Below are positions 1 to 64,000 of a stretch of 64,000 bases of DNA, piece after piece. The notes below the pieces were generated by a model. The model was not told where the DNA came from. It saw only the letters and a program-made list of their open reading frames with translations, and made no database searches. Source of the DNA: Saprospiraceae bacterium (lineage in GTDB: Bacteria > Bacteroidota > Bacteroidia > Chitinophagales > Saprospiraceae); the NCBI GenBank assembly GCA_020629255.1, contig JAHDDR010000001.1, positions 8,924-72,923 on the forward strand, read 5' to 3'. The position numbers were made by a program, and so were the translations under genes. Numbering within the stretch: the stretch's first letter is position 1; the number at the start of each line of letters is the position of its first letter.

Positions 1-393
1 CAAGGAAAAAAAGCAGAAGAAAATTTAATTTTCAACTTGAATTTAAAAGTAGATAATAAAAACATTTTACAAAAGAATAATTTATTTATCGACATTGGAA
101 TCATCAATCCCACCGGACAATTTTCTTTGCATTTACGCACCCGGGATATTTTTCCTAATGGTCTTCCTTTTGAAGAACAAAAAGGGGAACTGCCGGTTCA
201 GTTTGAAATTGAACATCCTAATTTACTTCCCAACGTATACACTTTTATCATTTATATTTATTCCAAATCGGAAGATGTTCTTTTATGGGTAGAAAATTAT
301 TCTCCTTTCAGAATTGATAGCCCAAGAAGCATTGACTATTCTGATCCTTTGCGTTCCCTCACTCTTCCTTCATTCAAAATTATTTCAATATGA
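1..393 (+). CDS. 3' end of a CDS open to the left window edge; possibly the Wzt_C-like C-terminal domain of a polysaccharide ABC-transporter ATPase
   Basis: Frame 1 has no stop from nt 1 (QGKKAEENLIFN...), so the listed TTG start at 37 is an artefact. The CDS ends at TGA 391-393, overlapping the next ATG (ATGA). The beta-rich pattern ending LLPNVYTFIIYIYS...LLWVENYSPFRID resembles the end of Wzt C-terminal domains. This assignment rests on pattern memory only. Confidence 0.3.
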   Translation, partial: QGKKAEENLIFNLNLKVDNKNILQKNNLFIDIGIINPTGQFSLHLRTRDIFPNGLPFEEQKGELPVQFEIEHPNLLPNVYTFIIYIYSKSEDVLLWVENYSPFRIDSPRSIDYSDPLRSLTLPSFKIISI

Positions 394-1325
394 TTCGAAA
401 TAATTTAGCACGAGTGTACAGCCATTTAATGAGCCTTTTTTTCAAAGACCCTTGGAAAAAAGAAGCCATTTTAAAAAGCCGGTACCCTGAAATCCATCAC
501 AAGTGGTGGAGCAAAAACATATTTTTTAAAAAATTTAATCTGCAACTGAATAAAGGAGAACATTATTCTTTAATATCGGGTTACGAATATGCTTTAGCTC
601 TACACGAACAATTAAATGGTCAATTCTCTCTTCGTAATGAAAATTTATATTTAACATTAAAGGGTATTAAAGTTCAAATTAAAAGAGGTGTCGAATTGTA
701 TATTCTTCACGAAATATTCATTTTGCAAGATTATCATTTTTCCAGCTTACACGATTATATTGTCATAGATATTGGAATGAATGTGGGTTTTGCATCTTTG
801 TTTTTTGCACAACAAAATCACATACAAAAAATATATGCGTATGAGCCTATTGATAAAATATATCAAGAAGCCATTTCAAATTTTGAATTAAATCCGAAAT
901 TAAAAGAAAAAATAATCGCTCATCAAGTCGGTTTAGGAAAAAACAATGAGACCGTAGAATTATTTTTCAATGACACCCACATAGGAAACACAACGAAAAA
1001 CAAAGAAAATGCTAAGGGCGAAAATATAAATGCAATCCAGGTGGAAATTAGAAATGCTCAAGAAATCATACTTGAAATTTCCAAACGACATGATAAAGAA
1101 AATATTTTTATAAAAATAGATTGCGAAGGAATGGAATTTGATATCTTCGAATCTTTTCAAGAACCCATCCCTAAAAATGTAACATCATTTATTTTAGAAT
1201 GGCACTTCAAAAAACCTATTTCTATTATTCGTGTTTTAGAAAAAAACAATTTCATTTGCATCAACCATCCTAAGAACGAAACCTTGGGAATGCTTTATGC
1301 TTTTAGGGAACCATTTAGTCAGTAG
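390..1325 (+). CDS. FkbM-family SAM-dependent methyltransferase
   Basis: 311 aa. Shows IVIDIGMNVGFASLFFA (Gly-rich SAM loop), YAYEP, and KIDCEGMEFDIFESF near the C-terminus, typical of Methyltransf_21/FkbM. ATGA overlap with the upstream CDS. Confidence 0.8.
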   Translation: MIRNNLARVYSHLMSLFFKDPWKKEAILKSRYPEIHHKWWSKNIFFKKFNLQLNKGEHYSLISGYEYALALHEQLNGQFSLRNENLYLTLKGIKVQIKRGVELYILHEIFILQDYHFSSLHDYIVIDIGMNVGFASLFFAQQNHIQKIYAYEPIDKIYQEAISNFELNPKLKEKIIAHQVGLGKNNETVELFFNDTHIGNTTKNKENAKGENINAIQVEIRNAQEIILEISKRHDKENIFIKIDCEGMEFDIFESFQEPIPKNVTSFILEWHFKKPISIIRVLEKNNFICINHPKNETLGMLYAFREPFSQ

Positions 1326-1334
1326 AATAAAAAC

Positions 1335-2258
1335 ATGTTTAGAAAACTCCTCATCGGTTTATCTGTCGTTTCCAGAATTTTTATTTGGAACGAATGGTGG
1401 CGTGCAGCTATGCGACTCAGTTGTAACCCAGGAAATAAACTCATAAAAACCCAACATGGTTGCGCGGTTTCTTTTAATGAGGGAAATTTAATTATTGATC
1501 GCAGATACCCCGTTCATTTTTTATGGGCGTCGGAATATCTTATTCCGTTACAAAAATCTTACGGTCTTGAAATCAGTACAAAAAATAATGAATATCATAT
1601 TCAAATAGATGGCGTTCGTTTTAAAATCACAGGGCATTTTGATATTTATGTCATTTATGAAGTGTATGAATTATTAATGTACAATTTCACGATTCCTTCT
1701 AAGAAAAAAAACATTATTATTGATATCGGAATGAATGTCGGAACAGCAAGTTTATATTTTGCGAGCCTTGAACAGAACCATCATATTTACTCTTACGAAC
1801 CTATTTTAGACATTCACAATAGGGCTCTGGAAAATTTTGATTTAAACCCTCAATTAAAAAATAAAATAAAACCGTATTCTTGGGGCTTAGGAAAAAAAGA
1901 TGGAAGCATGAATTTTCAATTTCACGCAGAGCATCATGGCAACACGGCTCGCGAAGGATTCCATATGGAAAAAGGAGTCGAAAATATTATTTCATCCAAA
2001 ATTAAAAATGCAGAAACGATTATTCATGAAATTTCGGAAAGGCATTCCGAAATGAATATTATTGTAAAAATAGATTGCGAAGGAATGGAGTTCGACATTT
2101 TTGAATCTTTTATTTCTCCTCTTCCAAAAAACATAAAATTATTCATGATGGAATGGCATTTTAAAAACCCTTCTCCAATTATTTCTACATTAGAAAAAAA
2201 TGGTTTTTCAACTATTAGAAGCGGTACGGAAATCGGCATGTTATATGCTTTAAAATAA
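1335..2258 (+). CDS. FkbM-family SAM-dependent methyltransferase (tandem paralogue)
   Basis: 307 aa. Same motif set as 390-1325: IIIDIGMNVGTASLYFA, YSYEP, KIDCEGMEFDIFESF, EWHFKNP. Lies 9 nt after the first copy. Confidence 0.8.
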   Translation: MFRKLLIGLSVVSRIFIWNEWWRAAMRLSCNPGNKLIKTQHGCAVSFNEGNLIIDRRYPVHFLWASEYLIPLQKSYGLEISTKNNEYHIQIDGVRFKITGHFDIYVIYEVYELLMYNFTIPSKKKNIIIDIGMNVGTASLYFASLEQNHHIYSYEPILDIHNRALENFDLNPQLKNKIKPYSWGLGKKDGSMNFQFHAEHHGNTAREGFHMEKGVENIISSKIKNAETIIHEISERHSEMNIIVKIDCEGMEFDIFESFISPLPKNIKLFMMEWHFKNPSPIISTLEKNGFSTIRSGTEIGMLYALK

Positions 2259-2265
2259 TTGTATC

Positions 2266-3267
2266 ATGAGTAAAAAACCGCCATTTTTTTCAGTTGTTAT
2301 TCCTGCATATAACCGTGCGGATTTTTTACTTATTGCCACATTAAGTTTACAGCAACAATCTTTCCCCGACTGGGAGGTCATCATTATTGATGATGGCTCT
2401 ACGGATCACACCTCTAAAGTTTGTCAACGGCTCCTGGAAAAAGATGGCCGGATAAAATATCATTATCAAAAAAATCAAGAAAGAAGTGCGGCAAGGAATA
2501 AAGGCATTCATTTATCACAAGGAGAATATATTTGTTTTTTAGATAGCGATGATTATTATTTACCTCAACATTTAGAAATTTTTCATACAAAAATAATAGA
2601 ACAAAAAAGACCCAAAGCGTTTCTTTATTCTAAAGCCGTGGCTTACATTCGAAAAGAATATCACAAGGGAAAAACATTGATGTCGGGTAAAACGCCCATC
2701 CGAATTGCCTTGGAAGATTTCCTTTATCCGACTTCGGCTTGCTTCCATAAAAACATTTTAAAAAAAATAAAATTCCCCGAGGCCTACAACATGTGGGAAG
2801 ACACTCATCTTTTTATTCGTGTATTATTGGAATATGATTTTATCCCCATCGAAGCATTCACAACAGTTCGAGTAGAACACGAAGACATGAGTACACACGA
2901 TCGGTTTCTTTCTTTTGAAAATATGACCACACTTTTTGAATGCGTCCATGATCTTACTCAAAATTATTTGGCAGGGAAGCCTAAAATAAAAAAGGCGGTA
3001 CAAAAATTTCAATACATTATGTTTTGTGATTTTTCTGTTGCATCTTTACTAAGTTTCCAGCCGCAAAAAATGTTCAAGACCATTGGTTTTCTTCGTCAGA
3101 AAAAAATATTATCAGAAATTATTTTTTATTTTTTCAAGAAACCGCACATTCCTTTTAAAATATTATTACGGGAAATATTAGCAAAAACAAACATCTATAA
3201 GAATACAGGCTTAGGGAGTGTAAGTGATGAAGAGAAATCCTTGTATGATTTTCCTAAGAAATTATAA
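2266..3267 (+). CDS. Family 2 (GT-A) glycosyltransferase
   Basis: 333 aa. Shows FSVVIPAYNRADFL...VIIIDDGSTDHT...ARNKGI...FLDSDDYY (DxD). Confidence 0.85.
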   Translation: MSKKPPFFSVVIPAYNRADFLLIATLSLQQQSFPDWEVIIIDDGSTDHTSKVCQRLLEKDGRIKYHYQKNQERSAARNKGIHLSQGEYICFLDSDDYYLPQHLEIFHTKIIEQKRPKAFLYSKAVAYIRKEYHKGKTLMSGKTPIRIALEDFLYPTSACFHKNILKKIKFPEAYNMWEDTHLFIRVLLEYDFIPIEAFTTVRVEHEDMSTHDRFLSFENMTTLFECVHDLTQNYLAGKPKIKKAVQKFQYIMFCDFSVASLLSFQPQKMFKTIGFLRQKKILSEIIFYFFKKPHIPFKILLREILAKTNIYKNTGLGSVSDEEKSLYDFPKKL

Positions 3268-3307
3268 ACAAAAATAATATTTTAAATGATGTTCCTGGGA
3301 ATTAATT

Positions 3308-4771
3308 TCATTCATTTATTCCTTTTATAAATTTTGAAGTTTCCATTTCCTCATCCAATTGATATGTTATTATGTATACTCCTTTGGGGAGCCCACTTAC
3401 ATCTAATACAACACGGCTATTTGTTTTTTCTATTACTCGAAGGTTCATTTTTTTTCCTATACTATCATAAATATTGCATTGTCCGATCTTTTTTACAAAA
3501 TTGATATTCAATCTATCTTTAACGATTGTGGGATATATTTCTATACTAGTATTTCCTCCAGCATAAAGAACTTCGATTATTTTTGAATACACAAAAGAAG
3601 CATCTTTATCCATTTGTTTTAATCGATAATAATTATTTCCCGGAGAAGGATCCCTATCCACAAATTGATATGAGTGCAACGAAACACTATTTCCTTCAGA
3701 ATTTATTTTCCCAATCCGAAAAAAATCATTTCCTGATGTCTTCCTTTCTACTTCAAAATAATCAAAATTAATTTCTGATGCCGTACCCCAATTTAATTCA
3801 ACACTATTATTTATGGCTCTTCCTTGAAAATAATTGAGTTCAGTGGGCAAATTGACATTAGCCATATGGGAATAAGCAAAATAAGTAAAACCTTCTACAT
3901 TTATATTATTGATCCAACTTATTGAGTTAGCCATCCAATCATTGATAAAAATGTTTTCAGCAGAAAGCATGGAATTGTTTTCCAACCAATTTTGCATAAA
4001 TATAGGTTCTGATGAAAAGATGATGGAAACATTTAATCCCGGCGTACCGTTTGCAAAATCAATCATTCTTGTTTCAGCATAATTAAATGACGTTACTGGA
4101 TCGGTTACATATGCATGCAGACGTAAACGATCTAAATTTCCACTTATGGTACTCGCCTGAACCGCAGTTGGCCAGCCCACATAAGCTTCAGTAGAAATAG
4201 CATGTGTATTATTTGTTGCTAGCGCATTCATGATTTGAAGAACATTTATAAAAAATTGAAAGGCTCCATTTTCATCACAGGTATATCCACCTGGCGTTAA
4301 GTACGTCGTGCAATAGTATCCTCCTGGATCTGTAGCAGAAGAAATCCAATATTCGAATTCTAAATTATAAATGTCAAATTTTTCTGAAGCAAGACTCCTT
4401 GTATTATTATAAACATCAATAACATTGGTAAAAAAATCATCATTTTCTGCTGTTGCTCCTACCTTTAATATTCCATAATTATTTTTTGCTTTTTTAATGA
4501 AATCCGCTAATACTATATTCGTTACTGAATTTGTTAAATCATAATTGCTATGCACTACATGAAGTCCATACAACAACAATGTCTCTATTTCATTTAGTTG
4601 AGCATATGACAATAAGTCATTTTCTGCCGTCGTGTTTCCAACAATGTTTTCAAAGTCGTCTACATACAATGCTCTTTCTGCTTTTAGGTTTAGCATCCAA
4701 AACAAAAATAATATAACGAATATACTTCTTACTCCCATAAATCCTAAATTAAATAATTTGACATTTTTCAC
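3308..4771 (-). CDS. Secreted protein with a T9SS type-A C-terminal sorting domain; N-terminal catalytic-looking domain of unknown function
   Basis: 487 aa. N-terminal signal peptide (FVILFLFWMLNLKA). Ig/Fn3-like segment (VELNWGTASEINFDYFEVERK...YYRLKQMD). The last ~80 aa fit the T9SS CTD pattern (IEIYPTIVKDRLNINF...GVYIITYQ...SKFIK). The N-terminal ~300 aa are unassigned (NLEFEYW, RLHAY). Confidence 0.6.
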   Translation of the reverse strand: MKNVKLFNLGFMGVRSIFVILFLFWMLNLKAERALYVDDFENIVGNTTAENDLLSYAQLNEIETLLLYGLHVVHSNYDLTNSVTNIVLADFIKKAKNNYGILKVGATAENDDFFTNVIDVYNNTRSLASEKFDIYNLEFEYWISSATDPGGYYCTTYLTPGGYTCDENGAFQFFINVLQIMNALATNNTHAISTEAYVGWPTAVQASTISGNLDRLRLHAYVTDPVTSFNYAETRMIDFANGTPGLNVSIIFSSEPIFMQNWLENNSMLSAENIFINDWMANSISWINNINVEGFTYFAYSHMANVNLPTELNYFQGRAINNSVELNWGTASEINFDYFEVERKTSGNDFFRIGKINSEGNSVSLHSYQFVDRDPSPGNNYYRLKQMDKDASFVYSKIIEVLYAGGNTSIEIYPTIVKDRLNINFVKKIGQCNIYDSIGKKMNLRVIEKTNSRVVLDVSGLPKGVYIITYQLDEEMETSKFIKGINE

Positions 4772-5487
4772 CTTGGCTTTACTGCTTCAACAACCAAGGT
4801 TTCTAATTCATTGAATTTTTCTGGAATGACTTCCCCATGTTTTTCGATTTTCCTTAATTCTTTATATTTACTTTTATGAATTTCATGTTTTTCGATTCCA
4901 ACAAAACCCTCCTTTTCTAACAACATTTTTAAACTCTGAAAATCATGGATGATTTGGTGCCCCCAATCTTTGAAAAAATTATTGATGACAAACAATGGTT
5001 TATACTGATTGGGGTTCAATTTCCTTGCCACATCCTTCGAAAAATTTTCAGTCGCCCATTTCACATATTCCTGGTGTATTGGTTTTTCCGATTCATTATA
5101 CAAGCGGAATAAAAAAGAAAAATCTGGTGTTGCCAAACGAATCACCCCCTGAGACTTCAATATTCGATTACATTCTGACAACATATTTGTTGCTTCATTA
5201 AAAGTAAGGTGTTCGAAAATGTGTTCGGAAAAAATAAAATCAAATGAATTGTCTTTGAAAGGGAATTGAGAGCCCACATCCAAAAAAGCTACTTCAGAAT
5301 GTTCTATTTCTATATCTGTATTGAGCCAGCCAGCCATGATATTTGTGCCACATCCTATCTGGAGTTTTTTGGTTCCTCCGTCCTTAAAATAGTTATTCAA
5401 TATTTTTTTTGTGGACGAACGGTTTTTCCATCGAATCCAATTCTTTTTGTACCTTTTTACTTTTTTATGTATTGAAGAAAAATTCAA
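4768..5487 (-). CDS. Class I SAM-dependent methyltransferase
   Basis: 239 aa. Motif I LQIGCGTNIMAGWLNTD, then FDFIFSEHIFEHL and ILKSQGVIRLATP (Methyltransf_11-like). 4-nt overlap with the downstream T9SS-cargo CDS. Confidence 0.75.
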   Translation of the reverse strand: MNFSSIHKKVKRYKKNWIRWKNRSSTKKILNNYFKDGGTKKLQIGCGTNIMAGWLNTDIEIEHSEVAFLDVGSQFPFKDNSFDFIFSEHIFEHLTFNEATNMLSECNRILKSQGVIRLATPDFSFLFRLYNESEKPIHQEYVKWATENFSKDVARKLNPNQYKPLFVINNFFKDWGHQIIHDFQSLKMLLEKEGFVGIEKHEIHKSKYKELRKIEKHGEVIPEKFNELETLVVEAVKPR

Positions 5488-5557
5488 TTAATATTAATTT
5501 CTTTAAACCAATTAATTCATTTAATTTGTCCTAGCACTTAAAATTACAAATATTTTG

Positions 5558-6610
5558 ATGAAAGGAAAAAACAATCCGATAGTCTCTGTCATTATGCCAG
5601 TTTATAATGGTGAAAAATTCTTAGCTGAAGCGATAGAGAGTATCTTGGAACAAACTTTTTCCAATTTTGAATTTATTATTTTGAACGATGGTTCTAGTGA
5701 CCTATCCGAAAAAATTATTCTGTCTTATCTTGAAAAAGATAAAAGGATAAAATATTTTCCAAGCACTAAAAACAAAGGGCTTATTTTTCAATTGAACAAA
5801 GGGATTAAAAATGCCAAAGGTAAATATGTTGCCAGAATGGATGCTGATGATATTTCTTTTCCCGATCGATTTGAAAAACAAGTTGGCTTCTTAAAATCGA
5901 ACCCTAAAATTGCCTTGCTGGGTGGTCAATGCATCCGAATCAATACCGAAGGAAAAAAAATAGGTATTTCAAACCTTCCTTGTTCCGAGGATGAAATAAA
6001 TGCTTGGAATATTTTTCTTTGCCCTTTTGTCCATCCAAGTATTTTTGTACGACTTGATATTATCCAAGAATACAAATATGATGAACAGGTAGCCGTTGAA
6101 GATTATTATTTATGGAGTCGGATTTTAGAAAAACACAAAGGAAGAAATTTAGAAGAACCTATTCTTTTTTATCGGGAACACCTAGACAATACATCCACAA
6201 AAAAAAATGAATGGTATCATAATACCATTCATTTTATTTATAGGAAAAATTTGGAAAACATTCAATTTAGCTTCACCTCTAAAGAACTAGATGTCCTTTC
6301 TAAAATTTCGGGGTATTACACGAAGGAAATTAATTCCAAAGAACTTAATGACCTTAAGATTTTATTAGATAGGATATTTAAGCATTGTATTCAAGAAAAT
6401 ATTTTTGCTAAAAAAACAATCCAATCTGTTATTGGAGAAGTATGGTTTGAGGTTTGTTATAAAAACATTTTTTTATATGGAAAGGGCTTATCTGTTTTTT
6501 ATTCTTATTTAAAAATATTGATACATATCCCTGCCAAAAAACATTTAAAATTTTTAATTCGACGAATAGAAAGAATTTTCAAAAATCATCCCTCGAAAAC
6601 ACCCAAATAG
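5558..6610 (+). CDS. Family 2 (GT-A) glycosyltransferase
   Basis: Shows VSVIMPVYNGEKFL...FIILNDGSSD...ARMDADDIS. The ORF track starts at TTG 5555; the adjacent ATG at 5558 is preferred. Confidence 0.85.
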   Translation: MKGKNNPIVSVIMPVYNGEKFLAEAIESILEQTFSNFEFIILNDGSSDLSEKIILSYLEKDKRIKYFPSTKNKGLIFQLNKGIKNAKGKYVARMDADDISFPDRFEKQVGFLKSNPKIALLGGQCIRINTEGKKIGISNLPCSEDEINAWNIFLCPFVHPSIFVRLDIIQEYKYDEQVAVEDYYLWSRILEKHKGRNLEEPILFYREHLDNTSTKKNEWYHNTIHFIYRKNLENIQFSFTSKELDVLSKISGYYTKEINSKELNDLKILLDRIFKHCIQENIFAKKTIQSVIGEVWFEVCYKNIFLYGKGLSVFYSYLKILIHIPAKKHLKFLIRRIERIFKNHPSKTPK

Positions 6611-7587
6611 CACTGATAGTATTCTTCTGCTATTTTTCCTAAAGCAAATCGTTTTACATTTTCATATCCTTCTTCTATAATTCCATTCCTATACTCCTCA
6701 TCATTTATAATTTTCTCGATCCCTTGTCTTATTTCATTTTCATTTTCCGCTTGGACATAGCAAGCACCATCGCCTGCGACTTCGGGCATTGCCGAATTAT
6801 TTGACAATACAATCGGCAGCCCTAAATATTGCGCTTCGACAATCGACAGCCCAAAACTCTCGTATAGGGAGGCCACCTCAACGATATCAATATCCTGATA
6901 CAGGTTTAAAATTTCTTGATTCGACAACTTATTATATTCCTTGTATTTGGTATTATTTTTTTCAAGTTCTTTTTTTTGCTTATCCGAAATTCGCCCTAAA
7001 ATAATTAATTCGCACGGAATATTTTTTAAAGCCCTTATTACTTTATCTAAGTTTTTTCTAGGATGATTTCCTTGATGTAATATTCTAGGGCATTCTTTAT
7101 TGAATGCTTTATTTTTTCCTTTTTTAAAATAATATGGAATCGGATTATAAATTAACTTTACTTTTTTCTGTGGACAATTGATATAATCCACCAACTCTTT
7201 TTTTGTACCCTGGGACACTGTTGTCCAAATTTTACATTTTTTATTTGGTACAATAAAGTACATCCATTTAAACAACTTCCCTTTCACCCCTGACGCTTTC
7301 CCTCGAATTCCTTCTACATCATGAGCGGTAATGATCGTTTTATTTTTGGGTAAAAAAGCAGATACATAATGGGCATCGCCCGTTATATGAAATACATCTG
7401 CTTTTATAAATAAAACAAAAAACATATTACACAATTTACCTAAGTGCGTTTTACAGGTAAAGGGTAATTCTATTTTTTTTATTTCTAGATTCTTAGTCCT
7501 CCTAATTTCTCGCCTAACTCCCTCAAAAATATTTTCGATGCTAAAAAACCCTTCTCTTGGTTTCCTATGTAAGTGGATAACTTTCAT
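6586..7587 (-). CDS. GT-B (family 4-like) glycosyltransferase
   Basis: 333 aa. C-terminal E-x7-E region SLYESFGLSIVEAQYLGLPIVLSNNSAMPEVAG. The 3' end overlaps the convergent GT2 by 25 nt. Confidence 0.75.
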   Translation of the reverse strand: MKVIHLHRKPREGFFSIENIFEGVRREIRRTKNLEIKKIELPFTCKTHLGKLCNMFFVLFIKADVFHITGDAHYVSAFLPKNKTIITAHDVEGIRGKASGVKGKLFKWMYFIVPNKKCKIWTTVSQGTKKELVDYINCPQKKVKLIYNPIPYYFKKGKNKAFNKECPRILHQGNHPRKNLDKVIRALKNIPCELIILGRISDKQKKELEKNNTKYKEYNKLSNQEILNLYQDIDIVEVASLYESFGLSIVEAQYLGLPIVLSNNSAMPEVAGDGACYVQAENENEIRQGIEKIINDEEYRNGIIEEGYENVKRFALGKIAEEYYQCYLGVFEG

Positions 7588-8678
7588 TCTTGTATCGAAA
7601 ACATTTTTTGAGCTTCTGTTTGCAATTGTCCTATTGTAATCTGCTTGGATTTATTTTTTGCTTTTTTCCTATTGACTCGATCAAATCCGTTAAATAATTG
7701 TGCTTCCTTTTCGTGGTAAGGATGCACTGTGAAAATTTTATTTTTCATCGTTTTATTTCTCGGACAAATATTTTTTGGATGAGCCACAACAAACACTACT
7801 AATGATGGTGTTGATGTTCCGTATGCCAAATGTGCCAAGCCAGAATCTACACCAAAAAAATAATTAGATTTGCTTATGCAATATGCTGCTTGCTGAATAT
7901 TCGTTCCACCTGTAAAATCATAAATGTTATTTTTAGGCATTGTTAAATGCTTCTTTAATTCATTTGCATAATTTTTATTCCTTTCGCTACTATCTCCTAA
8001 AATCACAATATTTTGAATTTTTCCATCTTGAAACCAAGCATCTATTAATTTTGCGGCTTTCCCAAAATCCCATAGACTGTGATCAAATTGGGAGAACAAC
8101 CCTACAGTTAATACCCGCCCTTCGATATTATCTATTTTGGAAAAGATTTCTTTTTTTATTTCAGGGTATTCGATTTCATTATTTTCAAATAATTCGTATG
8201 TTTTCTCATTTGGGAAAAATGCAGGAATAAAAGGCAAGGCCCTTTCTAAGTAATGCATATTTTGTCCATCGTATTTTTTTCGATTTGCCCCGATCAAATT
8301 AGACTGGGAAATGGTTTTAGAAAAATATCCTTCCCAATATGTATTTTTAAAAATAAGTGGAAAGTGTTTTAAATTAAGAAAAAGAGATAATAACAGCCCA
8401 CCTTCTTTTTTAGATGACCCATCTTTTGGTTTTACTATTTTTACATTTTCTGGAAAAGAGATAAAATCAGGTAGTTCTGTAATGATATAAATTTCCTTAT
8501 GAGGAATTAATTTTGCCAACCTGTTAACCACAGGGGAAAGCATGACAAAATCTCCAACCCCTACTGTTTTGTAAAAGGGAATAACAACATGCGAATATGA
8601 TTTCAAAAATTGTTTGGAAACCATAGCATATATTTCTATCGCCCAGAAAAGAAATTGGGATATTATTTTTTTCAACAT
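7584..8678 (-). CDS. Family 9 (heptosyltransferase-type) glycosyltransferase
   Basis: 364 aa. Shows VGVGDFVMLSPVV near the N-terminus and FGVDSGLAHLAYGTSTPSLVVF near the C-terminus, both GT9 hallmarks. Confidence 0.6.
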   Translation of the reverse strand: MLKKIISQFLFWAIEIYAMVSKQFLKSYSHVVIPFYKTVGVGDFVMLSPVVNRLAKLIPHKEIYIITELPDFISFPENVKIVKPKDGSSKKEGGLLLSLFLNLKHFPLIFKNTYWEGYFSKTISQSNLIGANRKKYDGQNMHYLERALPFIPAFFPNEKTYELFENNEIEYPEIKKEIFSKIDNIEGRVLTVGLFSQFDHSLWDFGKAAKLIDAWFQDGKIQNIVILGDSSERNKNYANELKKHLTMPKNNIYDFTGGTNIQQAAYCISKSNYFFGVDSGLAHLAYGTSTPSLVVFVVAHPKNICPRNKTMKNKIFTVHPYHEKEAQLFNGFDRVNRKKAKNKSKQITIGQLQTEAQKMFSIQE

Positions 8679-8716
8679 TAAATGCTGTTATGGATTTATG
8701 TGACGAGTATTCTTAT

Positions 8717-8749
8717 AAAAAAGTATGCGAGGTGAATTCACACGCTCGC
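8717..8749 (-). terminator. Candidate intrinsic terminator or attenuator between two glycosyltransferase genes
   Basis: The minus-strand RNA folds as GCGAG-(CGU bulge)-GUG-AAUU-CAC-CUCGC (8727-8749). AUAC and UUUUUU (8717-8722) follow. It lies about 30 nt after the stop of 8782-9921 and is the only GC-rich stem in this 103-nt gap. Confidence 0.35.
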
Positions 8750-8781
8750 ACATTATTTCCTCTTTCTTTTTTCATAAAGAT

Positions 8782-9921
8782 TTATTCCTTTGCATACTTT
8801 TCAATTGTATTCAAATAAACAGGAAATATTTGTTTTTCTCTAAAACTTTTATTGATTTTTATCCGCCCTGCTTTTCCCATTTCTTTTTTCTGTTCGTTTC
8901 CCATTTGGATAAAATCACTTATTTTCAGGATCAGATCCTGGACATTATTTTTTTCAACTAAAAATCCATTTATTCCATCATCAACGACTTCCCTGCACCC
9001 CACATTATCTGTTGTAATAATCGGGCGTTCCATGGCTGCGGCTTCCATTAATATCCGAGACATTCCTTCTCTATAAAAAGATGGAAAAATCAAGCAATCA
9101 CATCGTTCTAAATATGGACGGACATCAGTTGCTTCTCCTAAATATCTTATAACTCCCTCATTCTGCCATTTCACAATTTGGCTATAAGAGATTGCATTGG
9201 GATTATTCGGATCGATAAATCCTAATATTTGAAATTCTACATTTTTATATTTTTCCTTAATTTTTTTCGCTGCTTCAACAAACTGTCCCACACCTTTATC
9301 CCAAATTACCCGACCTGCAAAAAGAAATTTAATGTCATTCTCTTTTTTCACATAACCATTGGGTTTGTACCAGTCTGTATTTATACCTTCTCCCTTTATT
9401 AATCGCATTTTATTTTCTGTTGCGATTTTTTTAAAAAGGAAAACAGATTTGTCATCATTATTTAAGAACCAAACTTCTTTTGCTAGCCTCCCTGCTACTC
9501 GATATAGATTCAGTGTGAAAACCCCAGCTATTGAATTTTTAAAACTCAATAATCGCCCCAGACCTGTTGTTATAATTATCGACGGTGTTCTGGCAATGGC
9601 AGCAGCTATCGTTCCGTAAATATTCGGTTTAATGGTGTAATGAAAAATTAAATCGAATTTTTCTTTTCTATAAATCCGAATAAATTTAGCCAGTGTTTTT
9701 GCTTCTTCAATAACGTTGGTTCCATAACTACTAATCGGAATGTGCATAAACGATACTCCTTCCGAAACGATTTTCGCCGTAAAGGTATCCTTTGGTGCAA
9801 TCACCACTACATCATGTCCCTGCTGTTTCAATTCCTTAATTATTCCTAACCGGAAATTAAACATGCTCCATGCCGTATTACCAACAAAGGCAATTTTGTA
9901 TTTATTATTGTCGGGCATCAA
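8782..9921 (-). CDS. GT-B (family 4) glycosyltransferase
   Basis: 379 aa. Shows KIAFVGNTAWSMFNFRLGIIKEL at the N-terminus and the E-x7-E region FPSFYREGMSRILMEAAAMERPIITTDNVGCREVV. Confidence 0.8.
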   Translation of the reverse strand: MMPDNNKYKIAFVGNTAWSMFNFRLGIIKELKQQGHDVVVIAPKDTFTAKIVSEGVSFMHIPISSYGTNVIEEAKTLAKFIRIYRKEKFDLIFHYTIKPNIYGTIAAAIARTPSIIITTGLGRLLSFKNSIAGVFTLNLYRVAGRLAKEVWFLNNDDKSVFLFKKIATENKMRLIKGEGINTDWYKPNGYVKKENDIKFLFAGRVIWDKGVGQFVEAAKKIKEKYKNVEFQILGFIDPNNPNAISYSQIVKWQNEGVIRYLGEATDVRPYLERCDCLIFPSFYREGMSRILMEAAAMERPIITTDNVGCREVVDDGINGFLVEKNNVQDLILKISDFIQMGNEQKKEMGKAGRIKINKSFREKQIFPVYLNTIEKYAKE

Positions 9922-9924
9922 AAA

Positions 9925-10995
9925 TTAAAAATATTCGGGCCAATCCTTTTTATATGTTCCTACCAAGCCCTTCACTTCTTGTTCTAATTTTTTAGGATAA
10001 ACCAAAAGAACATCACCCTCGTCTACTAAAATATAATCTTTTAACCCTTTAATAATGGTTAATTTATTTTCTTTGGTACGGATAAAACAATTCTCGGTAT
10101 TTTCCATTACTACCCGACCTTGCACCACATTTTCATTTTCGTCTTTTTTGCGATACGAAAATAAAGAATTCCATGTCCCCAAATCCGACCAGCCAATATC
10201 TGAAGGGATGGTATAAATATTATCCGCTTTTTCCATGATGGCATAATCGACAGAAATTTTAGGTGTTGTCGGGTAAGCCTCATCTATGAATCCCTGTTCT
10301 TTGTCCGTATTATAAACGTTTATTCCTTTTTCTAGAATATCCAGAATTTCGGGTGCGTTATTTCTAAACGATTCTATGATTGTTTTGGAATGCCAAATAA
10401 AAATACCTCCATTCCATAAATAATCTCCACTGGCTAGAAATTCTTCTGCTTTCTCTATATTGGGTTTTTCGGTGAACCGTTTTACCTTGTGGATTTCTCC
10501 TTCTACATTTTCACCAAAATTAATATAGCCGTAGCCAGTATCCGGTCGGGTGGGTGTAATCCCTAAAGTTACTAAGGCTTTATTCGTTTTGGTAAATGCC
10601 AAAGCCTTTTGTAAGTTTTGAATAAATAGATCTTCTTTCAAAATAACATGATCCGACGGGGCTACAACAAAATTTGCGTTTTCATCTTTAGCATTTAGCC
10701 GTAATGCCGTATAAGCAACGCACGGCGCCGTGTTGTTCATAGAAGGTTCGCAAAGAATTTGGCTATCTTCTAATTCCGGAAGATGTTCCTTTACTAATTT
10801 TTTATATTTTTTATTGGTGACAATCAGAATATTTTCGGAAGGGCATAATTTGAGAAACCGTTCATAGGTTAAACGAATAAGCGATTTCCCCACGCCTAAA
10901 ATATCCAAAAATTGTTTGGGGTGGGCATTTCTGCTCGCGGGCCAAAATCGACTCCCAACCCCTCCTGCCATAATAGCTACATACGTACTAGACAT
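9925..10995 (-). CDS. manC: Mannose-1-phosphate guanylyltransferase (no cupin/PMI domain)
   Basis: 356 aa. Shows VAIMAGGVGSRFWPASR..PKQFL and GYGYI. Sits adjacent to fcl and gmd. Confidence 0.85.
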   Translation of the reverse strand: MSSTYVAIMAGGVGSRFWPASRNAHPKQFLDILGVGKSLIRLTYERFLKLCPSENILIVTNKKYKKLVKEHLPELEDSQILCEPSMNNTAPCVAYTALRLNAKDENANFVVAPSDHVILKEDLFIQNLQKALAFTKTNKALVTLGITPTRPDTGYGYINFGENVEGEIHKVKRFTEKPNIEKAEEFLASGDYLWNGGIFIWHSKTIIESFRNNAPEILDILEKGINVYNTDKEQGFIDEAYPTTPKISVDYAIMEKADNIYTIPSDIGWSDLGTWNSLFSYRKKDENENVVQGRVVMENTENCFIRTKENKLTIIKGLKDYILVDEGDVLLVYPKKLEQEVKGLVGTYKKDWPEYF

Positions 10996-11011
10996 CTCGT
11001 GATTTTTAATT

Positions 11012-11950
11012 CTATTGGTTGATTAAAAATTGATCTTTCACCTCCTCATAAACTTTCCGGATTCCTCCCTCTAATGAAATTTTGGCTTCCCATCCTTGGG
11101 CTTTTAATTTATTTACATCCATTAATTTTCTGGGTGTCCCGTCGGGTTTGCTTAAATCGTGTTGAATTTCTCCTTTAAATCCCGTTATTTTTTGGATGAG
11201 TTTCGCCAAATCTAAAATGGCAATGTCTTCACCTGTTCCTATATTGACCAAACCTGCTTCGTTATAATTTTTCATCAAATAAAAACACGCGTCCACCAAA
11301 TCATCGACATGAAGAAATTCTCTTTTGGGTTTGCCTGTTCCCCAAAGGGTTACCGTTGGTTCATTATTGATTTTTGCTTCGTGGAATTTACGAATCAACG
11401 CCGGTAGAACGTGCGAATTTTTTAAATCGTAATTATCGTTAGGTCCATAAAGATTCGTGGGCATTACCGAAATAAAATTACAATTATATTGTGCCCGGTA
11501 AGCATCGCACATTTTTATTCCTGCAATTTTTGCGATGGCATAGGGCTCGTTGGTCGGTTCTAACAATCCGGTAAGGAGATATTCTTCTTTTAGGGGTTGC
11601 TTCGCCATTTTAGGATAAATACATGAAGAACCGAGGAACAATAGTTTCTTTATATTATTTTTATAGGATTGGTGAATGATATTATTTTGAATCATCAAAT
11701 TATCATAAATAAATTCTGCCCTATAAATATTGTTTGCCAGAATTCCTCCAACTTTGGCGGCTGTCAAAAAAACATAATCCGGTTTTTCGTTTTGAAAAAA
11801 ATCGGCGACTGCCTGTTGGTTTCTCAAATCCAATTCCTTAGATGTTCGAAAAATAATATTTCCGTACCCTTCTTTTTTTAATTTTCTGACAATGGCAGAG
11901 CCCACCATTCCCCGATGGCCTGCCACATAGATCTTTGCTTCTTTATCCAT
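11012..11950 (-). CDS. fcl: GDP-L-fucose synthase
   Basis: 312 aa. Shows [25 protein letters not shown] and YAIAKIAG (YxxxK). 1-nt overlap (TAATG) with gmd. Confidence 0.9.
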
Positions 11951-13062
11951 TACTCAAATTCATTTTTAATATCAAAGCCCCCTTTCAACAAATATTGTTC
12001 TTTCTTGAATGTCTCGACATCCGAATCGACCATTTCATGAATCAAATCTGTTAGGCTATATTGTGGCTCCCATTGTAATTTTTCTTTTGCTTTTGTTGGG
12101 TCTCCGATAAGTAGTTCTACTTCTGTGGGTCTGTAATACCTCGGATCCACTCCTACTATTTCTTTGCCTATTTCTAATTGATATTCGGGATTTGAACAAG
12201 AAGCCACGACAGCTATTTCCTTTTCTCCCTTTCCTCTAAATTCTAAACTAATACCCAATTGTTCGAAAGACATTCTAACGAAATCCCTTACTTGTGTTGT
12301 AATACCCGTTGCGATGACAAAATCTTCGGCTTGTTCTTGTTGGAGCATGAGCCATTGGGCTATGACATAATCTTTTGCATGTCCCCAATCCCTTTTAGCA
12401 TCCATATTACCTAGGTAAAGTTTTTCCTGCAAACCCAAAGCAATTTTTGCTGCTGCCCTCGTTATTTTACGAGTAACGAATGTTTCGCCACGCAAGGGAG
12501 ATTCATGGTTGAACAAAATTCCATTACAGGCATACATATTATATGCTTCTCTATAATTTACCGTTATCCAATAGGCATATAATTTTGCAACGGCGTAAGG
12601 AGACCGAGGGTAAAAAGGTGTCGTTTCGCTTTGAGGTACTTCTTGTACCAAACCATATAATTCGGATGTTGAGGCTTGGTAGAATTTTGTTTTTTGTGTC
12701 AACCCTAAAATCCGGATGGCTTCCAAAATCCTTAATGTTCCCAGTCCATCTACATCAGCTGCGTACTCTGGTGTATCGAAACTTACTTTTACGTGAGACA
12801 TTGCTCCGAGGTTATAAATTTCGTCTGGTTGGACTTCTTGTATGATTCTTATCAGGTTCGTTGAATCGCTTAAATCGCCATAATGGAGAACTAAATTTCT
12901 GGATTCGACATGGGGATCTTGATAAAATTTATCAATTCTTGCCGTATTGAACAACGAACTTCTTCTTTTTACACCATGGACTTCATATCCTTTCTCTAAA
13001 AGAAATTCGGTTAAATAGGCTCCATCTTGTCCTGTTATCCCTGTTATTAATGCTTTCTTCAT
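11950..13062 (-). CDS. gmd: GDP-mannose 4,6-dehydratase
   Basis: 370 aa. Shows [48 protein letters not shown] and NHESPLRG. Confidence 0.95.
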
Positions 13063-13067
13063 GTAAC

Positions 13068-14708
13068 TTAAAAGTCGTAATATTTGTTATTGAGTGCTGT
13101 TATTATTCCAAAGTGGATATAGGTTGTGTTCAAGGACTTTAAATCTACTGTTTCGATTTCCGGTGTGAAGTTTCTTAGTCTTGCCCCAAGTTCTATTTTT
13201 AGGTTATAGCTTGGGTTGATGACATATCCTATTTTCACATCTGTGTAGAACGTTGTCGAACGTATTCCTTGAGTGGTTTCGTTTCCGTAGTCTCCGGGTG
13301 TTCTGAAATCAGAATGATTGGATATAAATATATTAGCACCATAATTAGAATCTAGTGTATCTCTTCCTTGAATCAGATACATGACTTCTACTTGGGCACT
13401 CCACCTCCCTTTTTGGTAGGATGCAATATTTACCGATTCTATAAAGTTGGCTCCAAGGTTATGTGCCAAGGGTTGCCTATAATGGCCGTAATTTCTTCCC
13501 GTTTCACCATGTGTATATGTATAGGGGCGAGCATAATTGAATTCCGTTTGGATTTTAAGTCCTTTTATAAACGTATCATATGATTTGAATCCTAATTGAA
13601 AAGCAAATTTATTCGCCCACCAGCCATCACCTTTGAGTATTTCTCCAAAATTGAACTCATCCAACATGATTTGTCCATAGAACATCATTTTTTGCTTGAG
13701 TTTGTATGATGCGGAAATTCCCATGAGAACATTTCCTTTCCTTGAACCTACTGCAAATTCGATGGGTCTGTACAATATGACTGGATTGAGGTAATTGATA
13801 TCGAAGGCTTGTGTGCTGTCTTGATACACTACAGCTTCAAAGAGTCCGATATTAAAATTATCCGTTACGTTGTATGACAGGTAATGTGCGGAATAGAATT
13901 TCTTTTTGCTATCTTCTGAAGTTAATCCTTGCAGATCGGTCATCTGGGCAAAAAGATTCACATAATTGATCTTCCAAAAAGAGGTCTTAATCCTAAAATA
14001 TGGGTAATTGAATGCATTATCGGACAAGAAAAACGAACGGTGTCCTTCCCCTATAAAGTGCTTTCCATGTCCGAATTGGAAATTGAAATTTTTATTGGCT
14101 TGAAAAGCGACGAAACCTGTTGAGCTTGAAAAATCCAAGGCGGAATTATCTCCCAGAATAGAATTAAAATCCCTTGGAAAACCTTGACCCGGCACCACAC
14201 CATTTCTATTGATCCATTCTTCGACATAAAAGGGAAACCGTGCTTGATTTTCATAGACATCGGTGTAATAGGTCATTGCTTTTCCTATATGTCCTTTTAT
14301 TTGGAATCCTCTTGTATTTACAAATGGGAGTACATCCATATCCGAGGAAGTCCCCATTCTTATATCCATCAATGGATTGATTATTAATGAATATTTGTTT
14401 TCTTTTTTATCATAGGTTTTAACCAAGTCTTTATTAAACATGGCATTGAAAAGCCATCTGGGGAATTTCTTTTCGATTTCCTTTTCGAAATAAACGGATT
14501 GTATTAATGAATCTTGAAGCTCCCCGACTTCAAAATGATTGTAGGGTTTTATAGCGGTATGAAGGTTGTTTTCTTGATCTTCATACATCAAGGGGGTTAA
14601 TTTCTGTATGATGTCGGAATGCATGGGAATGCCACTATTCTTCTGGGCAAATAGTTCGAAATGCCCTAATATCAAAAGGCTTAAAAAGAGTATATTTAAA
14701 CTCTTCAT
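13068..14708 (-). CDS. Outer-membrane beta-barrel protein, Wzi/RemB-like (tentative)
   Basis: Start moved to M12 so the protein begins with the signal peptide [22 protein letters not shown]. The body is rich in alternating aromatic/polar beta-strand patterns. It ends with an aromatic residue (..NNKYYDF), as OM barrels do. Family assignment is by context and pattern only. Confidence 0.45.
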
Positions 14709-14818
14709 TTTTATCCAGCTGTCATTATGAATGAATCCCATGTTTTGTGTTTTATGTCCTAATTTGTAGAAAGCCTTATTTTAGGAAAAATTGAACATTC
14801 CGTGATTTTATAAGCTTA

Positions 14819-16027
14819 TTAAACGTTTTGCTTAATGATGCCTAACATTTTATTTGCCAAGAAGGCTCTATCATAGTCTTTTGCCAATGCTTGGCAACCC
14901 TTTGTTAATTTATGGTATAGTTCCTTGTCCTTATACAATTGTTCCAATTTATCCAAAAAATCTTTTTCGTTTTCTGGTTCGAAACAAAGGCCTGCCTGAT
15001 ATTTTTCAACAATTTCTTTAGACTCTCCTTCCACCCCTAGCAGGATGGGTTTTTTCATAGATGCATTTTCAAAGATTTTAGAAGGTATCACCGTTTTAAA
15101 GGTATTGGATTTTTTAAGTGGCACGAGGGCAACATCTGTAACGCTAATATATTTCCTTACTTCTTCCTTGGCAACAAAGGGAAGCATGGTTATATTTTCC
15201 AGTCCCAATTTTTCTTTTATTTCCAAAAGATTTTTCTTTTCTGCACCATCTCCAATGAACAAAAAGTGAACCGTGCCATTTACTTTGGATGCTGCTTCTA
15301 GAATAAAGTCCAGCTTATGGGCCAGTCCGTGTGTTCCTAGATAGCCAATCACAAAATTTTCTTCGAGATTGAGTTTTTTCAGTAAGTCTTTATTTTTTTC
15401 CGTTGGTTTGAATTTACTAAGGTGGACCCCATTTTTAACCACACTTACTTTCTCCGGATCCACACCTCGACCCACTAAATTTTTTTTGAACGAATCGGTT
15501 ACTACAATAATCGCTTTGGCTTTCTTGTATAGATATAATTCTAGTTTTTCTAAAAACTCCAAGCTTTTGCTGTTTTCTTTCATGGCATTAACGGCCTTGA
15601 TGCTTTCGGGCCATAAGTCCCGTACTTCCATGATCCAAGGTTTTCGCTTGAACATTCCTACAAACCGACCACTTACAGCAGCAAAAAACTGAGGGGACGT
15701 TGCTATAATGATGTCTGTTTTAATAAATAACGCTACAAAAAAAGACATCACCGCAAAACTGATATAATCCAGCACCCTTTTTATGAATCCCTTGTTCGGG
15801 CTGATATAGCTCCAAACCCGAATCACCTTTATACCATCTATGTTTTCAGTTTGGTAAAGTTTGTTTTTGTAACCTTTATAAACAGCTCCTTGAGGAAAAT
15901 TAGGGGCACAGGTAATAACGGTTACCTCTACGCCTTGATTCTTCCATTCCATACAATGCTCATATGTCCTAGTAGCAGGAGCATTGACTTCTGGAGGAAA
16001 ATTATCTGTCAGAAATAGGAGTTTCAT
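14819..16027 (-). CDS. GT-B (family 4) glycosyltransferase, WbuB/WcaI-like
   Basis: 402 aa. The N-terminus MKLLFLTDNFPPEVNAPATRTYE...GVEVTVIT is characteristic of the WbuB/WcaI subgroup. The C-terminus has PSKIFENASMKKPILLG. Confidence 0.8.
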   Translation of the reverse strand: MKLLFLTDNFPPEVNAPATRTYEHCMEWKNQGVEVTVITCAPNFPQGAVYKGYKNKLYQTENIDGIKVIRVWSYISPNKGFIKRVLDYISFAVMSFFVALFIKTDIIIATSPQFFAAVSGRFVGMFKRKPWIMEVRDLWPESIKAVNAMKENSKSLEFLEKLELYLYKKAKAIIVVTDSFKKNLVGRGVDPEKVSVVKNGVHLSKFKPTEKNKDLLKKLNLEENFVIGYLGTHGLAHKLDFILEAASKVNGTVHFLFIGDGAEKKNLLEIKEKLGLENITMLPFVAKEEVRKYISVTDVALVPLKKSNTFKTVIPSKIFENASMKKPILLGVEGESKEIVEKYQAGLCFEPENEKDFLDKLEQLYKDKELYHKLTKGCQALAKDYDRAFLANKMLGIIKQNV

Positions 16028-16285
16028 TTTGCCTTATTGTTTCATTTTTGGCTCAAGTGCTATTACTTTGATAGAAACATTTTGTTTCCTTCAAACATAA
16101 TCTTAAATAAATAAAATTGGATTGTCTTAATAATTGGTATGGATAGGTTTTGTGAAATTAATTCAAACTTTTGAGAAAGACCTCATTTTTTAATGCAAAT
16201 ACAACAGAGTTAAGGACATTATTTCGGTTGCTACCTGAATAAACACATCTATTTTAGAATTAGAGCACTAATTTCCCTGTACCTT

Positions 16286-17383
16286 TTAGGAAAATTCCCC
16301 TTGTAATACATCTACTATTCTATCTGCCGTACGACCATCCCACAAAGGAGGTATGGTTCCCTTCACTTCTGTTCCATTCATAATTTTCGCTACCTTGCCC
16401 AAGACTGTTGTTGGATTAAGGTCTTTCATTAATTGGTTGGTTCCGAGTTCTGTTGTGATAGGTCTTTCTGTCGAATCTCTGAAGGTAAGGCAAGGTACTT
16501 GCAAATAAGTCGTTTCTTCTTGGATGCCTCCCGAATCGGTAATAATAAGGGCTGCGTTATCCATTAAATTCAAAAACTCCAAGTAGCCTTGGGGACCCGT
16601 TACAATCAAGTTGTTGATTTTGTATAATTCATCCGATAAGCCAAATTTTTCCAAATTGTTTTTGGTTCTGGGGTGTAGAGCCATCACCACTTTTTTATAC
16701 TTCGTTGTTCCTCTTATGATTTCGAGTATGGATTTCAATCCGTCTTCATTATCCACATTGGCTGGGCGATGCATGGTCATCAAAACATAATCTTTTTCAC
16801 CAACGCCTAATTCTTTCCGGATAGTCGTGTTTTTGGATTTTTCTCGATAGTGGATCAGGGAATCAATCATGACGTTTCCGACAAAGAAAACTTTTTCGTC
16901 GGGTACACCCTCTTTCGCTAAGTTAATTAGACCGCTGTGTTCTGTAACAAATAGAAAATTCGAAATACCATCGGTAATAATTCTATTGATTTCCTCGGGC
17001 ATGCGTCGATCCCTACTTCTCAAGCCGGCCTCGACATGAGCTACGGGGCAACCCATTTTCACTGCAACGATGCTACATGCTGCTGTTGCATTTACATCAC
17101 CGACCACTAAAACCAGATCCGGTTTTTCTTCTTGTAGCACCTTCTCAAAAGCTAACATTACATTTGCCTTTTGATATGTGTGAGAACCACCGCCTATTCC
17201 CAGATAGAAATCGGGTTTTGGCAATTCTAATTGATTAAAAAAAACATCACTCATTTTTTCATCATAATGTTGCCCTGTATGTACTATGAGTGATTCTACT
17301 CCCTCCCTTTTTGAAAAAGCCCTTTGCAGGGGTGCAATTTTCATAAAATTAGGTCTTGCCCCTACTACTGAAATTATCTTCAT
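16286..17383 (-). CDS. wecB: UDP-N-acetylglucosamine 2-epimerase (non-hydrolysing)
   Basis: 365 aa. Shows MKIISVVGARPNFMKIAPL, HVEAGLRS and TDSGGIQEETTYLQVPCLTFRDSTERP. Confidence 0.9.
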   Translation of the reverse strand: MKIISVVGARPNFMKIAPLQRAFSKREGVESLIVHTGQHYDEKMSDVFFNQLELPKPDFYLGIGGGSHTYQKANVMLAFEKVLQEEKPDLVLVVGDVNATAACSIVAVKMGCPVAHVEAGLRSRDRRMPEEINRIITDGISNFLFVTEHSGLINLAKEGVPDEKVFFVGNVMIDSLIHYREKSKNTTIRKELGVGEKDYVLMTMHRPANVDNEDGLKSILEIIRGTTKYKKVVMALHPRTKNNLEKFGLSDELYKINNLIVTGPQGYLEFLNLMDNAALIITDSGGIQEETTYLQVPCLTFRDSTERPITTELGTNQLMKDLNPTTVLGKVAKIMNGTEVKGTIPPLWDGRTADRIVDVLQGEFS

Positions 17384-19053
17384 AAATTGATTTTTGTCTC
17401 TAGCGTGTTGTCAAATTCTACTATTATTTTCTTAGCCGAAATTAAGGTATTGAATTCCGGTGCAAAAAAATATGATTCCTTTTCTATTTTATTAGCTCCT
17501 TCAAATTCAAGAACACCTGTTGATGTTTCTACCCTGAAGTTCTTGATATTAATTTTTTGTTCTGGATGAAAATGAAAATGGGCTTCTGCTTTATGTTTTT
17601 TTTTCTTTTTCACCACATCTTTTATCATTAACTTGCCTTTATCTACTAGTACTTGCCGTACATGATTTGCTTTTATTTTTTCATACCCATTATGTGTTGC
17701 TTTTATTCCATTGTGATTTTCTTCAATAATCTGAGCCCTTGCTCTTTTGGCAACACGAAAGCTAGCCCAGCATTCCGATTGTTCAATTCCTCCTATCATT
17801 ACGGTATTATGGGAAGCGGTAGAACGTTCTAGGTTTCTTCTTTCCCCTGCATTATAAATGGACGTACCCATATCTATTAGCATTGGTTTACCTGACGCAT
17901 ACAAAACAAACCCAAGAGTATCGCTATGTGCATGACCCGGAATATAATCTGGACCAATATTTCCTACGTCTACAACAAGTTCATATTTCCCATCTTCGAA
18001 CCTACGGTAACCACTTTCGCTTAAATTCACTTTATTGGATGATACCCCAATGCTTTCAGCATATTCTTTTAGTTGCCGTGTTGTTGGATTCACATTGAAA
18101 GCACTATCATTGAATAATGCAATATCCCCATTCTTAAATGTCATCTGTTCTAACCAACCCAACATTAATTCGGATTTTTTTCGTAAAAACAATCCGAGCT
18201 CTTTATTAAAGTTTGAATTATTTTTAACAAGATTTAGACAATCCAACACTCTGTATAACATGAGTTGATGATACATCGGACTCAATTCGAAATGAGCCCC
18301 ATCGGTTAATATTTGTTCATTAATTTGTTCAATCAATAATTTTTTAGCTTTCTCATATAATAGGGTATCATTATAAAAATATGACCCGAAAAAAAGAGCG
18401 AAAGCATTTTCCAACAAATGGTTGCCTCTTAAATCATATTCTAAATTATTGGTCAAATAATATAATTGTGTTTTTAGGCTTTGAAGAAACTTATTTCCAA
18501 AATCCTCATCAAAAGAATCTCCGATTAGCATATAGGTTTTTATCCAGGCAATACTCCGTAATGAAATGGCGTAAGAATTCCAATTATCTTTATAATAAAA
18601 TGGTGTTCCAAATGGATTTTGTTCCCACCACTCCGTTATATGACTCTGGATATAATCCAAATATTTAGCTTCTTTATTGTTTGAATATTCCTTGGCAATT
18701 TCTATAATATATTCGTGGTAATTCAAGTTTAATTTCCACAATCTCGTTCCTTTATTCAGTTCGGGCGAATGCCAATCTATTTTTTTACCGAAATTCTTTT
18801 TTTGGGAAATAAATTCGAATGTGTTTTTTAATACTTCTTCGGGGCGACCCGAATAATTTTTAATCCTGCTTTTTTGAAATGAAAGTTTTGATATTTGAAT
18901 TTTGTCATTAGCAATTAGATTGTTGTTGTTTTGTGGGATTTTTCCTATAAATTTTCTTTTCACCGTATAAAAAATCCGGTAGAATATTTGACCCGCTTTC
19001 AAATATTTTATTGTATGAAACAATAGATAGAACTTATTTGAAGTTGAGCTCAT
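17380..19053 (-). CDS. Heparinase II/III-like protein (alpha/alpha toroid plus beta-sandwich), cytoplasmic
   Basis: 557 aa with no signal peptide. The helical N-terminal half is followed by GHAHSDTLGF and ASHNTVMIGG, motifs I associate with the Hepar_II_III C-terminal domain. 4-nt overlap with wecB and 20-nt overlap with the upstream formyltransferase. Confidence 0.65.
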   Translation of the reverse strand: MSSTSNKFYLLFHTIKYLKAGQIFYRIFYTVKRKFIGKIPQNNNNLIANDKIQISKLSFQKSRIKNYSGRPEEVLKNTFEFISQKKNFGKKIDWHSPELNKGTRLWKLNLNYHEYIIEIAKEYSNNKEAKYLDYIQSHITEWWEQNPFGTPFYYKDNWNSYAISLRSIAWIKTYMLIGDSFDEDFGNKFLQSLKTQLYYLTNNLEYDLRGNHLLENAFALFFGSYFYNDTLLYEKAKKLLIEQINEQILTDGAHFELSPMYHQLMLYRVLDCLNLVKNNSNFNKELGLFLRKKSELMLGWLEQMTFKNGDIALFNDSAFNVNPTTRQLKEYAESIGVSSNKVNLSESGYRRFEDGKYELVVDVGNIGPDYIPGHAHSDTLGFVLYASGKPMLIDMGTSIYNAGERRNLERSTASHNTVMIGGIEQSECWASFRVAKRARAQIIEENHNGIKATHNGYEKIKANHVRQVLVDKGKLMIKDVVKKKKKHKAEAHFHFHPEQKINIKNFRVETSTGVLEFEGANKIEKESYFFAPEFNTLISAKKIIVEFDNTLETKINL

Positions 19054-19867
19054 TTATTTTATCTTTTTGTGTTATCCATTTATCCTCAGAATTGTTTTTC
19101 AATTTTTTCGCAACTATTTCTTTTAATCGATCGTGCATTACAAAAAATTGTTTGCCTTGTTTTGGCGTTTGTTCCAAGCTGCTTTTTTTATATTCTTCAA
19201 AATTACCAAGAACTTTGTTCAACAGTTCTATATTATGCACTGTTGCCGTACCACGTAAGGTATATAAATCATTGTGGTACGGAATCGGTTCTCTAAAGAG
19301 GATACTCCCCGTATCTATTCCTACATCAATAAAATGAATTGTTGTATGGGGTCTGAAACCATAAAGCAAACTCCATTCTATGGCATTCATTCCTCGAAAG
19401 AATGGAAGCCATCCCGAATGGGCATTTAGCACTCCTTGTTTAGAGGATTGAATAATTTTTTTTCTCAAAATTCCACCACCAGCATAAATAATAAGATCCG
19501 CAGCTTGTTCTTTCACCATCTGGCATGCTTCATCTTCATTCAATGAATTGGTGTGTACTATTTTTATTTTTTCTTTTTTACAAAATTGGGTTACAGATGT
19601 TTTCTCCAGTTCTATTTTTTCTAAATAATCTTTTATCGGCTTCACTTCATTCGCTAAATATGTATCGGAATTTCCTAAAACATGAGAACTGAATTTAGCT
19701 TTCACTGTTTTCCATCCATATTGCCTAATATAGCTTTTTAGCCTTTTTATCTGAAACGTTTTTACCAAAATGCAACCAACTATTTCATGTCCATTTTTTT
19801 TCAATGTGTGCATCAAGGCTATAGAATGCAAACTTTTATTATGTCCTGCCGTTACGACAATTTTCAT
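19034..19867 (-). CDS. Formyltransferase-family protein
   Basis: 277 aa. Shows NAHSGWLPFFRGMNAIEWSL (the H-x-S-L-L-P-x-x-R-G type motif) followed by HFIDVGIDTGSIL, as in the Formyl_trans_N catalytic core. Confidence 0.65.
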   Translation of the reverse strand: MKIVVTAGHNKSLHSIALMHTLKKNGHEIVGCILVKTFQIKRLKSYIRQYGWKTVKAKFSSHVLGNSDTYLANEVKPIKDYLEKIELEKTSVTQFCKKEKIKIVHTNSLNEDEACQMVKEQAADLIIYAGGGILRKKIIQSSKQGVLNAHSGWLPFFRGMNAIEWSLLYGFRPHTTIHFIDVGIDTGSILFREPIPYHNDLYTLRGTATVHNIELLNKVLGNFEEYKKSSLEQTPKQGKQFFVMHDRLKEIVAKKLKNNSEDKWITQKDKINELNFK

Positions 19868-20994
19868 ACGACCACTTTATTTACTATTTCTTGGTATGCT
19901 TTTTCTTCCAACAACAATGCGTCTATAAAAAATTTAGTTGCCCAGTTGGGTTGTCTGAACATTATGTACCTGCCATGATATGGATGCGATCCTTTTATTC
20001 CTCCTGCCTTTAATAACAAACCATTTTTTTGTGGTTGGGTTTTACAGATTTCATCCAAGAGTTTCGACGAAGCATTCACGAATCTTATGTCCTTCGTTTT
20101 TTCAAAAATTTTCATCCATATTATTACCATTTGGGCTTCTCCGGTAAGACAACGATACCAATCAACTTCTTTAAAATCTTCAAAATATGCTCCGGCTAAT
20201 TTTTTCTTGATTTCGTATTTCCTCAATAATTTATATGCCCAATCATAGGCCGTTATCCAATAATCTTCCCTATTGTTTATTAAAGCCCCCTCTAAAAAGC
20301 CTCGTATGGTGTAAGCTATGGTATGTAAAAAAGCGTAGCTTCCGGATTTAAACCCGGCATCTTTCACAAATTTGTTCTTATTCTTTTTGCTTTGTATGGC
20401 ATCAAAGGTTTTTAATGCCGCATTTTCTATATCTATATCATCAATTATTTTTGCTGCTTCCAACATGGGCCAAGCCACTCGGGTATAATAACTTGGAAAA
20501 AAATCTTTTTGATAATGGTATTTTGTCCAATAGCCATTTTCTTCCTGAACATCTTTTAGCCACGAAGCAGCTTTGGCAGATGCCTCCATATATTTTTTTT
20601 CATTAAAAAATATATATGCTGCATTGAGACCGATTATCATCTGGGCGGTATTAAAAATACTTTTTTCCATTTTCCCATTCGAATCATATAAGCCTCCGGG
20701 CAACCCCCCATCTTCTGCTTGCAATTCTATGATCCAATCGGCCATTTCTTTCGCATGTTTTTTTAGATGGTTATACTTTTCATATTTTGCTAAATCTAAA
20801 AGGGTGGCAATTATATACCCTGTGGTTTCGGGATATGGGGCCGACCATTTTTTAAATGGAAAATAAATTCGAGAATGGAACGCTGCGCTCCCTTTCGTTT
20901 TTTGATCAATACTTGAAACTAAAAAATCAATGGCGAGATCCAGATTTTTTTCTCTTTTCATATTGTGTATTCGATTCTGTATTTTATTCTTCAA
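19864..20994 (-). CDS. Uncharacterised (alpha/alpha)6-toroid-like protein
   Basis: 376 aa with no signal peptide. Helix-rich repeats with ETTGYIIATLLDL, EDGGLPGG, NTAQMIIGL and ENGYW, reminiscent of prenyltransferase/terpene-cyclase/AGE-type toroids. No family assigned. Confidence 0.4.
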   Translation of the reverse strand: MKNKIQNRIHNMKREKNLDLAIDFLVSSIDQKTKGSAAFHSRIYFPFKKWSAPYPETTGYIIATLLDLAKYEKYNHLKKHAKEMADWIIELQAEDGGLPGGLYDSNGKMEKSIFNTAQMIIGLNAAYIFFNEKKYMEASAKAASWLKDVQEENGYWTKYHYQKDFFPSYYTRVAWPMLEAAKIIDDIDIENAALKTFDAIQSKKNKNKFVKDAGFKSGSYAFLHTIAYTIRGFLEGALINNREDYWITAYDWAYKLLRKYEIKKKLAGAYFEDFKEVDWYRCLTGEAQMVIIWMKIFEKTKDIRFVNASSKLLDEICKTQPQKNGLLLKAGGIKGSHPYHGRYIMFRQPNWATKFFIDALLLEEKAYQEIVNKVVV

Positions 20995-23107
20995 TTTTTA
21001 TCCATTTATCCTTTTTCAAAGACTCTATTGCTGCTATTGCCGTTTTTGAAGTATTTACTATTTCTTCAAAAGGTATAATCGCTTCACCTCCATTTTTCAA
21101 TGTTTCCAAAAATCTACGAAATTGTTCGTGGTGTCCTTTGTCTTGAGTTTTGTTCATTCCCGAAGATTTGAATCCATAATATTTTGATTTTCTAAAATTA
21201 TCAATTACCATCGTTTTCCCTTGAGAATAAATTTCTACTCTTTCTTTGGAATATGCTTTATTACCATTTGAAAAATAATTAATCACCCCATTCGAACCAT
21301 TTTTATATTTCAATAAAATAGAAGCGTTATCTGTTCCGGCATCGGGTTCCGTCCCCATGGCATTCATAACCACTTTATCTACTTGGCTACCTGTTAAGAA
21401 TGAAATTAAATCAATTAAATGGCAAGCTTCACCAACAATTCTTCCACCTCCTACTTTCATATCTTGAAGCCAATGATCCAACGGTACAAATCCTGCATTC
21501 ATGGTGGCAATAACATGGATGGGCGTATCTGCATCTCCCAATTGTTTTTTTGCATCTTGTATAAAAGGTGAGAATCTTCTATTAAAACCTACCGAAAGAG
21601 TTTTTCCACTTTTGTGATACACTTCTGTTATTTGATCTAACTCTTTATATGTGAGCGCCAAAGGTTTCTCTACAAAAACATGCTTTCCTGCATTCAAAGC
21701 ATTTATAACTTGGGGTGCATGTGCATTGTGTTGAGTTGTAATTAAAACAGCATCTACTTCAGGATCGGCAATAATATCTTGATAATTGGTTGTTGAATTA
21801 GCAATTCCATGTTTTTTTGCTGTTACGGTTCCAGATAGACCTTTCGAACTTGCAATATATTTAATGTTGGCATTTAATTTATTTAGAACGGGAACTACCG
21901 TTGATTTGGTAAAGTTTCCTGCTCCAATAATTCCCAACACTCCTTTTTGCCCTGTAAATTTATTGTTGACTACCTGAACCGTTGTTCCTTTCAAATCTAC
22001 ATTTCCAGAATACTTTAATATGGATGCTATAGATTTTGATGTACCTATATTTCCATAAATTTGATTGTATTCGTTTAAGGGTACAACTTCTGTAATGAGT
22101 TCTTTTACATTCAGTGTTTTTTTGGCTAAGGCACTTAGAATGGTTTCAAAATTTCTTTTTTGAGTCCATCTAACAAAGCCCAAAGGATAATCTTGACCTT
22201 TTTCTTCATAGTCATCATCATAACGCCCCGGCCCATAAGAACATGACACCTGAAAAGATAATTCTTTTTCATAGAAATCGGCTCTCATAATATTCAGACC
22301 AATTACACCAACAAGTACAATCCGTCCTCTCTTTCGACTCATTTGTGCTGCTTGGGAAATAACATCATTACTTTTGGTCGATGCTGTTATCAGGACTGCA
22401 TCTGCCCCTACATTTCGAGTGAGATCATTTACTAATTGAACCGGGTCGGTTCCTCCTGCCACACAATAAGCTTGTATACCCCATTTTTTGGCCATTTCGA
22501 CTTTATCTTTGTCAAAATCCAAACCTATTACTTCACAGCCATTGGCCTTGAACAGTTGTACTGCCATAAGACCGATAAGTCCCAGACCTGTAACAACTAC
22601 CGTTTCGCCAAATGTGGGTTTCACCAATCTGATACCCTGAAGGGCTATAGCTCCTATTACTGTGAAAACGGCTTCATCATAAGAAACGCCTTCGGGTATT
22701 TTGGCCACTAAATTTTTGGGTACACACACTACTTCAGCATGCTGACCATTGGAAATTACCCGATCTCCAATTTGAAATTCCGAAACTCCTTCTCCTATAC
22801 CCACTACTTCACCGGCATTACAATATCCTAGTGGCAATGGCTCTCCGAGTTTTCTAAAAACAGTATCCAAGGTGGGCTTTAATCCATCTGATTTGATTTT
22901 GTTCAGTACCTGTTTTACTTTATCTGGCTGTTGTCTTGCCTTATCTATAAAATTCGCTTTGCCAAACTCGACCAACATTCTTTCTGTTCCCAAGGATACT
23001 AAAGAACGGTGAGTTTTGATTAATACAGCTCCTTTTCTAACCCTAGGGATTGGAACTTCTTCTAAAATAGTTGATCCTGCTTTTAAGTCTTGTATGATTT
23101 GCCTCAT
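20984..23107 (-). CDS. Bi-domain oxidoreductase: N-terminal MDR/zinc-alcohol-dehydrogenase-like plus C-terminal Gfo/Idh/MocA
   Basis: 707 aa. N-terminal half: GYCNAGEVVGIGEGVSEFQIGDRV and the Rossmann motif VVVTGLGLIGLMAVQLFKANGCEVIGLD. C-terminal half: LGIIGAGNFTKSTVVPVL and HVFVEKPLA (the EKP motif of Gfo/Idh/MocA). Confidence 0.8.
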   Translation of the reverse strand: MRQIIQDLKAGSTILEEVPIPRVRKGAVLIKTHRSLVSLGTERMLVEFGKANFIDKARQQPDKVKQVLNKIKSDGLKPTLDTVFRKLGEPLPLGYCNAGEVVGIGEGVSEFQIGDRVISNGQHAEVVCVPKNLVAKIPEGVSYDEAVFTVIGAIALQGIRLVKPTFGETVVVTGLGLIGLMAVQLFKANGCEVIGLDFDKDKVEMAKKWGIQAYCVAGGTDPVQLVNDLTRNVGADAVLITASTKSNDVISQAAQMSRKRGRIVLVGVIGLNIMRADFYEKELSFQVSCSYGPGRYDDDYEEKGQDYPLGFVRWTQKRNFETILSALAKKTLNVKELITEVVPLNEYNQIYGNIGTSKSIASILKYSGNVDLKGTTVQVVNNKFTGQKGVLGIIGAGNFTKSTVVPVLNKLNANIKYIASSKGLSGTVTAKKHGIANSTTNYQDIIADPEVDAVLITTQHNAHAPQVINALNAGKHVFVEKPLALTYKELDQITEVYHKSGKTLSVGFNRRFSPFIQDAKKQLGDADTPIHVIATMNAGFVPLDHWLQDMKVGGGRIVGEACHLIDLISFLTGSQVDKVVMNAMGTEPDAGTDNASILLKYKNGSNGVINYFSNGNKAYSKERVEIYSQGKTMVIDNFRKSKYYGFKSSGMNKTQDKGHHEQFRRFLETLKNGGEAIIPFEEIVNTSKTAIAAIESLKKDKWIKIEE

Positions 23108-23157
23108 TTTTATTACATCTCGCTTTTAATGAATCGAAAATTGATCTTATTCTACCC

Positions 23158-24741
23158 CTAAGGGAGTTTGACTTTTAGGGTTTTTGATTTTTTACCCGAC
23201 CATTGTTTTACCACAAAATTAAGGTCTTGTGTATGCCTACCTGTTTTATATATCAATTCTTGATCTACCTTTTTTATATTAACGAATATATTTTCACGCA
23301 ATCTCGTTTTTTTGTTTCCATTGTAAGAAAGCCATGTTATATTTTTTGCGTCATAAAATAAATTGTTATTGAACGTTGATTTATCAGAAGAAAGGGCTAT
23401 ATAAAAAGGAGTTTCGCATTTTCCAAAAATATTATTTTCTATTTTTGTAGGTGCCGAAATGTAAAGCCCTGTTCCAGAAAATTTATCGTTATCTGTTTTA
23501 TTAATATCAAAAATGATGTTATTCTTTAAAGTAATTTTTTCCATTTTTCTTCCCGAATCCTTATCTGCCGGATTTCCGGATCGGATAGCGATTCCCTGCG
23601 GGCAATCGAAAATAATGTTTCCTTCTAATAATATATTAGCTGCTACTCTATGAATGACCATTGCTTCCCCAGAAGAACCACTAGGACCACAGGATTTATC
23701 TGAATATCGGAAGCCCCACATCCTATTGTTCTTCACTATAAAAACATCTTCTTTTTTCGAGGAATACGTTCCGACTTTCAAATCAATTGCATTTTCGGCA
23801 CAAGCTAACATTTCTGTTCCCTTTTTTCTATGTAACAATGGCGTTATGTATATATCGTTGTTTTCGATAATTGTAGCTGGAAAATCTCCTGTTCTTTGTT
23901 TTTTCAACCCTGGTAAGATTTGCCTTAATGTATGGATCCCATCATTCCAATTTATAATTTCATTATTCAATATTTTATTTCCTCTAGTAGAAATCCCTTC
24001 TTCAGCTATCAATAAAAATGCTGTTATATCTGAAGGAATTAATTTTTCTTGGGAAAAGACCGAATTTTGAATTGTATTAAAACTAGAATTATAAATTTTT
24101 ATTGCACCCGGTGTAACAACGTTTTCTACATAACACCGATTAAAAACGTTATGATGGGATTCTACAAAAGAATTGGAAGAACCTCCAATATATTTTATTC
24201 CTTTATGCTTGTATGGCGTATCATTTCCTTTTATTGACAGTCCATTAAAAATCCAATAAGAGGTATTACTCAATTTAATCGCTTTGAGTACAACTTCATT
24301 GTTACTTCCTTTTAATTTATAAGGATGGGTTTTGTTTTTGACATTTTCCCTTGACAATATAATAGGTTGGTCCTTATTCCCTGAAAAAGTAGGCTTAAAG
24401 TTTCCCCAATTCCTATAATCCCCTGGAGATAGGAGAAATAATTTTTTCCCTTTATTTTTTTTCAAGCATTCTTCCCAACTTTTAAAAGAGGATGGGTTCA
24501 ACCAAATTGACAAACCCATTCTTTCATAGTTTTCAGATTTATTTATGATTATATTTTCTGAAAATGTTTCGGGACTCATCTTAAACGATTTTTTTCCTAT
24601 AAACGGTTTCAAAAAAGCCTGTTCACTTTTATCTGTGGCATGAACAGTTGGATTTGTCCCGTTTTTTTTCTTTGAAGATTTGCATCCAATAATTCCGACG
24701 ATTAAAAAAAATGCTAAAAAAGATATTTTACAATTGTTCAT
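23158..24741 (-). CDS. Lipoprotein with right-handed parallel beta-helix repeats
   Basis: 527 aa. Lipobox FLIVGIIGC. Periodic Asn-ladder repeats: ILNNEIINWNDGIH, IIENNDIYI, VKNNRMWGF, LEGNIIFDCPQGIAI, LKNNIIFDI, IENNIFGKC, FNNNLFYD. Confidence 0.55.
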   Translation of the reverse strand: MNNCKISFLAFFLIVGIIGCKSSKKKNGTNPTVHATDKSEQAFLKPFIGKKSFKMSPETFSENIIINKSENYERMGLSIWLNPSSFKSWEECLKKNKGKKLFLLSPGDYRNWGNFKPTFSGNKDQPIILSRENVKNKTHPYKLKGSNNEVVLKAIKLSNTSYWIFNGLSIKGNDTPYKHKGIKYIGGSSNSFVESHHNVFNRCYVENVVTPGAIKIYNSSFNTIQNSVFSQEKLIPSDITAFLLIAEEGISTRGNKILNNEIINWNDGIHTLRQILPGLKKQRTGDFPATIIENNDIYITPLLHRKKGTEMLACAENAIDLKVGTYSSKKEDVFIVKNNRMWGFRYSDKSCGPSGSSGEAMVIHRVAANILLEGNIIFDCPQGIAIRSGNPADKDSGRKMEKITLKNNIIFDINKTDNDKFSGTGLYISAPTKIENNIFGKCETPFYIALSSDKSTFNNNLFYDAKNITWLSYNGNKKTRLRENIFVNIKKVDQELIYKTGRHTQDLNFVVKQWSGKKSKTLKVKLP

Positions 24742-25831
24742 ATACCTCTACTAATCTTTTATATAAAATATCGGATGTAAAATTTTCCATTAATGTTTGT
24801 TTGGCTTTCTTTCCTTTTTCTTTAGCCTCGTTTCTATTTTTGTGAATATCCAAAATAGCTTTTTCCACGCTTTGAATATTTCCGGATTCTAAACTATATC
24901 CGTTTTCATTTGTAATAATGGTTCCTAAAAACCCTTGTTGGGTTGTTATAATAACCAAACCATTCATCATGGCTTCATTGATTGTATTATTATGCCCTTC
25001 CCCTTTATGATATGTTGGGTATCCGTAAACATCATTTTTTTTGAATGCTTCCAAAACAACCTCATATTCTTGCCGACCTTTTCTTTCTATTATTAAGTTT
25101 TTATGTGCGTTGAATTCGTCCAGCCATTTTGTAAAATCTTCGTGTTCCTGACCAATTAACGTAAGTTGGATTTCTATTCCTGTTTCTGCCGCATTATTAC
25201 ACCCTTCTACTAATTCGAAAACACCTTTATCTTTGTAACAATATCCTGCAAACATAATTTTTATCCATTCATTCTTTAATTTTTCCTGATTAATCTGCGG
25301 AATAATTTTTGAAGGAATATAATTTGGATAATACAATGCTGTTTTACCAAATTTTTCTTTCACATAAGGTATATATGGTTTTCCTTCTGCTAAGATAAAA
25401 GACGAATTAGACATCACATAGTCTGCCATTTTTTTCATGATGCCATGTGTAGAATCGTACCAATCTATAAATGCTCCGGCTTTTAATTCATATATAATGG
25501 GTTTTCCCATCATCTTTGAAAAAAAACAAACCATTGCCTCTCTAGGAATTGCTGTTCGGTATTGACCTAAAATATGAACTGCTGATACTTTATTCGTTAG
25601 AAGATCTTTAAGGAAATGGATTGTATCGACCAACATTCTCCATATAAAATTATCCCACTTCAATTGCCCTCTGAAAGTGTGAAAACTCGGAACCATTTCA
25701 TAATTTTCCGACTGAAAATAATTGAGATATGTAATCATATTGCGGGTATATCCTCCGGTACCTCCTCCGTAGGCATTTTTTATTTTTTTTGGCAAGACAT
25801 AAGGTCCATATAATAGAATCTTTTTTTTCAC
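24728..25831 (-). CDS. GT-B (family 4-like) glycosyltransferase
   Basis: 367 aa. C-terminal region YPTYHKGEGHNNTINEAMMNGLVIITTQQGFLG (E-x7-E-like). Confidence 0.7.
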   Translation of the reverse strand: MKKKILLYGPYVLPKKIKNAYGGGTGGYTRNMITYLNYFQSENYEMVPSFHTFRGQLKWDNFIWRMLVDTIHFLKDLLTNKVSAVHILGQYRTAIPREAMVCFFSKMMGKPIIYELKAGAFIDWYDSTHGIMKKMADYVMSNSSFILAEGKPYIPYVKEKFGKTALYYPNYIPSKIIPQINQEKLKNEWIKIMFAGYCYKDKGVFELVEGCNNAAETGIEIQLTLIGQEHEDFTKWLDEFNAHKNLIIERKGRQEYEVVLEAFKKNDVYGYPTYHKGEGHNNTINEAMMNGLVIITTQQGFLGTIITNENGYSLESGNIQSVEKAILDIHKNRNEAKEKGKKAKQTLMENFTSDILYKRLVEVYEQL

Positions 25832-26388
25832 TTTTCTTCTTCCAGTTGTTTCAAAACTTTACACGGGATGCCCCCTACTATACAATTTGATGGAATATCT
25901 TTATTAACTAAAGTATGTGCCGCAATCACAACATTATCACCTATGGTCACTCCTTTTAAAATGGTTGCCTTATCTGCGATCCAAACATTATTTCCTATTT
26001 TTATTGGTGCTGTTGTGTATCCTTCGATTTTCATTTTTCCATTTTCCAATTCAAAGTTATGGTCATGATCCAAAATAGAAACAAACTGGGCTATAACTAC
26101 ATGATTACCCATTTCAATTTTTTCGAAGGCAATGATTCTTGTAAAATTATTGACGGAGCAATGATTGCCCATTTTAATTTTTCCTCTTGATTGGATTTCT
26201 ACAAAATCGTAGAACATGGATTTTTTTCCTATTTCTACCTGCCCTCCTTTTTTAGTATAAATACCAGACTGCTTGCCCAAGGTAAAAGGGAACCTTGCTT
26301 TTAATGATTTCCCTCGAATTATAAAAAATACAATGGCTCTTATTCCACTGGTTATTTTATATATGAGCCCCCGATGAAACAATCTCAT
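25828..26388 (-). CDS. Hexapeptide-repeat (LbH) acyl/acetyltransferase
   Basis: 186 aa. Shows IGNNVWIADKATILKGVTIGDNVVIAAHTLVNKDIPSNCIVGGIPCKVLK. Confidence 0.8.
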   Translation of the reverse strand: MRLFHRGLIYKITSGIRAIVFFIIRGKSLKARFPFTLGKQSGIYTKKGGQVEIGKKSMFYDFVEIQSRGKIKMGNHCSVNNFTRIIAFEKIEMGNHVVIAQFVSILDHDHNFELENGKMKIEGYTTAPIKIGNNVWIADKATILKGVTIGDNVVIAAHTLVNKDIPSNCIVGGIPCKVLKQLEEEK

Positions 26389-26867
26389 TCCTTTCTAGAT
26401 TTTACCACCTTGCCAGGGTTCCCTACCACTATTGAGTATTCAGGAACACTTTTGGTCAAAACAGTTCCTGAACCAATGATACTGCCTTTCCCTATTGTTA
26501 TTCCTGAAAGGATAATACAATTTGCACCAATCCAAACATCTTCTTTTATTATAATTGGGGCTTGCCTTCCTTCTCCTTGTTGGTTGATGGGAATATCTGT
26601 ACGAGAATATTCGTGATTCCCTCCAATTATTAATGTTCTATGGGCTATCATTACATTATCTCCTATAGAAATAGGACTTCCTCCTGATTGGCTTGTCGAA
26701 ATGATCACATCCCTACCTACCATAACATTATTACCAAAGGATATAAATTTTGATGGATAAATTTTCACTCCAGGAGCAATGGCTAGATTCTTACCCCTTT
26801 TCACCGATTTGAAATTTGTTGCGAACAACATTCTAATAAACCGTACTATTAATTTCAGCCCCTTCAT
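26385..26867 (-). CDS. Hexapeptide-repeat (LbH) acyl/acetyltransferase
   Basis: 160 aa. Shows IKEDVWIGANCIILSGITIGKGSIIGSGTVLTKSVPEYSIVVGNPGKVVK. 4-nt overlap with the next acetyltransferase. Confidence 0.8.
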   Translation of the reverse strand: MKGLKLIVRFIRMLFATNFKSVKRGKNLAIAPGVKIYPSKFISFGNNVMVGRDVIISTSQSGGSPISIGDNVMIAHRTLIIGGNHEYSRTDIPINQQGEGRQAPIIIKEDVWIGANCIILSGITIGKGSIIGSGTVLTKSVPEYSIVVGNPGKVVKSRKE

Positions 26868-26875
26868 CAGTAGGT

Positions 26876-27637
26876 TTATACCCTTAATTTTTGCCTGATT
26901 ATTGTATAAGCACTAATCATTTCTATTTGTAATTTCAATAAAAACGCTTTTAGGTTTCCTTTGTATTTTTTCTTGATGGCAATGACTTCTTTCCTGCCCG
27001 AAAAATTGGATGAGGCTCCTCCTTCTCTATATTGTGCAAATGCTGTTTCCGATTTTACTATTTTGATTTTATTCGACAGTAATTTCATAAAATAATCGTA
27101 GTCTGACGCTATTTTATATGACAAATCATACAAACCTATTTTTTCGTATACTTCTTTTGGAACGTACCAAGTGGGATGAAGCAAATTTTCAAAGAAGATA
27201 ACATAGTCTTTTGTTCCCCAAACGGCTCTTACAACTCCTTGTTCTGTCATACGTTCCAGAGGGCTGATCAAAATAAAATCTTCGGGTCTGTGATTTTGTA
27301 ATTCTTTCAGATAGAACGAAACGGCTGTTTTCACAGAATTTTTGGTAAGTCGATCATCCGAATTAATAATTTTCACCAAATGTCCTGTGGCTTTTTTTAT
27401 TCCTTTATTAATGGCATCATAAATTCCTTTGTCCGGTTCACTCACCCAATAAGAAATATGTTTTTCATATTTTTTTATCAAATTAATTGTACCATCGGTA
27501 GAGCCCCCATCAATTACTATATATTCTATATTCGGATAATTTTGTTGAATGACACTCTGTATGGTTTCCTCGAAAAAACGTTCGGAATTATACGTTGTGG
27601 TAATGATGCTAATCTTTATGTTTTCGCTTTGTTTCAT
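26876..27637 (-). CDS. Family 2 (GT-A) glycosyltransferase
   Basis: 253 aa. Shows ISIITTTYNSERFFEETIQSVIQQNYPNIEYIVIDGGSTDGT...IINSDDRL. Confidence 0.85.
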   Translation of the reverse strand: MKQSENIKISIITTTYNSERFFEETIQSVIQQNYPNIEYIVIDGGSTDGTINLIKKYEKHISYWVSEPDKGIYDAINKGIKKATGHLVKIINSDDRLTKNSVKTAVSFYLKELQNHRPEDFILISPLERMTEQGVVRAVWGTKDYVIFFENLLHPTWYVPKEVYEKIGLYDLSYKIASDYDYFMKLLSNKIKIVKSETAFAQYREGGASSNFSGRKEVIAIKKKYKGNLKAFLLKLQIEMISAYTIIRQKLRV

Positions 27638-27642
27638 CCCTA

Positions 27643-28899
27643 TTATTCATTAATGCTCACGGTGGACAACATGAGACTCAACCAATATGTTGGTATTAAA
27701 AACCCTTCATTAAAAATCCCGTAGAGTATTAAAGTTCCTAAGATTGTAATATTGACAACATCCCAAAATCGAGAGGGGTTATTGTTTAATATATCTTTAG
27801 CTAATTGAAAAAAATGTCCTCCCAAAAATAATAGATACAAAAAAACACCAATTATTCCCGTTTTGGCAAAAAGAGCCAAATAATCACTATGGACACCTAG
27901 TCCTGATTTTTTCTTAATATAATAACGAACGGTATAATTTTTGGGGTTAATAATAAACTCATGTCCCCTTACACGAAATTGCCCGATACCTATTCCTAAT
28001 AAATAACTGTCTATTCCTGCTTTGAAACCGCCTTTCCACAAGTCATTTCGAGGATCACTTCCTCCTTCCCCTTCTTTTAACCTATCGAATGCGGTTCTTT
28101 CTTCTACACTCTTGTTTTTTCCGGGTTTCATGAAATCCAAGATTCTATCACTTTGAAAGCTCACCAAATATATAGTTCCCAAAAGTACCGAAATCAAAAA
28201 GACAAATCTGTTCTTATTACTTATTATATTAAATATAACAATTGGTGCCAGCATAAATAAAACCAAGGCTGAACGAGCCCCCGTAGCCATTACTGCAGCT
28301 CCATAAAACCCAACAATTCCCAACGAGAGCAATATAGGAATCAACCCTTTTGCCTTTCTAAAAAATACTAGAGACAAAAGATATATGGAACAGATAACCA
28401 TTTGCCATGCTGCATGGTTGGGGTTATCGGCAAAGCCTTTGGGTCTTGCAAATTCTCCAATAAAATAAAATTCGATAAATATGGATAAGGCATTGAGTAT
28501 TACTGCTAAGATTAAAACAACATATACAGTATGTAGTTTTTTGGGCGTCCATTCTATAAATTTTGTAGCTAAATAGGCTAATATGAGAAAAAGGAATTGA
28601 GTATAATCATTCATAAATGTACTCATCGAAAACTTCCCTAATCCATAATGGACCATCGATATAAAAAGGGCATATACAAAAAGTAAAATCAACGCCAAGT
28701 CAAAAGTATTAGTCTTGACGAATCTCTTTTTAAAAATCCCTAACAATACCGCACAGACAATAAGTGCCATTCCTGCTACTCGATAGGGTTTAAAAAATGT
28801 ATCCATACCCATAAAAATGAGTAAGATATGCTCGAATGGTAACAAGAATACAAATAATAGAAATAGCCAATAAACGATATTGCCTAAGCGGAATCTCAT
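27643..28899 (-). CDS. wzy: O-antigen polymerase/ligase-family membrane protein (Wzy-type)
   Basis: 418 aa, about 10 or more hydrophobic segments. The loop with RNDLWKGGFKAGIDSYLLGIGIGQF and HSDYLALFAKTGIIG matches the Wzy_C/O-antigen-ligase motif pattern. Confidence 0.65.
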   Translation of the reverse strand: MRFRLGNIVYWLFLLFVFLLPFEHILLIFMGMDTFFKPYRVAGMALIVCAVLLGIFKKRFVKTNTFDLALILLFVYALFISMVHYGLGKFSMSTFMNDYTQFLFLILAYLATKFIEWTPKKLHTVYVVLILAVILNALSIFIEFYFIGEFARPKGFADNPNHAAWQMVICSIYLLSLVFFRKAKGLIPILLSLGIVGFYGAAVMATGARSALVLFMLAPIVIFNIISNKNRFVFLISVLLGTIYLVSFQSDRILDFMKPGKNKSVEERTAFDRLKEGEGGSDPRNDLWKGGFKAGIDSYLLGIGIGQFRVRGHEFIINPKNYTVRYYIKKKSGLGVHSDYLALFAKTGIIGVFLYLLFLGGHFFQLAKDILNNNPSRFWDVVNITILGTLILYGIFNEGFLIPTYWLSLMLSTVSINE

Positions 28900-29141
28900 A
28901 GTAAACTCTTTTTATTATCTAGAGTTTCTAAATAGTATGTTCATGATTTAAACACTGATTTTATTTTACATCGTCTTTAAGAAAGATAGTGCGTTATCTA
29001 TCTGTCCTTTTATTTGGATGGGGTTTGGTAGCTTGTGATTATATTTTTCTTTTAAAATTTTATGGGATTAATTAATTTTCTGCCCTATCTGGGCAAAAAA
29101 GTGATTTTTTTGACTTAGAGGCTGTTTTAAAACGAGAAGAT

Positions 29142-30317
29142 TCATAGCATTTTCTTCAAAATACTCCTAAGCAGGTGTTTACAATATGACCCCGTATAAA
29201 TAGTTTTCCAAAATAAATTCATATTCCTCACTTTATATTTTATTTTGGAATCTATATTTATTTTTTTATAAAGCCTTATATATTGTTCAGTTGACTTCTG
29301 TATATTAAATTCATTCAAAATTCTAATTCGACCACTCTTACCAATTTCCTCTCGCAATTCAATTGAATTATAAAGTTTTTCAGTATATGAAACAAACTCA
29401 TCTAAATTGTTTGCTATAAATCCAGATTTTCCATTCTCTATTAATTCTTTTGGAGCTGATGGTCCAAATAAGACAACGGGTACACCGCATAGCATCGCAT
29501 CCCTAATAGCTCTATCAATACCTGAGTATGAATTCTTAGGTAAGTGGTAAAAAAAAACATCTAATTTTTTTATGAATTTGTACCAAGGTTCTGAGTTTAG
29601 TTGTCCAACTAAATTAACATCATCTATCAAATTGAGTTTATTAATTAAAAGCTTTAATCTGTTATAGTTTTTATCTTCTATGTTCCCTCCTGCTATCAAA
29701 AATTTTTTGTTCTTAATATCTAATTTTGAGAACACCTCGATTGCTTCGTTTACACATTTATTTAATGAACTTCCTCTGCCTAATAAAAAGTGGCTTCCAA
29801 TTCCATAGTTAATTTTTGGAGCAGGAATATTGCTTATATCCGTGCCTACATAAATCATTTGCTTATCACTATCCGAGAGAAAAGAGTATTTCCAGTGTTC
29901 AAAACTTGTTTTTGTAGTCAAGAGTATTTTATCAGAATACTCTATTTCGTTTATTGATAATCCATACCTATATTCTCTAGGTAATTGTACAATGGTTGTG
30001 ATAATTTTTACTTTTCTTTTTAGGTTTTTTAAAAAAACATTGATATTTTTCCTAGCATGAGTTCTCCACCAATGTACCACATCAATCTCGGGTTTTTCCT
30101 TTATTAATGAAGCTAATTTTTCTGGTTTGATGTTAGGATACAAATCATTAAAAAATTGTAAATAGGGTCGATTCACATCAAAATCATTGAAAGAAGCCAA
30201 TGAAATTTTCACCCCTTTAAGATAGAGGTTCCGGCTTAATTCGATTAATGCTTTAGTTGCCCCTCCATATGAAATTATTTCAATTATAAATAAAACATGG
30301 ATGTTATTATTTACCAT
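29142..30317 (-). CDS. GT-B (family 4-like) glycosyltransferase
   Basis: 391 aa. C-terminal region GIDRAIRDAMLCGVPVVLFGPSAPKELIENGKSGFI. Very AT-rich coding sequence. Confidence 0.65.
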   Translation of the reverse strand: MVNNNIHVLFIIEIISYGGATKALIELSRNLYLKGVKISLASFNDFDVNRPYLQFFNDLYPNIKPEKLASLIKEKPEIDVVHWWRTHARKNINVFLKNLKRKVKIITTIVQLPREYRYGLSINEIEYSDKILLTTKTSFEHWKYSFLSDSDKQMIYVGTDISNIPAPKINYGIGSHFLLGRGSSLNKCVNEAIEVFSKLDIKNKKFLIAGGNIEDKNYNRLKLLINKLNLIDDVNLVGQLNSEPWYKFIKKLDVFFYHLPKNSYSGIDRAIRDAMLCGVPVVLFGPSAPKELIENGKSGFIANNLDEFVSYTEKLYNSIELREEIGKSGRIRILNEFNIQKSTEQYIRLYKKINIDSKIKYKVRNMNLFWKTIYTGSYCKHLLRSILKKML

Positions 30318-31452
30318 AAAATTGATTAATTGAGTTTGTTATTAGCTCTATTTGGCTATTGGTTAAATCTACAAACATAGGTAGTCGAAGTAAACAGGAA
30401 GAATACCTATCTGCCTCTTGTAAATCCCTACCATCGTGCTTATCTTTATAGAAAACACTTTTATGGAGTGACAAATAATGGAATACTGCATGAACTCCAT
30501 TCTCTTTTAAATGGTTAATTAAATTTGTTCTTTCTGTTATTGATTTACAAATCAAATAAAACATATGTGCATTATTGGTTGCATAATCAGGGATATAAGG
30601 CAATTGAATAAAATTTTCCTCTTCAAGATGTTTGAGTTTTTGATAATACTGATTCCAATGATTTATTCTTTTTTTCTGAATAAATTCGATGGATTCCAAT
30701 TGTGCTAAAAGAAAAGCAGCTGTAATATCAGATGGCAAGAATGAAGATCCAATATCAACCCATCCATACTTATCTATTTCTCCCCTAAAAAAAGCTGAAC
30801 GATTCGTGCCTTTTTCTCTGATAATCTCAGCTCTTTTCTCAAATTTTTCATCATTTATTATTAACAACCCCCCTTCCCCCGAGGTAACGTTTTTTGTTTC
30901 ATGAAATGAAAATGTTCCAAAATGACCAATACTTCCCAGTGGCAAGCCCTTATAATAGCTATCAATTCCTTGTGCTGCATCCTCAACTACATAAAGGTTG
31001 TATTTCTTTGCCAAATTTAAAATTTCATCCATATCACAAGCTATTCCTGCATAATGGACAGGAACGATTGCTTTAGTTCTCTTTGTAATGAGAGGCTCTA
31101 ATTTTGTTGTATCAAGATTGGGATTATTTGTTCCAGAATCAGCAAAAATAATTTTTGCACCCCTCAGTCTGAAAGCATTAGCAGTGGAAACAAATGTAAA
31201 GGAGGGAATAATAATTTCATCGCCCTCTTTTATATTTAAAAGAATAGCTGTCATTTCTAGAGCATCTGTACAGGATGTTGTTAAAAGCGTCTTATTTAAA
31301 TTATATTCTTCTTTAAACCATTCATGGCATTTTTTTGTAAATGTATAATCACCAGAAAGTTTTTTAGCTTTTAACGCTTGCTGAAAATAAATTATTTCCT
31401 TTCCTGTTTCAAACGGCTGATTAAATCGTATCATATTTTTTAGCTTTTCCAA
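30307..31452 (-). CDS. wecE: dTDP-4-keto-6-deoxyhexose 4-aminotransferase, WecE/RffA-like (DegT family)
   Basis: 381 aa. The N-terminus IRFNQPFETGKEIIYFQQALKAKKLSGDYTFTKKCHEWFKE parallels the WecE N-terminal pattern. The PLP-lysine motif is FSFHETKNVTSGEGG. Confidence 0.8.
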   Translation of the reverse strand: MEKLKNMIRFNQPFETGKEIIYFQQALKAKKLSGDYTFTKKCHEWFKEEYNLNKTLLTTSCTDALEMTAILLNIKEGDEIIIPSFTFVSTANAFRLRGAKIIFADSGTNNPNLDTTKLEPLITKRTKAIVPVHYAGIACDMDEILNLAKKYNLYVVEDAAQGIDSYYKGLPLGSIGHFGTFSFHETKNVTSGEGGLLIINDEKFEKRAEIIREKGTNRSAFFRGEIDKYGWVDIGSSFLPSDITAAFLLAQLESIEFIQKKRINHWNQYYQKLKHLEEENFIQLPYIPDYATNNAHMFYLICKSITERTNLINHLKENGVHAVFHYLSLHKSVFYKDKHDGRDLQEADRYSSCLLRLPMFVDLTNSQIELITNSINQFYGK

Positions 31453-32180
31453 AAACTTAGATCAACATTAAGTAATTTTTCTGTACCTAATATCGTATTT
31501 TCTAAATGCCCTTTAATTGTTTTCTCCAAACTTGTTGAAACATTAATTCTCACTTGGCTTTTATTCACTACCCGTATTTTATTTGAACCATTTATATCCT
31601 TAACACCTAAATATTGATATATTTTAGTCAACTCCCCCTCGATATTTTGGATAAATTTTTCAAAAAAAATAATTCTGAAATCACATTTAGTTTCAATAAT
31701 AGGTTTCAATAATGTAGGATATTGGCTTCTTTTGACATAATCAAATGGTGAAACCGACACTTCATTATTCAATGCTGGAGGTGGCACATTATGAATGAAT
31801 ATATCTTCTAATGTTCTTGTTTCTATTTTGTTATCAACACTAAATTTATAGTTAGACAGCAACCTATCATAAGGATTACGTAAAATGATTAAAAATTTTG
31901 CAGCAGGAAATAAATCCAATACTCTTTTAATAACCATTGGTGATTCGATGTAGCTTGTACTTTTCTCTAATATAACTTTTGTACTTTCATCTATATGCGA
32001 AAAATACTTTTCTATATATTTATTATAACAGTATTGGGAAGCATTATTTTTTAAAAAAAACTTCGGCTCTGGCCTTATCGGATAATTAAGTGTTATTTCA
32101 GGGTGTTGCCCTAAAGCCGTAGCTAAAAGTGTACTTCCAGAGCGTTGTCCGCCTAAAATTACTGCAAGATTTTTTTTCAT
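31440..32180 (-). CDS. Sulfotransferase (PAPS-dependent)
   Basis: 246 aa with no signal peptide. 5'-PSB loop VILGGQRSGSTLL. 3'-PB-like motif ILRNPYDRLLSNY. 13-nt overlap with the wecE-like gene. Confidence 0.8.
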   Translation of the reverse strand: MKKNLAVILGGQRSGSTLLATALGQHPEITLNYPIRPEPKFFLKNNASQYCYNKYIEKYFSHIDESTKVILEKSTSYIESPMVIKRVLDLFPAAKFLIILRNPYDRLLSNYKFSVDNKIETRTLEDIFIHNVPPPALNNEVSVSPFDYVKRSQYPTLLKPIIETKCDFRIIFFEKFIQNIEGELTKIYQYLGVKDINGSNKIRVVNKSQVRINVSTSLEKTIKGHLENTILGTEKLLNVDLSFWKS

Positions 32181-32346
32181 TTTCCTTCCTATATGTGATA
32201 ACTAGCAAACAATGTTATTCCTTTTGTTATTCATAGCCGTCTCTTCGCTAATAAAATTGTCCTCTCCCTTTTTAACATCAAGTAGCGTTTTTTATTAAAA
32301 GCGAATTTATTATTGATCTTGAAGCAACTCTAGATGAACTCACAAA

Positions 32347-34107
32347 TTAAGTTTTTTTCATAAAAGGCCACCAACTTTCCATAAGGCCGTCGGGTTCTAT
32401 CCGAGCAAAATTATTCATATAAACATCTATGTTTTTTTGCCGTTCCCTATCATTCCACCAAGCATTTAAATTGCTATAATTTTCATTAATTGTATCTGTT
32501 GCATTTTTATATGAGGTATGGATAATTTGTTGTTTCATCAATTTATCATAGAAGGGTTTTGCCGACTTTCTTACTTCGAACAATTCGGGATGCCCAGCAA
32601 TAATTATGGGTACTCCCATCGCTAATGTTTCTAATGTTGTCGTTCCTCCAAAATGATCTATGATTACTAAATTCGCCTTTTTAATTTGTTCTAAAAAGCT
32701 TTCTTGGTTCGATGCAAATTGAACGTCGGGAAAAGCAGTCTTCCATCGTTCTTTTAATTTCCAACCAAAATCATCTGGATATAATCTTATTTTTATTTTT
32801 TTCCGGATTTCAGGATCTATATTTTGATACAATCTTTTTTGATGTTCAAAATATAGTAAAAATCTTGTTCCAAAAACAATATTCCCTACAAAATAATTAA
32901 ATCGACAATCTGCTGTCGTTACCCAAATGATTTCGTCGTTGGGTTTTGTTTTTATTTTTGTACGGCTCATTAACCGAGGGGCTGGCATAGGTATTGTTTT
33001 TTCATTTTCTCTCCATCCCCATGTCAAGTATATATCTGATAGTTTTCTTTCTAAGAATTCTCCTTGTAACTGTTCTACTTCTCCGTAAGTTCCTCCATGC
33101 TGCACTCCTGCCACTTTAGTTCCTTTACTTGCACATCTCGCCGCCCATATAGCAAAATGAGTATTCCAAGTCCACCCAATTCCTGTAATGATAAGTCGGG
33201 GTATTTTTTTTGAAATCAATTTTTCTACATCTTGCTTTATTTCTTTGTACCCTTCCAATAATTCTATCGGAAAAAAATATTTGACAATATTAAAAAGTAT
33301 TATATCTGACTTCGTTTTGTTAGTAGAAAATTGTTCTATTTTTCTCCTTAGTTCGTAGTTTTTAATTCTTGATATTTCGAATTCCCTATTCTTTATAATA
33401 GGAGCAATCTTTCCTTTGCTTTTTATAAATAATTTCTGGAGTTCTTTATTTGAAAAAAGGGCGACGTAAATAGCGACATCACTTTCATACCCTTTATCCA
33501 TTTGATCTATAATTATTTGTTTTAGTATTTGTTTTACGCTTTTTTTATGACTCCCTCTTACTATTGAGGATGAGTCTTCATTTATATTCCATTCCTTTTT
33601 AGCAAAATCCAAATTATTTGGGTAGTATTCTTTTAATATAATTGAATATTGTTGGAGATGAAACCAAACACTTCCTCTTAATGCATGGAAATATTCTTTG
33701 GTGTTTAAGGGTGTTTGAAAGGCATCTGGATGGATACTAATTATTTTCCAATCTTTTTTTGACTCGAAGGCTTTCTCTATTCTTTTAATTTTCTCTAAAA
33801 AATTAGATATTATTGAATAAAGCCAAAAACCTGTTAATCTTTCCCAATATAATTTGTCTTTATCCTCTCCGTGTATGTCATTTAAAAAGAGAGCCAATTG
33901 GGGCAACATTCTATTATAATGCTCTAAGATCTCTTTTTTAAATGCCTTAATTTTTTCATTATCATTCCAAAAATCGGCAACTACAATCTTATTCCCAGAA
34001 TGGATGTCTTCTGGAAAAATCAGCGCATTTTCACTTAAAAAAAAATCTGCTTTTCGTTTCGTTAATTGTTCTGATGTAAGTTGTAGTAATTCCAATTTTT
34101 TATTCAA
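32347..34107 (-). CDS. Large uncharacterised putative transferase (possibly LIC12162-type)
   Basis: 586 aa, soluble. The C-terminal half has GT-B-like patches (GIGWTWNTHFAIWAARCASKGTKVAGVQHGGTYG; DHFGGTTTLETLAMGVPIIIAG). Size and O-antigen context recall the LIC12162 family. This is from memory only. Confidence 0.35.
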   Translation of the reverse strand: MNKKLELLQLTSEQLTKRKADFFLSENALIFPEDIHSGNKIVVADFWNDNEKIKAFKKEILEHYNRMLPQLALFLNDIHGEDKDKLYWERLTGFWLYSIISNFLEKIKRIEKAFESKKDWKIISIHPDAFQTPLNTKEYFHALRGSVWFHLQQYSIILKEYYPNNLDFAKKEWNINEDSSSIVRGSHKKSVKQILKQIIIDQMDKGYESDVAIYVALFSNKELQKLFIKSKGKIAPIIKNREFEISRIKNYELRRKIEQFSTNKTKSDIILFNIVKYFFPIELLEGYKEIKQDVEKLISKKIPRLIITGIGWTWNTHFAIWAARCASKGTKVAGVQHGGTYGEVEQLQGEFLERKLSDIYLTWGWRENEKTIPMPAPRLMSRTKIKTKPNDEIIWVTTADCRFNYFVGNIVFGTRFLLYFEHQKRLYQNIDPEIRKKIKIRLYPDDFGWKLKERWKTAFPDVQFASNQESFLEQIKKANLVIIDHFGGTTTLETLAMGVPIIIAGHPELFEVRKSAKPFYDKLMKQQIIHTSYKNATDTINENYSNLNAWWNDRERQKNIDVYMNNFARIEPDGLMESWWPFMKKT

Positions 34108-34109
34108 TA

Positions 34110-35639
34110 TTAAATGACTGCACTTTTTTTATGCGAAAGAAAGGACAGCTTATTCTTTATCCACATTCTATCTTGTTTATCCACTACCGTAAATATTCCG
34201 ACCGCATACATTAACATCGTTATCGTTCCGGCAACTAACCCTAGCAACCACCAATTATTGATTTCTTTAATCCAACCGTTTAAAGGAAGCAACAAGGCTC
34301 CACAAATCCAAAGAGGAAATTGGGCTTTGAAAATAATATTATAAAAATACTCTATAAATTTTATTTTCAGATCGGGCAACATCCACCACATAGCAACAGG
34401 AACAGATAACGCCCCTACCATTATTGTTCCTAATATCACTCCTTCTACTCCTATATAATTAACCAATATTATACTTGTTACTACATTTAATACTCCTACA
34501 ATAATTGCGATGACTCCCGGTTTTCTAGAATACCCCGCTCCCATATAAATCTGACCTAACATTGCTCCGGACTGCCAGAGTAATTGAAAGGCTATGCTCA
34601 TTTTTATCAGCCAAATGTATTCTAAATATTTTTCACCCATCCACAACCTAACAAATGGTTCTGCCAAAAAATAACAAGTAATTGTAATCGGAACAAATAA
34701 TAAATTATGGTATTTGATTCCTTTGTATATATATTTATCTACTCCTTTTTTTCCATCGGTTTCGTTAATCTGGCTAATAGCAGGCATTATTGCAGATGCT
34801 GCCAATCCTGATACTTGTTGTATGAGGCGGAACAAATAAAATATAATCGTGTAAACGGTAATAAAACTAGCAGACAAAAATCCTAATATTATTAATTGGT
34901 CTGCTTGATATTCCAACATGACTGCAATTTGCCCTAGCATTATCCAACTACTGAAAGCAAAAATTTCTTTAAATATTGTTTTTTTGAAATCTAAAAACCT
35001 AAAAGTCCAAAAAGGTATTTTCTTTTTCAAAAGGCCATACTGAAAAAAAACAAGGATAATTTTATCTAAATTAAATGCTATAAAAATCCATTCCAGCGAC
35101 ACCTTTGTATATAGGGTAAGAAAAATAGCGAGAGCGATCGAAATAACCCGCCCTATACCCAAGGTAATATTTAAGGTTGTAAAATCCTGAATCCCCTTAA
35201 ATACTCCTTTCAACAACATTTGGGGCCAAGAAAACACAGCCATTATTCCGGCAATTAAAAACGTATTTGTGTATGTGTTATACATAGATTTATCGAAATC
35301 CAGCCAACCAACTCCTCCTAATAAAGCCCATAAAGAAATAATTATTCCAACAAAAAGCCCTACGCCAATAAAAAAATTAAGTGCTGTATTAATGATGTCA
35401 TTAATTTTGGTATAATTTTTTTGTGCCAAATATTGAGACACATATTTAGTTACTCCATTTGCAATTCCTAAATCCAAAATATTAAAATACCCAACAACTA
35501 CACCAGCGAATAAAATAATTCCAAAGCTTTCTTCTCCTAGGTGACTCACCAGAACAGGAATAGCTATTATATTCAAAATGATTTGAAGTAATTTCAAAAC
35601 ATAATTGGCTAATGTATTTGTAACTATTTTTTTAAGCAT
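34110..35639 (-). CDS. wzx: Oligosaccharide-unit flippase (MOP superfamily, Wzx-type)
   Basis: 509 aa, 12 or more hydrophobic segments. The N-terminus TLANYVLKLLQIILNIIAIPVLVSHLGEESFGI is typical of the Polysacc_synt family. Confidence 0.8.
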   Translation of the reverse strand: MLKKIVTNTLANYVLKLLQIILNIIAIPVLVSHLGEESFGIILFAGVVVGYFNILDLGIANGVTKYVSQYLAQKNYTKINDIINTALNFFIGVGLFVGIIISLWALLGGVGWLDFDKSMYNTYTNTFLIAGIMAVFSWPQMLLKGVFKGIQDFTTLNITLGIGRVISIALAIFLTLYTKVSLEWIFIAFNLDKIILVFFQYGLLKKKIPFWTFRFLDFKKTIFKEIFAFSSWIMLGQIAVMLEYQADQLIILGFLSASFITVYTIIFYLFRLIQQVSGLAASAIMPAISQINETDGKKGVDKYIYKGIKYHNLLFVPITITCYFLAEPFVRLWMGEKYLEYIWLIKMSIAFQLLWQSGAMLGQIYMGAGYSRKPGVIAIIVGVLNVVTSIILVNYIGVEGVILGTIMVGALSVPVAMWWMLPDLKIKFIEYFYNIIFKAQFPLWICGALLLPLNGWIKEINNWWLLGLVAGTITMLMYAVGIFTVVDKQDRMWIKNKLSFLSHKKSAVI

Positions 35640-35658
35640 GGTTCCTTATCCCGTACGA

Positions 35659-36711
35659 TTAAAATAAATCCCATGATAAAGGTGTTCCTTTTTCTAAGTC
35701 TTTCTTGGCTTTCATCCCTAGTACCTGTTCCCAATATTTAGGAGGTAATCCATCACCCGGTCGTATTACTTTTATATTTTCTGTAGTAAATGATTCCCCT
35801 TGTTTAATATTTTTTGAAACGTATATCGACCGTTTGAATTGTCGGCTTTTCATTTCTGCTTTCTGGGTGTCCAACTGTATATTGCCTAGAGCTAAAAAAG
35901 CTCTTTCTGTTTCTACGACCAAATCTGCCAATTCTTCCGGTTCCAAAGAAAAGGCACTGTCTACACCCCCATCTGCTCTTCGGAGGGTGAAGTGTTTTTC
36001 TATTACTCTAGCTCCTAATGCAACTGCGGCTACAGATGCTCCGATTCCCATGGTGTGATCTGACAACCCAATGACGCAGTCATCGAAAATAGATTGAAAA
36101 ACCGGTATGGTTCTCAAGTTTGTATTTTCTGGTGTGGCCGGGTAAGTCGATGTACATTTGAAAATGACAATATTTTGGGCTCCATTGGTTTTTAAGCATT
36201 GGATTGCTTCATACAATTCGTCTAGCTTACTGGTTCCTGAAGAAATTAGGATAGGCTTTCCTGTTTGGGCTACCTTTTTTAATAAAGGAAAATGGTTACT
36301 TTCAAAAGATGCTATTTTGTATGCCGGTACGTTTAATTCTTCTAGGAAATCAACTGCGGTTTCATCAAAAGGAGAAGAAAAAGCGACCATCCCCAGAGAA
36401 TTGGCATAGTCGAATATTTCTTTGTGCCATTCCCAGGGGGTGTATGCTTCTTGGTATAGTTCGTATAGATTTTTTCCTGCCCATAAAGATTGGGGATCAT
36501 TAATATCAAATAATCCTCCTCTGTGGTTTATTGTAATTGTATCTGCCGTATAGGTTTGTAACTTTAGGGCATGTGCTCCGGTATCGGCGGCTGCCTTTAC
36601 TAAATTTAATGCTCTTTTTATATCCCCATTATGATTTCCTGACATTTCCGCAATAATGAAAGGTTTTTCATTATGTCCTATATTTATATGACCTATATTG
36701 AAAGCTTTCAT
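35659..36711 (-). CDS. pseI: Pseudaminic acid synthase (NeuB family with C-terminal SAF domain)
   Basis: 350 aa. Shows PFIIAEMSGNHNGDIKRALNLVKAAADTGAHALKLQTY and the SAF-like IKQGESFTTENIKVIRPGDGL. Lies in an operon with pseB, pseC and pseG. Confidence 0.85.
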   Translation of the reverse strand: MKAFNIGHINIGHNEKPFIIAEMSGNHNGDIKRALNLVKAAADTGAHALKLQTYTADTITINHRGGLFDINDPQSLWAGKNLYELYQEAYTPWEWHKEIFDYANSLGMVAFSSPFDETAVDFLEELNVPAYKIASFESNHFPLLKKVAQTGKPILISSGTSKLDELYEAIQCLKTNGAQNIVIFKCTSTYPATPENTNLRTIPVFQSIFDDCVIGLSDHTMGIGASVAAVALGARVIEKHFTLRRADGGVDSAFSLEPEELADLVVETERAFLALGNIQLDTQKAEMKSRQFKRSIYVSKNIKQGESFTTENIKVIRPGDGLPPKYWEQVLGMKAKKDLEKGTPLSWDLF

Positions 36712-38144
36712 TCTGCTATATATTTATAAGAATCATCCATGTTTTCCGCTACTGTTTCCCGAAACTCTAAAATGGTTCGGAAAGCTTTAATAGATCCTAT
36801 ATTATTGAATTTGACAAAACCGACAATGGGTTTGTTTTTGTGTTCCGTTTTTTTCAACTCTCTCATTCCTCTTCTAATAATAGCGCTGCCCCAACCTTTC
36901 CCTCGCTCATTTTTATCCAAACTATAGCTAATGATTGCCTCTTCCTTTTTGATATCGAATCTGATTTGTCCTATAGGTTGTTGATTATTTGTAATGACAT
37001 ACAAATAACTATTTTCATCTTTCAATTTATTAAAAAACCATTTCTCATGGCTTTCGTATGGAATAGGCTCTGAATTGTATGATTGCTGCCTTGTTAATGG
37101 ATCATTCGACCATACATGATATAATCGGCAATCTTCTTTTTTTGCCTTTCGTGCATTCATACCTAAAGATTGGAAAATTCGGACAAATCGTTTTTGCTGC
37201 CGGCCATCCATCATTTTATTTTGCTTTGCCAACATAATTCCTAACGTTTTTGCATTGGTGTTAGGGAATTCATTCCAATCGAAAGCCAATTTTTCTTTTA
37301 TGAAATATTGATGGATGTCTTTTTGATTATCTGCTATTGTTTTCAGATATATTTCTCCCCCGCTGCTTAAATATTCGTAAGAAACTGTACTAGGTGTTAA
37401 AATGGCTTTATCGCATTTTCTCATCATGGCAGCCATTTGCTGTGCATTAAGATTTGAAAGAATTTGCACATTAAGTCTTGTTTTATGAAGAAAAGGATCT
37501 AATTCTTTTCTGTGCTTATATGCTCCACCCAATACAATAAAACAATTTTGAACAGAAGGTTCTTTTTCACATTTTTTTAAAACAGAAAGGGTATTATTTT
37601 TGGGATCCGCTCCTCCCAGACAAATAAAAATTCCTTCTTTCCTATTTTCTTTATTTTTATTTATTGCATTATTCCTAAATGGTTTTCTTAATAGGGAAAA
37701 ATCTAAACCAAGACAAAACTGGGTATACGGTTCGAATGAATAGTTTTCTCTTTTAACACCACCTGCATGATTAATAATAATATCTGCAAAAAAATGATAA
37801 TTATAAATATCATCAATACAAACTAAGCGACACCCTTTGTTTTTTATAATTTGTTGGTATTCTGTAATAAAATGATACCCATCCAGAACTACTATTTCGG
37901 GCCCATCTAAATATGTTTCTGCTAGCAGTTTTGCTTCGTGGATATCATTTTCGTTCTCAGACAATTCAACAATTTCCTTGCAAACCTCTAGGATTTGTTT
38001 TTTTAGTGTTGGCAATGGAGTTCTTATCATAAAATGACATTCGAATTCCTCTTGCAACATTTCTGCCAAGGCTAGGGAACGGAAAACATGGCCCAATCCT
38101 ATTTGGGCATTACCGTCCGCTCTGAAAAAAATCTTCTGTTTCAA
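36708..38144 (-). CDS. pseG: Fusion of UDP-2,4-diacetamido-2,4,6-trideoxy-beta-L-altropyranose hydrolase (PseG) with a PseH-like GNAT N-acetyltransferase
   Basis: 478 aa. N-terminus KIFFRADGNAQIGLGHVFRSLALAEML (PseG). The C-terminal ~150 aa carry a GNAT core (WSNDPLTRQQSY...HEKWF...IGQIRF...ERGKGWGSAIIRRG). Confidence 0.75.
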   Translation of the reverse strand: MKQKIFFRADGNAQIGLGHVFRSLALAEMLQEEFECHFMIRTPLPTLKKQILEVCKEIVELSENENDIHEAKLLAETYLDGPEIVVLDGYHFITEYQQIIKNKGCRLVCIDDIYNYHFFADIIINHAGGVKRENYSFEPYTQFCLGLDFSLLRKPFRNNAINKNKENRKEGIFICLGGADPKNNTLSVLKKCEKEPSVQNCFIVLGGAYKHRKELDPFLHKTRLNVQILSNLNAQQMAAMMRKCDKAILTPSTVSYEYLSSGGEIYLKTIADNQKDIHQYFIKEKLAFDWNEFPNTNAKTLGIMLAKQNKMMDGRQQKRFVRIFQSLGMNARKAKKEDCRLYHVWSNDPLTRQQSYNSEPIPYESHEKWFFNKLKDENSYLYVITNNQQPIGQIRFDIKKEEAIISYSLDKNERGKGWGSAIIRRGMRELKKTEHKNKPIVGFVKFNNIGSIKAFRTILEFRETVAENMDDSYKYIAE

Positions 38145-38146
38145 TT

Positions 38147-39460
38147 TTAATTGAGTCTTTTAAATCCTCCGTGGCACACGGGTCCTTCTAGAACTGCGAA
38201 TACATCTTCGCCTTCTTCAAAGGTTCTTATTTTTCGGAATACTTTTTCTAGTTCGTAGAAATATCTATCTACATGTTCTTCTGTATGGGCTGTACATACA
38301 TATACATTGTTAGATGCTAATATTCCAACTTTCAACATTTCTTGGGTTATGAAGGTCTTATATGCCAACCAATTATCCTTTTTACTTTTGATACTATATG
38401 TGGTCAATGCCGGGAGCCCGGCAGTGCTTACTTCCAGTCCACATTTTTCACCTAATTCTTTCCAGCGTCGTGTTATTTCTTTACCTGTATTTGTTATTGT
38501 TTCCCACGATTTTTCTCGTTCCATTACATTTAAAGTAGCAAGGGCTGCCGCTGGACCAATCCGTTCTGTCCAAAAAGTACTACTGATGAATGTTTTTTGG
38601 GCGGCTTGCATTATTTCTTTTTTGCCTATCACTCCAGTAATGGCGTAACCATTCCCCATTGCTTTTCCAAACATCGCCATATCTGGTTCCACACCATATT
38701 TTTTATGTAACCCTCCAAAAGTTTCCCTAAAACCAGAAGTACATTCATCAAATATCAATATGATATTATTTTCTTTTGTGATTTTTCTGATTTCTTCCAA
38801 ATACCCTGGTTCTGGACCGTGGTTTCTTGAGACTTCCATTTTCAATACACCCAAATCGGGGTTTTCAGAAATAATTTTCCTTACAGCATTAATATCGTTA
38901 TAGTTGAATGGAATGGTTGTATTAACGAGACCTTTCGGAACGCCTGCTGGTTGCAATCCTGGTAACAAATGTCCAGACAGCCCTTCTTCTTCTGATAGGT
39001 TGGTTGATATATACCAATCATGCCATCCATGATAACCACAAATTGCTACCTTGTCTTTTCCGCTTGCCGCTCTGGCTATTCGGATAGCGACAGCATTGGC
39101 TTCTCCTCCTGTCCGGCAAAATCTTGCCATATCTGCCCAAGGGTGCATCGCTATTAATTGTTCTGCGAGGTAAACTTCTTCGGGACAATTGAATGTGGAC
39201 ATATTACCGTCCTGCACCACTTTTCTAACAGCTTCATCCACTTCATCATTACCATAGCCCAAAGCATTTGTACCAATGCCCATAATGGTCATGTCTAGAA
39301 ATTCATTTCCATCCAGATCCCATACCTTACAACCTTTTGCCTTGCTAAAATACGCAGGCCAATTTTCGGGAAGGAACATTTCTGGTCTTTTGGATAACAA
39401 CATTGTTCCACCCGGAATTAGTGTTTTGGCTTTTTTATACAAATCTTGGCCTTTACCCAT
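38147..39460 (-). CDS. Class-III aminotransferase (glutamate-1-semialdehyde aminomutase-like)
   Basis: 437 aa. Shows GGEANAVAIRIARA, IFDECTSGFR and FGKAMGNGY (PLP lysine). Confidence 0.8.
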   Translation of the reverse strand: MGKGQDLYKKAKTLIPGGTMLLSKRPEMFLPENWPAYFSKAKGCKVWDLDGNEFLDMTIMGIGTNALGYGNDEVDEAVRKVVQDGNMSTFNCPEEVYLAEQLIAMHPWADMARFCRTGGEANAVAIRIARAASGKDKVAICGYHGWHDWYISTNLSEEEGLSGHLLPGLQPAGVPKGLVNTTIPFNYNDINAVRKIISENPDLGVLKMEVSRNHGPEPGYLEEIRKITKENNIILIFDECTSGFRETFGGLHKKYGVEPDMAMFGKAMGNGYAITGVIGKKEIMQAAQKTFISSTFWTERIGPAAALATLNVMEREKSWETITNTGKEITRRWKELGEKCGLEVSTAGLPALTTYSIKSKKDNWLAYKTFITQEMLKVGILASNNVYVCTAHTEEHVDRYFYELEKVFRKIRTFEEGEDVFAVLEGPVCHGGFKRLN

Positions 39461-40226
39461 CTTGTTTGTCTTTTTTAATGGATTTTAATAATCCTTCATT
39501 TCGTATAATATTTGAATTTATTGCTTGGATATTCGGATTTTCCAGAATGAAATTGGTGTATTCCATCCATGTCTTATCCATACCCATTTTTTCTACTACT
39601 GCTTTTATCAATTGATAATCTTTAGGTTCATCAACTGTCATCCTTACGTGTTCGTAGTCGTAACCTTCATCAAAATTATCTGACTGGAACAAGGTTCCTC
39701 CTTTGAAGGTTGAATTTCTCCACAAATAAGGTGTTACATGTTCCCTATCTGATAATGCTGTTGATTCGTTCCATGCTTTTTCTAAAGCTTCGAACTTAAA
39801 CACTTCTACATCCTGTCCATCCGGATAAGTGGGGTTCAAAACATTCGAACCATAATCTAATTGGTTATCCACTACAAATCGGATAACCTTATCTACTAGT
39901 GTTGCATCCAATAATGGGCAATCTGATGTTACCCTAACTACATAATCTGGCTCTTCGTTTTTGACAGCTTGATAGAAACGATCCAAAACATCATTTTCGG
40001 AACCTCTATAACAAGAAATCCTTTTTGTTGTTGCATAGGCTTCTATTTCAGCATCCTCGGGGTTGGTTGTCGTAGCTATTATAAGTTTGGAAATACATTC
40101 CGATTTTTGTACTCTTATAAGATGTAAATCCAACAACGTATGATTACCTATCTTTTTAAATATTTTTTGAGGCAATCTCGTTGACCCTAGCCTTGCTTGT
40201 GTTACTGCTATTATTTTCATGACCAA
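39453..40226 (-). CDS. SpsF-like cytidylyltransferase-domain protein (candidate CMP-nonulosonate synthetase)
   Basis: 257 aa. The N-terminus KIIAVTQARLGSTRLPQKI and VRVTSDCPLLD fit the CTP_transf_3/SpsF pattern. No canonical PseF-type gene is visible in the operon. Confidence 0.65.
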   Translation of the reverse strand: MVMKIIAVTQARLGSTRLPQKIFKKIGNHTLLDLHLIRVQKSECISKLIIATTTNPEDAEIEAYATTKRISCYRGSENDVLDRFYQAVKNEEPDYVVRVTSDCPLLDATLVDKVIRFVVDNQLDYGSNVLNPTYPDGQDVEVFKFEALEKAWNESTALSDREHVTPYLWRNSTFKGGTLFQSDNFDEGYDYEHVRMTVDEPKDYQLIKAVVEKMGMDKTWMEYTNFILENPNIQAINSNIIRNEGLLKSIKKDKQDG

Positions 40227-41086
40227 TTTGACGGATTTAACAAATCAATTTCATCTACATGGATGGAATCGATTTCTTTTTGGATTTTTTTATCCAATGG
40301 TTGTGCTATTGCATTTATATTTTGAAGAAATTGTTTTTTGTTATCCACCCCTATAAGTATCCCATCAATACAAGGATTCGCTAATACATATTTTAAGGCA
40401 AGATCTGCCATCGGAATATCGTGTTTTTGGGTTATAGATTTTATTTTTTCTAAATTTTTAGATAGGGGTTTTAATTTTTCGGGGAGGTTGCTTATTTGTT
40501 TAAAAAACAAGCCTTGTAAAAACACAGAACGAACATGTATTATTTTTCCTTTTTCCTTTGCTTCTTCCAGCAAGGTTCCCCGTTGAGTATTATTGTCGAG
40601 TAAATTATACGGTAATTGGATAACGTCAATACTATCGTTTTTTAATACTTCTTCAAATTGTTCGTTGGTATAAATGGAAACTCCTATGTTTTTTATTTTC
40701 CCTTTGCTTTTTTGGTTTTCCAGTTGATTAATCAGGTGTTTATATTTTATATAATCGTTGAATGAATGAAACAAATATGCCCAAATATTCCGAGTGCCTA
40801 TCCTCTCTAGTGTCTTATTGATTAGTGATTCTATATTTTGTATTCTTTCTTCGTTTGATTTAAACTTTGTTATGATATCAAAATATCGATTATTCTTTTG
40901 ATGATAATCACCAATAATATCAGATGCATTCCCATAGGCATCTGCTGTATCCAGCAAAGTAAGACCTTCTGCATGAGCTACATCTAAAATTTGATGGACC
41001 TCTTTTTTTTGAACTTTACCCTTCGGGTTATTAATTCCATAATCCAATCCGAACTGAACTGTTCCTAAAATAATTTTATCAATCAT
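40217..41086 (-). CDS. Aldo/keto reductase
   Basis: 289 aa. Shows ILGTVQFGLDYGI, LDTADAYGNAS and IQLPYNLLD. Confidence 0.8.
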   Translation of the reverse strand: MIDKIILGTVQFGLDYGINNPKGKVQKKEVHQILDVAHAEGLTLLDTADAYGNASDIIGDYHQKNNRYFDIITKFKSNEERIQNIESLINKTLERIGTRNIWAYLFHSFNDYIKYKHLINQLENQKSKGKIKNIGVSIYTNEQFEEVLKNDSIDVIQLPYNLLDNNTQRGTLLEEAKEKGKIIHVRSVFLQGLFFKQISNLPEKLKPLSKNLEKIKSITQKHDIPMADLALKYVLANPCIDGILIGVDNKKQFLQNINAIAQPLDKKIQKEIDSIHVDEIDLLNPSNWS

Positions 41087-41089
41087 TTC

Positions 41090-42238
41090 CTATTTGGCAA
41101 ATGCCAGTACTTGTTCTATTACGTATTGTTGTTCTTCATCTGTCAAGCTGGGGTACATGGGCAAACTGATGCATTTTTCATAGTATGCTTCAGCATTGGG
41201 CATGCTTCCTTTTTTATACCCTTGGGAATTATAATAACCTAATGTATGTACTGGGATATAATGTATCTGGGCATAGATGTTCTTCTCTCTCAGCTTTTGA
41301 TACAATTCTTTCCGATTATCGATCTGCACAACATACAAATGATATGCATGCCCTATTTGAGTAGGAGGTATAATGGTTTTCACTTTTGTCCCCTCAAAGA
41401 CTTGATCATATCTACTTGCGATGGATCTTCTTCTTGCTAATCCTTGATCTGCTTTATCCAATTGTGTAATCCCCAATGCACATTGAAAATCGGTTAACCG
41501 ATAATTATATCCTAAAGTAACCATATCATAAGCCCAACCTCCTTTTTCCTCCATGATCTCATTATTTTTCACAATGCCATGCGTTCTCAAGGCCATGAGT
41601 TTATCATACAAATCCTTATTATTCGTGGTAATCATTCCTCCTTCTCCACAAGCAATGTGCTTTACTGGATGAAAGGAGAATACGGTGAGGTCGGAATAGG
41701 TTCCATCTCCTGAAAGAATTTTATCGCCTTTGCTATTTATAAAAGATGCCCCCGGAGCATGGCAAGCATCTTCAACAATCCAAAGATCATATTCATCAGC
41801 CAATTTTCTGAATTCTTCAGTATTTACAGGATAGCCTGCAAAATCGACTGGAATTATTCCTTGGTAGGTACCTTTTGGTGAAGCTTCTAAAAGTTCTCTT
41901 ACTTTATCTATATCCAAAAGGATATTTTCAGGATCAATATCAGCAAAAACAACTTCTCCTCCGCAATATCTGACACAGTTCGCAGATGCCGCAAAAGTGA
42001 TGGGTGTTGTTATGACTTTGCTTCCTTTATTTACACCTAAAGCCAGTGCACATAAATGAAGGGCTGCTGTGCCATTAGAAATAGCTACAGCATATTTTGA
42101 ATTCACATATTTTGCAAATAACGTTTCGAATTCTGCAACTTTCGGACCTGTTGTCAAGTAGTCCGATTTCAAAATTTCAACTACAGCATCTATATCTTTT
42201 TGATCGATATTCTGCCTACCATAAGGTATTGCTTTCAT
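41090..42238 (-). CDS. pseC: UDP-4-amino-4,6-dideoxy-N-acetyl-beta-L-altrosamine transaminase
   Basis: 382 aa. Shows MKAIPYGRQNIDQKDIDAVVEILKSDYLTTGPKVAEFE and FSFHPVKHIACGEGG (PLP lysine). Confidence 0.85.
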   Translation of the reverse strand: MKAIPYGRQNIDQKDIDAVVEILKSDYLTTGPKVAEFETLFAKYVNSKYAVAISNGTAALHLCALALGVNKGSKVITTPITFAASANCVRYCGGEVVFADIDPENILLDIDKVRELLEASPKGTYQGIIPVDFAGYPVNTEEFRKLADEYDLWIVEDACHAPGASFINSKGDKILSGDGTYSDLTVFSFHPVKHIACGEGGMITTNNKDLYDKLMALRTHGIVKNNEIMEEKGGWAYDMVTLGYNYRLTDFQCALGITQLDKADQGLARRRSIASRYDQVFEGTKVKTIIPPTQIGHAYHLYVVQIDNRKELYQKLREKNIYAQIHYIPVHTLGYYNSQGYKKGSMPNAEAYYEKCISLPMYPSLTDEEQQYVIEQVLAFAK

Positions 42239-42264
42239 GTTTATTCTCCTTTTTAATTAACTAT

Positions 42265-43296
42265 TCAAGTGGTTTTGGAAGTTATGGTAAAATTGGGATC
42301 AACATGTTCTTTAATCAAAATTCTAAGTTCTTCGGCTGAAAGCCATTCTGTATTATCTCCTGAATTATAACTGAAGCCAAGAGGCACTTTCTCCGCTCCA
42401 AATGCTTCAACATAATCATTGATATCCCAATTAAGAACTGAGGGCAAAATAGTATAGTATTTTCCTAAATCATATGTGTTATAGGAATCCGACGCTGTAA
42501 TCATTTCTTCATGAATTTTTTCACCTGGTCTAATTCCCACGAATCGATGTTCAATATCCGGAGCAATTGCTTTTGCTATTTCCGTAATTTTATACGAAGG
42601 GATTTTTGGGACAAACAACTCCCCTCCCCAAGCGTGGCTCAAAGCATGGAACACCATGTCTACTCCGCCATCAAGAGAAATATTGAATCGAGTCATGTTC
42701 GGATCGGTAATTGGCAAGAATCCTTCATTCCTTTTTTTGATAAAGAATGGAATTACAGAACCATTCGAACCCATCACGTTCCCATATCGGACAACAGAAA
42801 ACCTAATTGGATTCTTTCCCCTTATATTATTGGCGGCAATGAACAATTTATCCGAAGTAAGTTTTGTAGCTCCATATAAATTAATTGGAGCACAAGCTTT
42901 GTCTGTTGATAAAGCCACTACTCTTTTTACTTGTGTCTGCAAACAAGCATGAATCACATTTTCTGCTCCTCCAATATTGGTTTTTATACATTCTGAAGGA
43001 TTGTACTCTGCAATAGGAACATGCTTCATTGCCGCTGCATGGATCACATAATCTATACCATTCATGGCACGTATCATCCTTTCCTTATCTCTAACATCCC
43101 CGATAAAAAACCTTATTGCCGGATAATCCTGAACCGGATATTGTTGTGCCATTTGGAATTGTTTCTGCTCATCCCTTGAAAATATAACTACTCTCGCAAC
43201 TTTTGGAAAGTCTGAAAAAATTCTTTTTGTAAGTGCTTTTCCCAAAGATCCTGTTCCTCCTGTTATAAGAATGGATTTTCCGTTTAAGTCTAACAT
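42265..43296 (-). CDS. pseB: UDP-N-acetylglucosamine 4,6-dehydratase (inverting)
   Basis: 343 aa. Shows LNGKSILITGGTGSLGKALTKRI, IFSRDEQKQ, STDKACAPINLYGATK and VRYGNVMGSNGSVIP. Confidence 0.9.
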   Translation of the reverse strand: MLDLNGKSILITGGTGSLGKALTKRIFSDFPKVARVVIFSRDEQKQFQMAQQYPVQDYPAIRFFIGDVRDKERMIRAMNGIDYVIHAAAMKHVPIAEYNPSECIKTNIGGAENVIHACLQTQVKRVVALSTDKACAPINLYGATKLTSDKLFIAANNIRGKNPIRFSVVRYGNVMGSNGSVIPFFIKKRNEGFLPITDPNMTRFNISLDGGVDMVFHALSHAWGGELFVPKIPSYKITEIAKAIAPDIEHRFVGIRPGEKIHEEMITASDSYNTYDLGKYYTILPSVLNWDINDYVEAFGAEKVPLGFSYNSGDNTEWLSAEELRILIKEHVDPNFTITSKTT

Positions 43297-43335
43297 GTTT
43301 ATTAATTTGCTCTTTTTGAATTTATTAAAAGGTTT

Positions 43336-44529
43336 TTATATAAAAACCAATTTCACTTTCTCCCTACTACAATGACCCGACCACATAGACAAGGTGTTCG
43401 CTCCACAATCAGCTATAATGATCCAATCCTTTTCTTGTATTTCGGGCAACTCGACGTCTCTTCTTAAAAAATCTCCTGAGAAACATAGTGGTCCGCCAAT
43501 ATCATATTTTTTATTTCCCTTTTCTTTCAAATTCCCTTCCGGTGATACAACAGAAATTTGATGATAGGGTGGGTGGGTGCTATAAATTTCTCTAGGAAAT
43601 AAATCTGCCCCTACATGTATAAGTGCTATCGGGGCTTCTGTATAATCTAGAACGTATTCTACACGACTTGCTACAAATGCTGCATGTGCATGTACAAAGC
43701 GTCCGTATTCTGTAATAATTTTATAATTGAAAAAAATATTAGGGCATTTACTTTCCAACAAATTTACAAAGTCTTCCAAGCCTTGTTGGATTCCTTCTTC
43801 CATTTTAGCAGAAAATCCGCCACCTATATCTAATATTTTTATTTTATTTTTTTGACGGGCATTTATTTCTTCTGCTATCTCATAAATCCTTTTTATGGCT
43901 TCTATATGTCCCTCAAGTTTTCCGATTTCGGAACCAGCATGAACGTGTAGTGCATATACATTGTCTATAGCTAGGGCATATTTTATTATTATTTCTTTTT
44001 GATTTATCGGTATTCCAAATTTGGAACGGTTATTACTTACATTATAAATGCCCGGAGCGCCCGTATCTACCAAGGGATTTATCCGAATTCCAATTTTAAG
44101 GTTTTTTGCTTTTTTTATTCTTTCTAATTCTGAAAAACAATTTACATTTAAAAGTAATCCTTTAAAATGTTCATTACAATAATTAATTTCTTCTTGGGTT
44201 TTTACCGGAGAATCAAAAACAATTTTTTCGGCTGGACAGCCTGCTTTTTTTGCTAGCATCACTTCTTCAAAAGATGCTGCTTCCAAACCAAAACCCTTAT
44301 TTACAATATGGGAAAGTACACGCGGCTCGTTCTGTGTCTTAATGGCTATTGCATGTAGTGCATTATCTGGAAAAAGTTCTTTTAGATGGGAGAGTCTATT
44401 ATTTAAAATATTTTTGGAATATATATAATAGGATTTCTCTGTACTTGTTTTTTCTTTTTCAAGTATCGTTTTAAAAATTTCGGATCTCTCCTTGTTGTTA
44501 TACCTAATTAAAACTGCCTGCTTTATCAT
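43336..44529 (-). CDS. Fold-type III PLP-dependent decarboxylase (Orn/Lys/Arg/DAP decarboxylase family), substrate unknown
   Basis: 397 aa. Shows HAIAIKTQNEP (PLP lysine, compare YAVKAN), GFGLEAASFEEVMLAKKAG, LDIGGGF, ITEYGRF and GGPLCFSGDFL (conserved Cys). 26-nt overlap with the upstream CDS. Confidence 0.8.
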   Translation of the reverse strand: MIKQAVLIRYNNKERSEIFKTILEKEKTSTEKSYYIYSKNILNNRLSHLKELFPDNALHAIAIKTQNEPRVLSHIVNKGFGLEAASFEEVMLAKKAGCPAEKIVFDSPVKTQEEINYCNEHFKGLLLNVNCFSELERIKKAKNLKIGIRINPLVDTGAPGIYNVSNNRSKFGIPINQKEIIIKYALAIDNVYALHVHAGSEIGKLEGHIEAIKRIYEIAEEINARQKNKIKILDIGGGFSAKMEEGIQQGLEDFVNLLESKCPNIFFNYKIITEYGRFVHAHAAFVASRVEYVLDYTEAPIALIHVGADLFPREIYSTHPPYHQISVVSPEGNLKEKGNKKYDIGGPLCFSGDFLRRDVELPEIQEKDWIIIADCGANTLSMWSGHCSREKVKLVFI

Positions 44530-45898
44530 CTAAAATTTTCATCAACTGCCGATCCCAATCGTACCTTACGGCAATTTCTTTTTGTTGTAATTGATAGATA
44601 TTATAAGCACCAATTGCTACCCGAATAAAAGCACCGCAACTATACCTTACCGGTTGCCCTATAAATATTTTATTAAATTTCCCTATCCTTATTTCTTCGG
44701 ATGTAATTTCGGCAAAAAAATCTTTCAGTTCGTCATACTCCATGTACTCTCCGTTAGATTTTTTAACCCTAAAAGAAATAATACTCCTATTGGTTCTTTC
44801 TTGGTTCGGCATTAATTCGAGGTTATTGCTTTTTGCTATGCATTCCCGAACAATAGCATTCCAAAGATTAATTACATCGTTTGATTTTTCTCTTGGAATT
44901 TTATTGAAGCGTTCCATTTCGTCCAAACCAATTTCCCATCTTAATAAAAGTCCTTTATTTTTCTTTTTTGGAAAATATTGGGCTAATGCAGAAAATTCAT
45001 CTGTAAAATCATAATAGGAAAATATTTTATCGAAACCCTTTAAAAGATCTTTTTGCACTTGTGCCTTATTTAATTTTTCGCACATTTCATTGGGCACTAA
45101 CATAACACCACAAAACGGAGGGGCCATATAAAACTTCGAACCCGTAATCATAACCATGCACCCCATGTCAATTAATTCGTTGACAAGTTTCTTGGAGTTT
45201 CTGAACTGGCATAAATCCACGACCCACATGACATCTTTGCTCAGCTTGGGTATGATGGTCACATCATCTTCTATACCGGATTTGCTTCCAATAACCAAGG
45301 CTCCAATTACTGATTTATCAGAATGAGTTTTGATCCTCAAACTGATGTCATTTTCATTTCGGTTTACTTCTCCATTATTATTACGAGCCGTATAGCGTTT
45401 CATACTAATATCGTAACCGCTATTGATGTCTTCTCCTTTTTCTATTGCTTCGTCGAATTGGTTTCTGCCTGCGTAGTATTTCCCCAGATATGCCAACTGA
45501 CTTCCCGAACCCAATTCTTCCGGGCAAGTTAAAAGTAGTTCTATGGGTTTTTTAGGGTAGAGGATATTGGAAAACATGGCGGGCAAATACGCTAGGTCGC
45601 TTCCCGAAGGACCGAATACCAATCCGAATTTATCTTTTCCTTCGTAATTCAATAATTTTTTAATCCGATATGCCTGTTCTTTCCTGATTTCCAAAAAAGA
45701 TTCTTCATAACGGGTAAAATCTTCATTTAAGAATTTTCCTGTTATGGGATTTAATGGGGAACAGGTACAAGAGCCACGTAAAAAGATGCCTTCATACTCC
45801 ATCGGATTGATGTGATATTTATTGAATCCATCTTCTAATATATCCAACCTTTCATCGCCTCCGCTTACCACCAAATGGCTACTTGTTTCTACATTCAT
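44504..45898 (-). CDS. Uncharacterised class-V-aminotransferase-fold (fold-type I) PLP enzyme
   Basis: 464 aa. Shows VFGPSGSDLAYL, VVDLCQ (the Asp-x-x-Gln of class V enzymes) and ITGSKFYMAPPFCG. The last parallels the S-x-H-K..GP.G.G PLP-lysine motif of cysteine-desulfurase-like enzymes. No closer family recognised. Confidence 0.5.
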   Translation of the reverse strand: MNVETSSHLVVSGGDERLDILEDGFNKYHINPMEYEGIFLRGSCTCSPLNPITGKFLNEDFTRYEESFLEIRKEQAYRIKKLLNYEGKDKFGLVFGPSGSDLAYLPAMFSNILYPKKPIELLLTCPEELGSGSQLAYLGKYYAGRNQFDEAIEKGEDINSGYDISMKRYTARNNNGEVNRNENDISLRIKTHSDKSVIGALVIGSKSGIEDDVTIIPKLSKDVMWVVDLCQFRNSKKLVNELIDMGCMVMITGSKFYMAPPFCGVMLVPNEMCEKLNKAQVQKDLLKGFDKIFSYYDFTDEFSALAQYFPKKKNKGLLLRWEIGLDEMERFNKIPREKSNDVINLWNAIVRECIAKSNNLELMPNQERTNRSIISFRVKKSNGEYMEYDELKDFFAEITSEEIRIGKFNKIFIGQPVRYSCGAFIRVAIGAYNIYQLQQKEIAVRYDWDRQLMKILDDKAGSFN

Positions 45899-45907
45899 GT
45901 TTTCTCT

Positions 45908-47203
45908 TTATAATTTCCAATACTCCATTTCCTCATCTTTTCTTTTCAAATCGTAGCAATTCTTAAGATCGATGAGTATACCTTCTTCTTTGGACAATCT
46001 CTTGAAATAAGATATGTCCAAGTTTTTATATTCATTATGGGCAACCGCTACAATAATAGCATCGTAATCTTTAGAAGGTTCATCTATCAGGGTAAGGTTG
46101 TATTCATGTGCTACTTCGTTGGGCGAAGCCCAACAATCCATTACATGGACATTGATGGAGTAATCCATGAGTTCTTTTACCAAATCAACCACTTTGGAAT
46201 TCCTAATATCGGAGACATTCTCCTTGAAGGTGATTCCCTTGACCAATACTTTGCATTCACTTGGATTTTTCCCTTTTGAAATCAGCATTTGAACCAATTT
46301 CTTGACTACAAATGCGGGCATATAATCATTGATTCTCCGTCCTGCCGCAATAACTTGCGGATCGTAACCCAATTGTTTGGATTTGTGCATGAGGTAGTAC
46401 GGATCAACACCAATGCAGTGCCCTCCTACCAAGCCCGGATAAAATTTGAGGAAATTCCATTTCGTGCCTGCGGCTTTCAATACTTCTTGTGTATCAATAT
46501 TCATTTTATCGAATATAATCGCCAACTCGTTCATGAGGGAAATGTTCAAATCCCTTTGAGTATTTTCGATCACTTTTGCAGCCTCGGCTACTTTTACTGA
46601 AGAAGCCCGATGGGTTCCTGCCTTGATAATATGGGAATACACTTTATCGATTTCTTCCAAAGATTCATCATCACACCCTGATACTATTTTTAAAATAGTT
46701 GTCAATGTTCGTTCCTTATCCCCCGGATTGATCCTCTCAGGAGAATAACCGAATTTAAAATCCGAATTTCTTTTCAGCCCAGATTTTTCTTCGATAATCG
46801 GCAAACAATCATCTTCAGTACAACCGGGATATACCGTAGATTCAAAAACGACATAATCCCCTTTTTTAATGACTTGTCCTACACTACCAGATGCCTTAAG
46901 CAAAGGTGTCAAATCGGGTATTTTATGTTCATTGATATCTGTGGGTACAGCCACAACGAAAAAGTGAGCTTCCTTCATTTTTTCGATATTTGTCGTAAAT
47001 TCGATATCTGTTCCTTCAAATGCTTGAGTATCCAATTCTTTGGAAGGATCGATACCTTTTCTCATCAAATCGACCCTTTCATCATTGATATCGAAACCTA
47101 TCACACTAAAATAACGTGCAAATTCCAATGCTATCGGTAGACCAACATAACCTAAACCGACAACAGCAATTTTCTTTTTCTTATCTAATAATTCTTGATA
47201 CAT
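45908..47203 (-). CDS. UDP-N-acetylhexosamine 6-dehydrogenase (TviB/WbpO/WecC-type nucleotide-sugar dehydrogenase)
   Basis: Start set at M41 of the ORF (ATG 47203). This puts the Rossmann motif KIAVVGLGYVGLPIALEF near the N-terminus and removes an 83-nt overlap with the upstream gene. Catalytic-Cys motif GGHCIGVDP. Confidence 0.85.
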   Translation of the reverse strand: MYQELLDKKKKIAVVGLGYVGLPIALEFARYFSVIGFDINDERVDLMRKGIDPSKELDTQAFEGTDIEFTTNIEKMKEAHFFVVAVPTDINEHKIPDLTPLLKASGSVGQVIKKGDYVVFESTVYPGCTEDDCLPIIEEKSGLKRNSDFKFGYSPERINPGDKERTLTTILKIVSGCDDESLEEIDKVYSHIIKAGTHRASSVKVAEAAKVIENTQRDLNISLMNELAIIFDKMNIDTQEVLKAAGTKWNFLKFYPGLVGGHCIGVDPYYLMHKSKQLGYDPQVIAAGRRINDYMPAFVVKKLVQMLISKGKNPSECKVLVKGITFKENVSDIRNSKVVDLVKELMDYSINVHVMDCWASPNEVAHEYNLTLIDEPSKDYDAIIVAVAHNEYKNLDISYFKRLSKEEGILIDLKNCYDLKRKDEEMEYWKL

Positions 47204-47240
47204 CCTAAATCGGGTTATCCCTAAATTCGTTTTTGATTCT

Positions 47241-48905
47241 TTAAAATCCCCAATTGAAACTAATCCAAGCAAAGGTGTTTTTTCCTTCCATGAAACTTGG
47301 TGAATATGAATCTGTTTGATCATCCATGTCTGAAATGGACAACATCGCCTTCACATACATATCATTAAAGATTTCGTATTGTACTTCTCCTCCGAATTCT
47401 GTTTTGCTATATCTAACTTCTTCCATAAATGGAATTCCCTTAAAGCCACCAAACCCGGGGAGATGCCCATAATCGTCGGGACCTTTTCTTTGTTTGAGAT
47501 AAAAGGCTTCAATTCTTAATTTGGCCAAAGGTTTGAAATTCACCTCAATATATAATTCATCTGCATTGTCTGTTAGATAATGCCCTAGGTTATAGGAATT
47601 GTTGGCGAATGTTGTTGCTTCTAAACCATGTTTGTAAGCATAGGGGTTGGAACGTGTGTATTCGGCCACCAAACCAATATTTGATTTTGCTACATTTCGA
47701 ACTGCTGTTCCTAGCTTAAACCCTAATTCATTCCGTTGACGTTCTTTGTCGAAGAAGACCGAAAATTTCATTTCATCTATAAAGAGTGTTCCGTAAAGGT
47801 GTACATTCTTAATATTCCTGGAACTGATGTCCAAAAATAATTGACCATTCTGTCCTGCTTTGTTGGATTGGCTACTTTGTGCATGATCCACTGAACGGTA
47901 AAAGAAGAATGGAATCAAGTATGCGGGGTTGAAACTATAATCAGAGTATACGGTCGAATTACCGAAAGAAATGTGCAAGCCTTTCGTTGGTTTGAGGGTA
48001 AACATATTGGCTGCTATTGCTTTTTGCCTAAATATATACCGTGTTCCTCCGTTGGATGCTATATAGGTTCTGGTACTATCTATGACATCCGAATTGAGCC
48101 ATCCATGAATGTAATTAAATTCGAGCCATTCGATGGGTTTTACTTGGAGTTTGATTTGTGGGATGGCTGGAAAATTACCTGAAAAAATATTGGCTCCTTT
48201 ATTTGTGTTTCCCCACATGAATTGGTCTTGAATCAAACCGATGGTTCCCCAATTCCACGAATATGTAATACCTCCTCTTACCTCACTAAAATCTGTCAAA
48301 TCTTTTTCTCTATTAGGTCGATTAACTCCCACAGTTAGCGTATTGAAATAATTGGGGTCGATCAATTCTTGATTTTCAGAAACATCCCTGAAACTAAAAT
48401 AAGCCGAGAATCCTTTTCCTAAATAGGCGTTCACTTCCCCACCGTATGTTCTTCTATAGATATTGTCGGTCGCCAAGAGTTCCAGGCCTATTATCGGATT
48501 GACCGATACTTGAAATTTATCCGAACTAAAAAAGAGGGCATCCAAACGTTTTATTTCACTGGTATGGAACCATGTTTTTTTCGAGAAGAATTTTTCTTCG
48601 TTATATACAGCGTTCAATTCTTCCCGTTTGGCTTCTTTTCCAAAATCTTTTAGGAAGAAATCCAATTCTTTGCTTTGCCTTTTATTCAATTCCTCTCTTT
48701 TCCCTTCCAATTCTACGAGGCGATTTGCAATGAACCGTCGAGAATATGGCTTTATAGCCGAATTGATTTCTATTAATTTTTGAGCTGCGACTTCATCCAA
48801 AAATTCATAGATGGAATATTTGGATGTGTGTTGGTATATGTCTTGTGCATTTGTTGCACCAGCCAACAAAATCAATATCCAAATTGAAAAAATTCTAAAC
48901 ACCAT
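47241..48905 (-). CDS. wzi: Capsule-assembly Wzi-family outer-membrane protein
   Basis: Start set at M28, giving the signal peptide MVFRIFSIWILILLAGATNAQ. The N-terminal helical segment IYEFLDEVAAQKLIEINSAIKPYSRRFIANRL is like Bacteroidota Wzi proteins. The body is beta-strand rich and ends SFNWGF. Confidence 0.6.
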   Translation of the reverse strand: MVFRIFSIWILILLAGATNAQDIYQHTSKYSIYEFLDEVAAQKLIEINSAIKPYSRRFIANRLVELEGKREELNKRQSKELDFFLKDFGKEAKREELNAVYNEEKFFSKKTWFHTSEIKRLDALFFSSDKFQVSVNPIIGLELLATDNIYRRTYGGEVNAYLGKGFSAYFSFRDVSENQELIDPNYFNTLTVGVNRPNREKDLTDFSEVRGGITYSWNWGTIGLIQDQFMWGNTNKGANIFSGNFPAIPQIKLQVKPIEWLEFNYIHGWLNSDVIDSTRTYIASNGGTRYIFRQKAIAANMFTLKPTKGLHISFGNSTVYSDYSFNPAYLIPFFFYRSVDHAQSSQSNKAGQNGQLFLDISSRNIKNVHLYGTLFIDEMKFSVFFDKERQRNELGFKLGTAVRNVAKSNIGLVAEYTRSNPYAYKHGLEATTFANNSYNLGHYLTDNADELYIEVNFKPLAKLRIEAFYLKQRKGPDDYGHLPGFGGFKGIPFMEEVRYSKTEFGGEVQYEIFNDMYVKAMLSISDMDDQTDSYSPSFMEGKNTFAWISFNWGF

Positions 48906-48954
48906 ATTCCTATTTGTTAGATCAAGAGAAGATTTCCGTACACATTGCCGTTGT

Positions 48955-50334
48955 TTAAAATGCATTTTCTCTCGTTTTTTTCCCAAATACTGTTAGGAAA
49001 ATAATTTTCAGATCCAAGAAGAAAGACCAGTTCCTCAAGTACCATACATCGTGTTTTGTTCGGCCTTCTTTGGCTTCTTTTGTTTCTGTGGGACCTCGGA
49101 AACCATTGACTTGTGCCCAGCCTGTAATGCCAGGTTTGGTGTAATGGCGTAGGATATAATTTTCCATTTCGTTTCCTAATTCCTTGTCCAAGTAAATTGG
49201 GTGAGGTCTGGGCCCTACGATACTCATGTCTCCTTTGAACACATTGAAAAATTGAGGCATTTCGTCTAAGTTGGTTCTTCTCATGAAGGCTCCGACTTTG
49301 GTTATCCGGCTATCATTCTTGGTGGCTTGTTTTGTATCCGCTTCATCATTAAGAACCATGGAACGAAATTTATGGCAAACAAAATGCTTGTTTTTATATC
49401 CTACTCTTTTTTGGTTGAACATGGCGGGACCGGGAGATTGTATCTTAATCAACAATGCCAGTAAAGGGTAAAGCCAAGACATGATAAATACTATGACGAA
49501 GAATGAAAAGACAATATCGAAGGCTCTTTTTAGAAAACGGTTTCTGAGTCGGGCAATGTCTTCATCTTTTACCGATATGATTGGGTATCCGTTATGCACT
49601 TCCATTTTCACCCCTCTTGAAATCAATTCTACTTCGAGGGGAATGATTTTGAAGTCGATGAAATTCAATAAGGCATAATTTTTCAATTCTCTAATTTCTT
49701 TCCCCCTCATTTCGTTGGAAGCATAGAGAATCAAATTGACTTCATTTTCTTTGATAATGGGATAAATATCTTCCGGCTCGCCTATTTTTTTATATCCTTT
49801 AGGAATATTTTTTCCGATGGATCCTATATATTTTACTTTATTCAGGTGGGCATCGCTGATGGTTTTCTCTACTTTGGGAAGCACATCACAATATCCTATT
49901 ACCAAGTAGTTCAATGTTTCTACTCTTCCTATATGGGGAAGAAATCGTTTCAATATAAATCTTCCTAGAAGAAGGAGGATGATCAACAATACATAAAAGG
50001 CGGGAAAGAATTTGAATTCCCATCCTGTTTCATACAATAAAAAATATATAATACCGAAACCTATGAAGTGCATCATATAATTTTTCAGTACGCTTTTTAT
50101 CTCTACTCTAAAGGTTGTATATTCGAAACGTCCGTATAATTTATTGGCCAGGGTTAGAGTAGAGAACCAAAGGAGGTTGACAATGATCCAGAGGGTCATG
50201 TAATCTTCTTTAAAGATGGAAATATCCCATACTTTATTAAAGTCATCCAATACAATGATCGAGGATGCAAAGAAGGATACATTTAATCCTATCAGGTCAA
50301 TTAATATTCTTATCAGTTTTTTTGAATGCAGCAT
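48955..50334 (-). CDS. Polyprenyl-phosphate sugar phosphotransferase (WbaP/WcaJ-type initiating enzyme)
   Basis: 459 aa. N-terminal TM bundle, then the Bac_transf core: KRAFDIVFSFFVIVFIMSWLYPLLALLIKIQSPGPAMFNQKRVG and DEMPQFFNVFKGDMSIVGPRP. Confidence 0.9.
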   Translation of the reverse strand: MLHSKKLIRILIDLIGLNVSFFASSIIVLDDFNKVWDISIFKEDYMTLWIIVNLLWFSTLTLANKLYGRFEYTTFRVEIKSVLKNYMMHFIGFGIIYFLLYETGWEFKFFPAFYVLLIILLLLGRFILKRFLPHIGRVETLNYLVIGYCDVLPKVEKTISDAHLNKVKYIGSIGKNIPKGYKKIGEPEDIYPIIKENEVNLILYASNEMRGKEIRELKNYALLNFIDFKIIPLEVELISRGVKMEVHNGYPIISVKDEDIARLRNRFLKRAFDIVFSFFVIVFIMSWLYPLLALLIKIQSPGPAMFNQKRVGYKNKHFVCHKFRSMVLNDEADTKQATKNDSRITKVGAFMRRTNLDEMPQFFNVFKGDMSIVGPRPHPIYLDKELGNEMENYILRHYTKPGITGWAQVNGFRGPTETKEAKEGRTKHDVWYLRNWSFFLDLKIIFLTVFGKKTRENAF

Positions 50335-50346
50335 TTAGTTTTGAAC

Positions 50347-51462
50347 TTAGGCTTTTTTCATTTCGTTGAAGAGTTCGATGTATTGATTGGTTATTTTTTC
50401 CCAAGTATAATGGGATGTTATTCTTTCTCGGGAAATCTCTTTTAAGGATAATATCTTTTCTGGTGAAGAATCCACTTCGTCTATTATAGAAGCTAGGTTC
50501 CCTTCTTCTTTTGTGAAATAAATTCCATGTTTTCCGTTAAGTAGCACTTCTCTACTAAATACAGTATCCAAAGCCATAATTCCACAACCATAAGCCATAG
50601 CTTTTAGCAATGTTGGATTCGTCCCTCCAAATTCATGACCATGAAAATACGCAAAACAATTGTGATATAATTCTGCTAATACATTTTGATCATAAACATA
50701 CCCTGTAAAGAAAACCCTATCATCTTTTTCTTGTGTTTTTTTGATGTTCATGGCAAATTCATCTACGTAGGGAACATCTCCAACAATGACTAATTTTTTA
50801 TGTGTTTTGGTTTTTACAAATTCCCTTACGAGGATATCTGCATTATTATCCGGAACAAGACGACCGACAATCAAATAGTAATCGTCTTTTTCGAGATTCC
50901 ATTTTTTGATGAGTTCGGGTTGGGTAGAATGTCTCAAATTAGCTCCATATGCAATAACTGTGCTTGGGGTATTAAATTCCTTGATATAGTGTTTCCCCAT
51001 TTCATCAGAATCGGTAATGATGACATCATATAATTTAGTGGCAATCCAGGATGCCCAATAAAAATATTTACCGCCCAGACCTTTCCATTTTGGGCGAAGC
51101 CATTCCAAGCCGTCTACATTAATGCAGGTTTTTTTTCTGAATATCTTAGAAATTAATCCGAAGGGACCATTGGCAGAATTTACAGCAAGAATAACATCGT
51201 AATCTTGTCTGACCGCATGCCACATAGACTGTACCGAATGAATTAACTGTGCCGTTGTTTTGCCTTTTGTCGTATTGACATAAACAAGCTTGACTCCATT
51301 GACCTCATCCGGGTACTCCTTGAACAAATTTTTATGACAATACACTGTAACTTCGATTCCTTTAGGAACCAAGCGTTCTACCAATTCTTTTACAAAGGTT
51401 TCATATCCGCTATACACATACGGATATCCTCTAGAACCAATAATTGCAACTTTTAAACTCAT
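50347..51462 (-). CDS. GT-B (family 4) glycosyltransferase with DUF1972-type N-terminus (WchF-like)
   Basis: 371 aa. The N-terminus KVAIIGSRGYPYVYSGYETFVKEL is the DUF1972 signature. The C-terminus has HGHEFGGTNPTLLKAMAYG. Confidence 0.8.
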   Translation of the reverse strand: MSLKVAIIGSRGYPYVYSGYETFVKELVERLVPKGIEVTVYCHKNLFKEYPDEVNGVKLVYVNTTKGKTTAQLIHSVQSMWHAVRQDYDVILAVNSANGPFGLISKIFRKKTCINVDGLEWLRPKWKGLGGKYFYWASWIATKLYDVIITDSDEMGKHYIKEFNTPSTVIAYGANLRHSTQPELIKKWNLEKDDYYLIVGRLVPDNNADILVREFVKTKTHKKLVIVGDVPYVDEFAMNIKKTQEKDDRVFFTGYVYDQNVLAELYHNCFAYFHGHEFGGTNPTLLKAMAYGCGIMALDTVFSREVLLNGKHGIYFTKEEGNLASIIDEVDSSPEKILSLKEISRERITSHYTWEKITNQYIELFNEMKKA

Positions 51463-51467
51463 GCTAT

Positions 51468-52130
51468 TTAATCCGGAAAATTATGAGATGTAAAGGATTT
51501 ATTCATTCCTAAGAATTTTTCGTAATATATTTTACTATCCGGAAATAATACTTTCATTTCCGAATGAGAAATGAGTCTGATTTCATCCAGATATTGATTG
51601 GCAAATTTTTCCGTCCATTTCCGCCCCCTGCTCAATTTTGTTTTTGTTAAAATTGAAAATGCTAAACCTCTTGGGTAAAATTGAAAATAAGGCATGAGAT
51701 AATGCGGTTCCATAAAAAAATATTTATTGGGGGTCTGTACAAAATGGTATTTCCCGACCCTAACCAATTCCTTTGCCATTTTCACTTGGCTTTCGTATGT
51801 GTACAAGTGTTCTATAACCGAATTAGAGAAAGCTAAGTCAAAAGAATTATCTTCATATTCTTTTAGGTTGGTTGCATCTCCTGCCACACTTTTGAATTGA
51901 GGATATTGTGTTGGATACACATCTAGGTTCACGAGTGTTATTTCAATATCATCTCTATTTTGAAATCCTCTATTGATCCAAAAATTTTCCGTTCCGCCCA
52001 CATCTATGATTCGAACCGGTTTATCCATTTTGTTCAATCGTTCTTCAAAAAAGCCAAAACGCTTATTCCTGAATTGATTTCCTAACGATTGTTTCGCATT
52101 CGAACTATCGAGTAGATCTTTGATTTTCAT
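51468..52130 (-). CDS. Class I SAM-dependent methyltransferase
   Basis: 220 aa. Shows VRIIDVGGTENFW (motif I) and FDLAFSNSVIEHL. Confidence 0.7.
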   Translation of the reverse strand: MKIKDLLDSSNAKQSLGNQFRNKRFGFFEERLNKMDKPVRIIDVGGTENFWINRGFQNRDDIEITLVNLDVYPTQYPQFKSVAGDATNLKEYEDNSFDLAFSNSVIEHLYTYESQVKMAKELVRVGKYHFVQTPNKYFFMEPHYLMPYFQFYPRGLAFSILTKTKLSRGRKWTEKFANQYLDEIRLISHSEMKVLFPDSKIYYEKFLGMNKSFTSHNFPD

Positions 52131-52150
52131 ATTTTCCTTTCTTGTTTTAT

Positions 52151-53308
52151 TTATGATTGCTCTAAAACACTTTTCAAGTGTCCGCTCATTCTTTCGGTGT
52201 ATTTCTCTAGGGAGAACTCTTCTGTTACCCTGCGTTTACCCGCTTCCCCAAAAGATTGCCTTTGTTGTTCATTATCAAATAAAGGGGCAAAAATTTCTTT
52301 AGCTTTTTGTGCATCACCTATCGGTACATGATATCCAGTTACTCCATGTTTTATCATTTCCAAAGCTCCGCCTTGTGCGGTAGCAATAATGGGTTTGCTT
52401 GCATGCATCGATTCCAAAATTACCGTTGGAAAAGGGTCCGGCAATATGGAAGGGAGGACAAAGATATCCAAGGCGCTCATGATATCATGGATATCTTTTC
52501 TGAATCGCATTTGTATTACATTATCGATCAATCCTAATTTTTCGATTTTCTCGTTGATTTCGTCGTAAAGGTATTCGTATCCCGGGAAAGCATCTCCTAC
52601 CATTAGGTATTTTATTTTTGGATGTAGCGTTTTCATTTCTGCGGCCATGTCCAAAAAATAACTTTGTCCTTTCCAATAATGGACCCGACCAATCATCCCG
52701 ACCAAAAGAGTATCATCATCCAATCCGATTTCTTTTCGGATTTTTCCCCTGTCTCCATTGGAGAACTGTTCGCCTTCTATGCCATTATGGATAACCACAA
52801 TCTTACCGTCGTCACCACCATAAACACCATCCCAATGTTTTTTTACCGCATTGGAAACCACAATAGATTTATCACTTCTATTTTTGATAATCTTAGCAAT
52901 GAAATTGGCAAAAAATTTCGGTTTTTCTATTATCTCATGTATGTGTAAAACATGCTTAGCCATTCCTCCTCTCGTTGCCCACGCTCCAGCTAAAACCGCC
53001 GTTGTATTGGAATAGACAATATCTATATTATGCTGCCTAATTATTTGTTTAATCCTTGAAGAGGCCTTAGACAAATTATAGGCTCTATTGATCATACCTA
53101 TCGGATTGAAGTATTTTCTTCTTAAAATACCCAAAGGCATAATAATAACTTCCGCTCCTACTTCTTCTAATTTTTCTTTTAGCATACCATCTTCGGGAAG
53201 ACAGACTACTGCTTTTTTCAAATCATCTCCGAGAGCCTTTATGGTTTGAACCAAAATTTTACTTGCCCCATACATTCCAGAAGAGGAATGCAAAAAAAGA
53301 ATATTCAT
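52151..53308 (-). CDS. GT-B (family 4) glycosyltransferase
   Basis: 385 aa. Shows MNILFLHSSSGMYGASK and the E-x7-E region LPSILPDPFPTVILESMHASKPIIATAQGGALEMIKHGVTGYHV. Confidence 0.85.
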   Translation of the reverse strand: MNILFLHSSSGMYGASKILVQTIKALGDDLKKAVVCLPEDGMLKEKLEEVGAEVIIMPLGILRRKYFNPIGMINRAYNLSKASSRIKQIIRQHNIDIVYSNTTAVLAGAWATRGGMAKHVLHIHEIIEKPKFFANFIAKIIKNRSDKSIVVSNAVKKHWDGVYGGDDGKIVVIHNGIEGEQFSNGDRGKIRKEIGLDDDTLLVGMIGRVHYWKGQSYFLDMAAEMKTLHPKIKYLMVGDAFPGYEYLYDEINEKIEKLGLIDNVIQMRFRKDIHDIMSALDIFVLPSILPDPFPTVILESMHASKPIIATAQGGALEMIKHGVTGYHVPIGDAQKAKEIFAPLFDNEQQRQSFGEAGKRRVTEEFSLEKYTERMSGHLKSVLEQS

Positions 53309-53356
53309 TAACTTTCTTGTTTAAAATCGTTTGAACAAATCAAATTTAAGTATTTG

Positions 53357-53385
53357 GGCAAAAGCAATAAGATATTGCTTTTGCC
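53357..53385. repeat. Perfect 13-bp inverted repeat (stem-loop) in the 84-nt gap after a sulfotransferase gene
   Basis: GGCAAAAGCAATA-aga-TATTGCTTTTGCC was read directly from the sequence. It lies 7 nt downstream of the minus-strand stop at 53393. No clean U-tract follows on either strand. Confidence 0.7.
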
Positions 53386-53392
53386 TAAATAT

Positions 53393-54313
53393 TTACCATG
53401 CCGAAATATCTACTTTATATTTTTCAGCAAGAAATTTTGTACTTGTTAAAAATTCTTCGTTATCTAATTTTTGGAGTAAATTATGTTCCTCGTCTGTATT
53501 TTTTGAATTGGGTTTTGCATTAAATTTTTCGTGGAGTTTCTTAAATGTATTTTTGAGTTTGCTATCACCATACCTAAAAGAAGAAGGCAAAGGTAAGGCT
53601 TCATACAATTTTCTAATCGCTTGGGTTTTAACCTCGTAACTTTCGTTGTATTTTTTGAAATCGTAATTATTAAAATAGCTCGTATCCACCTCCACTTTGT
53701 CTAAAATAAGGTTCATGTATTTCTGAGGTTCTTTCACAAATGCTTCAAAAGAAAAAACGATTACAGCATTTTTCCCAATTATTTCCGCCACTTTATTTAT
53801 GTATTGATCATATTTAGATTGTTCGATCGAATTATTGAGAACATTGTGTTCTTTTAACAATGGAGATTTAGAATAAACCATTTTTATATACTCGGAAAAA
53901 CTTATTTTATTATCCAATATACCCAACCTACTTTGAGCATACTTGTACATAGAAAAAATTCTTTTTGATGGTTTCCTCAAACAAAAAACGACAATAGGTT
54001 TAGGTGTAAAATCAGATAATATTTTTAAAAATGTTTCTTGATACATGTAATCAGGCGTTGCATCTAATAAAACCTGATTTTTTGTCGCCTCTTTAAATAA
54101 GTCATCATATCCATTATAACCTTCATCATGAAAATTAGTCAACAATTGCGACTGATTATATGATGGGGGAAAATATCCTTTATCTAAAAAATAGCAGGTC
54201 TCTTTTACTTGTGGCCCATAAATATCTGGATGATCGTTTAAATATCTAAATAAAGATGTTGTTCCACATCTAGGGGCTCCTGCTATAATTATTCTTTTTC
54301 TTTTTTCAAACAT
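53393..54313 (-). CDS. Sulfotransferase (PAPS-dependent)
   Basis: 306 aa with no signal peptide. 5'-PSB loop IIIAGAPRCGTTSLFRYL. 3'-PB-like motif FCLRKPSKRIFSMYKY. Confidence 0.8.
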   Translation of the reverse strand: MFEKRKRIIIAGAPRCGTTSLFRYLNDHPDIYGPQVKETCYFLDKGYFPPSYNQSQLLTNFHDEGYNGYDDLFKEATKNQVLLDATPDYMYQETFLKILSDFTPKPIVVFCLRKPSKRIFSMYKYAQSRLGILDNKISFSEYIKMVYSKSPLLKEHNVLNNSIEQSKYDQYINKVAEIIGKNAVIVFSFEAFVKEPQKYMNLILDKVEVDTSYFNNYDFKKYNESYEVKTQAIRKLYEALPLPSSFRYGDSKLKNTFKKLHEKFNAKPNSKNTDEEHNLLQKLDNEEFLTSTKFLAEKYKVDISAW

Positions 54314-54572
54314 ATTTTATTGTATCTAAATATATATGCTATAAGTACTCGGTCAAATTAAATGAATATTCTTTTTTCCCTATACTTCGTTAAAATACTC
54401 CGATGATTTATTAACCTTATTTAAAAATGATTCAATGATCTATTTACAAGCCATTGTTTCCTAAATACTTCAGCTATTTTCACCTCGTAGCTAGGGGTAC
54501 GAAACTCAAAAGGAGCTTCTCTTAAAAATCAAACACTTACAACTAGTTTCACCAACCACTTTTTAAACAAGT

Positions 54573-55862
54573 TCATTCTTTATATTGTCTTAAATAAAAA
54601 ATCACCAACATAAAAACCATGCTCACCCAACTCGAAAATCTATCCAACACCAAAACCGTAAGTCCTGATGTAAACAGAAATATCATGACGATAGGAAACA
54701 TGGAATATCTGATGTCCATTAATTTTTTCAAAATAGCATACAACTTGATAAACAAGTAAGAATATATCAACATCAAAGCTAAACCCCCATTAATAAATAT
54801 GCTCAAGAATTGGTTGTGTGGATGAGGAATATAATCTGGATTGGGCCAAATTTTTACTTTTTGCATACCATGAATGAACAGTTCTTTGTTTGATCCAAAG
54901 CCACTCCCAAATAAATAATTCTCTAATCCAAACATTTCTGAGATCGAATAAGCATAAATCGACCACATTCTTCCTCTGTTGGTAAGGAATGAAGGTTCGA
55001 ATATTATATTTTTTCGATGTGACAATATTTTATCAGATAAAAGAGCTGCGATCTCCTGATAGTATAAAGCAAATATCATTAATCCTCCAAAACAGCACAT
55101 AAAAAAAATCATTCTTTGGGCAGACATTTGCAACTTTACATGACAATACACAAAATAAGTCAAAAGAAGAAACGTTCCTGCAATTGTACTTTTTATCAAA
55201 ATCAACATTTGTAATAAGAAAAAAAGCACAAACAAAGGTAGAATAAGAAACTTGGCATTTGTCCAAACCGTGAGCATAGAAAACAATAAATAATTGATAT
55301 TTGCCAACTCACTCGGATGGTATAAAAACCCATTGACCCTTGCTACTGCCTGTCCATCTATTCTTGTTACATTTACATAATCAAATGCCCAAATGGTTAA
55401 TGGTGCCAAGCCTATGAATTGCAGAACAGCAATTGACAATGGCACAAAAGACATCGCTAGATAAATGTACAACAGTTTCCATAAACCTTTCCTAATTATT
55501 AATTTATGTTCTACAAGAATTAAAAAATAATAAAAAAGAAAAGGTCCTACTAATGTATTAATAGCTTCCCCTACATCATACTTAACAGAACAAGCCGCAT
55601 TGAGAAAAAGAAAACATCCAATTACGAATGCGTGTATTTTCCATTTTTTTATTAATAATCCTAATGAAATTAATACCAATAAGGCAATTCCTCCATTAAA
55701 AAACCAATGTAATTTAAAGGAGCCAATTTTTGGGGCGATGTTTCCCACTATAATTACAAAGGGAATGAAGCTACATAATACAAGAATCCAAACTTGAAGT
55801 ATTCCTACTACACTTTTTTGCGTCCCGTTCAAAGTTCTAACCTCAGATGTAACAGATGTCAT
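54573..55862 (-). CDS. wzy: O-antigen polymerase/ligase-family membrane protein (second Wzy-type)
   Basis: 429 aa, polytopic. Shows RGRMWSIYAYSISEMFGLENYLFGSGFGS and PHPHNQFLSIFINGGLALM, matching the Wzy_C motif pattern. Confidence 0.6.
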   Translation of the reverse strand: MTSVTSEVRTLNGTQKSVVGILQVWILVLCSFIPFVIIVGNIAPKIGSFKLHWFFNGGIALLVLISLGLLIKKWKIHAFVIGCFLFLNAACSVKYDVGEAINTLVGPFLFYYFLILVEHKLIIRKGLWKLLYIYLAMSFVPLSIAVLQFIGLAPLTIWAFDYVNVTRIDGQAVARVNGFLYHPSELANINYLLFSMLTVWTNAKFLILPLFVLFFLLQMLILIKSTIAGTFLLLTYFVYCHVKLQMSAQRMIFFMCCFGGLMIFALYYQEIAALLSDKILSHRKNIIFEPSFLTNRGRMWSIYAYSISEMFGLENYLFGSGFGSNKELFIHGMQKVKIWPNPDYIPHPHNQFLSIFINGGLALMLIYSYLFIKLYAILKKLMDIRYSMFPIVMIFLFTSGLTVLVLDRFSSWVSMVFMLVIFYLRQYKE

Positions 55863-56752
55863 TTCTTCCAGTGAGAAAGATCTTTCTCTAATAAGTTTTC
55901 TAATTTATCAAGGTCTTCTCTGAAATAATTCTGTAGGTCTTTTTTTACATTTTCGGGCAATTGTTCCTTTTTGGTTTTTCGCTGAGTCATGTTTTTCTTT
56001 TTAATTTTTTTGACTAAGGATAAAAAACCTGTTTTTTCCAAAAATGGGAGCATGAATTGTAATCCATTCGAATGGATTATCATTTTAGCTTTTCCTATAA
56101 AATTAACCAAAGATTGGCTCTTTGGCTGTAAACCTACGTTTACTTTTTCATCAAACCCTTCGGGATAAAAAACCTCTACTTCTAGGAATTCGTATAATTC
56201 CTTTAAGAATGTTTTATTGTCTTTTTTGACATCTTCAAAAAATAATATTTTAATATTTTCTCTTGGAAAGATGTCAAAATATTTTTTTAGCTTTTGATAG
56301 TATAAACTCGTATGCAAAAACTTTTCAGGCAATTTTTCTATGGCATCCTGATAATTCTTAAATACTCCTATGCCATTTTGTTTGCTATATAAATACTGTG
56401 AAAAAGATCGTTCGATAGGATGTCTGAGAATAGCAAAAATTTTTACATCCGGATTATATTTATAAATATCTTCTGCACAATTTTCCATGGCTAAATATAC
56501 GGGCGTTATTTCTCCCTTTATCTGACTTTGTTTAGCATTGCGAAAATAATGATGATACCAATTTAATGGTTTTTTATAATTGTGATTTTTTGTTACAAAG
56601 TCCTGAGGCATGAATTGATTAAAATAATTCAATTCTTTTTCTTCTTCGGGGTAATATACCCCTGGATGTTTCCTCAGGATTTCTGCCACCCACGATGTTG
56701 CAGATTTCGATGCTCCTATTCCTATAAATTCGATTCTTTCTTTTTCTTCCAT
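55859..56752 (-). CDS. Sulfotransferase (PAPS-dependent)
   Basis: 297 aa. 5'-PSB loop FIGIGASKSATSWVAEIL. 3'-PB-like motif AILRHPIERSFSQYLY. 4-nt overlap with the downstream wzy. Confidence 0.8.
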   Translation of the reverse strand: MEEKERIEFIGIGASKSATSWVAEILRKHPGVYYPEEEKELNYFNQFMPQDFVTKNHNYKKPLNWYHHYFRNAKQSQIKGEITPVYLAMENCAEDIYKYNPDVKIFAILRHPIERSFSQYLYSKQNGIGVFKNYQDAIEKLPEKFLHTSLYYQKLKKYFDIFPRENIKILFFEDVKKDNKTFLKELYEFLEVEVFYPEGFDEKVNVGLQPKSQSLVNFIGKAKMIIHSNGLQFMLPFLEKTGFLSLVKKIKKKNMTQRKTKKEQLPENVKKDLQNYFREDLDKLENLLEKDLSHWKK

Positions 56753-56761
56753 TACTATTTT

Positions 56762-58510
56762 TTATTGGGTATTCATTACACCAATAGTAATTGAGTATCC
56801 TTCTATATTTACTTGCCCCTGTTCTATACTGTTCTGTATCATCCCATCATGTGGTTCTGGATCTGTTGGCATATCATCTAAAGGTCTGGAAAGTGTTTGG
56901 ATGCCCCATTCGCCGTTAGGCAAATTCAGTGTATAATTTTCGCCTGTCTTATTGAGAAATAAAAATCCCTTTTTGTTTCCTTTGGTAAAAACCATGCATC
57001 TTACCGGCAAAAATGTTTTGTTTTTATATTTCAGAATTTTGCATTCTACCAATTCTTCCGTTCCGGAAAGGGAGGCATATTCCCCTCCTTCAAATTCTCC
57101 TAATATATTTTCTAATAAAGAATGAGAAACAATATTCCAACCTTGTGTAAAGGTTGGATTTTCGGGATCTGCAACCGGGTTCCATTTCATAATAGACCGC
57201 CCGAGTTTCCCTCTGTTTTTCACCATCAGCATGTGCCTCAAGATAGCATATATGGGGTATTCCTGGCTTTCTTCCATATATGCCAACATGTAATCGAGAT
57301 TACCCAATTCCATAACCCACCATAAAGGATCGATATGTTTGGTGCGATCTGATTGATCCGGGTTTTCAAACTCTATCCCAGCGATTCCAATTTCTGTTAG
57401 TAAGATGGGTAATCCATTAAAATAATCGTTACCTAGAGGAGCTACCTTATCCGCTTCATATTGTATCCCTGCAAATAAAAACCTAATTCTTTTATCTAGA
57501 GGATGTTCTTGTATTTTAGGTGGTATATAAAGATATTTGTGCAATACCACAGAATTAAAAAATGGATCTTCATTATTGGCATCATTCAAACTACTGTTCC
57601 ATTCTTTTGCCCTTCCCCTTTGGAGATGCCCTTCCCCAGTTACGGCCACCATGCTATTAGGAAATACATTCATGATGTGTTGACCAATCGGTCGGCATCG
57701 TTCTACATACTCCTCCAATGTCAGAAGATTCTTTTTCCATTTTAATTCCAAACCATGTTCATTCCCTAATTCCCACATTGGGAAATCTTGATCGGGGTAT
57801 TTTTCTTTAAGTCGATTCACTAAATTAATATTATAATTAGCGTCTTTATGGTAAATTGGTAAAGTAATGGTTGGCTTTGCCCCAACATTATTACATAGTT
57901 CTAGAAATTCATCCAAGGTGATTTTTACATTCTTGGATGCTTGCATGTTTCTTTGCAAACCTGGGTGATGGATTTTATTTTTATTATCCATGACCATTTC
58001 GGTATCCCAATCGTAAAAATGGGCGTCCGTTCCTCCCGGAAACCGTAAAACTTGATTAGGAATTTTACTAATGGCTTCTACCAACGGAGGATAATTGATA
58101 AAAGCCTTCATTCCTTTCTGGGGGACAAAAGAGGCAAACATAGAACCATAGCCTACCATGTTTTCTCTAAAATCATACATTGAAACCCCATCAAAATTTA
58201 TATCGAATGTTTTATTCATAGTATTGTTATTATTTCCTTCTATCGGTTCTTCCTCTATTGTTACTTCCGTTGTAGATTCTGTATCTTCTTCAACGAGATT
58301 TGCTTCTTCTATTATCGTTTCTTTTTCTTCTCCTATTATTACATCCTCTTCAAGGTTTACGACTACGGTTTTAGGCGAATCTATTTTATCGTCCATTACC
58401 GTTGTATGTGATTCTATATCATCATGTTTTTTGTTATTACTTAGAGTACATGATGATAGTATCCCTATTGCTATTATAAAAAAAACATCTCTATTCCTCA
58501 TTTTATTCAT
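56762..58510 (-). CDS. Lipoprotein glycoside hydrolase-like enzyme, clan GH-A (TIM barrel) type
   Basis: 582 aa. Lipobox GILSSC, then an acidic low-complexity linker (EEDVIIGEEKETIIEEANLVEEDTESTTEVTIEEEPIE). LRFPGGTDAHFYDW, MWELGNEHG (candidate acid/base Glu) and ILLTEIGIAG (candidate nucleophile, ~125 aa later) follow. GH family not assignable by eye. Confidence 0.55.
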   Translation of the reverse strand: MNKMRNRDVFFIIAIGILSSCTLSNNKKHDDIESHTTVMDDKIDSPKTVVVNLEEDVIIGEEKETIIEEANLVEEDTESTTEVTIEEEPIEGNNNNTMNKTFDINFDGVSMYDFRENMVGYGSMFASFVPQKGMKAFINYPPLVEAISKIPNQVLRFPGGTDAHFYDWDTEMVMDNKNKIHHPGLQRNMQASKNVKITLDEFLELCNNVGAKPTITLPIYHKDANYNINLVNRLKEKYPDQDFPMWELGNEHGLELKWKKNLLTLEEYVERCRPIGQHIMNVFPNSMVAVTGEGHLQRGRAKEWNSSLNDANNEDPFFNSVVLHKYLYIPPKIQEHPLDKRIRFLFAGIQYEADKVAPLGNDYFNGLPILLTEIGIAGIEFENPDQSDRTKHIDPLWWVMELGNLDYMLAYMEESQEYPIYAILRHMLMVKNRGKLGRSIMKWNPVADPENPTFTQGWNIVSHSLLENILGEFEGGEYASLSGTEELVECKILKYKNKTFLPVRCMVFTKGNKKGFLFLNKTGENYTLNLPNGEWGIQTLSRPLDDMPTDPEPHDGMIQNSIEQGQVNIEGYSITIGVMNTQ

Positions 58511-58522
58511 AGCTTATTAAGT

Positions 58523-59383
58523 TCAGAATTCTATTTTATACTCTTCTTGGAGCTTTCTATTCGCATCTTGATAATAACTATTTAGTTCTTCTTTTATCTG
58601 GGGATCCATTTTGGGAATTTTCAAATCCTTCATATTGATTCTCTCTACAAATGTTTTCACTTTCAATCTCATTTCCGGAGACACTATTCTGGAAACGACA
58701 TCTTTGAATTTACCTCGACTATGTACCCCAAAAAGAGAAGCTAGCCAGACGTATTTTATTTGTTTTGATTTATTCTTAATTTCATTTTTAACTTGGAAAG
58801 GCTTTAACTCTGCAAATTGAAAAATATTCTCACAAACAGCTACTGCATCTTTTTTAAAATCATTAAAATTGATAACCTTAATTTGTTTCCGATCAAAATA
58901 CTTCTCTACTGTTTGTAAGTAATCATAATAATTTCCTCGTTGCACATAATCACAACTTCGAATCATGAAATCATTTCCCGGAAATCTTTCAGCTGAAGAG
59001 GTTTTATAAATATCTTCAAATCTCTCTGCTCTTTCTGCTCCAATACTTTTCATGTACCAAAATGCAGAATATGCCCTGTCTGCCGGGTTTCTTAAAATAA
59101 CTATAATCTTGGCATGTGGATTGTGATCCTTAAGCCTTTCCAAAGCCTTCTCGCTTTCAAAAATCCCTACATTTTTTGCTAGGGCGATTTTATTGTGATC
59201 CGTTTCAGAAAAATAATGATTATACATTTTTTCATATCCTTGATTATAATGATTATCATGGATAAAGAAACCTATCTCACCTGTAATATGAGAATTAATT
59301 TCCGGGTGTTGCCCCAATAATCTGAATAATGATGATGTTCCTGCTTTTTGGGTTCCTATAATTATTAAGTCTAATTTTTGCAT
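58523..59383 (-). CDS. Sulfotransferase (PAPS-dependent), heparan-sulfate-sulfotransferase-like P-loop
   Basis: Start moved to M19 (ATG 59383), which removes a 41-nt overlap. 5'-PSB loop LIIIGTQKAGTSSLFRLL. 3'-PB-like motif VILRNPADRAYSAFWY. Confidence 0.85.
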   Translation of the reverse strand: MQKLDLIIIGTQKAGTSSLFRLLGQHPEINSHITGEIGFFIHDNHYNQGYEKMYNHYFSETDHNKIALAKNVGIFESEKALERLKDHNPHAKIIVILRNPADRAYSAFWYMKSIGAERAERFEDIYKTSSAERFPGNDFMIRSCDYVQRGNYYDYLQTVEKYFDRKQIKVINFNDFKKDAVAVCENIFQFAELKPFQVKNEIKNKSKQIKYVWLASLFGVHSRGKFKDVVSRIVSPEMRLKVKTFVERINMKDLKIPKMDPQIKEELNSYYQDANRKLQEEYKIEF

Positions 59384-59396
59384 GACAGCACTTTTT

Positions 59397-60728
59397 CTAT
59401 TCTTGTCTAATTGTAATTCCGACCCACTCAAGTTCACTAATTTTTTGTTCTAGTGAATCAACTGTTGTTCCGATGATGTTTTCTTTTTCATATGGATCAT
59501 TAACTAAATCATAAAACCTTTTTTGTCCATCTATTTTAACTATCAATTTGTAATCCATATCAGAAACTGCCCAACCAGAAACCATATCAGTATAATTGTA
59601 ATGCCTTTTATTGTCTATGGTTTCTCCAGCCAACAAACCTTTAAAACTATAACCATCATTAATTACCGGCCCACCCGTGCTTGTCAATTCTGCTATTGTT
59701 GGAAAAAGATCCGTTGTTGAAACTAATGCCTGTTCCCTTTCACCCCTTCTGGTTACTCCGTTCCCAGCAACAACCATTGGTACATTGATTCCGCCTTGAA
59801 AAAGTGTCCCTTTGGATTGGTTGGGTAAAAAGGGTTCCCTTAATACTTCTTTAGGTGTACCATTATCTGAAATAAAAATAATGGTTGTATTCTCTAAAAC
59901 TGTAGGATCAATTGATGAAAGCAGCCTTCCCATTTCAGTATCCATTGCTTCTAACATGGCGTGATAATATGGAACAGGGTTGGCTTCAATGTCAGCTTCT
60001 CCTACTGGTAAATTTCCTTGACTGTGCAAATCATTGGGTGGCAAATGGAATGGGGTGTGTGGTGCGTTGTAAGCCAACCATAAAAACCATGGAGAAGTTC
60101 CCCGATCTTCTATCCAACGAATGGCTGCGTTGGTATTGGCTGTAGTTGCATAGGTATTTGAGTTTTTTGTATTTCCATTTACAGTTCTCCTCCATTTGTA
60201 GTAACTATCCAAAGTACCCCTAATCAAACCATCAAAATAGGGAATTCCCATTTTTCTTGGATAATCGTTATCATTTACTTCATTGTTCAGATGCCATTTC
60301 CCTATAATGGATTGACAATAAGTATTGGGTGCTTTTTCTTCAATGTATTGCTGAATAGTTTGCTCTGATACTGGCAATGTATTTTGATCTGGTATATTAA
60401 CTACACCTGTTCTCACTCCATGTTTTCCCGTTATTAGAGATGCTCTAGTGGGTGCACACATGGGAGAAGACCAAACATTATCAAATACGACGCCATCATT
60501 ACATAAGGATTCCAAGGTTGGCATGTTGGGTAATATACTATTGTGGTCATAGCAGGGTGAGGAATCTAATCCTAAATCATCAGCAATAATAAAAAGTACA
60601 TTTCCTCGATTAGAGTTGATTGGCCTAACACAATCGTCCAACTCAATATCTTTGCATGCCCATACCGTTAACACAATTATTGCTCCTACAAAAAATACTC
60701 GCCGTTTTATACTATTTTTTCTAAACAT
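59397..60728 (-). CDS. Cys-type (formylglycine) sulfatase, lipoprotein
   Basis: 443 aa. Lipobox LTVWAC followed by KDIELDD. Metal-site motif NVLFIIADDLGLD. Formylglycine motif SSPMCAPTRASLITGKHG (C-x-P-x-R). Confidence 0.9.
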   Translation of the reverse strand: MFRKNSIKRRVFFVGAIIVLTVWACKDIELDDCVRPINSNRGNVLFIIADDLGLDSSPCYDHNSILPNMPTLESLCNDGVVFDNVWSSPMCAPTRASLITGKHGVRTGVVNIPDQNTLPVSEQTIQQYIEEKAPNTYCQSIIGKWHLNNEVNDNDYPRKMGIPYFDGLIRGTLDSYYKWRRTVNGNTKNSNTYATTANTNAAIRWIEDRGTSPWFLWLAYNAPHTPFHLPPNDLHSQGNLPVGEADIEANPVPYYHAMLEAMDTEMGRLLSSIDPTVLENTTIIFISDNGTPKEVLREPFLPNQSKGTLFQGGINVPMVVAGNGVTRRGEREQALVSTTDLFPTIAELTSTGGPVINDGYSFKGLLAGETIDNKRHYNYTDMVSGWAVSDMDYKLIVKIDGQKRFYDLVNDPYEKENIIGTTVDSLEQKISELEWVGITIRQE

Positions 60729-62116
60729 TACTTCCGTTTTAATAAAAATATGGGTAGGGTTATTATTTTAAATTCTCTATATACCAATATCGCTGCTAAA
60801 ATGTTCTGTAATATAATCGCCGTTGTTGATGCTATCGCTGCTCCTATTGTTCCAATTAATGGTACGAGAATGATATTTAGGCCCACAATTGTAATGGCGG
60901 ATACCATCATGGTGTTCCTCATTAATTTTTCTCGTCCTCCTACTATCAATATCAAGCCGACGGGTCCTAACATCACTCCGATGAGTTTACCAATAAGTAA
61001 AACTTGGAGCAATGTGCCTCCTCCTGTAAAATCATTACCAAAAATGGACATGGTGAAATTGGCAAAAATGATTAGAAATAAAAACACCGGCAAAACCAAA
61101 AGCAATACTAATAGGGTTGCTCTCTGCGTGGTTTTTTCTAATAGATCTTTTTGTCCTTTGGCAATGAATTGCCCAATTTTTGATGTTAGTATCGTATTAA
61201 AAGCTATCAAGAATAAGGATGTAATGATGGCTACTCTTTGGGCTATTGCAAATTGTCCGATTTGGGCATCTTCAACCCAAAATGCAAGAAGGAACGTTGG
61301 TGCCCAAATAATGATTTGTTGAAATAATGACAGACCAAACAGGGGCATGCTACTTTTCATCAAATCTTTTGCTTCGAAATCTTCTGTGGGTTCTTCATTA
61401 TTTTGATAAATCTTTTCGTTACTGAAATACCAAAATAATATTCCTACTACTGCCATGATACATACGGCTACATCGTAGGTCCATATCATGCCTATCAAGC
61501 CAAATTCGGGAACGATGGTCAATACTCCAATAATGGCCAGTGCCGGCAAGAAACTCTTCATTGCCAAACTCATAGGAATCCTTTTCAATCCTTTGAAGGC
61601 TTCGGTTAAACTACCCAAAAACATCAAAGGAATAATCGTAAGGATAAACCATCTGATGGGTTCTCCGAGGTTGGGTCTATCCAGGATTTCTTTTGCTAAA
61701 AGATCGCTTCCTAAATATAACAGAACAGAGACGAGCACTCCTGAAAGCAGACTAATCTTTGCTCCTAGATTGAAAACTTTTCGAACCGTACTCCAATCTT
61801 TCTTGGCGGCATATATGGGAACGAACCTCATAATGGCTTTGTCGATACCCAAAATGCCCAACATAACTGCTATGTTTACTATTGAAAAGCAAAGAAAATA
61901 TTTCCCTACTTCACTGGCTCCCAACGTTCTCGATAATAATACATTAAATAGGAACTGAAACCCTGCAGCAGATATTTTTATGATAAAGGAAATAGATGCC
62001 CATTTCGCTATATCCCTTATATGCCCATCCTTAAAAAAGGATTGGAGTTTTACTTTTATGCCTTGTGATTGTACAGGTAGTTCCTTATCGAGAATCTCTT
62101 CTTCAATTCTATCCAA
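60728..62116 (-). CDS. wzx: Second oligosaccharide-unit flippase (MOP superfamily, Wzx-type)
   Basis: 462 aa, polytopic. Shows ISFIIKISAAGFQFLFNVLLSRTLGASEVGKYF. 1-nt overlap with the sulfatase start. Confidence 0.75.
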   Translation of the reverse strand: MDRIEEEILDKELPVQSQGIKVKLQSFFKDGHIRDIAKWASISFIIKISAAGFQFLFNVLLSRTLGASEVGKYFLCFSIVNIAVMLGILGIDKAIMRFVPIYAAKKDWSTVRKVFNLGAKISLLSGVLVSVLLYLGSDLLAKEILDRPNLGEPIRWFILTIIPLMFLGSLTEAFKGLKRIPMSLAMKSFLPALAIIGVLTIVPEFGLIGMIWTYDVAVCIMAVVGILFWYFSNEKIYQNNEEPTEDFEAKDLMKSSMPLFGLSLFQQIIIWAPTFLLAFWVEDAQIGQFAIAQRVAIITSLFLIAFNTILTSKIGQFIAKGQKDLLEKTTQRATLLVLLLVLPVFLFLIIFANFTMSIFGNDFTGGGTLLQVLLIGKLIGVMLGPVGLILIVGGREKLMRNTMMVSAITIVGLNIILVPLIGTIGAAIASTTAIILQNILAAILVYREFKIITLPIFLLKRK

Positions 62117-62125
62117 ATCGGCTAA

Positions 62126-63076
62126 TTATTTTACGACCGTCTTAAAGTATTCGTAGGTTCTACGAAGTCCTTCTGCCCTATCAATTTTCGGTTCCCAATC
62201 CAATACTTCTTTAGCTAAGGAAATATCCGGTCTTCTTCTTTTCGGATCATCTTTTGGTAAAGGTTTATAACATAGTTTGGATGTTGTTCCTTCTACCAAT
62301 TTCAATATTTCACGCCCAAAATCATTCATCGTGATTTCAGCCGGGTTCCCTACGTTTACCGGAAGGTGGTAATCGCTCATCAATAGACGATAAATTCCTT
62401 CTACTAAATCATCTACATAACAGAACGAACGGGTTTGTTCCCCATCTCCGAAAACAGTCAAATCTTCTCCTCTTATGGCTTGAGAGAAAAATGCCGGAAG
62501 CACCCTACCATCGTCGGTTCTCATTCTAGGTCCGTATGTATTGAAAATTCTTACAATTCTTGTTTCCAAACCATGGTACGTATGATATGCCATCGTTAAT
62601 GCTTCTTGGAACCTTTTGGCTTCATCGTATACCCCTCTAGGTCCAATCGGATTTACATTTCCCCAATAATCTTCTTTTTGTGGATGAACCAATGGATCTC
62701 CATATACCTCGGAAGTGGAAGCAATTAGCATTCTCGCATTTTTTACTCTTGCTAATCCTAGTAGATTATGTGTTCCCAAAGAACCTACTTTCATGGTTTG
62801 GATGGGCATTTGCAAGTAATCTATCGGACTGGCCGGAGAGGCAAAATGTAGAATGTAATCTAATTCTCCTGGTACGTGAACGAATTTACTCACATCGTGG
62901 TGGTAAAATTCGAAGTCTTTTCTTGGAAACAGGTGTTCGATATTTTTAATGTTTCCTGTTAGGAGGTTATCCATACCAATTACATGGTATCCTTCTTTCA
63001 GGAAACGATCACTCAAATGTGATCCTAAAAAGCCTGCTGCTCCTGTAATGAGTACTCTTCCTGATGATTTTTCCAT
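62126..63076 (-). CDS. UDP-glucuronate decarboxylase (UDP-xylose synthase)
   Basis: 316 aa. Shows [50 protein letters not shown] and [10 protein letters not shown], typical of the UXS subgroup of extended SDRs. Confidence 0.85.
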
Positions 63077-63103
63077 TTTCTTAATTATCTCTGTTTGATG
63101 ATT

Positions 63104-63658
63104 TTAGTCCTCGAATGGCACCAACTCTTGGATGGTCGGTCCGATTTTATCTTTATCTGAAACGATGAATTTATTTTCGGGTATGCCCCAATCTATATTG
63201 ACTGTTGGATCGTTGTAAATGAGGCTTCCTTCACTTTCTTTCGAATACAGATTATCGCATTTATAGGCAAATACAGTGTTATCTTCCAGCACGACAAAGC
63301 CATGTGCGAAACCTCTGGGCACGAATAGCTGGTGCTTGTTTTCTTCGCTCAGTATTGCTCCAACGTATTGTCCATAAGTAGATGATCCTTTCCGTATATC
63401 TACGGCAACATCATATACTTTTCCTTTGACAACTCTTACCAGTTTTGCTTGGGCGAATGGTGGTCTTTGGAAATGTAAGCCTCTTAATACTCCGTAAGAA
63501 GATTTGGATTCGTTGTCCTGAACAAAATCGGGTAGAAAACCGGTTTGTTTTTTGAATTTTTGGGCATTGAAGCTTTCGAAAAAATATCCTCTTTCGTCGG
63601 CGAATACCCGAGGTTTGATTAATAGAACATCTGGTATGGCTAATGGAGTGATTTCCAT
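63104..63658 (-). CDS. rfbC: dTDP-4-dehydrorhamnose 3,5-epimerase
   Basis: 184 aa. Shows FADERGYFFESF, LRGLHFQ, KLVRVVKGKVYDVAVDIRKGSSTYGQ and GFAHGF. Confidence 0.9.
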   Translation of the reverse strand: MEITPLAIPDVLLIKPRVFADERGYFFESFNAQKFKKQTGFLPDFVQDNESKSSYGVLRGLHFQRPPFAQAKLVRVVKGKVYDVAVDIRKGSSTYGQYVGAILSEENKHQLFVPRGFAHGFVVLEDNTVFAYKCDNLYSKESEGSLIYNDPTVNIDWGIPENKFIVSDKDKIGPTIQELVPFED

Positions 63659-63666
63659 CTAATGTT

Positions 63667-64000
63667 TTATTTTCTTATGATTTTCATGAGATATTTACCG
63701 TAACCACTCTTTATCAATGGTTGTGCAATTCGTTCTACTTGTTCTTGGTCGATGAATCCCATTTTATAGGCGATTTCTTCAATACAACCTACTTTGTATC
63801 CTTGTCTTTGTTCGATGACGCGTACAAATTCTGAGGCATCACTCAAAGAATTAAACGTTCCTGTATCTAGCCAAGCGGTTCCTCGATCCATGATGCCCGC
63901 TTTGAGTTCTCCTTTTTCGAGATAGTATTTATTGACATCTGTTATCTCGTATTCTCCTCTTGCCGATGGTTGGATATTTTTGGCTACATCTACTACTTTA
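63667..64000 (-). CDS. rfbA: Glucose-1-phosphate thymidylyltransferase, 3' part (runs off the right window edge)
   Basis: The frame stays open upstream of the listed Met. Manual translation of 63892-64000 gives ..KNIQPSARGEYEITDVNKYYLEKGELKAGIMDRGTAWLDTGT.., the conserved RfbA C-terminal region. Confidence 0.9.
   Translation of the reverse strand, partial: KVVDVAKNIQPSARGEYEITDVNKYYLEKGELKAGIMDRGTAWLDTGTFNSLSDASEFVRVIEQRQGYKVGCIEEIAYKMGFIDQEQVERIAQPLIKSGYGKYLMKIIRK

Follow-up and report, generated by a model that had tools for sequence, protein, structure and literature searches.

Organization of the locus

The window, i.e. the whole stretch of 64,000 nucleotides analysed here, carries a pseudaminic acid (Pse) operon on its minus strand. 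Within this operon, pseB and pseC are followed by genes for an aldo/keto reductase (AKR), an SpsF-type cytidylyltransferase (CT) and a class-III aminotransferase (AT3), and then by a pseG-GNAT fusion and pseI. All seven genes lie at the coordinates, and in the order and on the strand, that an earlier note on this DNA had given. The genes of the operon and two context genes are:

42265..43296, minus strand: pseB, UDP-GlcNAc 4,6-dehydratase (inverting); TIGR03589, 506 bits, cut-off 408
41090..42238, minus strand: pseC, DegT-type 4-aminotransferase; TIGR03588, 469 bits, cut-off 423.5
40217..41086, minus strand: AKR, proposed NAD(P)+-dependent dehydrogenase making a keto intermediate; PF00248, E 2e-38
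39453..40220, minus strand: SpsF/FlmC-type CT (PF02348, COG1861-like), proposed CMP-nonulosonate synthetase; PF02348, E 7e-28, no PseF (TIGR03584) match
38147..39460, minus strand: AT3, class-III GSA-aminomutase-like PLP aminotransferase, proposed keto-nonulosonate transaminase; PF00202, E 4e-42
36708..38144, minus strand: fusion of pseG (UDP-sugar hydrolase; TIGR03590, 197 bits, cut-off 153.6, residues 4-280) and a GNAT acetyltransferase in the putative PseH role (PF13302/PF00583, residues 332-456)
35659..36711, minus strand: pseI, pseudaminic acid synthase; TIGR03586, 484 bits, cut-off 340
34110..35639, minus strand: Wzx-type flippase (context); PF01943, PF13440 and WZX_like model
32347..34107, minus strand: LIC12162-family transferase, candidate CMP-nonulosonate transferase (context); TIGR04331, 323 bits, cut-off 225

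The PseB, PseC, PseG and PseI equivalogs of the canonical CMP-Pse pathway are thus all found above cut-off in one locus. For the PseH step, the candidate is the GNAT part of the PseG fusion (PF13302, E 9e-8), which reaches only 27 bits with the PseH model at a cut-off of 93.

The gaps between pseC and AKR (3 nt) and between AT3 and pseG (2 nt) and the overlap of CT and AT3 (8 nt) agree with the junctions reported earlier, and pseG and pseI overlap by 4 nt. A 10-nt overlap of AKR and CT, also reported earlier, is not retained. The list of open reading frames starts the CT at a TTG (40226), but the ATG at 40220 is the likelier start. It yields a CT of 255 aa (MKIIAVTQAR...) that agrees with the family consensus, and the CT start and AKR stop then form a classic 4-nt ATGA overlap. 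A scan for promoter- and terminator-like sites inside the operon was uninformative, with counts equal to those in shuffled sequence.

Catalytic residues of the AKR and AT3

The AKR tetrad D46/Y51/K74/H107 is invariant in all 58 orthologues compared. The regulator KidO gave the best NCBIfam match (99 bits); a KidO-like non-catalytic protein was rejected because of this invariant tetrad. For AT3, the best NCBIfam models are GSA-aminomutase-like, namely PRK06209 (260 bits, cut-off 486) and hemL (TIGR00713; 200 bits, cut-off 527), and the protein stays below every equivalog cut-off. An assignment as HemL was rejected, given scores far short of the cut-offs and an unvarying operon context. K266 of AT3 aligns with the Schiff-base lysine of GSAM and D238 with the aspartate that binds the pyridine nitrogen, both being at least 95% conserved in 74 sequences. 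The nearest solved structures are GSA aminomutases (E 1e-43), and GSA-aminomutase-like class-III enzymes include sugar C-6' aminotransferases (PDB 7lm0, 7lld). The AKR tetrad and the PLP lysine and aspartate of AT3 are thus intact, and the genes are functionally coupled to those of the Pse pathway, in support of the reading in the earlier note.

The SpsF-type cytidylyltransferase in a locus without PseF

PseF (TIGR03584) had no match in the locus, and the best match in the genome assembly (271 contigs, 89% complete) reached 29 bits on another contig at a cut-off of 205.7. This agrees with the earlier statement that no canonical pseF is visible. The SpsF-type CT is the only nonulosonate-type CT found in this 89%-complete genome. 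It has the CTP_transf_3 fold, its closest homologues carry the name SpsF (JGI) and it matches a 'cytidylyltransferase' structure (PDB 6oew, E 4e-33). B. subtilis spsF is required for the transfer of legionaminic acid, not for its synthesis (PMC7439481), and FlmC of Caulobacter crescentus, a non-PseF CT, is enough for glycosylation with Pse in E. coli (PMC7591256). Among Bacteroidota, roughly one in three Pse loci (~10/30) has an SpsF-type CT beside pseI but neither AKR nor AT3. The SpsF-type protein is likely to be the CT of the pathway, a predicted CMP-nonulosonate synthetase.

The earlier note had described AKR, CT and AT3 as a trio replacing canonical pseF, which proved too simple. A true PseF lies beside the trio in locus L021 (245 bits) and also in L015 and L039, and the reading as a plain PseF replacement was rejected for this reason. 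Since the trio coexists with true PseF, and since SpsF-type CTs serve Pse loci that have neither AKR nor AT3, we regard the trio as an add-on tailoring module.

Conservation, fusions and spread of the module

Conservation was assessed in a set of 80 SpsF-type loci, which come from Bacteroidota, Methanobrevibacter, Patescibacteria, Bdellovibrionota, Planctomycetota, Spirochaetales and Asgard archaea. AT3 is present in 75 of these loci and adjoins the CT in all 75; AKR is present in 65, each time immediately upstream of the CT. A NeuB/PseI synthase was found in 68 and PseB in 57. AT3 identity amounts to 69-85% across many Bacteroidota. In a separate sample of 300 species of the phylum Bacteroidota, the exact order AKR-CT-AT3 occurs in 5 of 30 PseI-positive genomes, and the AKR gene directly precedes that of the SpsF-type CT in 5/5 independently sampled phylum genomes. 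SpsF-AT3 fusions (~690 aa) are common among the relatives, which also include AKR-SpsF fusions of ~545 aa (P0155, P0218, P0237) and an SpsF-NeuB fusion of 591 aa. Tenacibaculum is not represented among the 80 loci kept, nor is it named among the AT3 homologues listed.

A chance arrangement can be discounted, as the same layout returns in dozens of genomes across many phyla. AKR, CT and AT3 are a conserved module and no local oddity, with a proposed role in tailoring and activation on top of a normal Pse pathway. That the module acts on a Pse-type sugar is the part of our reading of which we are most confident. It is extremely improbable that plain Pse5Ac7Ac is the product of the operon, with AKR and AT3 as passengers of unrelated metabolism. 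The core set of Pse genes is complete but for the type of CT, and nothing specific speaks for passengers; against them stand the adjacency kept across many phyla, the fusions of trio proteins and the translational coupling in this operon.

A related module has been characterized in Acinetobacter baumannii, where EpaA, a CTP_transf_3-Aldo_ket_red fusion, and EpaB, an adh_short_C2 SDR, convert Pse5Ac7Ac to 8-epi-Pse, as demonstrated by complementation and NMR (PMC12053666). A CT-AKR fusion had been noted earlier in Vibrio (PMC7371886). In our operon, AKR and CT are coupled as adjacent genes with the ATGA overlap, and they are fused in relatives. One relative (L115) carries an unfused AKR-SDR-SpsF set between pseC and pseG, the same operon position. 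Since EpaA/EpaB and this locus both pair the AKR and CT with an SDR, an AKR+CT core recurs with a variable second enzyme, either SDR or AT3. In the window, no SDR is found between pseB and pseI, and the class-III aminotransferase holds the place of the EpaB partner.

Probable supply of a keto group for the aminotransferase

A consumer of the PseB keto product, namely PseC or an RmlD-like reductase, is encoded in 41 full-flank loci. All 41 carry an oxidoreductase gene beside AT3, either for an AKR or, in L069 and L072, for a GFO/IDH/MocA protein in its place. None of the 7 full-flank loci without such a consumer has an oxidoreductase partner; this rule draws on few independent lineages, and the 7 AKR-less loci represent one cassette type. 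The cassette occurs in Bacteroidales and consists of PseB-SpsF-AT3-divergent NeuB-DUF218, with AT3 orthologues that are 65% identical and with neither AKR nor PseC. A genome-wide search of these PseC-less genomes revealed neither an AKR orthologue nor a PseC that exceeds the cut-off. As AT3 lacks an oxidoreductase only where the PseB keto group has no other consumer, the AKR probably supplies the keto group for AT3. The comparative data thus fit the earlier idea that an oxidoreductase makes the ketone that the aminotransferase aminates.

The same cassette makes the regiochemistry of AT3 uncertain, because the sole ketone available there is that of PseB at hexose C4, which becomes C7 of the nonulosonate. 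The trio might follow the oxidise-then-transaminate logic at another position or stage, for example at the C4 hydroxyl of the nonulosonate, at C7 via another route or on the free 6-deoxy-hexose before PseI, and would then give a different aminated product. The AT3 of the cassette must use the PseB-derived ketone, and no regiochemistry is fixed by sequence. Nevertheless, we consider this rather unlikely. No class-III enzyme is known to act on nucleotide sugars. PseI is canonical and is therefore expected to take the normal 2,4-diacetamido sugar; PseC already aminates C7, and an amine at hexose C3 would block formation of the pyranose ring. On the nonulosonate, EpaA/EpaB acts at C8 (PMC12053666), and the known natural variants, 8-epimers and 8-amino forms, cluster at this carbon.

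Alternatively, AKR and AT3 could make a small N-acyl or other substituent donor such as a hydroxy- or amino-acid, in the manner of a GABA-transaminase and semialdehyde-reductase pair, with the SpsF-type CT as the PseF analogue of this lineage. The service of SpsF-type CTs in Pse loci without AKR or AT3 would suit such a role, as would the great diversity of Pse N-acyl groups and the richness of the loci in genes for tailoring enzymes, among them formyltransferases, ATP-grasp enzymes, PIG-L deacetylases and amidotransferases. However, this explanation is very unlikely, as it accounts neither for the fusions of SpsF with AT3 and with AKR nor for the keto-supply rule, the EpaA precedent or the occurrence of AT3 without AKR in the minimal cassette. 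In addition, the window contains no ligase or further acyltransferase able to attach a substituent.

Proposed pathway and product

Based on family membership, PseB, PseC, the GNAT domain in the putative PseH role, PseG and PseI would build Pse5Ac7Ac. With NAD(P)+ as cofactor, the AKR may then dehydrogenate the nonulosonate at a free hydroxyl to form a ketone; the C8 hydroxyl is the likeliest target and would give a methyl ketone. If, however, the AKR domain of EpaA is what performs the reduction to the 8-epimer, an AKR orthologous to it would leave native Pse unoxidised. Conversion of this ketone to an amine by the PLP aminotransferase would yield 8-amino-8-deoxy Pse, i.e. a 5,7,8-triamino-3,5,7,8,9-pentadeoxy-nonulosonate. 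Finally, the SpsF-type CT would make the CMP-sugar, and the LIC12162-family transferase and the Wzx/Wzy machinery might place the sugar in a surface polysaccharide. Judged from the sequences, this course of C8 oxidation, transamination to an 8-amino Pse derivative and subsequent CMP activation has about an even chance of being correct, and the odds that C8 is the site of amination are likewise balanced. With a single GNAT in the operon, the added amino group would remain unsubstituted, barring acylation by an enzyme from another locus. The extra-aminated nonulosonic acid predicted in the earlier note thus fits the comparative data in its chemical logic; the product itself and amination at C8 stay at the level of prediction.

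An 8-amino nonulosonic acid from a marine flavobacterial fish pathogen, which the note had mentioned, is real: an 8-amino manno-configured nonulosonate occurs in Flexibacter/Tenacibaculum maritimum (PMC3210612). In the literature searched, we found no report on the biosynthesis of 8-amino or triamino nonulosonates. The texts of the T. maritimum genome and O-antigen-cluster papers do not list the relevant genes.

In Aeromonas, group I polar-flagellin glycosylation islands (subgroups IA-IE) contain pseB, pseC, an 'alpha/keto reductase', 'pseF', a class-III aminotransferase, pseG and pseI (Forn-Cuni et al. 2021, PMC7874193). About 90 strains carry this order, and the two extra genes are given no function in that paper (PMC7874193). 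A. hydrophila AH-1 belongs to subgroup IA and has the same gene order (PMC7874193). Its flagellin glycan contains an unsolved Pse-like sugar of 403 Da, with some fragments 1 m/z unit off a known Pse derivative (PMC4691044). By the nitrogen rule, the odd nominal residue mass suggests an odd number of nitrogen atoms, although these mass data are of low resolution and an acetamidino group is isobaric with a hydroxyl-to-amino exchange.

GNAT domains between pseB and pseI average 1.57 in trio loci (n=42) and 0.83 in AT3-less Pse loci (n=18), and at least two are present in 21/42 and 2/18, respectively; the HMM used for counting was trained on trio loci, which biases detection, and the relatives are not independent.

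These observations bear on the possibility that no extra amine is kept. AKR and AT3 might epimerise or rework a centre via a transient keto/amino intermediate or deaminate an amine to a hydroxyl, or AT3 might be of the aminomutase or racemase type. EpaA/EpaB, the closest tested system, is an epimerase pair. Moreover, the nearest solved relatives of AT3 are aminomutases, and the class-III fold includes racemases (LeuMetRace model match of the L047 orthologue). On the other hand, loci of presumed epimerisation have a second oxidoreductase as the partner rather than AT3 (an SDR in L115; L102 and L104 carry two GFO proteins), and a single oxidoreductase with a transaminase is the classic amination pair. 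The tendency of trio loci toward extra N-acyltransferases and the odd nominal mass of the AH-1 glycan also argue against loss of the amine, which seems quite unlikely.

Taking retention of the amine at C8 as our preferred reading, we propose, with slightly less than even confidence, that this module provides the genetic basis, missing so far, for 8-amino-8-deoxy (5,7,8-triamino) nonulosonic acids in Bacteroidota, Aeromonas, Bdellovibrionota, Patescibacteria, methanogens and Asgard archaea. The AKR+CT core would then serve generally for the tailoring of C8, and its partner (SDR, GFO or aminotransferase) would determine whether an epimer or an amine results. In this case, triamino sialic-acid-like sugars, reported once so far (T. 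maritimum, 2003), would be common and overlooked sugars of microbial surfaces. Nonulosonic acids on flagella, capsules and O-antigens influence immune recognition, phage attachment and serotyping. If amination occurs at C8, the module would offer a genetic handle on two problems, the biosynthesis of the T. maritimum 8-amino sugar (pending since 2003) and the 403-Da flagellin glycan of AH-1 (pending since 2015). It would also make zwitterionic triamino sugars predictable from the genomes of many phyla and provide enzymes for C8-aminated sialic-acid analogues.

Comparison with known systems

In the KdnB/KdnA route to 8-amino-Kdo in Shewanella, a hydroxyl of a ulosonic acid is oxidised and transaminated before CMP activation. 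That route differs in using an iron-type alcohol oxidase and a different aminotransferase, and its target is a primary alcohol of an eight-carbon sugar. Kdo8N is cited in PMC3210612.

The operon shares PseB, PseC, PseG and PseI above curated cut-offs with the canonical CMP-Pse pathway of Campylobacter and Helicobacter (PseB/C/H/G/I/F), and it has a GNAT that may serve the PseH step. It differs in that PseF is missing, the putative PseH is a domain fused to PseG, and an AKR and a class-III aminotransferase are added. Its CT, with the PF02348 fold, resembles B. subtilis SpsF (PMC7439481) and C. crescentus FlmC (PMC7591256) as a CT of neither PseF nor NeuA type in legionaminic or pseudaminic pathways, the likeness to FlmC being drawn from its description. 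In contrast to the CT of the window, those proteins work without an AKR or AT3 partner.

The gene order is the same as in the Aeromonas group I islands (PMC7874193), as judged from the published description. There, the islands serve flagellin glycosylation via Maf, whereas here the genes belong to a Wzx/Wzy polysaccharide locus of Bacteroidota.

EpaA/EpaB from A. baumannii prophages (Sharar et al. 2025, PMC12053666) also couples a CTP_transf_3 CT to an AKR, employs one further enzyme and is an add-on to a complete Pse pathway. It alters C8 of Pse and gives the 8-epimer with an SDR as partner, whereas a class-III aminotransferase takes that part here. CT and AKR are fused in EpaA and are separate genes in the window, with AKR followed by CT; the two were compared by published description, and a search for EpaA in a phage sequence collection gave no relevant match. 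The earlier view that the genetic basis of such derivatives is undescribed needs some correction, as the genes are partly described, given the order drawn in Aeromonas (PMC7874193), the CT-AKR fusion in Vibrio (PMC7371886) and the characterized EpaA/EpaB (PMC12053666). Because this gene order had already been drawn and a sister module characterized, we regard the trio as an extension of a known pathway and not as a new kind of system.

Organisation of the operon and its surroundings

The window carries a single long polysaccharide locus on the minus strand with a GC content of ~33-38%. Family scans recovered all seven genes that the earlier note had assigned to the pseudaminic acid (Pse) operon:

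42265-43296, minus strand: PseB
41090-42238, minus strand: PseC
40217-41086, minus strand: aldo/keto reductase (AKR)
39453-40226 (likely ATG start at 40220), minus strand: PF02348 cytidylyltransferase (CT), unmatched by the PseF model
38147-39460, minus strand: class-III aminotransferase (AT3); the nearest models are GSA aminomutases, with scores far under their cut-offs
36708-38144, minus strand: fusion of PseG and a GNAT
35659-36711, minus strand: canonical PseI

The gene junctions agree with those described before except at the start of the CT, where the likeliest ATG lies at 40220 and overlaps the stop codon of AKR (ATGA). After pseI follow a Wzx flippase and a LIC12162-family transferase.

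Elsewhere in the locus, three sulfotransferase genes (PF13469/PF00685; 31440-32180, 53393-54313 and 55859-56752, minus strand) and two Wzy-like genes (27643-28899 and 54573-55862) suggest one or two sulfated surface polysaccharides. Directly upstream of pseB (43336-48986, minus strand) lie four genes, which encode a PLP decarboxylase resembling diaminopimelate decarboxylase (202 bits with the lysA model, under cut-off), a 464-aa protein without Pfam match, a UDP-glucose/GDP-mannose dehydrogenase-family protein and a 581-aa protein likewise without Pfam match. These genes may constitute a branch for an amide-decorated uronic acid. At 20984-23107 (minus strand), the two parts of a 707-aa fusion are a zinc-type alcohol dehydrogenase region (ADH_N/ADH_zinc_N) and a GFO/IDH/MocA oxidoreductase.

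AKR, CT and AT3 are a conserved module

Close homologues of the window CT number in the thousands. A scan with one genome per species yielded more than 577 CT loci, of which the best 80 were analysed; these span Bacteroidota, Methanobrevibacter, Patescibacteria, Bdellovibrionota, Planctomycetota, Spirochaetales and one Asgard archaeon. Using the window proteins as tblastn queries, AT3 was found to adjoin the CT in 75 of these best 80 loci, and matches were obtained to AKR in 65, to the NeuB/PseI synthase in 68, to PseB in 57 and to PseC in 56. The commonest order is pseB, pseC, (GNAT/methyltransferase/PseF), AKR, CT, AT3, (PseG and/or GNATs plus other tailoring genes), pseI, and the same cassette is present in Mariniflexile and Dawidia soli. 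Among long CT homologues, CT-AT3 fusions (~690 aa) predominate; AKR-CT fusions (~545 aa), with AT3 still downstream, and CT-NeuB fusions were also found. The AKR tetrad Asp-Tyr-Lys-His is kept in 58/58 orthologues, and the AT3 family retains the PLP lysine and the aspartate. AT3 sequences split into two clades (n=48 and n=26) at the same operon position, and the clade of the window shows 69-85% identity over several Bacteroidota orders.

The PseG domain was matched by tblastn in only 26 of the best 80 loci. In many trio loci (e.g. L013, L015, L020, L027, L031 and L046) no PseG is recognisable between AT3 and pseI, where only GNATs are present; PseG has likewise been reported missing from Aeromonas subgroups ID and IE (PMC7874193). 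In L006 (fusion at 10001-12070, second CT past pseI), G223:C25 and G119:C21, a CT-AT3 fusion is accompanied by a second, more divergent SpsF-like CT adjoining pseI, giving two activating enzymes per operon.

GNAT domains between pseB and pseI were counted with an HMM trained on GNATs from the loci themselves. The mean was 1.57 in trio loci (n=42) versus 0.83 in AT3-less Pse loci of a 300-species sample of Bacteroidota (n=18), and two or more domains were present in 21/42 versus 2/18 loci. Acylation of an extra amine in about half of the lineages is only suggested by these counts, as the HMM favours trio loci and the relatives are not independent. The window operon has one GNAT, so the putative new amine of its sugar would be free.

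The trio is an add-on rather than a replacement of pseF

The absence of a canonical pseF noted earlier holds for the window's own genome (89% complete), in which none scored above cut-off and the sole remaining activator is the SpsF-type CT. The interpretation that the trio replaces pseF, on the other hand, has to give way to that of an add-on tailoring module. In a Mucilaginibacter locus (L021), a true PseF (TIGR03584, 245 bits; cut-off 205.7) lies between pseC and AKR, and PseF is placed alike in L015 and L039. Thus, the trio can be stacked upon a complete canonical pathway. We count this coexistence among the additions of the present analysis.

In the 300-species sample, PseI was above cut-off in 30 genomes, the window's own not counted. 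AKR, CT and AT3 occur in that order in five of the 30, none of which has a PseF above cut-off. About ten others carry an SpsF-type CT within ~5 kb of pseI with no AT3 match there, and the remainder are without an SpsF-type CT. These counts indicate that SpsF-type CTs are ordinary Pse activators in the phylum. Published data agree with such a role: B. subtilis can make legionaminic acid without spsF but needs the gene to transfer it (PMC7439481), and in E. coli the non-PseF CT FlmC of Caulobacter is enough for Pse glycosylation (PMC7591256).

Supply of the keto substrate to AT3

A capsule cassette of Bacteroidales contains upxY/upxZ, PseB (532 bits), CT, AT3 (65% identical to that of the window), a divergent NeuB-like synthase that reaches neither the PseI nor the NeuB cut-off, DUF218 and a family-less protein of 210 aa, but no PseC or AKR (L047, 7766-14332; L023, L037, L049, L052, L060, L061). 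In the five of these genomes searched, one of them a complete B. pyogenes genome, neither a PseC above cut-off nor an AKR orthologue was found. The product is probably an undescribed amino-nonulosonate derived from PseB. In a further variant (L028, L078, L084), the order is PseB, AKR, CT, AT3, RmlD-like reductase, divergent NeuB and GNAT, and AKR is substituted by a GFO/IDH/MocA oxidoreductase in L069 and L072.

Loci with full flanks were sorted by the presence of an oxidoreductase and of an enzyme consuming the PseB keto group (PseC or the RmlD-like reductase). Both were present in 41 loci and neither in seven, while no locus had a consumer without an oxidoreductase; in five, an oxidoreductase was present but the plus strand showed no consumer. 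From the 41/7/0 split, AT3 has its own oxidoreductase exactly when another enzyme uses the only ready-made keto group, although the seven AKR-less loci share one cassette type and thus represent few independent events. This fits a role of AKR as the dehydrogenase that would supply AT3 with its keto substrate. We regard this keto-supply rule as a further addition of this analysis. The putative mechanism of the earlier note, oxidation followed by transamination, is the best-supported reading.

A third, more distant cassette combines an SpsF-like CT (34-45% identical) with a class-III aminotransferase (31-37% identical). It occurs in ~32 of the 300 sampled species and is kept throughout families (5/5, 3/3, 10/16; loci L088-L095, e.g. 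L091:4043-13140; genomes G126, G062, G021, G025, G190, G160, G098 and G238). It reads weak Epimerase_2-like GT-B protein, CT, split transketolase, aminotransferase, adh_short_C2 SDR, unknown protein of 171 aa and short NeuB-like synthase lacking a SAF domain. Neither PseB nor PseC lies near it.

Predicted site of amination

Because the window PseI is canonical, it should condense the normal diacetamido hexose, which leaves C4-OH and C8-OH as the free hydroxyls on Pse. C8 is favoured over C4 as the predicted site. Oxidation at C8 would yield a methyl ketone, and methyl ketones are typical substrates of class-III transaminases. Natural variation is concentrated at C8 in the form of 8-epimers, and the closest tested relative, the EpaA/EpaB pair, acts there. 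Additionally, an 8-amino, manno-configured nonulosonate does exist in the fish pathogen Flexibacter/Tenacibaculum maritimum (PMC3210612), as the earlier note had mentioned. Solved structures related to AT3 include GSA aminomutases and also sugar C-6' aminotransferases. Our literature search for 8-amino nonulosonate biosynthesis found no paper. The main worry for C8 is the minimal Bacteroidales cassette, in which AT3 must use the keto group at C7 or one shifted from C7.

Comparison with known systems

The gene order of the window has been drawn by Forn-Cuni et al. (2021) for group I flagellin glycosylation islands of Aeromonas (subgroups IA-IE) as pseB, pseC, 'alpha/keto reductase', pseF, class-III aminotransferase, pseG, pseI, with no function given to the extra genes (PMC7874193). 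A. hydrophila AH-1 was placed in subgroup IA (PMC7874193). Its polar flagellin carries a single Pse-like sugar of 403 Da (oxonium m/z 404) with unsolved structure, and several of its fragments differ by one m/z unit from those of an A. caviae Pse derivative (PMC4691044). By the nitrogen rule, a residue of odd nominal mass has an odd nitrogen count; this low-resolution mass therefore suggests a third nitrogen, which other nitrogen-bearing groups could also provide. The link between subgroup IA and the 403-Da glycan is likewise an addition made here.

In A. baumannii, prophage epaA and epaB convert Pse5Ac7Ac to 8-epi-Pse, as determined by complementation and NMR in a strain that already has PsaA-F (Sharar et al. 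2025; PMC12053666). EpaA fuses CTP_transf_3 to Aldo_ket_red, and EpaB belongs to the adh_short_C2 SDRs (PMC12053666). The same set, but unfused, sits at the operon position of the trio in L115 (2510-11841: pseB, pseC, AKR, adh_short_C2 SDR, SpsF-type CT, PhyH dioxygenase, pseG, carbamoyltransferase, pseI; no AT3), a variant that we also count among the additions. Two Pse loci, L102 (9532-17606) and L104 (9577-19901), have AKR, two GFO/IDH/MocA proteins and CT, again with no AT3. An AKR and CT core thus recurs with a changing partner. In a Vibrio/Moritella survey, a CT-AKR fusion with a dehydrogenase after it was also noted in a NeuA-less Pse cluster (PMC7371886). With a second oxidoreductase as partner, the outcome known from A. 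baumannii is a C8 epimer (PMC12053666); with AT3 as partner, the simplest outcome would be an amine. The module of the window is a variant of the known Pse pathway.

What the first reader, a model, noticed from the sequence alone, without database searches (positions are those of the whole stretch)
43336..45898. Overlapping pair of PLP enzymes of unknown substrate embedded between the sugar dehydrogenase and pseB
The 464-aa protein shows the class-V aminotransferase-fold signature (VVDLCQ and ITGSKFYMAPPFCG) but matches no family I recognise. Its 3' end overlaps by 26 nt the start of a 397-aa fold-type-III decarboxylase. The decarboxylase has all the hallmark motifs of the Orn/Lys/DAP decarboxylase family: IAIKTQ, DIGGGF, EYGRF and GGPLCFSGD.

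Amino-acid decarboxylases are not normal components of glycan loci. Here the pair lies 9 nt downstream of a UDP-HexNAc 6-dehydrogenase and 39 nt upstream of pseB, so it is clearly part of the operon.

One plausible role is synthesis of a non-standard amine or amino-acid-derived substituent. It could be amide-linked to the uronic acid made next door or used as an N-acyl group on the nonulosonic acid or 4-amino sugar. PLP enzymes supply ethanolamine or serinol phosphate for amidated glucuronate in Campylobacter capsules in a similar way. No ATP-grasp or amide ligase is evident in the window, so the attachment enzyme is unknown.
Basis: partly seen in the sequence, partly recalled or inferred. Interest (0 to 1): 0.7.

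Follow-up and report, generated by a model that had tools for sequence, protein, structure and literature searches.

The report
Orphan two-enzyme PLP cassette in glycan locus
Two overlapping genes in a large sugar-polymer locus encode an unclassified vitamin-B6 enzyme and a lysine-pathway-like decarboxylase; the pair recurs, sometimes fused into one protein, from marine bacteria to algae and water moulds, and it probably makes an unusual amine for decorating surface sugars, though nobody has yet tested what it makes.

Summary
There is a 464-aa ORF (44504-45898, minus strand) and a 397-aa ORF (43336-44529, minus strand). They overlap by 26 nt, sit 9 nt after a TviB-like UDP-HexNAc 6-dehydrogenase and 39 nt before PseB, and all quoted motifs are present.

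The 464-aa protein ("X") matches no Pfam or NCBIfam model and no PDB sequence. A confident AlphaFold model (pLDDT 88.7) is a fold-type-I PLP enzyme, closest to class-V aminotransferases. It carries the Asp-x-x-Gln, Lys (27 residues after the Asp) and C-terminal Arg signature.

The 397-aa protein ("DC") is a fold-type-III decarboxylase derived from LysA but is not LysA. It scores 202 bits against a 297.9 cut-off, and an invariant Phe replaces the Glu of CE[ST]GD.

X is followed directly by DC in 63 of 81 related loci across seven or more bacterial lineages. The two are fused in oomycetes and a chrysophyte. X is also fused to asparagine synthetase, and once to a GAD/CSAD-like decarboxylase.

Neighbours vary, but they are recurrently glycan genes and carboxylate-amine ligases (TupA-type ATP-grasp, AsnB-like, FemAB-like).

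Best reading: X makes a non-standard amino acid, DC decarboxylates it, and the resulting amine is amide-linked to a glycan. The substrate is unknown.

The parts
44504..45898 (-). X: 464-aa fold-type-I (class-V-like) PLP-dependent enzyme, a member of an undescribed family. Predicted PLP residues are D228, Q231 and K255. The predicted carboxylate-binding residue is R426. Further invariant motifs are G13-G-D-E-R17, R41-G-S-C-T45, P97-S-G-S-D and S205-K-S-G.
   Evidence: No Pfam, NCBIfam or PDB sequence match. AlphaFold2 pLDDT 88.7 and pTM 0.89. Foldseek against the PDB returns class-V aminotransferases, IscS and AEP transaminase at E 6e-12 to 1e-9 and TM 0.53-0.67. Invariant residues come from a 42-sequence alignment. 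The D-to-K spacing is 27 in 189 of 226 full-length relatives.
43336..44529 (-). DC: 397-aa fold-type-III PLP decarboxylase, a LysA-derived subfamily. It has PLP Lys K64, H197, G236-G-G and E274, an invariant R313..Y316, and G-P-L-C349-F350-x-G-D with Phe where diaminopimelate decarboxylase has Glu.
   Evidence: Pfam PF02784 (4e-36) and PF00278 (3e-12). lysA TIGR01048 scores 202 bits, below the 297.9 cut-off. Best PDB match is 2p3e, a diaminopimelate decarboxylase, at 9e-42. Motif conservation was measured in 64 and in 120 homologues.
44504..44529 (-). 26-nt overlap between the 3' end of X and the 5' end of DC, which probably provides translational coupling.
   Evidence: and the junction sequence. 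The same 26-29 nt overlap occurs in L005, L006, L007, L009 and L010, and overlaps or gaps of 12 nt or less occur in most other loci.
45908..47323 (-). TviB-like UDP-N-acetylhexosamine 6-dehydrogenase, the probable source of the uronic acid carboxylate. It forms a conserved block with X and DC in the closest relatives. The true start is probably the internal Met at residue 41, because the called ORF overlaps the upstream gene by 83 nt.
   Evidence: NCBIfam NF011729 TviB 507 bits (cut-off 592) and TIGR03026 392 bits. The block Bac_transf, outer-membrane protein, dehydrogenase, X, DC is syntenic in L005, L006, L007, L009 and L010. The N-terminal sequence was read.

Best explanation
X and DC form a translationally coupled, self-contained two-step PLP module that makes a non-proteinogenic primary amine.

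Step 1 (inferred). X is a class-V-like aminotransferase. It converts a common 2-oxo acid, probably one carrying an anionic side group, into an unusual alpha-amino acid. Asparagine may be the amino donor. Less likely, X makes the amino acid by beta- or gamma-replacement.

Step 2 (inferred from family membership and active-site residues). DC descends from diaminopimelate decarboxylase. It has lost the Glu that holds the distal ammonium group of diaminopimelate but kept an invariant Arg/Tyr pair. It removes the alpha-carboxylate to give an amine that may still carry a distal acidic group.

Step 3 (inferred from context). A lineage-specific carboxylate-amine ligase couples the product by an amide bond to a glycan. 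In this window the most likely acceptor is the HexNAc-uronic acid made by the TviB-like dehydrogenase encoded 9 nt upstream. The ligase in this window is not identified.

Shown: the fold of X, family membership of DC, catalytic motifs, gene coupling, conservation of the pair and natural fusions. Not shown: substrate, product, reaction order and attachment site.
For: 1. X has the fold and catalytic signature of class-V PLP enzymes. The Asp lies at the end of strand 224-229 and Lys255 follows strand 248-252, with a spacing of 27. The segment 'FIRVAIGAYN' resembles the C-terminal carboxylate-binding Arg motif. Distant relatives carry the canonical DAAQ or DACQ.

2. DC has every catalytic motif of the fold-type-III decarboxylases.

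3. X is directly followed by DC on the same strand in 63 of 81 loci. These come from Saprospiraceae, Flavobacteriales, Planctomycetia, Pirellulaceae, Gemmatimonadales, Calditrichota, Pseudomonadales, a cyanobacterium and Myxococcales. No other gene family occurs in more than 19 loci.

4. Natural fusions exist. X-DC fusions occur in Aphanomyces and Epipyxis and keep GPLCFxGD. One protein, P0290, fuses a non-homologous group-II decarboxylase to X. Decarboxylation is therefore the conserved partner activity.

5. The group-II domain of P0290 is closest to the acidic-amino-acid decarboxylases GAD65/67, CSAD and GADL1, at E 5e-81 to 2e-73.

6. X is fused to a bona fide AsnB-type asparagine synthetase in Pyramimonas (509 bits against a cut-off of 499). 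This is consistent with asparagine as amino donor, as for the class-V enzyme AGT1 in plants (my own knowledge).

7. Amide-forming enzymes flank the pair.
- A TupA-type ATP-grasp lies directly upstream in L026 and L052 and nearby in L001/L023.
- AsnB-like proteins lacking the N-terminal Cys occur in L015, L025, L030 and L032.
- A FemAB-like acyltransferase occurs in 15 loci.
- The TupA-like ATP-grasp domain of Cj1438 is the enzyme that amidates glucuronate with ethanolamine-P or serinol-P made by PLP enzymes in C. jejuni (PMC11800379, PMC11800397).

8. The block dehydrogenase, X, DC is conserved in the closest relatives while the downstream pathway varies between Pse-type, Leg/Neu-type and WbpB/D/E-type. 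Glucuronyl C5-epimerase-like genes and sulfotransferases recur near the pair in other phyla.

9. Glycan families are the most frequent among 149 distinct neighbour clusters.
Against: - No ligase of any of the three kinds is present in this window.
- Only about 10 of 63 pair-containing loci have a nucleotide-sugar 6-dehydrogenase within 10 kb.
- In many streamlined Flavobacteriales MAGs the pair is flanked by housekeeping or sulfur-oxidation genes, and it occurs in eukaryotes, so a free metabolite is possible.
- X occurs without an adjacent DC in about 18 loci.
- Transamination has not been distinguished from other class-V chemistries such as lyase, epimerase or replacement.
- In the HMMER alignment the invariant Arg of DC is offset by one position from the Arg of DAPDC.
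- The 'acidic substrate' inference rests on one fusion protein and on residue analogy.
Confidence: 0.45

Rival explanations
1. Conjugate decarboxylation. An ordinary amino acid is first linked through its side chain or amino group to a carboxylate, either on a sugar nucleotide or on the growing glycan. DC then removes the free alpha-carboxylate of the conjugate. This is what the DAPDC-like enzymes SbnH, AcsE, PvsE and FslC do with citryl-amino acids, and what BtrK does with an ACP-bound glutamate. X would make or modify the amino acid part.
For: DC gives near-full-length but sub-threshold matches to FslC (69.5 bits) and to the EPS-associated TIGR03099 (107 bits). It also matches BtrK (7e-18). 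Replacing the Glu that binds the distal ammonium with an invariant Phe fits a substrate whose distal amine is acylated. Ligases are adjacent to or fused with X. The logic of ligase plus DAPDC-like decarboxylase plus an amino-acid-forming PLP enzyme is established in NIS siderophore clusters (my own knowledge).
Against: The alternative fused decarboxylase, P0290, is of the GAD/CSAD type, and those enzymes act on free amino acids. The pair occurs with no ligase nearby in most loci, including this window. No carrier protein is conserved next to it.
Confidence: 0.2
2. A free small metabolite unrelated to the glycan. The cassette makes an osmolyte, polyamine precursor or amino-sulfonate, for example taurine from cysteate, beta-alanine or 1,3-diaminopropane. 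On this view its position in this locus is incidental or regulatory.
For: Neighbour genes are very heterogeneous, with 187 Pfam families among 149 neighbour clusters. The family occurs in oomycetes, a chrysophyte, a prasinophyte and a red alga. In about 10 Schleiferiaceae and Cryomorphaceae loci the divergent neighbours look like sulfide:quinone oxidoreductase, persulfide dioxygenase-rhodanese and a TauE-like exporter; these assignments are by eye from the sequences, not by Pfam. A PAPS-reductase-family gene lies beside the pair in L001. Sulfotransferases are abundant in this window and in L001, L002 and L026.
Against: In this window the pair is packed 9 nt and 39 nt from sugar-nucleotide genes with no terminator between them. 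The block dehydrogenase, X, DC is conserved among the closest relatives. Glycan genes are the only recurrent theme. The sulfur-gene adjacency is confined to related genomes and is on the opposite strand.
Confidence: 0.15
3. Reverse order. DC first decarboxylates a standard acidic amino acid (Asp to beta-alanine, or Glu to GABA). X then acts as an omega-transaminase, as the class-V enzyme PhnW does on 2-aminoethylphosphonate. The resulting aldehyde is reduced to a hydroxy-acid acyl group such as 3-hydroxypropanoyl or 4-hydroxybutanoyl for an amino sugar or nonulosonic acid.
For: AEP transaminase is among the best structural matches of X. The pair lies next to Pse genes here and in L011, L020 and L052. 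An aldo/keto reductase is encoded in the same operon at 40217-41086.
Against: The AsnB-X fusions suggest an amino donor or asparagine use, not an amino acceptor. X occurs without DC next to a FemAB-like transferase. No acyl-activating enzyme is conserved next to the pair.
Confidence: 0.1
4. Housekeeping lysine synthesis. DC is the organism's LysA and X is a novel tetrahydrodipicolinate/LL-DAP aminotransferase.
For: LysA is the closest characterised family, with TIGR01048 as the best NCBIfam hit and DAPDC structures as the best PDB hits. Some sources label homologues 'diaminopimelate decarboxylase'.
Against: The score of 202 bits is below the 297.9 equivalog cut-off. The Glu of CE[ST]GD is Phe or Tyr in 119 of 120 homologues. 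NCBI names the Portibacter orthologues only 'type III PLP-dependent enzyme domain-containing protein'. Only 210 relatives of X were found among one genome for each of 185,579 species. The cassette sits in accessory glycan loci. In one fusion DC is replaced by a GAD/CSAD-type decarboxylase, which cannot act on the D-centre of DAP.
Confidence: 0.03

Closest known systems
Campylobacter jejuni HS:2 glucuronamide system (Cj1436 decarboxylase, Cj1437 aminotransferase, Cj1438 C-terminal TupA-like ATP-grasp amidoligase, Cj1435 phosphatase)
   Same: PLP enzymes encoded inside a glycan locus make a small amine that is amide-linked to a uronic acid carboxylate. A TupA-type ATP-grasp lies next to the X-DC pair in L001/L023, L026 and L052 (PMC11800379, PMC11800397).
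   Different: In C. jejuni the two PLP enzymes work in parallel on different substrates, L-serine phosphate and dihydroxyacetone phosphate. Here the two enzymes are coupled and fused, which implies a sequential pathway. DC is fold-type III rather than fold-type I (the fold of Cj1436 is from my own knowledge and was not tested). X belongs to no described family. No ligase or phosphatase is identifiable in this window.
Diaminopimelate decarboxylase (LysA, TIGR01048)
   Same: This is the closest sequence and structure family of DC. It shares the PLP-Lys, His, GGG and Glu motifs, the catalytic Cys, and an Arg...Tyr motif in the region that binds the distal carboxylate.
   Different: DC scores below the equivalog cut-off. 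The Glu of CE[ST]GD is an invariant Phe, and EPGR is E[FY]G[RQ]. DC is always coupled to X and has a sporadic, accessory distribution.
DAPDC-like conjugate decarboxylases of secondary metabolism (FslC, SbnH, AcsE, PvsE, BtrK)
   Same: They are LysA-like fold-type-III enzymes recruited to accessory pathways, where they work together with a ligase and an amino-acid-forming PLP enzyme.
   Different: The match to FslC is far below its cut-off (69.5 against 500 bits), and BtrK is a weaker match than DAPDC. No NIS synthetase or carrier protein is conserved next to the pair.
Class-V aminotransferases and related enzymes (Pfam PF00266: AGT/SGAT, SerC-like, PhnW, IscS/SufS)
   Same: They share the fold, the Asp-x-x-Gln...Lys signature and its spacing, and the C-terminal Arg motif.
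   Different: No significant sequence or profile match exists. Identity in structural alignments is 10-15% with TM about 0.55-0.67. X is some 60-100 residues longer and has its own invariant N-terminal motifs (GGDER, RGSCT). No conserved Cys lies in the position of the desulfurase catalytic loop.

Membership tests
Class-V aminotransferase family (Pfam PF00266 Aminotran_5) | Significant match to the family profile | tested here: not met
   No Pfam or NCBIfam hit at E 0.01 or better. A profile of 42 homologues finds no PDB chain at E 0.1 or better.
Class-V aminotransferase family (Pfam PF00266 Aminotran_5) | Fold-type-I architecture with a large alpha/beta domain and a C-terminal small domain | tested here: met
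   AlphaFold2 pLDDT 88.7. There are 772 Foldseek PDB matches at E 0.001 or better, and the top ones are class-V enzymes with probability 1.00.
Class-V aminotransferase family (Pfam PF00266 Aminotran_5) | Asp that binds the pyridine nitrogen and a Schiff-base Lys about 26 residues later, in the motifs D-x-x-Q and [ST]-x-[HQRS]-K | tested here: met
   D228, Q231 and K255 are invariant in 42 sequences. The spacing is 27 in 189 of 226 relatives and in all fusion proteins checked. The strand-helix-strand topology fits. The register to IscS D180/Q183/K206 was recovered by hhalign but is not significant. PLP binding was not shown experimentally.
Class-V aminotransferase family (Pfam PF00266 Aminotran_5) | Transaminase chemistry, as opposed to lyase, desulfurase or epimerase chemistry | not testable with these tools
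   There is only indirect evidence. No conserved Cys lies in the desulfurase loop region, and the AsnB fusions suggest an amino donor.
Fold-type-III Orn/DAP/Arg decarboxylases (PF02784 + PF00278) | Both domains above the gathering score, and the PLP-Lys, GGG, Glu and Cys motifs | tested here: met
   125 and 47 bits against cut-offs of 23.4 and 23. K64, G236-238, E274 and C349 are invariant in 64 homologues.
Diaminopimelate decarboxylase LysA (TIGR01048 equivalog) | Score above the curated equivalog cut-off | tested here: not met
   202.1 bits against 297.9. The DC domain of the fusion protein P0306 scores 195 bits.
Diaminopimelate decarboxylase LysA (TIGR01048 equivalog) | Glu of the C-E-[ST]-G-D motif, which contacts the distal amino group of DAP (its role is from my own knowledge) | tested here: not met
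   Phe350 aligns with the Glu of 2p3e, 2yxx, 4xg1 and 2qgh. The position is Phe or Tyr in 119 of 120 homologues.
Diaminopimelate decarboxylase LysA (TIGR01048 equivalog) | Being the sole lysA of the genome | not testable with these tools
C. jejuni-type uronate amidation system | ATP-dependent TupA-like ATP-grasp amidoligase encoded with the amine-forming PLP enzymes | tested here: not met
   It is absent from the window (Pfam scans; tblastn). It is present next to X-DC in L001/L023, L026 and L052 only.
C. jejuni-type uronate amidation system | Homology of X or DC to Cj1437 or Cj1436 | not tested
DC is fold-type III, so it cannot be an orthologue of a fold-type-I decarboxylase (the fold of Cj1436 is from my own knowledge).
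NIS-siderophore conjugate decarboxylases (FslC, NF041039) | Score above the curated cut-off | tested here: not met
   69.5 bits against 500.

The most novel reading that the evidence does not exclude
X-DC is a previously unrecognised biosynthetic route found in both bacteria and eukaryotes. It would lead from a central 2-oxo acid, or from serine plus sulfite, to an anionic amine such as taurine (via cysteate) or a related amino-sulfonate or omega-amino acid.

X would found a new PLP enzyme family. DC would be a LysA descendant retooled for an acidic side chain. Marine bacteria would use the product to build zwitterionic or sulfonated surface glycans, and algae and oomycetes would use it as a free metabolite.

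The hints are weak:
- the only non-homologous decarboxylase found fused to X is of the GAD/CSAD/GADL1 type;
- DC keeps an invariant Arg/Tyr pair but has lost the Glu that binds the distal amine;
- sulfotransferase-rich loci, a PAPS-reductase-family gene and sulfide-oxidation/TauE-like genes lie next to the pair in several lineages.
Probability: 0.1. Interest if true: 0.85.

Novelty: new variant of a known kind. Interest (0 to 1): 0.6.

Why it matters
X represents a large protein family, with 1,851 cluster representatives at E 0.001 or better. It has no Pfam or NCBIfam model, no solved structure and no tested member.

X is locked to a decarboxylase by gene order, by translational overlap and by repeated independent gene fusions, in organisms from Bacteroidota to oomycetes. 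That degree of conservation marks a real and unassigned piece of metabolism.

If the product is an amine decoration of uronic-acid-containing or sulfated glycans, it would add a building block and its genes to bacterial glycan chemistry. It would also help explain how charge is tuned on marine polysaccharides, and it would give annotators a rule to stop calling these decarboxylases 'diaminopimelate decarboxylase'.

The work is directly testable. Two soluble enzymes can be expressed and screened, and the natural fusions offer ready-made bifunctional proteins.

Tried and rejected
1. Sequence-level assignment of X failed. Pfam, NCBIfam, phmmer and a profile search against the PDB all returned nothing.

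I treat that as a lead, not a test.

3. I searched for a conserved third gene by all-against-all clustering of 1,132 neighbour ORFs. Nothing beyond DC is conserved. The next most frequent families are a TseH-like/DUF6695 protein (19 loci), a FemAB-like protein (15), and several families in 15 or fewer loci.

4. The phosphonate route (phosphonopyruvate to phosphonoalanine to AEP) has no support. No ORF with the PEP-mutase motif EDK-x5-NS occurs in any of the 84 loci held at the time. This is a crude regex test.

5. The protein upstream of X in the Calditrichota locus L031 gave a weak phmmer hit to AsnB-like proteins (26 bits). Pfam did not confirm it, so I dropped it.

6. The three no-Pfam proteins of about 560-590 aa in the window were examined as candidate ligases.
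- 13068-14741 and 47241-48986 are mutually related and look like outer-membrane proteins.
- 56762-58510 looks like a lipoprotein hydrolase.
- 32347-34107 has only a faint GT28-C-like signal.
None resembles an ATP-grasp.

7. Literature searches for a decarboxylase of this type in O-antigen or capsule loci, and for a bacterial cysteate decarboxylase, found no description of this pair.

Full report
**Observation**

The window carries, on the minus strand, a 464-aa ORF (44504-45898, called X here) and a 397-aa ORF (43336-44529, called DC). They overlap by 26 nt. X begins 9 nt after the stop of a 471-aa ORF (45908-47323). DC ends 39 nt before a 343-aa ORF (42265-43296).

- In X: VVDLCQ at residue 226 and ITGSKFYMAPPFCG at 251.
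- In DC: IAIKTQ at 61, DIGGGF at 234, EYGRF at 274 and GGPLCFSGD at 345.

The upstream gene is a nucleotide-sugar 6-dehydrogenase closest to TviB (507 bits; equivalog cut-off 592). The downstream genes pass the PseB and PseC equivalogs. No terminator-like site lies on the minus strand between 47323 and 42265.

**What X is**

X matches no Pfam or NCBIfam model. It matches no PDB chain by sequence, and a 42-sequence profile finds none either.

It has 646 homologues in the word-indexed search. Every one that carries a name is called 'hypothetical'. A full profile search of 1.84 billion cluster representatives finds 1,851 at E 0.001 or better and 727 at E 1e-30 or better.

An AlphaFold2 model built on the alignment is confident (mean pLDDT 88.7, pTM 0.89). 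Foldseek against the PDB gives 772 matches at E 0.001 or better. The best are fold-type-I PLP enzymes of the class-V group:
- an uncharacterised aminotransferase (3f0h),
- ureidoglycine aminotransferases,
- 2-aminoethylphosphonate transaminase,
- a SerC-like protein,
- IscS/SufS,
- alanine-glyoxylate aminotransferase.

These score E 6e-12 to 1e-9 and TM 0.53-0.67, at only 10-15% identity.

The alignment shows an invariant D228-x-C-Q231 at the end of strand 224-229. An invariant T-G-S-K255-F follows strand 248-252. The Asp-to-Lys spacing of 27 holds in 189 of 226 full-length relatives. More distant members carry the textbook class-V 'DAAQ' or 'DACQ'. 'FIRVAIGAYN' (R426) resembles the C-terminal Arg motif that binds the substrate carboxylate in class-V enzymes. 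That motif knowledge is my own.

X also has invariant features of its own: G-G-D-E-R17, R41-G-S-C-T, P-S-G-S-D and S-K206-S-G. No conserved Cys lies where desulfurases have theirs.

X is therefore a PLP enzyme of the class-V structural group, but it is not a member of PF00266 by the family's own test.

**What DC is**

DC has both domains of the fold-type-III Orn/DAP/Arg decarboxylases. Its nearest family is LysA, but at 202 bits it falls short of the 297.9-bit equivalog cut-off. The best solved relatives are diaminopimelate decarboxylases (2p3e, 9e-42). BtrK and N-citrylornithine decarboxylase are much weaker matches.

Residue-level alignments to four DAPDC structures show that the catalytic set is kept: PLP-Lys, His, GGG, Glu and Cys. 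The Glu of C-E-[ST]-G-D is Phe350, and EPGR is EYGR. Across 64 cassette-linked homologues the Phe, R313 and Y316 are invariant. Across the 120 best database homologues the motif is GPLC[F/Y]xGD in 119, and never Glu.

NCBI's pipeline names the Portibacter orthologues only 'type III PLP-dependent enzyme domain-containing protein'. DC is a LysA-derived paralogue with an altered distal pocket.

**The pair is a conserved cassette**

A scan of one genome for each of 185,579 species found 210 relatives of X. The 80 loci fetched come from these lineages:
- Saprospiraceae
- several Flavobacteriales families
- Planctomycetia
- Pirellulaceae
- Gemmatimonadales
- Calditrichota
- Pseudomonadales
- a cyanobacterium
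- Myxococcales

With four loci fetched by exact look-up, 81 loci had an intact X. In 63 of these X is followed immediately, on the same strand and usually with an overlap or a gap of a few bases, by a DC homologue. Clustering all 1,132 neighbour ORFs showed that no other family is present in more than 19 loci.

**Gene fusions confirm the link**

Long members of the X family include the following:
- X-DC fusions, with DC still carrying GPLCFxGD. These include the 1157-aa proteins of the oomycetes Aphanomyces euteiches and A. cochlioides and a protein of the chrysophyte Epipyxis.
- Asparagine-synthetase-X fusions. One is in the prasinophyte Pyramimonas, from an MMETSP transcriptome. The AsnB part passes the asparagine synthase B equivalog at 509 bits against 499.
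- One fusion of X to a group-II, fold-type-I decarboxylase (P0290).

Two unrelated kinds of decarboxylase are thus found fused to X. That is strong evidence that amino-acid decarboxylation is the obligatory partner reaction. The group-II domain is most similar to the acidic-amino-acid decarboxylases GAD65/67, CSAD and GADL1 (E 5e-81 to 2e-73), and next to diaminobutyrate decarboxylases.

**Context**

The whole window is one very large glycan region. It contains:
- two Wzy-like polymerases and two Wzx-like flippases;
- many glycosyltransferases;
- five sulfotransferases and a sulfatase-like protein;
- heparinase II/III-like and glucuronyl C5-epimerase-like proteins;
- GDP-fucose genes;
- a Pse pathway (PseB, PseC, a PseG-GNAT fusion and PseI).

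No ATP-grasp, AsnB-like or FemAB-like protein is present.

In the closest relatives (61-64% identity, Saprospiraceae and a Maribacter MAG) one block is syntenic with the window: initiating transferase, outer-membrane protein, TviB-like dehydrogenase, X, DC. The genes after DC differ between loci. They are WbpB/D/E-like, Leg/Neu-like or Pse-like. This ties the pair to the uronic acid rather than to the nonulosonic acid.

In other lineages the pair is flanked by enzymes that make amide bonds:
- A TupA-type ATP-grasp lies directly upstream in a Pirellulaceae locus (L026) and a Pseudomonadales locus (L052), and nearby in a Planctomycetia locus (L001/L023).
- AsnB-like proteins whose N-terminal Cys is replaced (MSGIGG, MAGICG) occur in four Flavobacteriales loci.
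- A FemAB-like acyltransferase occurs in 15 loci. These include the loci where X occurs without DC.

The TupA-like ATP-grasp domain of C. jejuni Cj1438 is the enzyme that amidates glucuronate with ethanolamine phosphate or serinol phosphate. Those amines are made by the PLP enzymes Cj1436 and Cj1437 (PMC11800397, PMC11800379).

Among 149 distinct neighbour clusters, glycosyltransferases, flippases, methyltransferases, sulfotransferases, epimerases and asparagine-synthase-like proteins are the most frequent. The set as a whole is very heterogeneous, with 187 Pfam families. In many streamlined Flavobacteriales MAGs the neighbours are housekeeping genes, a TseH-like/DUF6695 gene, or what look like sulfide-oxidation and TauE-like genes.

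**Mechanism proposed**

The most economical reading is a two-step pathway.

First, X makes an alpha-amino acid that the cell does not otherwise have. Were that not so, X would be unnecessary. Transamination of a common 2-oxo acid is the most likely chemistry. The AsnB fusions suggest asparagine as donor.

Second, DC removes the alpha-carboxylate. Three features suggest an anionic or at least non-basic side chain: the invariant Arg/Tyr of DC, the loss of the Glu that binds the distal ammonium, and the GAD/CSAD-type alternative partner.

Third, the amine is coupled to a carboxylate by a ligase that differs between lineages. Here the acceptor is probably the HexNAc-uronic acid.

I put this at 0.45. 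Three points are inferred rather than shown: the identity of the substrate, the order of the two reactions and the acceptor.

**Rivals**

- DC decarboxylates an amino acid already conjugated to the glycan or to another acid, as in NIS siderophore pathways (0.2).
- The cassette makes a free metabolite, and its place in the locus is incidental (0.15).
- The order is reversed, with X acting as an omega-transaminase (0.1).
- The pair performs housekeeping lysine synthesis (0.03). This is disfavoured by the sub-threshold score, the Glu-to-Phe change, the rarity of the cassette and the GAD/CSAD-type replacement.

A phosphonate route has no support. No PEP-mutase motif was found in any locus.

**Comparison with what is known, and novelty**

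In logic the system resembles the C. jejuni glucuronamide pathway and the DAPDC-like decarboxylases of siderophore and aminoglycoside pathways. By its parts it is not a member of any of them.
- X fails the sequence test for PF00266.
- DC fails the LysA and FslC equivalogs.
- The ligase that defines the C. jejuni system is missing here.

I found no paper describing the pair. I rate it a new variant of a known kind: PLP-made amine decorations of glycans, built on an undescribed enzyme family. Interest is 0.6. The module is large, conserved, fused in eukaryotes and directly testable, but its chemistry is still unknown and it may turn out to be modest.

Noticed in passing
window 38147-41086 (-); L052:18948-20573: An aldo/keto reductase (40217-41086), a CTP_transf_3 cytidylyltransferase (39453-40226; only 16.6 bits to the PseF equivalog) and a glutamate-1-semialdehyde-aminomutase-like class-III aminotransferase (38147-39460) lie between PseC and a PseG-GNAT fusion (36708-38144). 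In the Pseudomonadales locus L052 the cytidylyltransferase and the aldo/keto reductase are fused into one 542-aa protein just after PseB and PseC, so they probably act together. No canonical PseF was seen in the window.
   Followed up: partly
window 6586-63658 (-), for example 17380-19053, 19864-20994, 20984-23107, 31440-32180, 53393-54313, 55859-56752, 58523-59437, 59397-60728: The region is a glycan super-locus of about 57 kb on one strand. It encodes five sulfotransferases, a sulfatase-like protein, a heparinase II/III-like protein, a glucuronyl C5-epimerase-like protein, an ADH_zinc_N-GFO/IDH/MocA fusion, two Wzy-like and two Wzx-like proteins. This suggests sulfated, glycosaminoglycan-like polymers. 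The same combination (sulfotransferases, ADH-GFO fusion, heparinase II/III) lies next to X-DC in the Planctomycetia locus L001.
   Followed up: partly
window 47241-48986 (-) and 13068-14741 (-): Two distantly related proteins of about 560-580 aa (22% identity, E 4e-9) have no Pfam match. They carry a signal-peptide-like N-terminus and a C-terminal aromatic residue, and look like outer-membrane beta-barrels. The first is conserved (55-72% identity) between the initiating transferase and the dehydrogenase in Saprospiraceae loci.
   Followed up: partly
window 45908-47323 (-): The called dehydrogenase ORF overlaps the upstream gene by 83 nt, and its Pfam match starts at residue 50. The real start is probably the Met at residue 41 (MYQELLDKKKKIAVVGLGYVG).
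   Followed up: partly
window 32347-34107 (-): A 586-aa protein with no significant Pfam match (a faint Glyco_tran_28_C signal at E 0.018) lies just downstream of PseI and a Wzx-like flippase. It is a candidate nonulosonic-acid transferase.
   Followed up: no
L042, L044, L047, L049-L051, L054, L059, L060, L062-L064, L066, L067, L069, L072, L077, L079, L083 (gene directly upstream of X): A 365-aa protein with a TseH-like (papain/NlpC-P60-like) domain and a DUF6695 C-terminal domain sits directly upstream of X-DC on the same strand in 19 Flavobacteriales loci. It may be a third component acting as an amidase or transamidase.
   Followed up: partly
L049, L051, L057, L059, L062, L067, L072, L077, L079, L083 (upstream, opposite strand): By eye from the sequences, genes resembling sulfide:quinone oxidoreductase, a metallo-beta-lactamase-rhodanese (persulfide dioxygenase-like) fusion and a TauE/SafE-like permease lie divergently next to the TseH-like/X/DC genes in Schleiferiaceae and Cryomorphaceae MAGs. 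This could be shared ancestry only.
   Followed up: no
P0297, P0299, P0382 (Pyramimonas), P0357 (Aphanomyces), P0320 (Epipyxis), P0295 (Galdieria partita), P0290: The X family extends into eukaryotes, as fusions to asparagine synthetase, to the DC-type decarboxylase or to a GAD/CSAD-type decarboxylase. Many members also carry unexplained N-terminal extensions of 100-230 aa with no Pfam match.
   Followed up: partly
L002:19635-20918, L087:15068-16393: A DUF7033 protein recurs a few genes from X in two unrelated loci, in L087 directly after an AsnB-like amidotransferase.
   Followed up: no

Follow-up and report, generated by a model that had tools for sequence, protein, structure and literature searches.

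The locus and its genes

The genes considered here lie within a window of 64,000 nucleotides, that is, the whole stretch of Saprospiraceae DNA that was analyzed. The initial annotation had described seven of them, i.e., three sulfotransferases (ST1 to ST3), a Wzy-type polymerase, a glycoside hydrolase-like (GH-like) lipoprotein, a sulfatase, and a Wzx flippase, and all seven are confirmed at the coordinates it gave. The module is wider than first noted, though, spanning at minimum the stretch between the window-edge rmlA and a sugar dehydrogenase at 45908. These features, along with a fourth sulfotransferase (ST4) found elsewhere in the window, are as follows:

63670..64000, minus: rmlA 3' part, glucose-1-phosphate thymidylyltransferase, truncated by window end (tblastn)
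63104..63658, minus: rmlC, dTDP-4-dehydrorhamnose 3,5-epimerase (PF00908 E = 4e-72; TIGR01221 255 bits, above cutoff)
62126..63076, minus: extended SDR, UDP-glucuronate decarboxylase/4,6-dehydratase-like (GDP_Man_Dehyd and Epimerase Pfam matches)
60728..62116, minus: Wzx (MOP-family) flippase (Polysacc_synt E = 6e-21; MatE)
59397..60728, minus: S1 formylglycine-dependent carbohydrate sulfatase, lipoprotein (PF00884 E = 9e-42; CAPTR motif)
58523..59383, minus: ST3, cytoplasmic PAPS-type sulfotransferase (Sulfotransfer_1 E = 1.5e-19)
56762..58510, minus: clan GH-A-like (GH51/GH79-type) lipoprotein (predicted fold; lipobox ILSSC)
55859..56752, minus: ST2, cytoplasmic PAPS-type sulfotransferase (Sulfotransfer_1 E = 3e-12)
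54573..55862, minus: Wzy-type polymerase, O-antigen-ligase-like family (Wzy_C E = 2e-7)
54314..54572, no strand: AT-rich intergenic gap between Wzy and ST1, 259 nt
53393..54313, minus: ST1, cytoplasmic PAPS-type sulfotransferase (Sulfotransfer_3 E = 4e-10)
52151..53308, minus: GT4 glycosyltransferase (Glycos_transf_1 E = 1e-33; 71% identity to MAG ortholog)
51468..52130, minus: SAM-dependent methyltransferase (Methyltransf_11 E = 5e-7)
50347..51462, minus: DUF1972-GT4, rhamnosyltransferase-like (DUF1972 and Glycos_transf_1)
48955..50334, minus: initiating polyprenyl-phosphate hexose-1-phosphate transferase (PGT), WcaJ type (Bac_transf E = 1e-63)
47241..48986, minus: Wzi-like outer-membrane capsule-assembly protein, tentative (by orthology; N-terminal signal-like segment)
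45908..47323, minus: TviB-like NDP-sugar 6-dehydrogenase (DH; UDPG_MGDP_dh domains; TIGR03026 above cutoff)
31440..32180, minus: ST4, fourth sulfotransferase, in a separate Wzx/Wzy module (Sulfotransfer_3 E = 2e-15; NDST and 3-OST PDB matches)

The order rmlC-SDR-Wzx-sulfatase-ST3-ST2-Wzy-ST1-GT4-GT4-PGT-Wzi-DH is common to the window and a Saprospiraceae MAG, with amino-acid identities of 41-94%. A survey of gene order, as the initial annotation had proposed, thus finds the full order in that MAG, the core Wzx-sulfatase-ST3-ST2-Wzy in a second locus (L090), and a partial order, Wzx-sulfatase-ST3, in a third (L091). The rmlA fragment is 81% identical by tblastn to residues 180-288 of the MAG RmlA, while the rmlC and extended SDR products are 77% and 94% identical to their MAG orthologs, with an NCBIfam search of the SDR returning no model up to its cutoff. 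Wzx is a multi-pass membrane protein with 57-59% identity to orthologs in loci L004, L090, and L091. Wzy, with 11 TM-like segments, matches Wzy_C at 31.4 bits, i.e., marginally below the 31.7 Pfam cutoff, and has an ortholog in each related locus, in the same position and at 41-42% identity.

Among the remaining genes, the DUF1972-GT4 is 83% identical to its MAG ortholog and has as its top NCBIfam match the Cps2T beta-1,4-rhamnosyltransferase (E = 1.6e-72, below the equivalog cutoff). The initiating transferase scores 361 bits with TIGR03025, which is above cutoff, and 380 bits with the WcaJ model, which is below its 411 cutoff. The dehydrogenase, in an identical position in the MAG, scores 507 bits with the TviB model, below the 592 cutoff. 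A Pfam search of the Wzi-like protein's own sequence gave no match; it is 55% identical to a MAG protein with a precomputed PF14052 Caps_assemb_Wzi match. The place of the methyltransferase is taken in the MAG by a hexapeptide acyltransferase.

Spacing is tight, as had been claimed, with a 4-nt overlap of ST2 and Wzy and other gaps of 9, 12, and 13 nt. In addition, Wzx and the sulfatase overlap by 1 nt (TAATG). The 259-nt Wzy/ST1 gap, which had gone unmentioned, is instead 1 nt in the MAG; an Rfam search of it was without match, and promoter and terminator scans were not above chance.

ST4 had been counted along with ST1 to ST3. It is indeed a sulfotransferase but is flanked by a LIC12162-family transferase and DegT, close to a second Wzx (34110-35639), a second Wzy (27643-28899), and a NeuB/CMP-transferase pathway. 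ST4, that is, is part of a second, separate Wzx/Wzy module with a nonulosonic-acid pathway, rather than of the ST1-ST3 module.

Sulfotransferases, PAPS and the predicted glycan

All four sulfotransferases match Sulfotransfer_1 or Sulfotransfer_3, with the matches of ST1 to ST3 all above Pfam gathering scores. P-loop motifs are found at residues 10-20 (GAPRCGTT in ST1, GASKSATS in ST2, GTQKAGTS in ST3, and GGQRSGST in ST4), LRxPxxRxxSx[FY] is present at about residues 97-112 in all four, and E-x-x-[FY]-F, also in all four, aligns with EVHFF, the catalytic-base segment of HS 3-OST-1. ST1 to ST3 possess no hydrophobic segment anywhere and the sole such stretch of ST4 is internal (residues 82-100), so that none has an N-terminal signal peptide. 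Motif and hydrophobicity inspection therefore upholds what had been noted of ST1 to ST3 in both regards. The longest ST3 ORF begins with GTG at 59437, with ATG at 59383 being the start that fits those of orthologs.

By sequence, the bacterial PDB entry 3rnl is matched by all four (ST1, E = 1.6e-13; ST2, E = 1.6e-25; ST3, E = 1e-14), with ST1 also matching NDST (E = 1e-4), ST2 the HS 3-OSTs (E = 2e-9), and ST3 HS 3-OST-1 (E = 1e-14). An AF2 model of ST3 (pLDDT 86) has as its top Foldseek matches 3rnl along with HS 3-OST/NDST folds bound to PAP or PAPS. Resemblance to heparan-sulfate sulfotransferases is thus seen in the sequences of all four proteins and, for ST3, in the predicted fold.

The genes for these enzymes might nevertheless be decayed or inactive, with the locus product an ordinary, non-sulfated glycan. 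The ST2 P-loop has Ala where Gly is usual, that of ST1 has Arg for Lys, and the window shows no PAPS genes. We view this as highly improbable, however, as both P-loop variants are kept in orthologs (at 55% identity for ST1 versus the MAG, and at 72% for ST2, with its unusual GASKSATS), ST3 orthologs likewise keep the sulfotransferase motifs, and all three motifs are intact. Moreover, RxG-type PSB loops are ordinary among PF13469 enzymes, NodH being an example, every ORF is full length, and the syntenic MAG locus has dedicated cysCDN.

The initial annotation had remarked upon a lack of PAPS-supply genes, and tblastn of the 64-kb window with CysC, CysD, and CysN indeed gives no match. This is probably a window-edge effect rather than a real absence, since the window stops inside rmlA and, in the MAG, cysC-cysD-cysN is directly upstream of rmlB-rmlA-rmlC. 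By this comparison the same three genes would probably lie just past the window edge. CysCDN genes precede Wzx and sulfotransferases as well in Pontimicrobium, Flagellimonas, Segetibacter, and an Acidobacteria MAG.

What the sequences support is that PAPS-type carbohydrate sulfotransferases are embedded in a Wzx/Wzy glycan operon, the predicted product of which most likely is a surface polysaccharide bearing sulfate groups. Alternatively, these enzymes could modify something other than a polymerized capsule, such as a protein O-glycan, a single O-unit on LPS, or a glycolipid. The Wzy_C family also holds ligases and O-oligosaccharyltransferases, with the match here being sub-threshold, and the general protein O-glycosylation system of Bacteroidota employs a Wzx-type flippase. 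The window yielded no Wza/Wzc export pair, and known bacterial sulfotransferases such as NodH, Stf0, and KpsS have glycolipids or lipo-oligosaccharides as their substrates (PMC11625862). Such targets nonetheless seem improbable given a classic capsule/O-antigen gene set, including a WcaJ-type PGT and an ortholog of a Caps_assemb_Wzi-annotated protein, and given a Wzy-like gene that is flanked by two sulfotransferases and overlaps one. Even then, the product would still be a sulfated surface glycan.

For a capsule-type polysaccharide, which is the reading we prefer, the WcaJ-type transferase would load hexose-1-phosphate onto undecaprenyl phosphate, the Cps2T-like DUF1972-GT4 and second GT4 would extend it to a short repeat unit, roughly three sugars long, and the methyltransferase and three cytoplasmic PAPS-dependent sulfotransferases would decorate this lipid-linked unit, with PAPS most likely supplied by the putative cysC-cysD-cysN beyond the window edge. 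As both PAPS and these sulfotransferases are cytoplasmic, sulfation would have to come before flipping, just as the initial annotation had reasoned. The sulfated unit would then be flipped by Wzx and polymerized by Wzy, with the Wzi-like protein perhaps aiding retention of the polymer on the surface.

A sulfatase and a GH-like enzyme within the module

The sulfatase is of Cys type, as had been proposed and as PF00884 and CAPTR indicate, with its nearest PDB entries being an S1_16 kappa-carrageenan sulfatase (9e-41) and a GalNAc-6-sulfatase. Its three closest relatives each lie between Wzx and an ST3 ortholog, and the four constitute an exclusive clade (56-72% mutual identity versus no more than 50% to the 116 other best matches) in which DD, CAPTR, GKWH, SDNG, and K are invariant. 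In all four the catalytic residues and lipobox (here ...VWAC|KD) are intact and the gene's start overlaps the stop codon of Wzx. Relatives further removed stand alone, with neither a sulfotransferase nor Wzx in their vicinity. A maturase for the sulfatase (anSME or FGE) is predicted for this genome. A metagenome scan added no further sulfatase-containing cores, such that known instances are four, two of them on short metagenomic contigs. The sulfatase and GH-like genes had been presented as interleaved members of the module; both are present, but the sulfatase, conserved in all four loci, is no bystander. As judged from these sequences, no other accessory of the ST1-ST3 module is as conserved or as distinctive.

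The GH-like lipoprotein gave no match in Pfam and NCBIfam searches, though the earlier clan GH-A-like designation agrees with its predicted GH51/GH79-type fold, i.e., a (beta/alpha)8 barrel plus beta-sandwich (AF2 core pLDDT mostly 70-97) with Foldseek matches to GH51 (E = 4e-21) and to GH79 beta-glucuronidase and heparanase (E = 5e-18 to 4e-17). WELGNE and TE are invariant in the family alignment, and a disordered, acidic linker takes up about 75 aa of the protein. Its gene does not belong to the operon in the other three sulfatase-core loci (MAG, L090, L091). Poribacteria loci that possess a flippase-like protein, two sulfotransferases, a GH-like protein (WELGNE), and a Tat-exported sulfatase with CxPSR are an independent recurrence of the combination of sulfotransferase, sulfatase, and GH-like protein.

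These two genes might be catabolic, serving in the use of foreign (algal or host) sulfated glycans, and have been inserted by chance, functionally unlinked to the locus product. The closest solved relatives of the sulfatase are, after all, carrageenan and GalNAc sulfatases of degradative systems, marine Bacteroidota are rich in such genes, and the insertion of the GH-like gene is peculiar to this genome. The surroundings, however, contain neither SusC/SusD nor any other PUL gene, sulfatases outside of the clade are not in PULs either, and the position, Wzx overlap, and clade membership of the sulfatase are conserved across four divergent loci. For the pair this explanation is decidedly improbable, while for the GH-like gene by itself it may hold.

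Less readily set aside, though still unlikely, is that the pathway is as proposed above but with sulfatase and GH-like enzyme as a housekeeping or turnover pair, clearing mislocalized or excess periplasmic polymer or else releasing or dispersing the capsule. The operons for biosynthesis of alginate, Psl, Pel, and cellulose are well-established cases in which glycan-degrading enzymes are also encoded. In addition, the Actinoplanes wps-1 cluster, of Wzx/Wzy type with two sulfotransferases, includes a GH26, just one gene separates the sulfatase from the GH-like lipoprotein in the window, and the Poribacteria loci carry both. Against this, a sulfatase alone cannot depolymerize, three of the four loci are without a hydrolase or lyase in the operon, and the conserved Wzx overlap suggests a role for the sulfatase in each cycle rather than in occasional clearance.

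We consider likely, as a joint reading, that the minus strand from 45.9 to 64.0 kb forms a single operon-like module directing synthesis of a sulfated capsule-type polysaccharide, Wzx/Wzy-dependent and probably with rhamnose among its sugars, and that the sulfatase serves in editing. That is, outside of the cytoplasm the S1 sulfatase lipoprotein, co-made with Wzx, would strip a subset of sulfate esters from the cell's own glycan. The GH51/GH79-like lipoprotein may, in this genome, also trim or free chains.

Comparison with known systems

The initial annotation had viewed genetically defined sulfated bacterial glycans as few, but its list is outdated, with xss, wps-1, and loci of Vibrio sp. KMM 8419 and Cobetia marina KMM 1449 all published. 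No paper was found on a multi-sulfotransferase Wzx/Wzy locus in Bacteroidota, in line with its expectation; such loci are nevertheless recurrent in genomes rather than rare. At least two sulfotransferases are present in 26 of the 80 best ST3-family loci, and several ST3-family loci, including those of cultured Flavobacteriaceae (Pontimicrobium, Flagellimonas), combine cysCDN, Wzx, and tandem sulfotransferases.

The xss cluster of Synechocystis sp. PCC 6803 combines Wzx/Wzy with two sulfotransferases, its product, synechan, has been chemically shown to be sulfated, and modification of the lipid-linked repeat unit is modeled as occurring at the cytoplasmic face, pre-flipping (PMC8205485). It is thus likewise a Wzx/Wzy-dependent extracellular-polysaccharide cluster with more than one PAPS-type sulfotransferase, and has the same sulfation-before-flipping model. 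It differs in being cyanobacterial and plasmid-borne, with two sulfotransferases and eight GTs but without a sulfatase, and PAPS genes are not mentioned for the cluster; the comparison of XssA and XssE with ST1-ST3 is one of cluster content, and the sulfated product here is a prediction from genes. The wps-1 cluster of Actinoplanes missouriensis (Wzx/Wzy/Wzz, two sulfotransferases, GH26, methyltransferase; PMC13390465, 2026) also pairs sulfotransferases of different subfamilies, one of them heparan-sulfate-sulfotransferase-like, with a methyltransferase and a glycoside hydrolase. It is from Actinomycetota, however, and carries a GH26 in place of a GH51/79-like hydrolase and no sulfatase; as here, its sulfated product is a prediction.

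The published sulfated capsule loci of Vibrio sp. KMM 8419 (PMC11641403) and Cobetia marina KMM 1449 (PMC11766843), both marine Gammaproteobacteria, have three sulfotransferases, rml, and a dedicated second cysNDC copy in one large surface-glycan locus. Their sulfated rhamnose-glucose polymer matches the glucose-1-phosphate transferase, rhamnosyltransferase-like GT, and cysCDN-rml that are inferred here. Assembly in those loci is instead via an ABC transporter (Kps), with no Wzy, so that the polymer can be sulfated while it grows in the cytoplasm, and no sulfatase is reported in the cluster. With the synechan and Actinoplanes clusters described, and similar loci recurring in many genomes, the general multi-sulfotransferase Wzx/Wzy idea is already known.

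AlgL, PslG, PelA, and BcsZ are exported degradative enzymes encoded in the biosynthetic operon of their own polymer. These cleave glycosidic bonds, however, with none known to remove a substituent such as sulfate, and no description was found in the literature of a sulfatase embedded in glycan biosynthesis in the manner of the Wzx-overlapping S1 lipoprotein. Sulf1 and Sulf2, by contrast, are eukaryotic extracellular heparan-sulfate 6-O-endosulfatases, which edit, after export, the pattern laid down by intracellular HS-type sulfotransferases. Compared at the family level only, they and those sulfotransferases belong to the same enzyme families as the S1 sulfatase and ST1-4; the bacterial enzyme differs in being a small lipoprotein that lacks the hydrophilic domain of the Sulfs, and its editing role is hypothetical. 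An exported, sulfate-removing enzyme inside an assembly operon is unusual, particularly in Bacteroidota, which are better known as consumers than as producers of sulfated sugars, and it is this S1 sulfatase lipoprotein, embedded in biosynthesis, that is the distinctive part of the module.

Gene content of the module and its sulfotransferases

Genes for glycan biosynthesis are found throughout the 64-kb window, nearly all of them on the minus strand. Those of principal concern, each of which ORF calling recovered where the initial annotation had placed it, are as follows.

53393-54313, sulfotransferase ST1
54573-55862, probable Wzy-type polymerase (Wzy)
55859-56752, sulfotransferase ST2
56762-58510, GH-like lipoprotein
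58523-59383, sulfotransferase ST3
59397-60728, sulfatase
60728-62116, Wzx flippase (Wzx)
31440-32180, sulfotransferase ST4, in a separate module

All but ST4 make up the upstream half of one module, which reaches a TviB-like dehydrogenase gene at 45908. That is, downstream of ST1 there are a GT4, a methyltransferase, a DUF1972-GT4 (top NCBIfam match, the Cps2T beta-1,4-rhamnosyltransferase), a WcaJ-type initiating transferase, a Wzi-like protein and that dehydrogenase, and upstream of Wzx there are an SDR, rmlC and, at the window edge, the 3' end of rmlA. For the product, a composition resembling that of ulvan or rhamnan sulfate (Rha, uronic acid, Xyl) was considered but is not claimed, as the SDR and dehydrogenase are not assignable to reactions.

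Wzx is a MOP-family flippase (Polysacc_synt, 6e-21, 75.5 bits versus a cutoff of 28.2). Wzy, which has 11 TM-like segments and an ortholog conserved in related loci, scores 31.4 bits with Wzy_C, i.e., 0.3 bits short of the 31.7 cutoff for a family which also holds ligases and OTases. The initiating transferase (Bac_transf, 214 bits; TIGR03025, above cutoff) is accompanied by two GT4s. The Wzi-like protein gave nothing useful in a Pfam search at E <= 1 and is assigned solely through its ortholog in GCA_020631355.1, a Saprospiraceae MAG with a syntenic locus (hereafter, the MAG). Neither Wzc (PCP) nor Wza (OPX) is seen among window ORFs of at least 150 aa, and these may be encoded beyond the window.

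The genes are tightly spaced, as had been described. One pair overlaps by 4 nt and others lie 9, 12 and 13 nt apart, and Wzx and the sulfatase overlap by 1 nt. Missing from that description is an AT-rich non-coding gap of 259 nt between Wzy and ST1 (54314-54572), which in the MAG is 1 nt. An Rfam scan of 45-64 kb, this gap included, yielded no matches, and a sigma-70 promoter and terminator scan, of a kind not suited to Bacteroidota, yielded counts equal to those from shuffled sequence, with no convincing promoter or terminator in the gap. The gap may hold an internal promoter, or it may be the scar of an insertion.

The initial annotation had read four genes as sulfotransferases, describing for ST1-ST3 a 5'-PSB loop, a 3'-PB-like motif and the lack of a signal peptide, and this reading holds in all respects. 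Pfam Sulfotransfer_1/_3 scores are 40.6 (ST1), 46.8 (ST2), 70.9 (ST3) and 57.9 bits (ST4), versus gathering scores of 22-27. All four proteins possess the 5'-phosphosulfate-binding loop ([KR]-x-[GA]-[TS]-[TS]) at residues 10-20, with Ala replacing Gly in ST2 and its orthologs, as well as the 3'-phosphate-binding motif R-x-P-x-x-R-x-x-S, in the form LRxPxxRxxSx[FY], around residue 100. Both motifs recur in the orthologs from the MAG and from L090, a metagenomic contig carrying the sulfatase-containing core. As ST1-ST3 have no hydrophobic segment, and the only one in ST4 is internal (residues 82-100), signal peptides are absent from all four.

The sequences of all four match the bacterial sulfotransferase structure 3rnl and human heparan sulfate (HS) 3-OST and NDST structures. 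All four also have E-x-x-[FY]-F, which lines up with the segment of HS 3-O-sulfotransferase-1 that contains its catalytic base, Glu90 (EIGFF of ST3 with EVHFF of 1zrh). For ST3, the one protein so modelled, the AlphaFold prediction (pLDDT 86) has a sulfotransferase fold which Foldseek matches to 3rnl (TMt 0.78), to HS 3-OST with PAP (TMt 0.71-0.75) and also to NDST1 with PAPS. ST1-ST4 are thus probably PAPS-type carbohydrate sulfotransferases, predicted to effect sulfuryl transfer to sugar.

ST4, which had been noted as a fourth sulfotransferase, is indeed one, but belongs to a separate second module (24728-44529, minus strand). This module, complete-looking, encodes a Wzx (34110-35639) and a Wzy (27643-28899; Wzy_C, 59.9 bits) distinct from those above, together with a nonulosonic-acid pathway (PseB-like protein, a DegT aminotransferase whose gene ST4 overlaps, NeuB, CMP-transferase, GNAT, class-III aminotransferase and aldo-keto reductase), an LIC12162-family transferase and two hexapeptide acyltransferases. 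No second initiating transferase was seen within it. Possibly it makes a second sulfated glycan.

Other features of the window, all but one of them on the minus strand, are these.

390-2258, plus strand, two tandem paralogous FkbM/RfbT-like methyltransferases
3308-4771, minus strand, 487-aa protein with a C-terminal sorting domain for type IX secretion
13068-14741, minus strand, 557-aa ORF inside glycan loci, with an N-terminal signal-like segment and no Pfam or NCBIfam match
17380-23107, minus strand, biosynthetic stretch with a heparinase II/III-like protein, a formyltransferase, a glucuronyl C5-epimerase-like protein and a 707-aa fusion of a zinc-ADH domain with a GFO/IDH/MocA oxidoreductase, adjoined by a UDP-GlcNAc 2-epimerase
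44504-45898, minus strand, 464-aa soluble ORF inside glycan loci, with no Pfam or NCBIfam match, adjoining a PLP-dependent Orn/DAP-type decarboxylase (43336-44529) of a sort unusual in glycan clusters

The proteins of 17380-23107 would seem to be GAG-modifying-type folds in a context of synthesis. The sorting domain of the 487-aa protein speaks for an origin in Bacteroidota, as does the synteny of the window, which is best with the MAG.

Conservation of the locus and the supply of PAPS

A survey for conservation of gene order, proposed earlier as a check, finds the same order in the MAG, with amino-acid identities of 41-94%. Shared are rmlC, SDR, Wzx, sulfatase, ST3, ST2, Wzy, ST1, GT4, DUF1972-GT4, the initiating polyprenyl-phosphate transferase, Wzi and dehydrogenase, with an acyltransferase in the MAG taking the place of the window's methyltransferase. 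A 376-aa sulfotransferase gene is found as well in the MAG outside of its glycan clusters (L001, 15823-16953), about 5 kb from the MAG's stand-alone GH-like homolog.

The MAG carries cysC, cysD and cysN directly upstream of rmlB-rmlA-rmlC. It was correct that the window holds no genes for PAPS supply, as cysD, cysN and cysC have no match within its 64 kb, which end two genes before the expected position. Because the cys genes of the MAG precede rmlBAC, and the window stops inside rmlA, this absence is best explained, from gene order, by truncation at the window end.

An alignment of ST3 was also searched against 185,579 species-representative genomes, giving more than 570 relatives spread over many phyla. 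Among the 80 best ST3-family loci, 26 have at least two sulfotransferases within 10 kb, a Wzx homolog is present in 17, and five combine cysC, cysD and cysN with sulfotransferases, i.e., those of the Saprospiraceae MAG, Pontimicrobium sp. IMCC45349, Flagellimonas profundi BC31-3-A3, a Segetibacter MAG and an Acidobacteria MAG. By these counts, PAPS genes plus Wzx plus tandem sulfotransferases in a Wzy-type locus are a common design in sequence data, culturable marine Flavobacteriaceae included.

The embedded sulfatase and the GH-like lipoprotein

The sulfatase, recognized as such from the outset, matches PF00884 (9e-42) and is a canonical S1 formylglycine sulfatase, with the signature C/S-x-P-x-R-x4-T-G present as CAPTRASLITG. 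Among enzymes of solved structure, it is closest to the S1_16 kappa-carrageenan sulfatase and to GalNAc-6-sulfatases. Judged from sequence, a lipoprotein signal (lipobox Cys25) is conserved in its orthologs. No maturase for it (anSME or FGE) is found in the window.

Homologs number more than 3,000 at E < 1e-40 and plateau at 45-51% identity, with those plateau members sampled being stand-alone genes in housekeeping neighbourhoods, outside of PULs and glycan loci. The three closest homologs (55-62%), however, each lie between Wzx and an ST3 ortholog, namely in the MAG, in a 6-kb contig (Wzx, sulfatase, ST3, ST2, Wzy) and in a 3-kb contig (Wzx, sulfatase, ST3). Neighbour-joining of the 120 best hits groups these three with the window sulfatase in an exclusive clade, 56-72% identical internally versus at most 50% to the remaining hits. 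Throughout this clade, which consists of four instances, the signature and the metal or sulfate ligands (DD50-51, CAPTRASLITG, GKWH, SDNG and K306) are invariant, the catalytic residues, lipobox cysteine and several extra cysteines are retained, and in every locus the start of the sulfatase gene overlaps the stop of Wzx. JGI metagenomes supplied 37 relatives, of which none exceeds 52% identity or lies beside sulfotransferases or Wzx. A catabolic, PUL-type reading of the sulfatase is rejected, since no SusC/D genes lie nearby and the biosynthetic context is conserved.

Nearest to this clade (45-51% identity) is a subfamily of about 435 aa with thousands of members in marine Bacteroidota, as exemplified by two Flavobacteriaceae loci, L087 and L088 (8001-9314 in each). 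There the sulfatase is a single gene beside a TPR protein, a cupin, a PPIase and RF3, a conserved neighbourhood with no PUL, and this location prompts one to ask whether its substrate is endogenous.

The GH-like lipoprotein (582 aa, with a lipobox) has no Pfam or NCBIfam match, nothing useful emerging from Pfam even at E <= 1. Clan GH-A enzymes are defined by a (beta/alpha)8 barrel with an acid/base in N-E after strand 4 and a nucleophilic Glu after strand 7. The core fold here is that of GH51 arabinofuranosidases (Foldseek E = 4e-21) and GH79 beta-glucuronidase/heparanase (E = 5e-18), and WELGNE251 and TE373 are invariant in the family alignment. The protein, as modelled, is therefore presented as a probable clan GH-A (GH51/GH79-like) glycoside hydrolase with a putative catalytic Glu pair. 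A distant relative, P0009, passes Glyco_hydro_79n. The family is sizeable and uncurated, an exhaustive profile search having given 556 cluster representatives at E <= 1e-30. Between lipobox and catalytic domain (residues ~25-98) is a Glu/Thr/Ile-rich, low-complexity acidic linker of ~75 residues, with pLDDT below 50, which the 474-aa homolog of the MAG lacks. That homolog, 56% identical, lies ~70 kb from the MAG operon, itself without a GH-like gene, in an unrelated neighbourhood, and for this reason the hydrolase is viewed as an accessory specific to the window genome.

One member of the family, P0010 (771 aa, JGI metagenome), fuses Sulfotransfer_3 (residues 4-216) to a GH51/79-like region (residues 293-770), with no signal peptide region ahead of the sulfotransferase domain. 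Such fusion is not general, as the eight other long members checked lack a sulfotransferase domain, and P0010 is taken as a weak hint.

Loci of Poribacteria combine a flippase-like protein, two sulfotransferases, a WELGNE-bearing GH-like homolog and a Tat-exported sulfatase with its formylglycine motif intact. Three such loci (L016, L017 and L021, at ~7500-20900 on MAG chromosomes of sponge symbionts) also encode a 7-TM protein and a Wzi-like homolog, with the Tat-signal sulfatase present in L017 and L021. They are an independent case of the same functional combination, from a distant phylum. 'Sulfatases' beside sulfotransferases in two Acidimicrobiia loci (L027 and L030) were dropped as parallels, being without the formylglycine motif. 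The Wzx/ST3-linked clade and the recurrence in Poribacteria together argue that, in biosynthetic loci of this type, an exported sulfatase is a part kept by selection and no stray catabolic gene.

A proposed pathway and its relation to known systems

PAPS is cytoplasmic, and Wzx/Wzy repeat units are built on undecaprenyl pyrophosphate. From this a route of cytoplasmic assembly and sulfation is proposed, in which the repeat unit would be built on undecaprenyl pyrophosphate, likely from Glc-1-P followed by Rha and a third sugar in turn, and would, still in the cytoplasm, be O-methylated and receive sulfate at up to three positions. The modified unit would then be flipped, polymerised and retained on the cell surface. 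The main alternative as to the sulfatase is that it and the GH-like enzyme serve turnover or release of the polymer. We favour instead a post-flipping editing of one sulfate class, as the sulfatase is coupled to Wzx and is conserved without an accompanying depolymerase in three of the four loci. A stronger version, which we consider rather improbable, is that the Wzx-coupled sulfatase is obligatory, with one of three sulfates transient, for example serving as a flipping handle or masking the hydroxyl used later by Wzy, and removed by the lipoprotein on the membrane's outer face. If true, then there would be a sulfation/desulfation cycle inside bacterial glycan assembly, a first prokaryotic counterpart of the editing effected by Sulfs, the eukaryotic extracellular HS endosulfatases.

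Marine Bacteroidota are regarded as chief degraders of sulfated algal and animal glycans, with their sulfatases taken as catabolic. One mat metagenome study reported its Bacteroidetes MAGs to be without sulfotransferases and cast the phylum as degraders. If the stronger version above is true, then marine Bacteroidota would also be producers of sulfated polysaccharides, beyond consumers. The conserved operon, that is, three HS-type sulfotransferases with flippase, polymerase and dedicated PAPS supply, and with variants in cultured Flavobacteriaceae, suggests that these bacteria also feed sulfated polysaccharide into marine organic matter, and that they wear polyanionic, host- or alga-like glycan coats. 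The embedded clade in addition offers a concrete and testable example of a sulfatase whose substrate would be endogenous and biosynthetic, of relevance to annotating thousands of orphan S1 sulfatases, to engineering microbial production of defined sulfated polysaccharides and to marine glycan cycling.

The core interpretation of the initial annotation was thus sound, but its claim of novelty was overstated as to general design and missed the truly distinctive element, the embedded sulfatase. Neither for a Bacteroidota locus of this type nor for a sulfatase encoded within a gene cluster that builds a sulfated glycan did we find a published description, in a search which most subscription journals fell outside of. 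As for the design itself, common in genomes, multi-sulfotransferase Wzx/Wzy clusters are already described for synechan of Synechocystis, i.e., xss (PMC8205485), and for Actinoplanes wps-1 (2026), which also has a GH and a methyltransferase (PMC13390465). Sulfotransferase-rich capsule loci with cysNDC and a sulfated Rha-Glc product are described from Vibrio (PMC11641403) and Cobetia (PMC11766843). Vibrio KMM 8419 has sulfotransferases and PAPS supply in one locus, whereas the window is without cysDNC; the MAG, Pontimicrobium and Flagellimonas loci, like that of the Vibrio, possess them.
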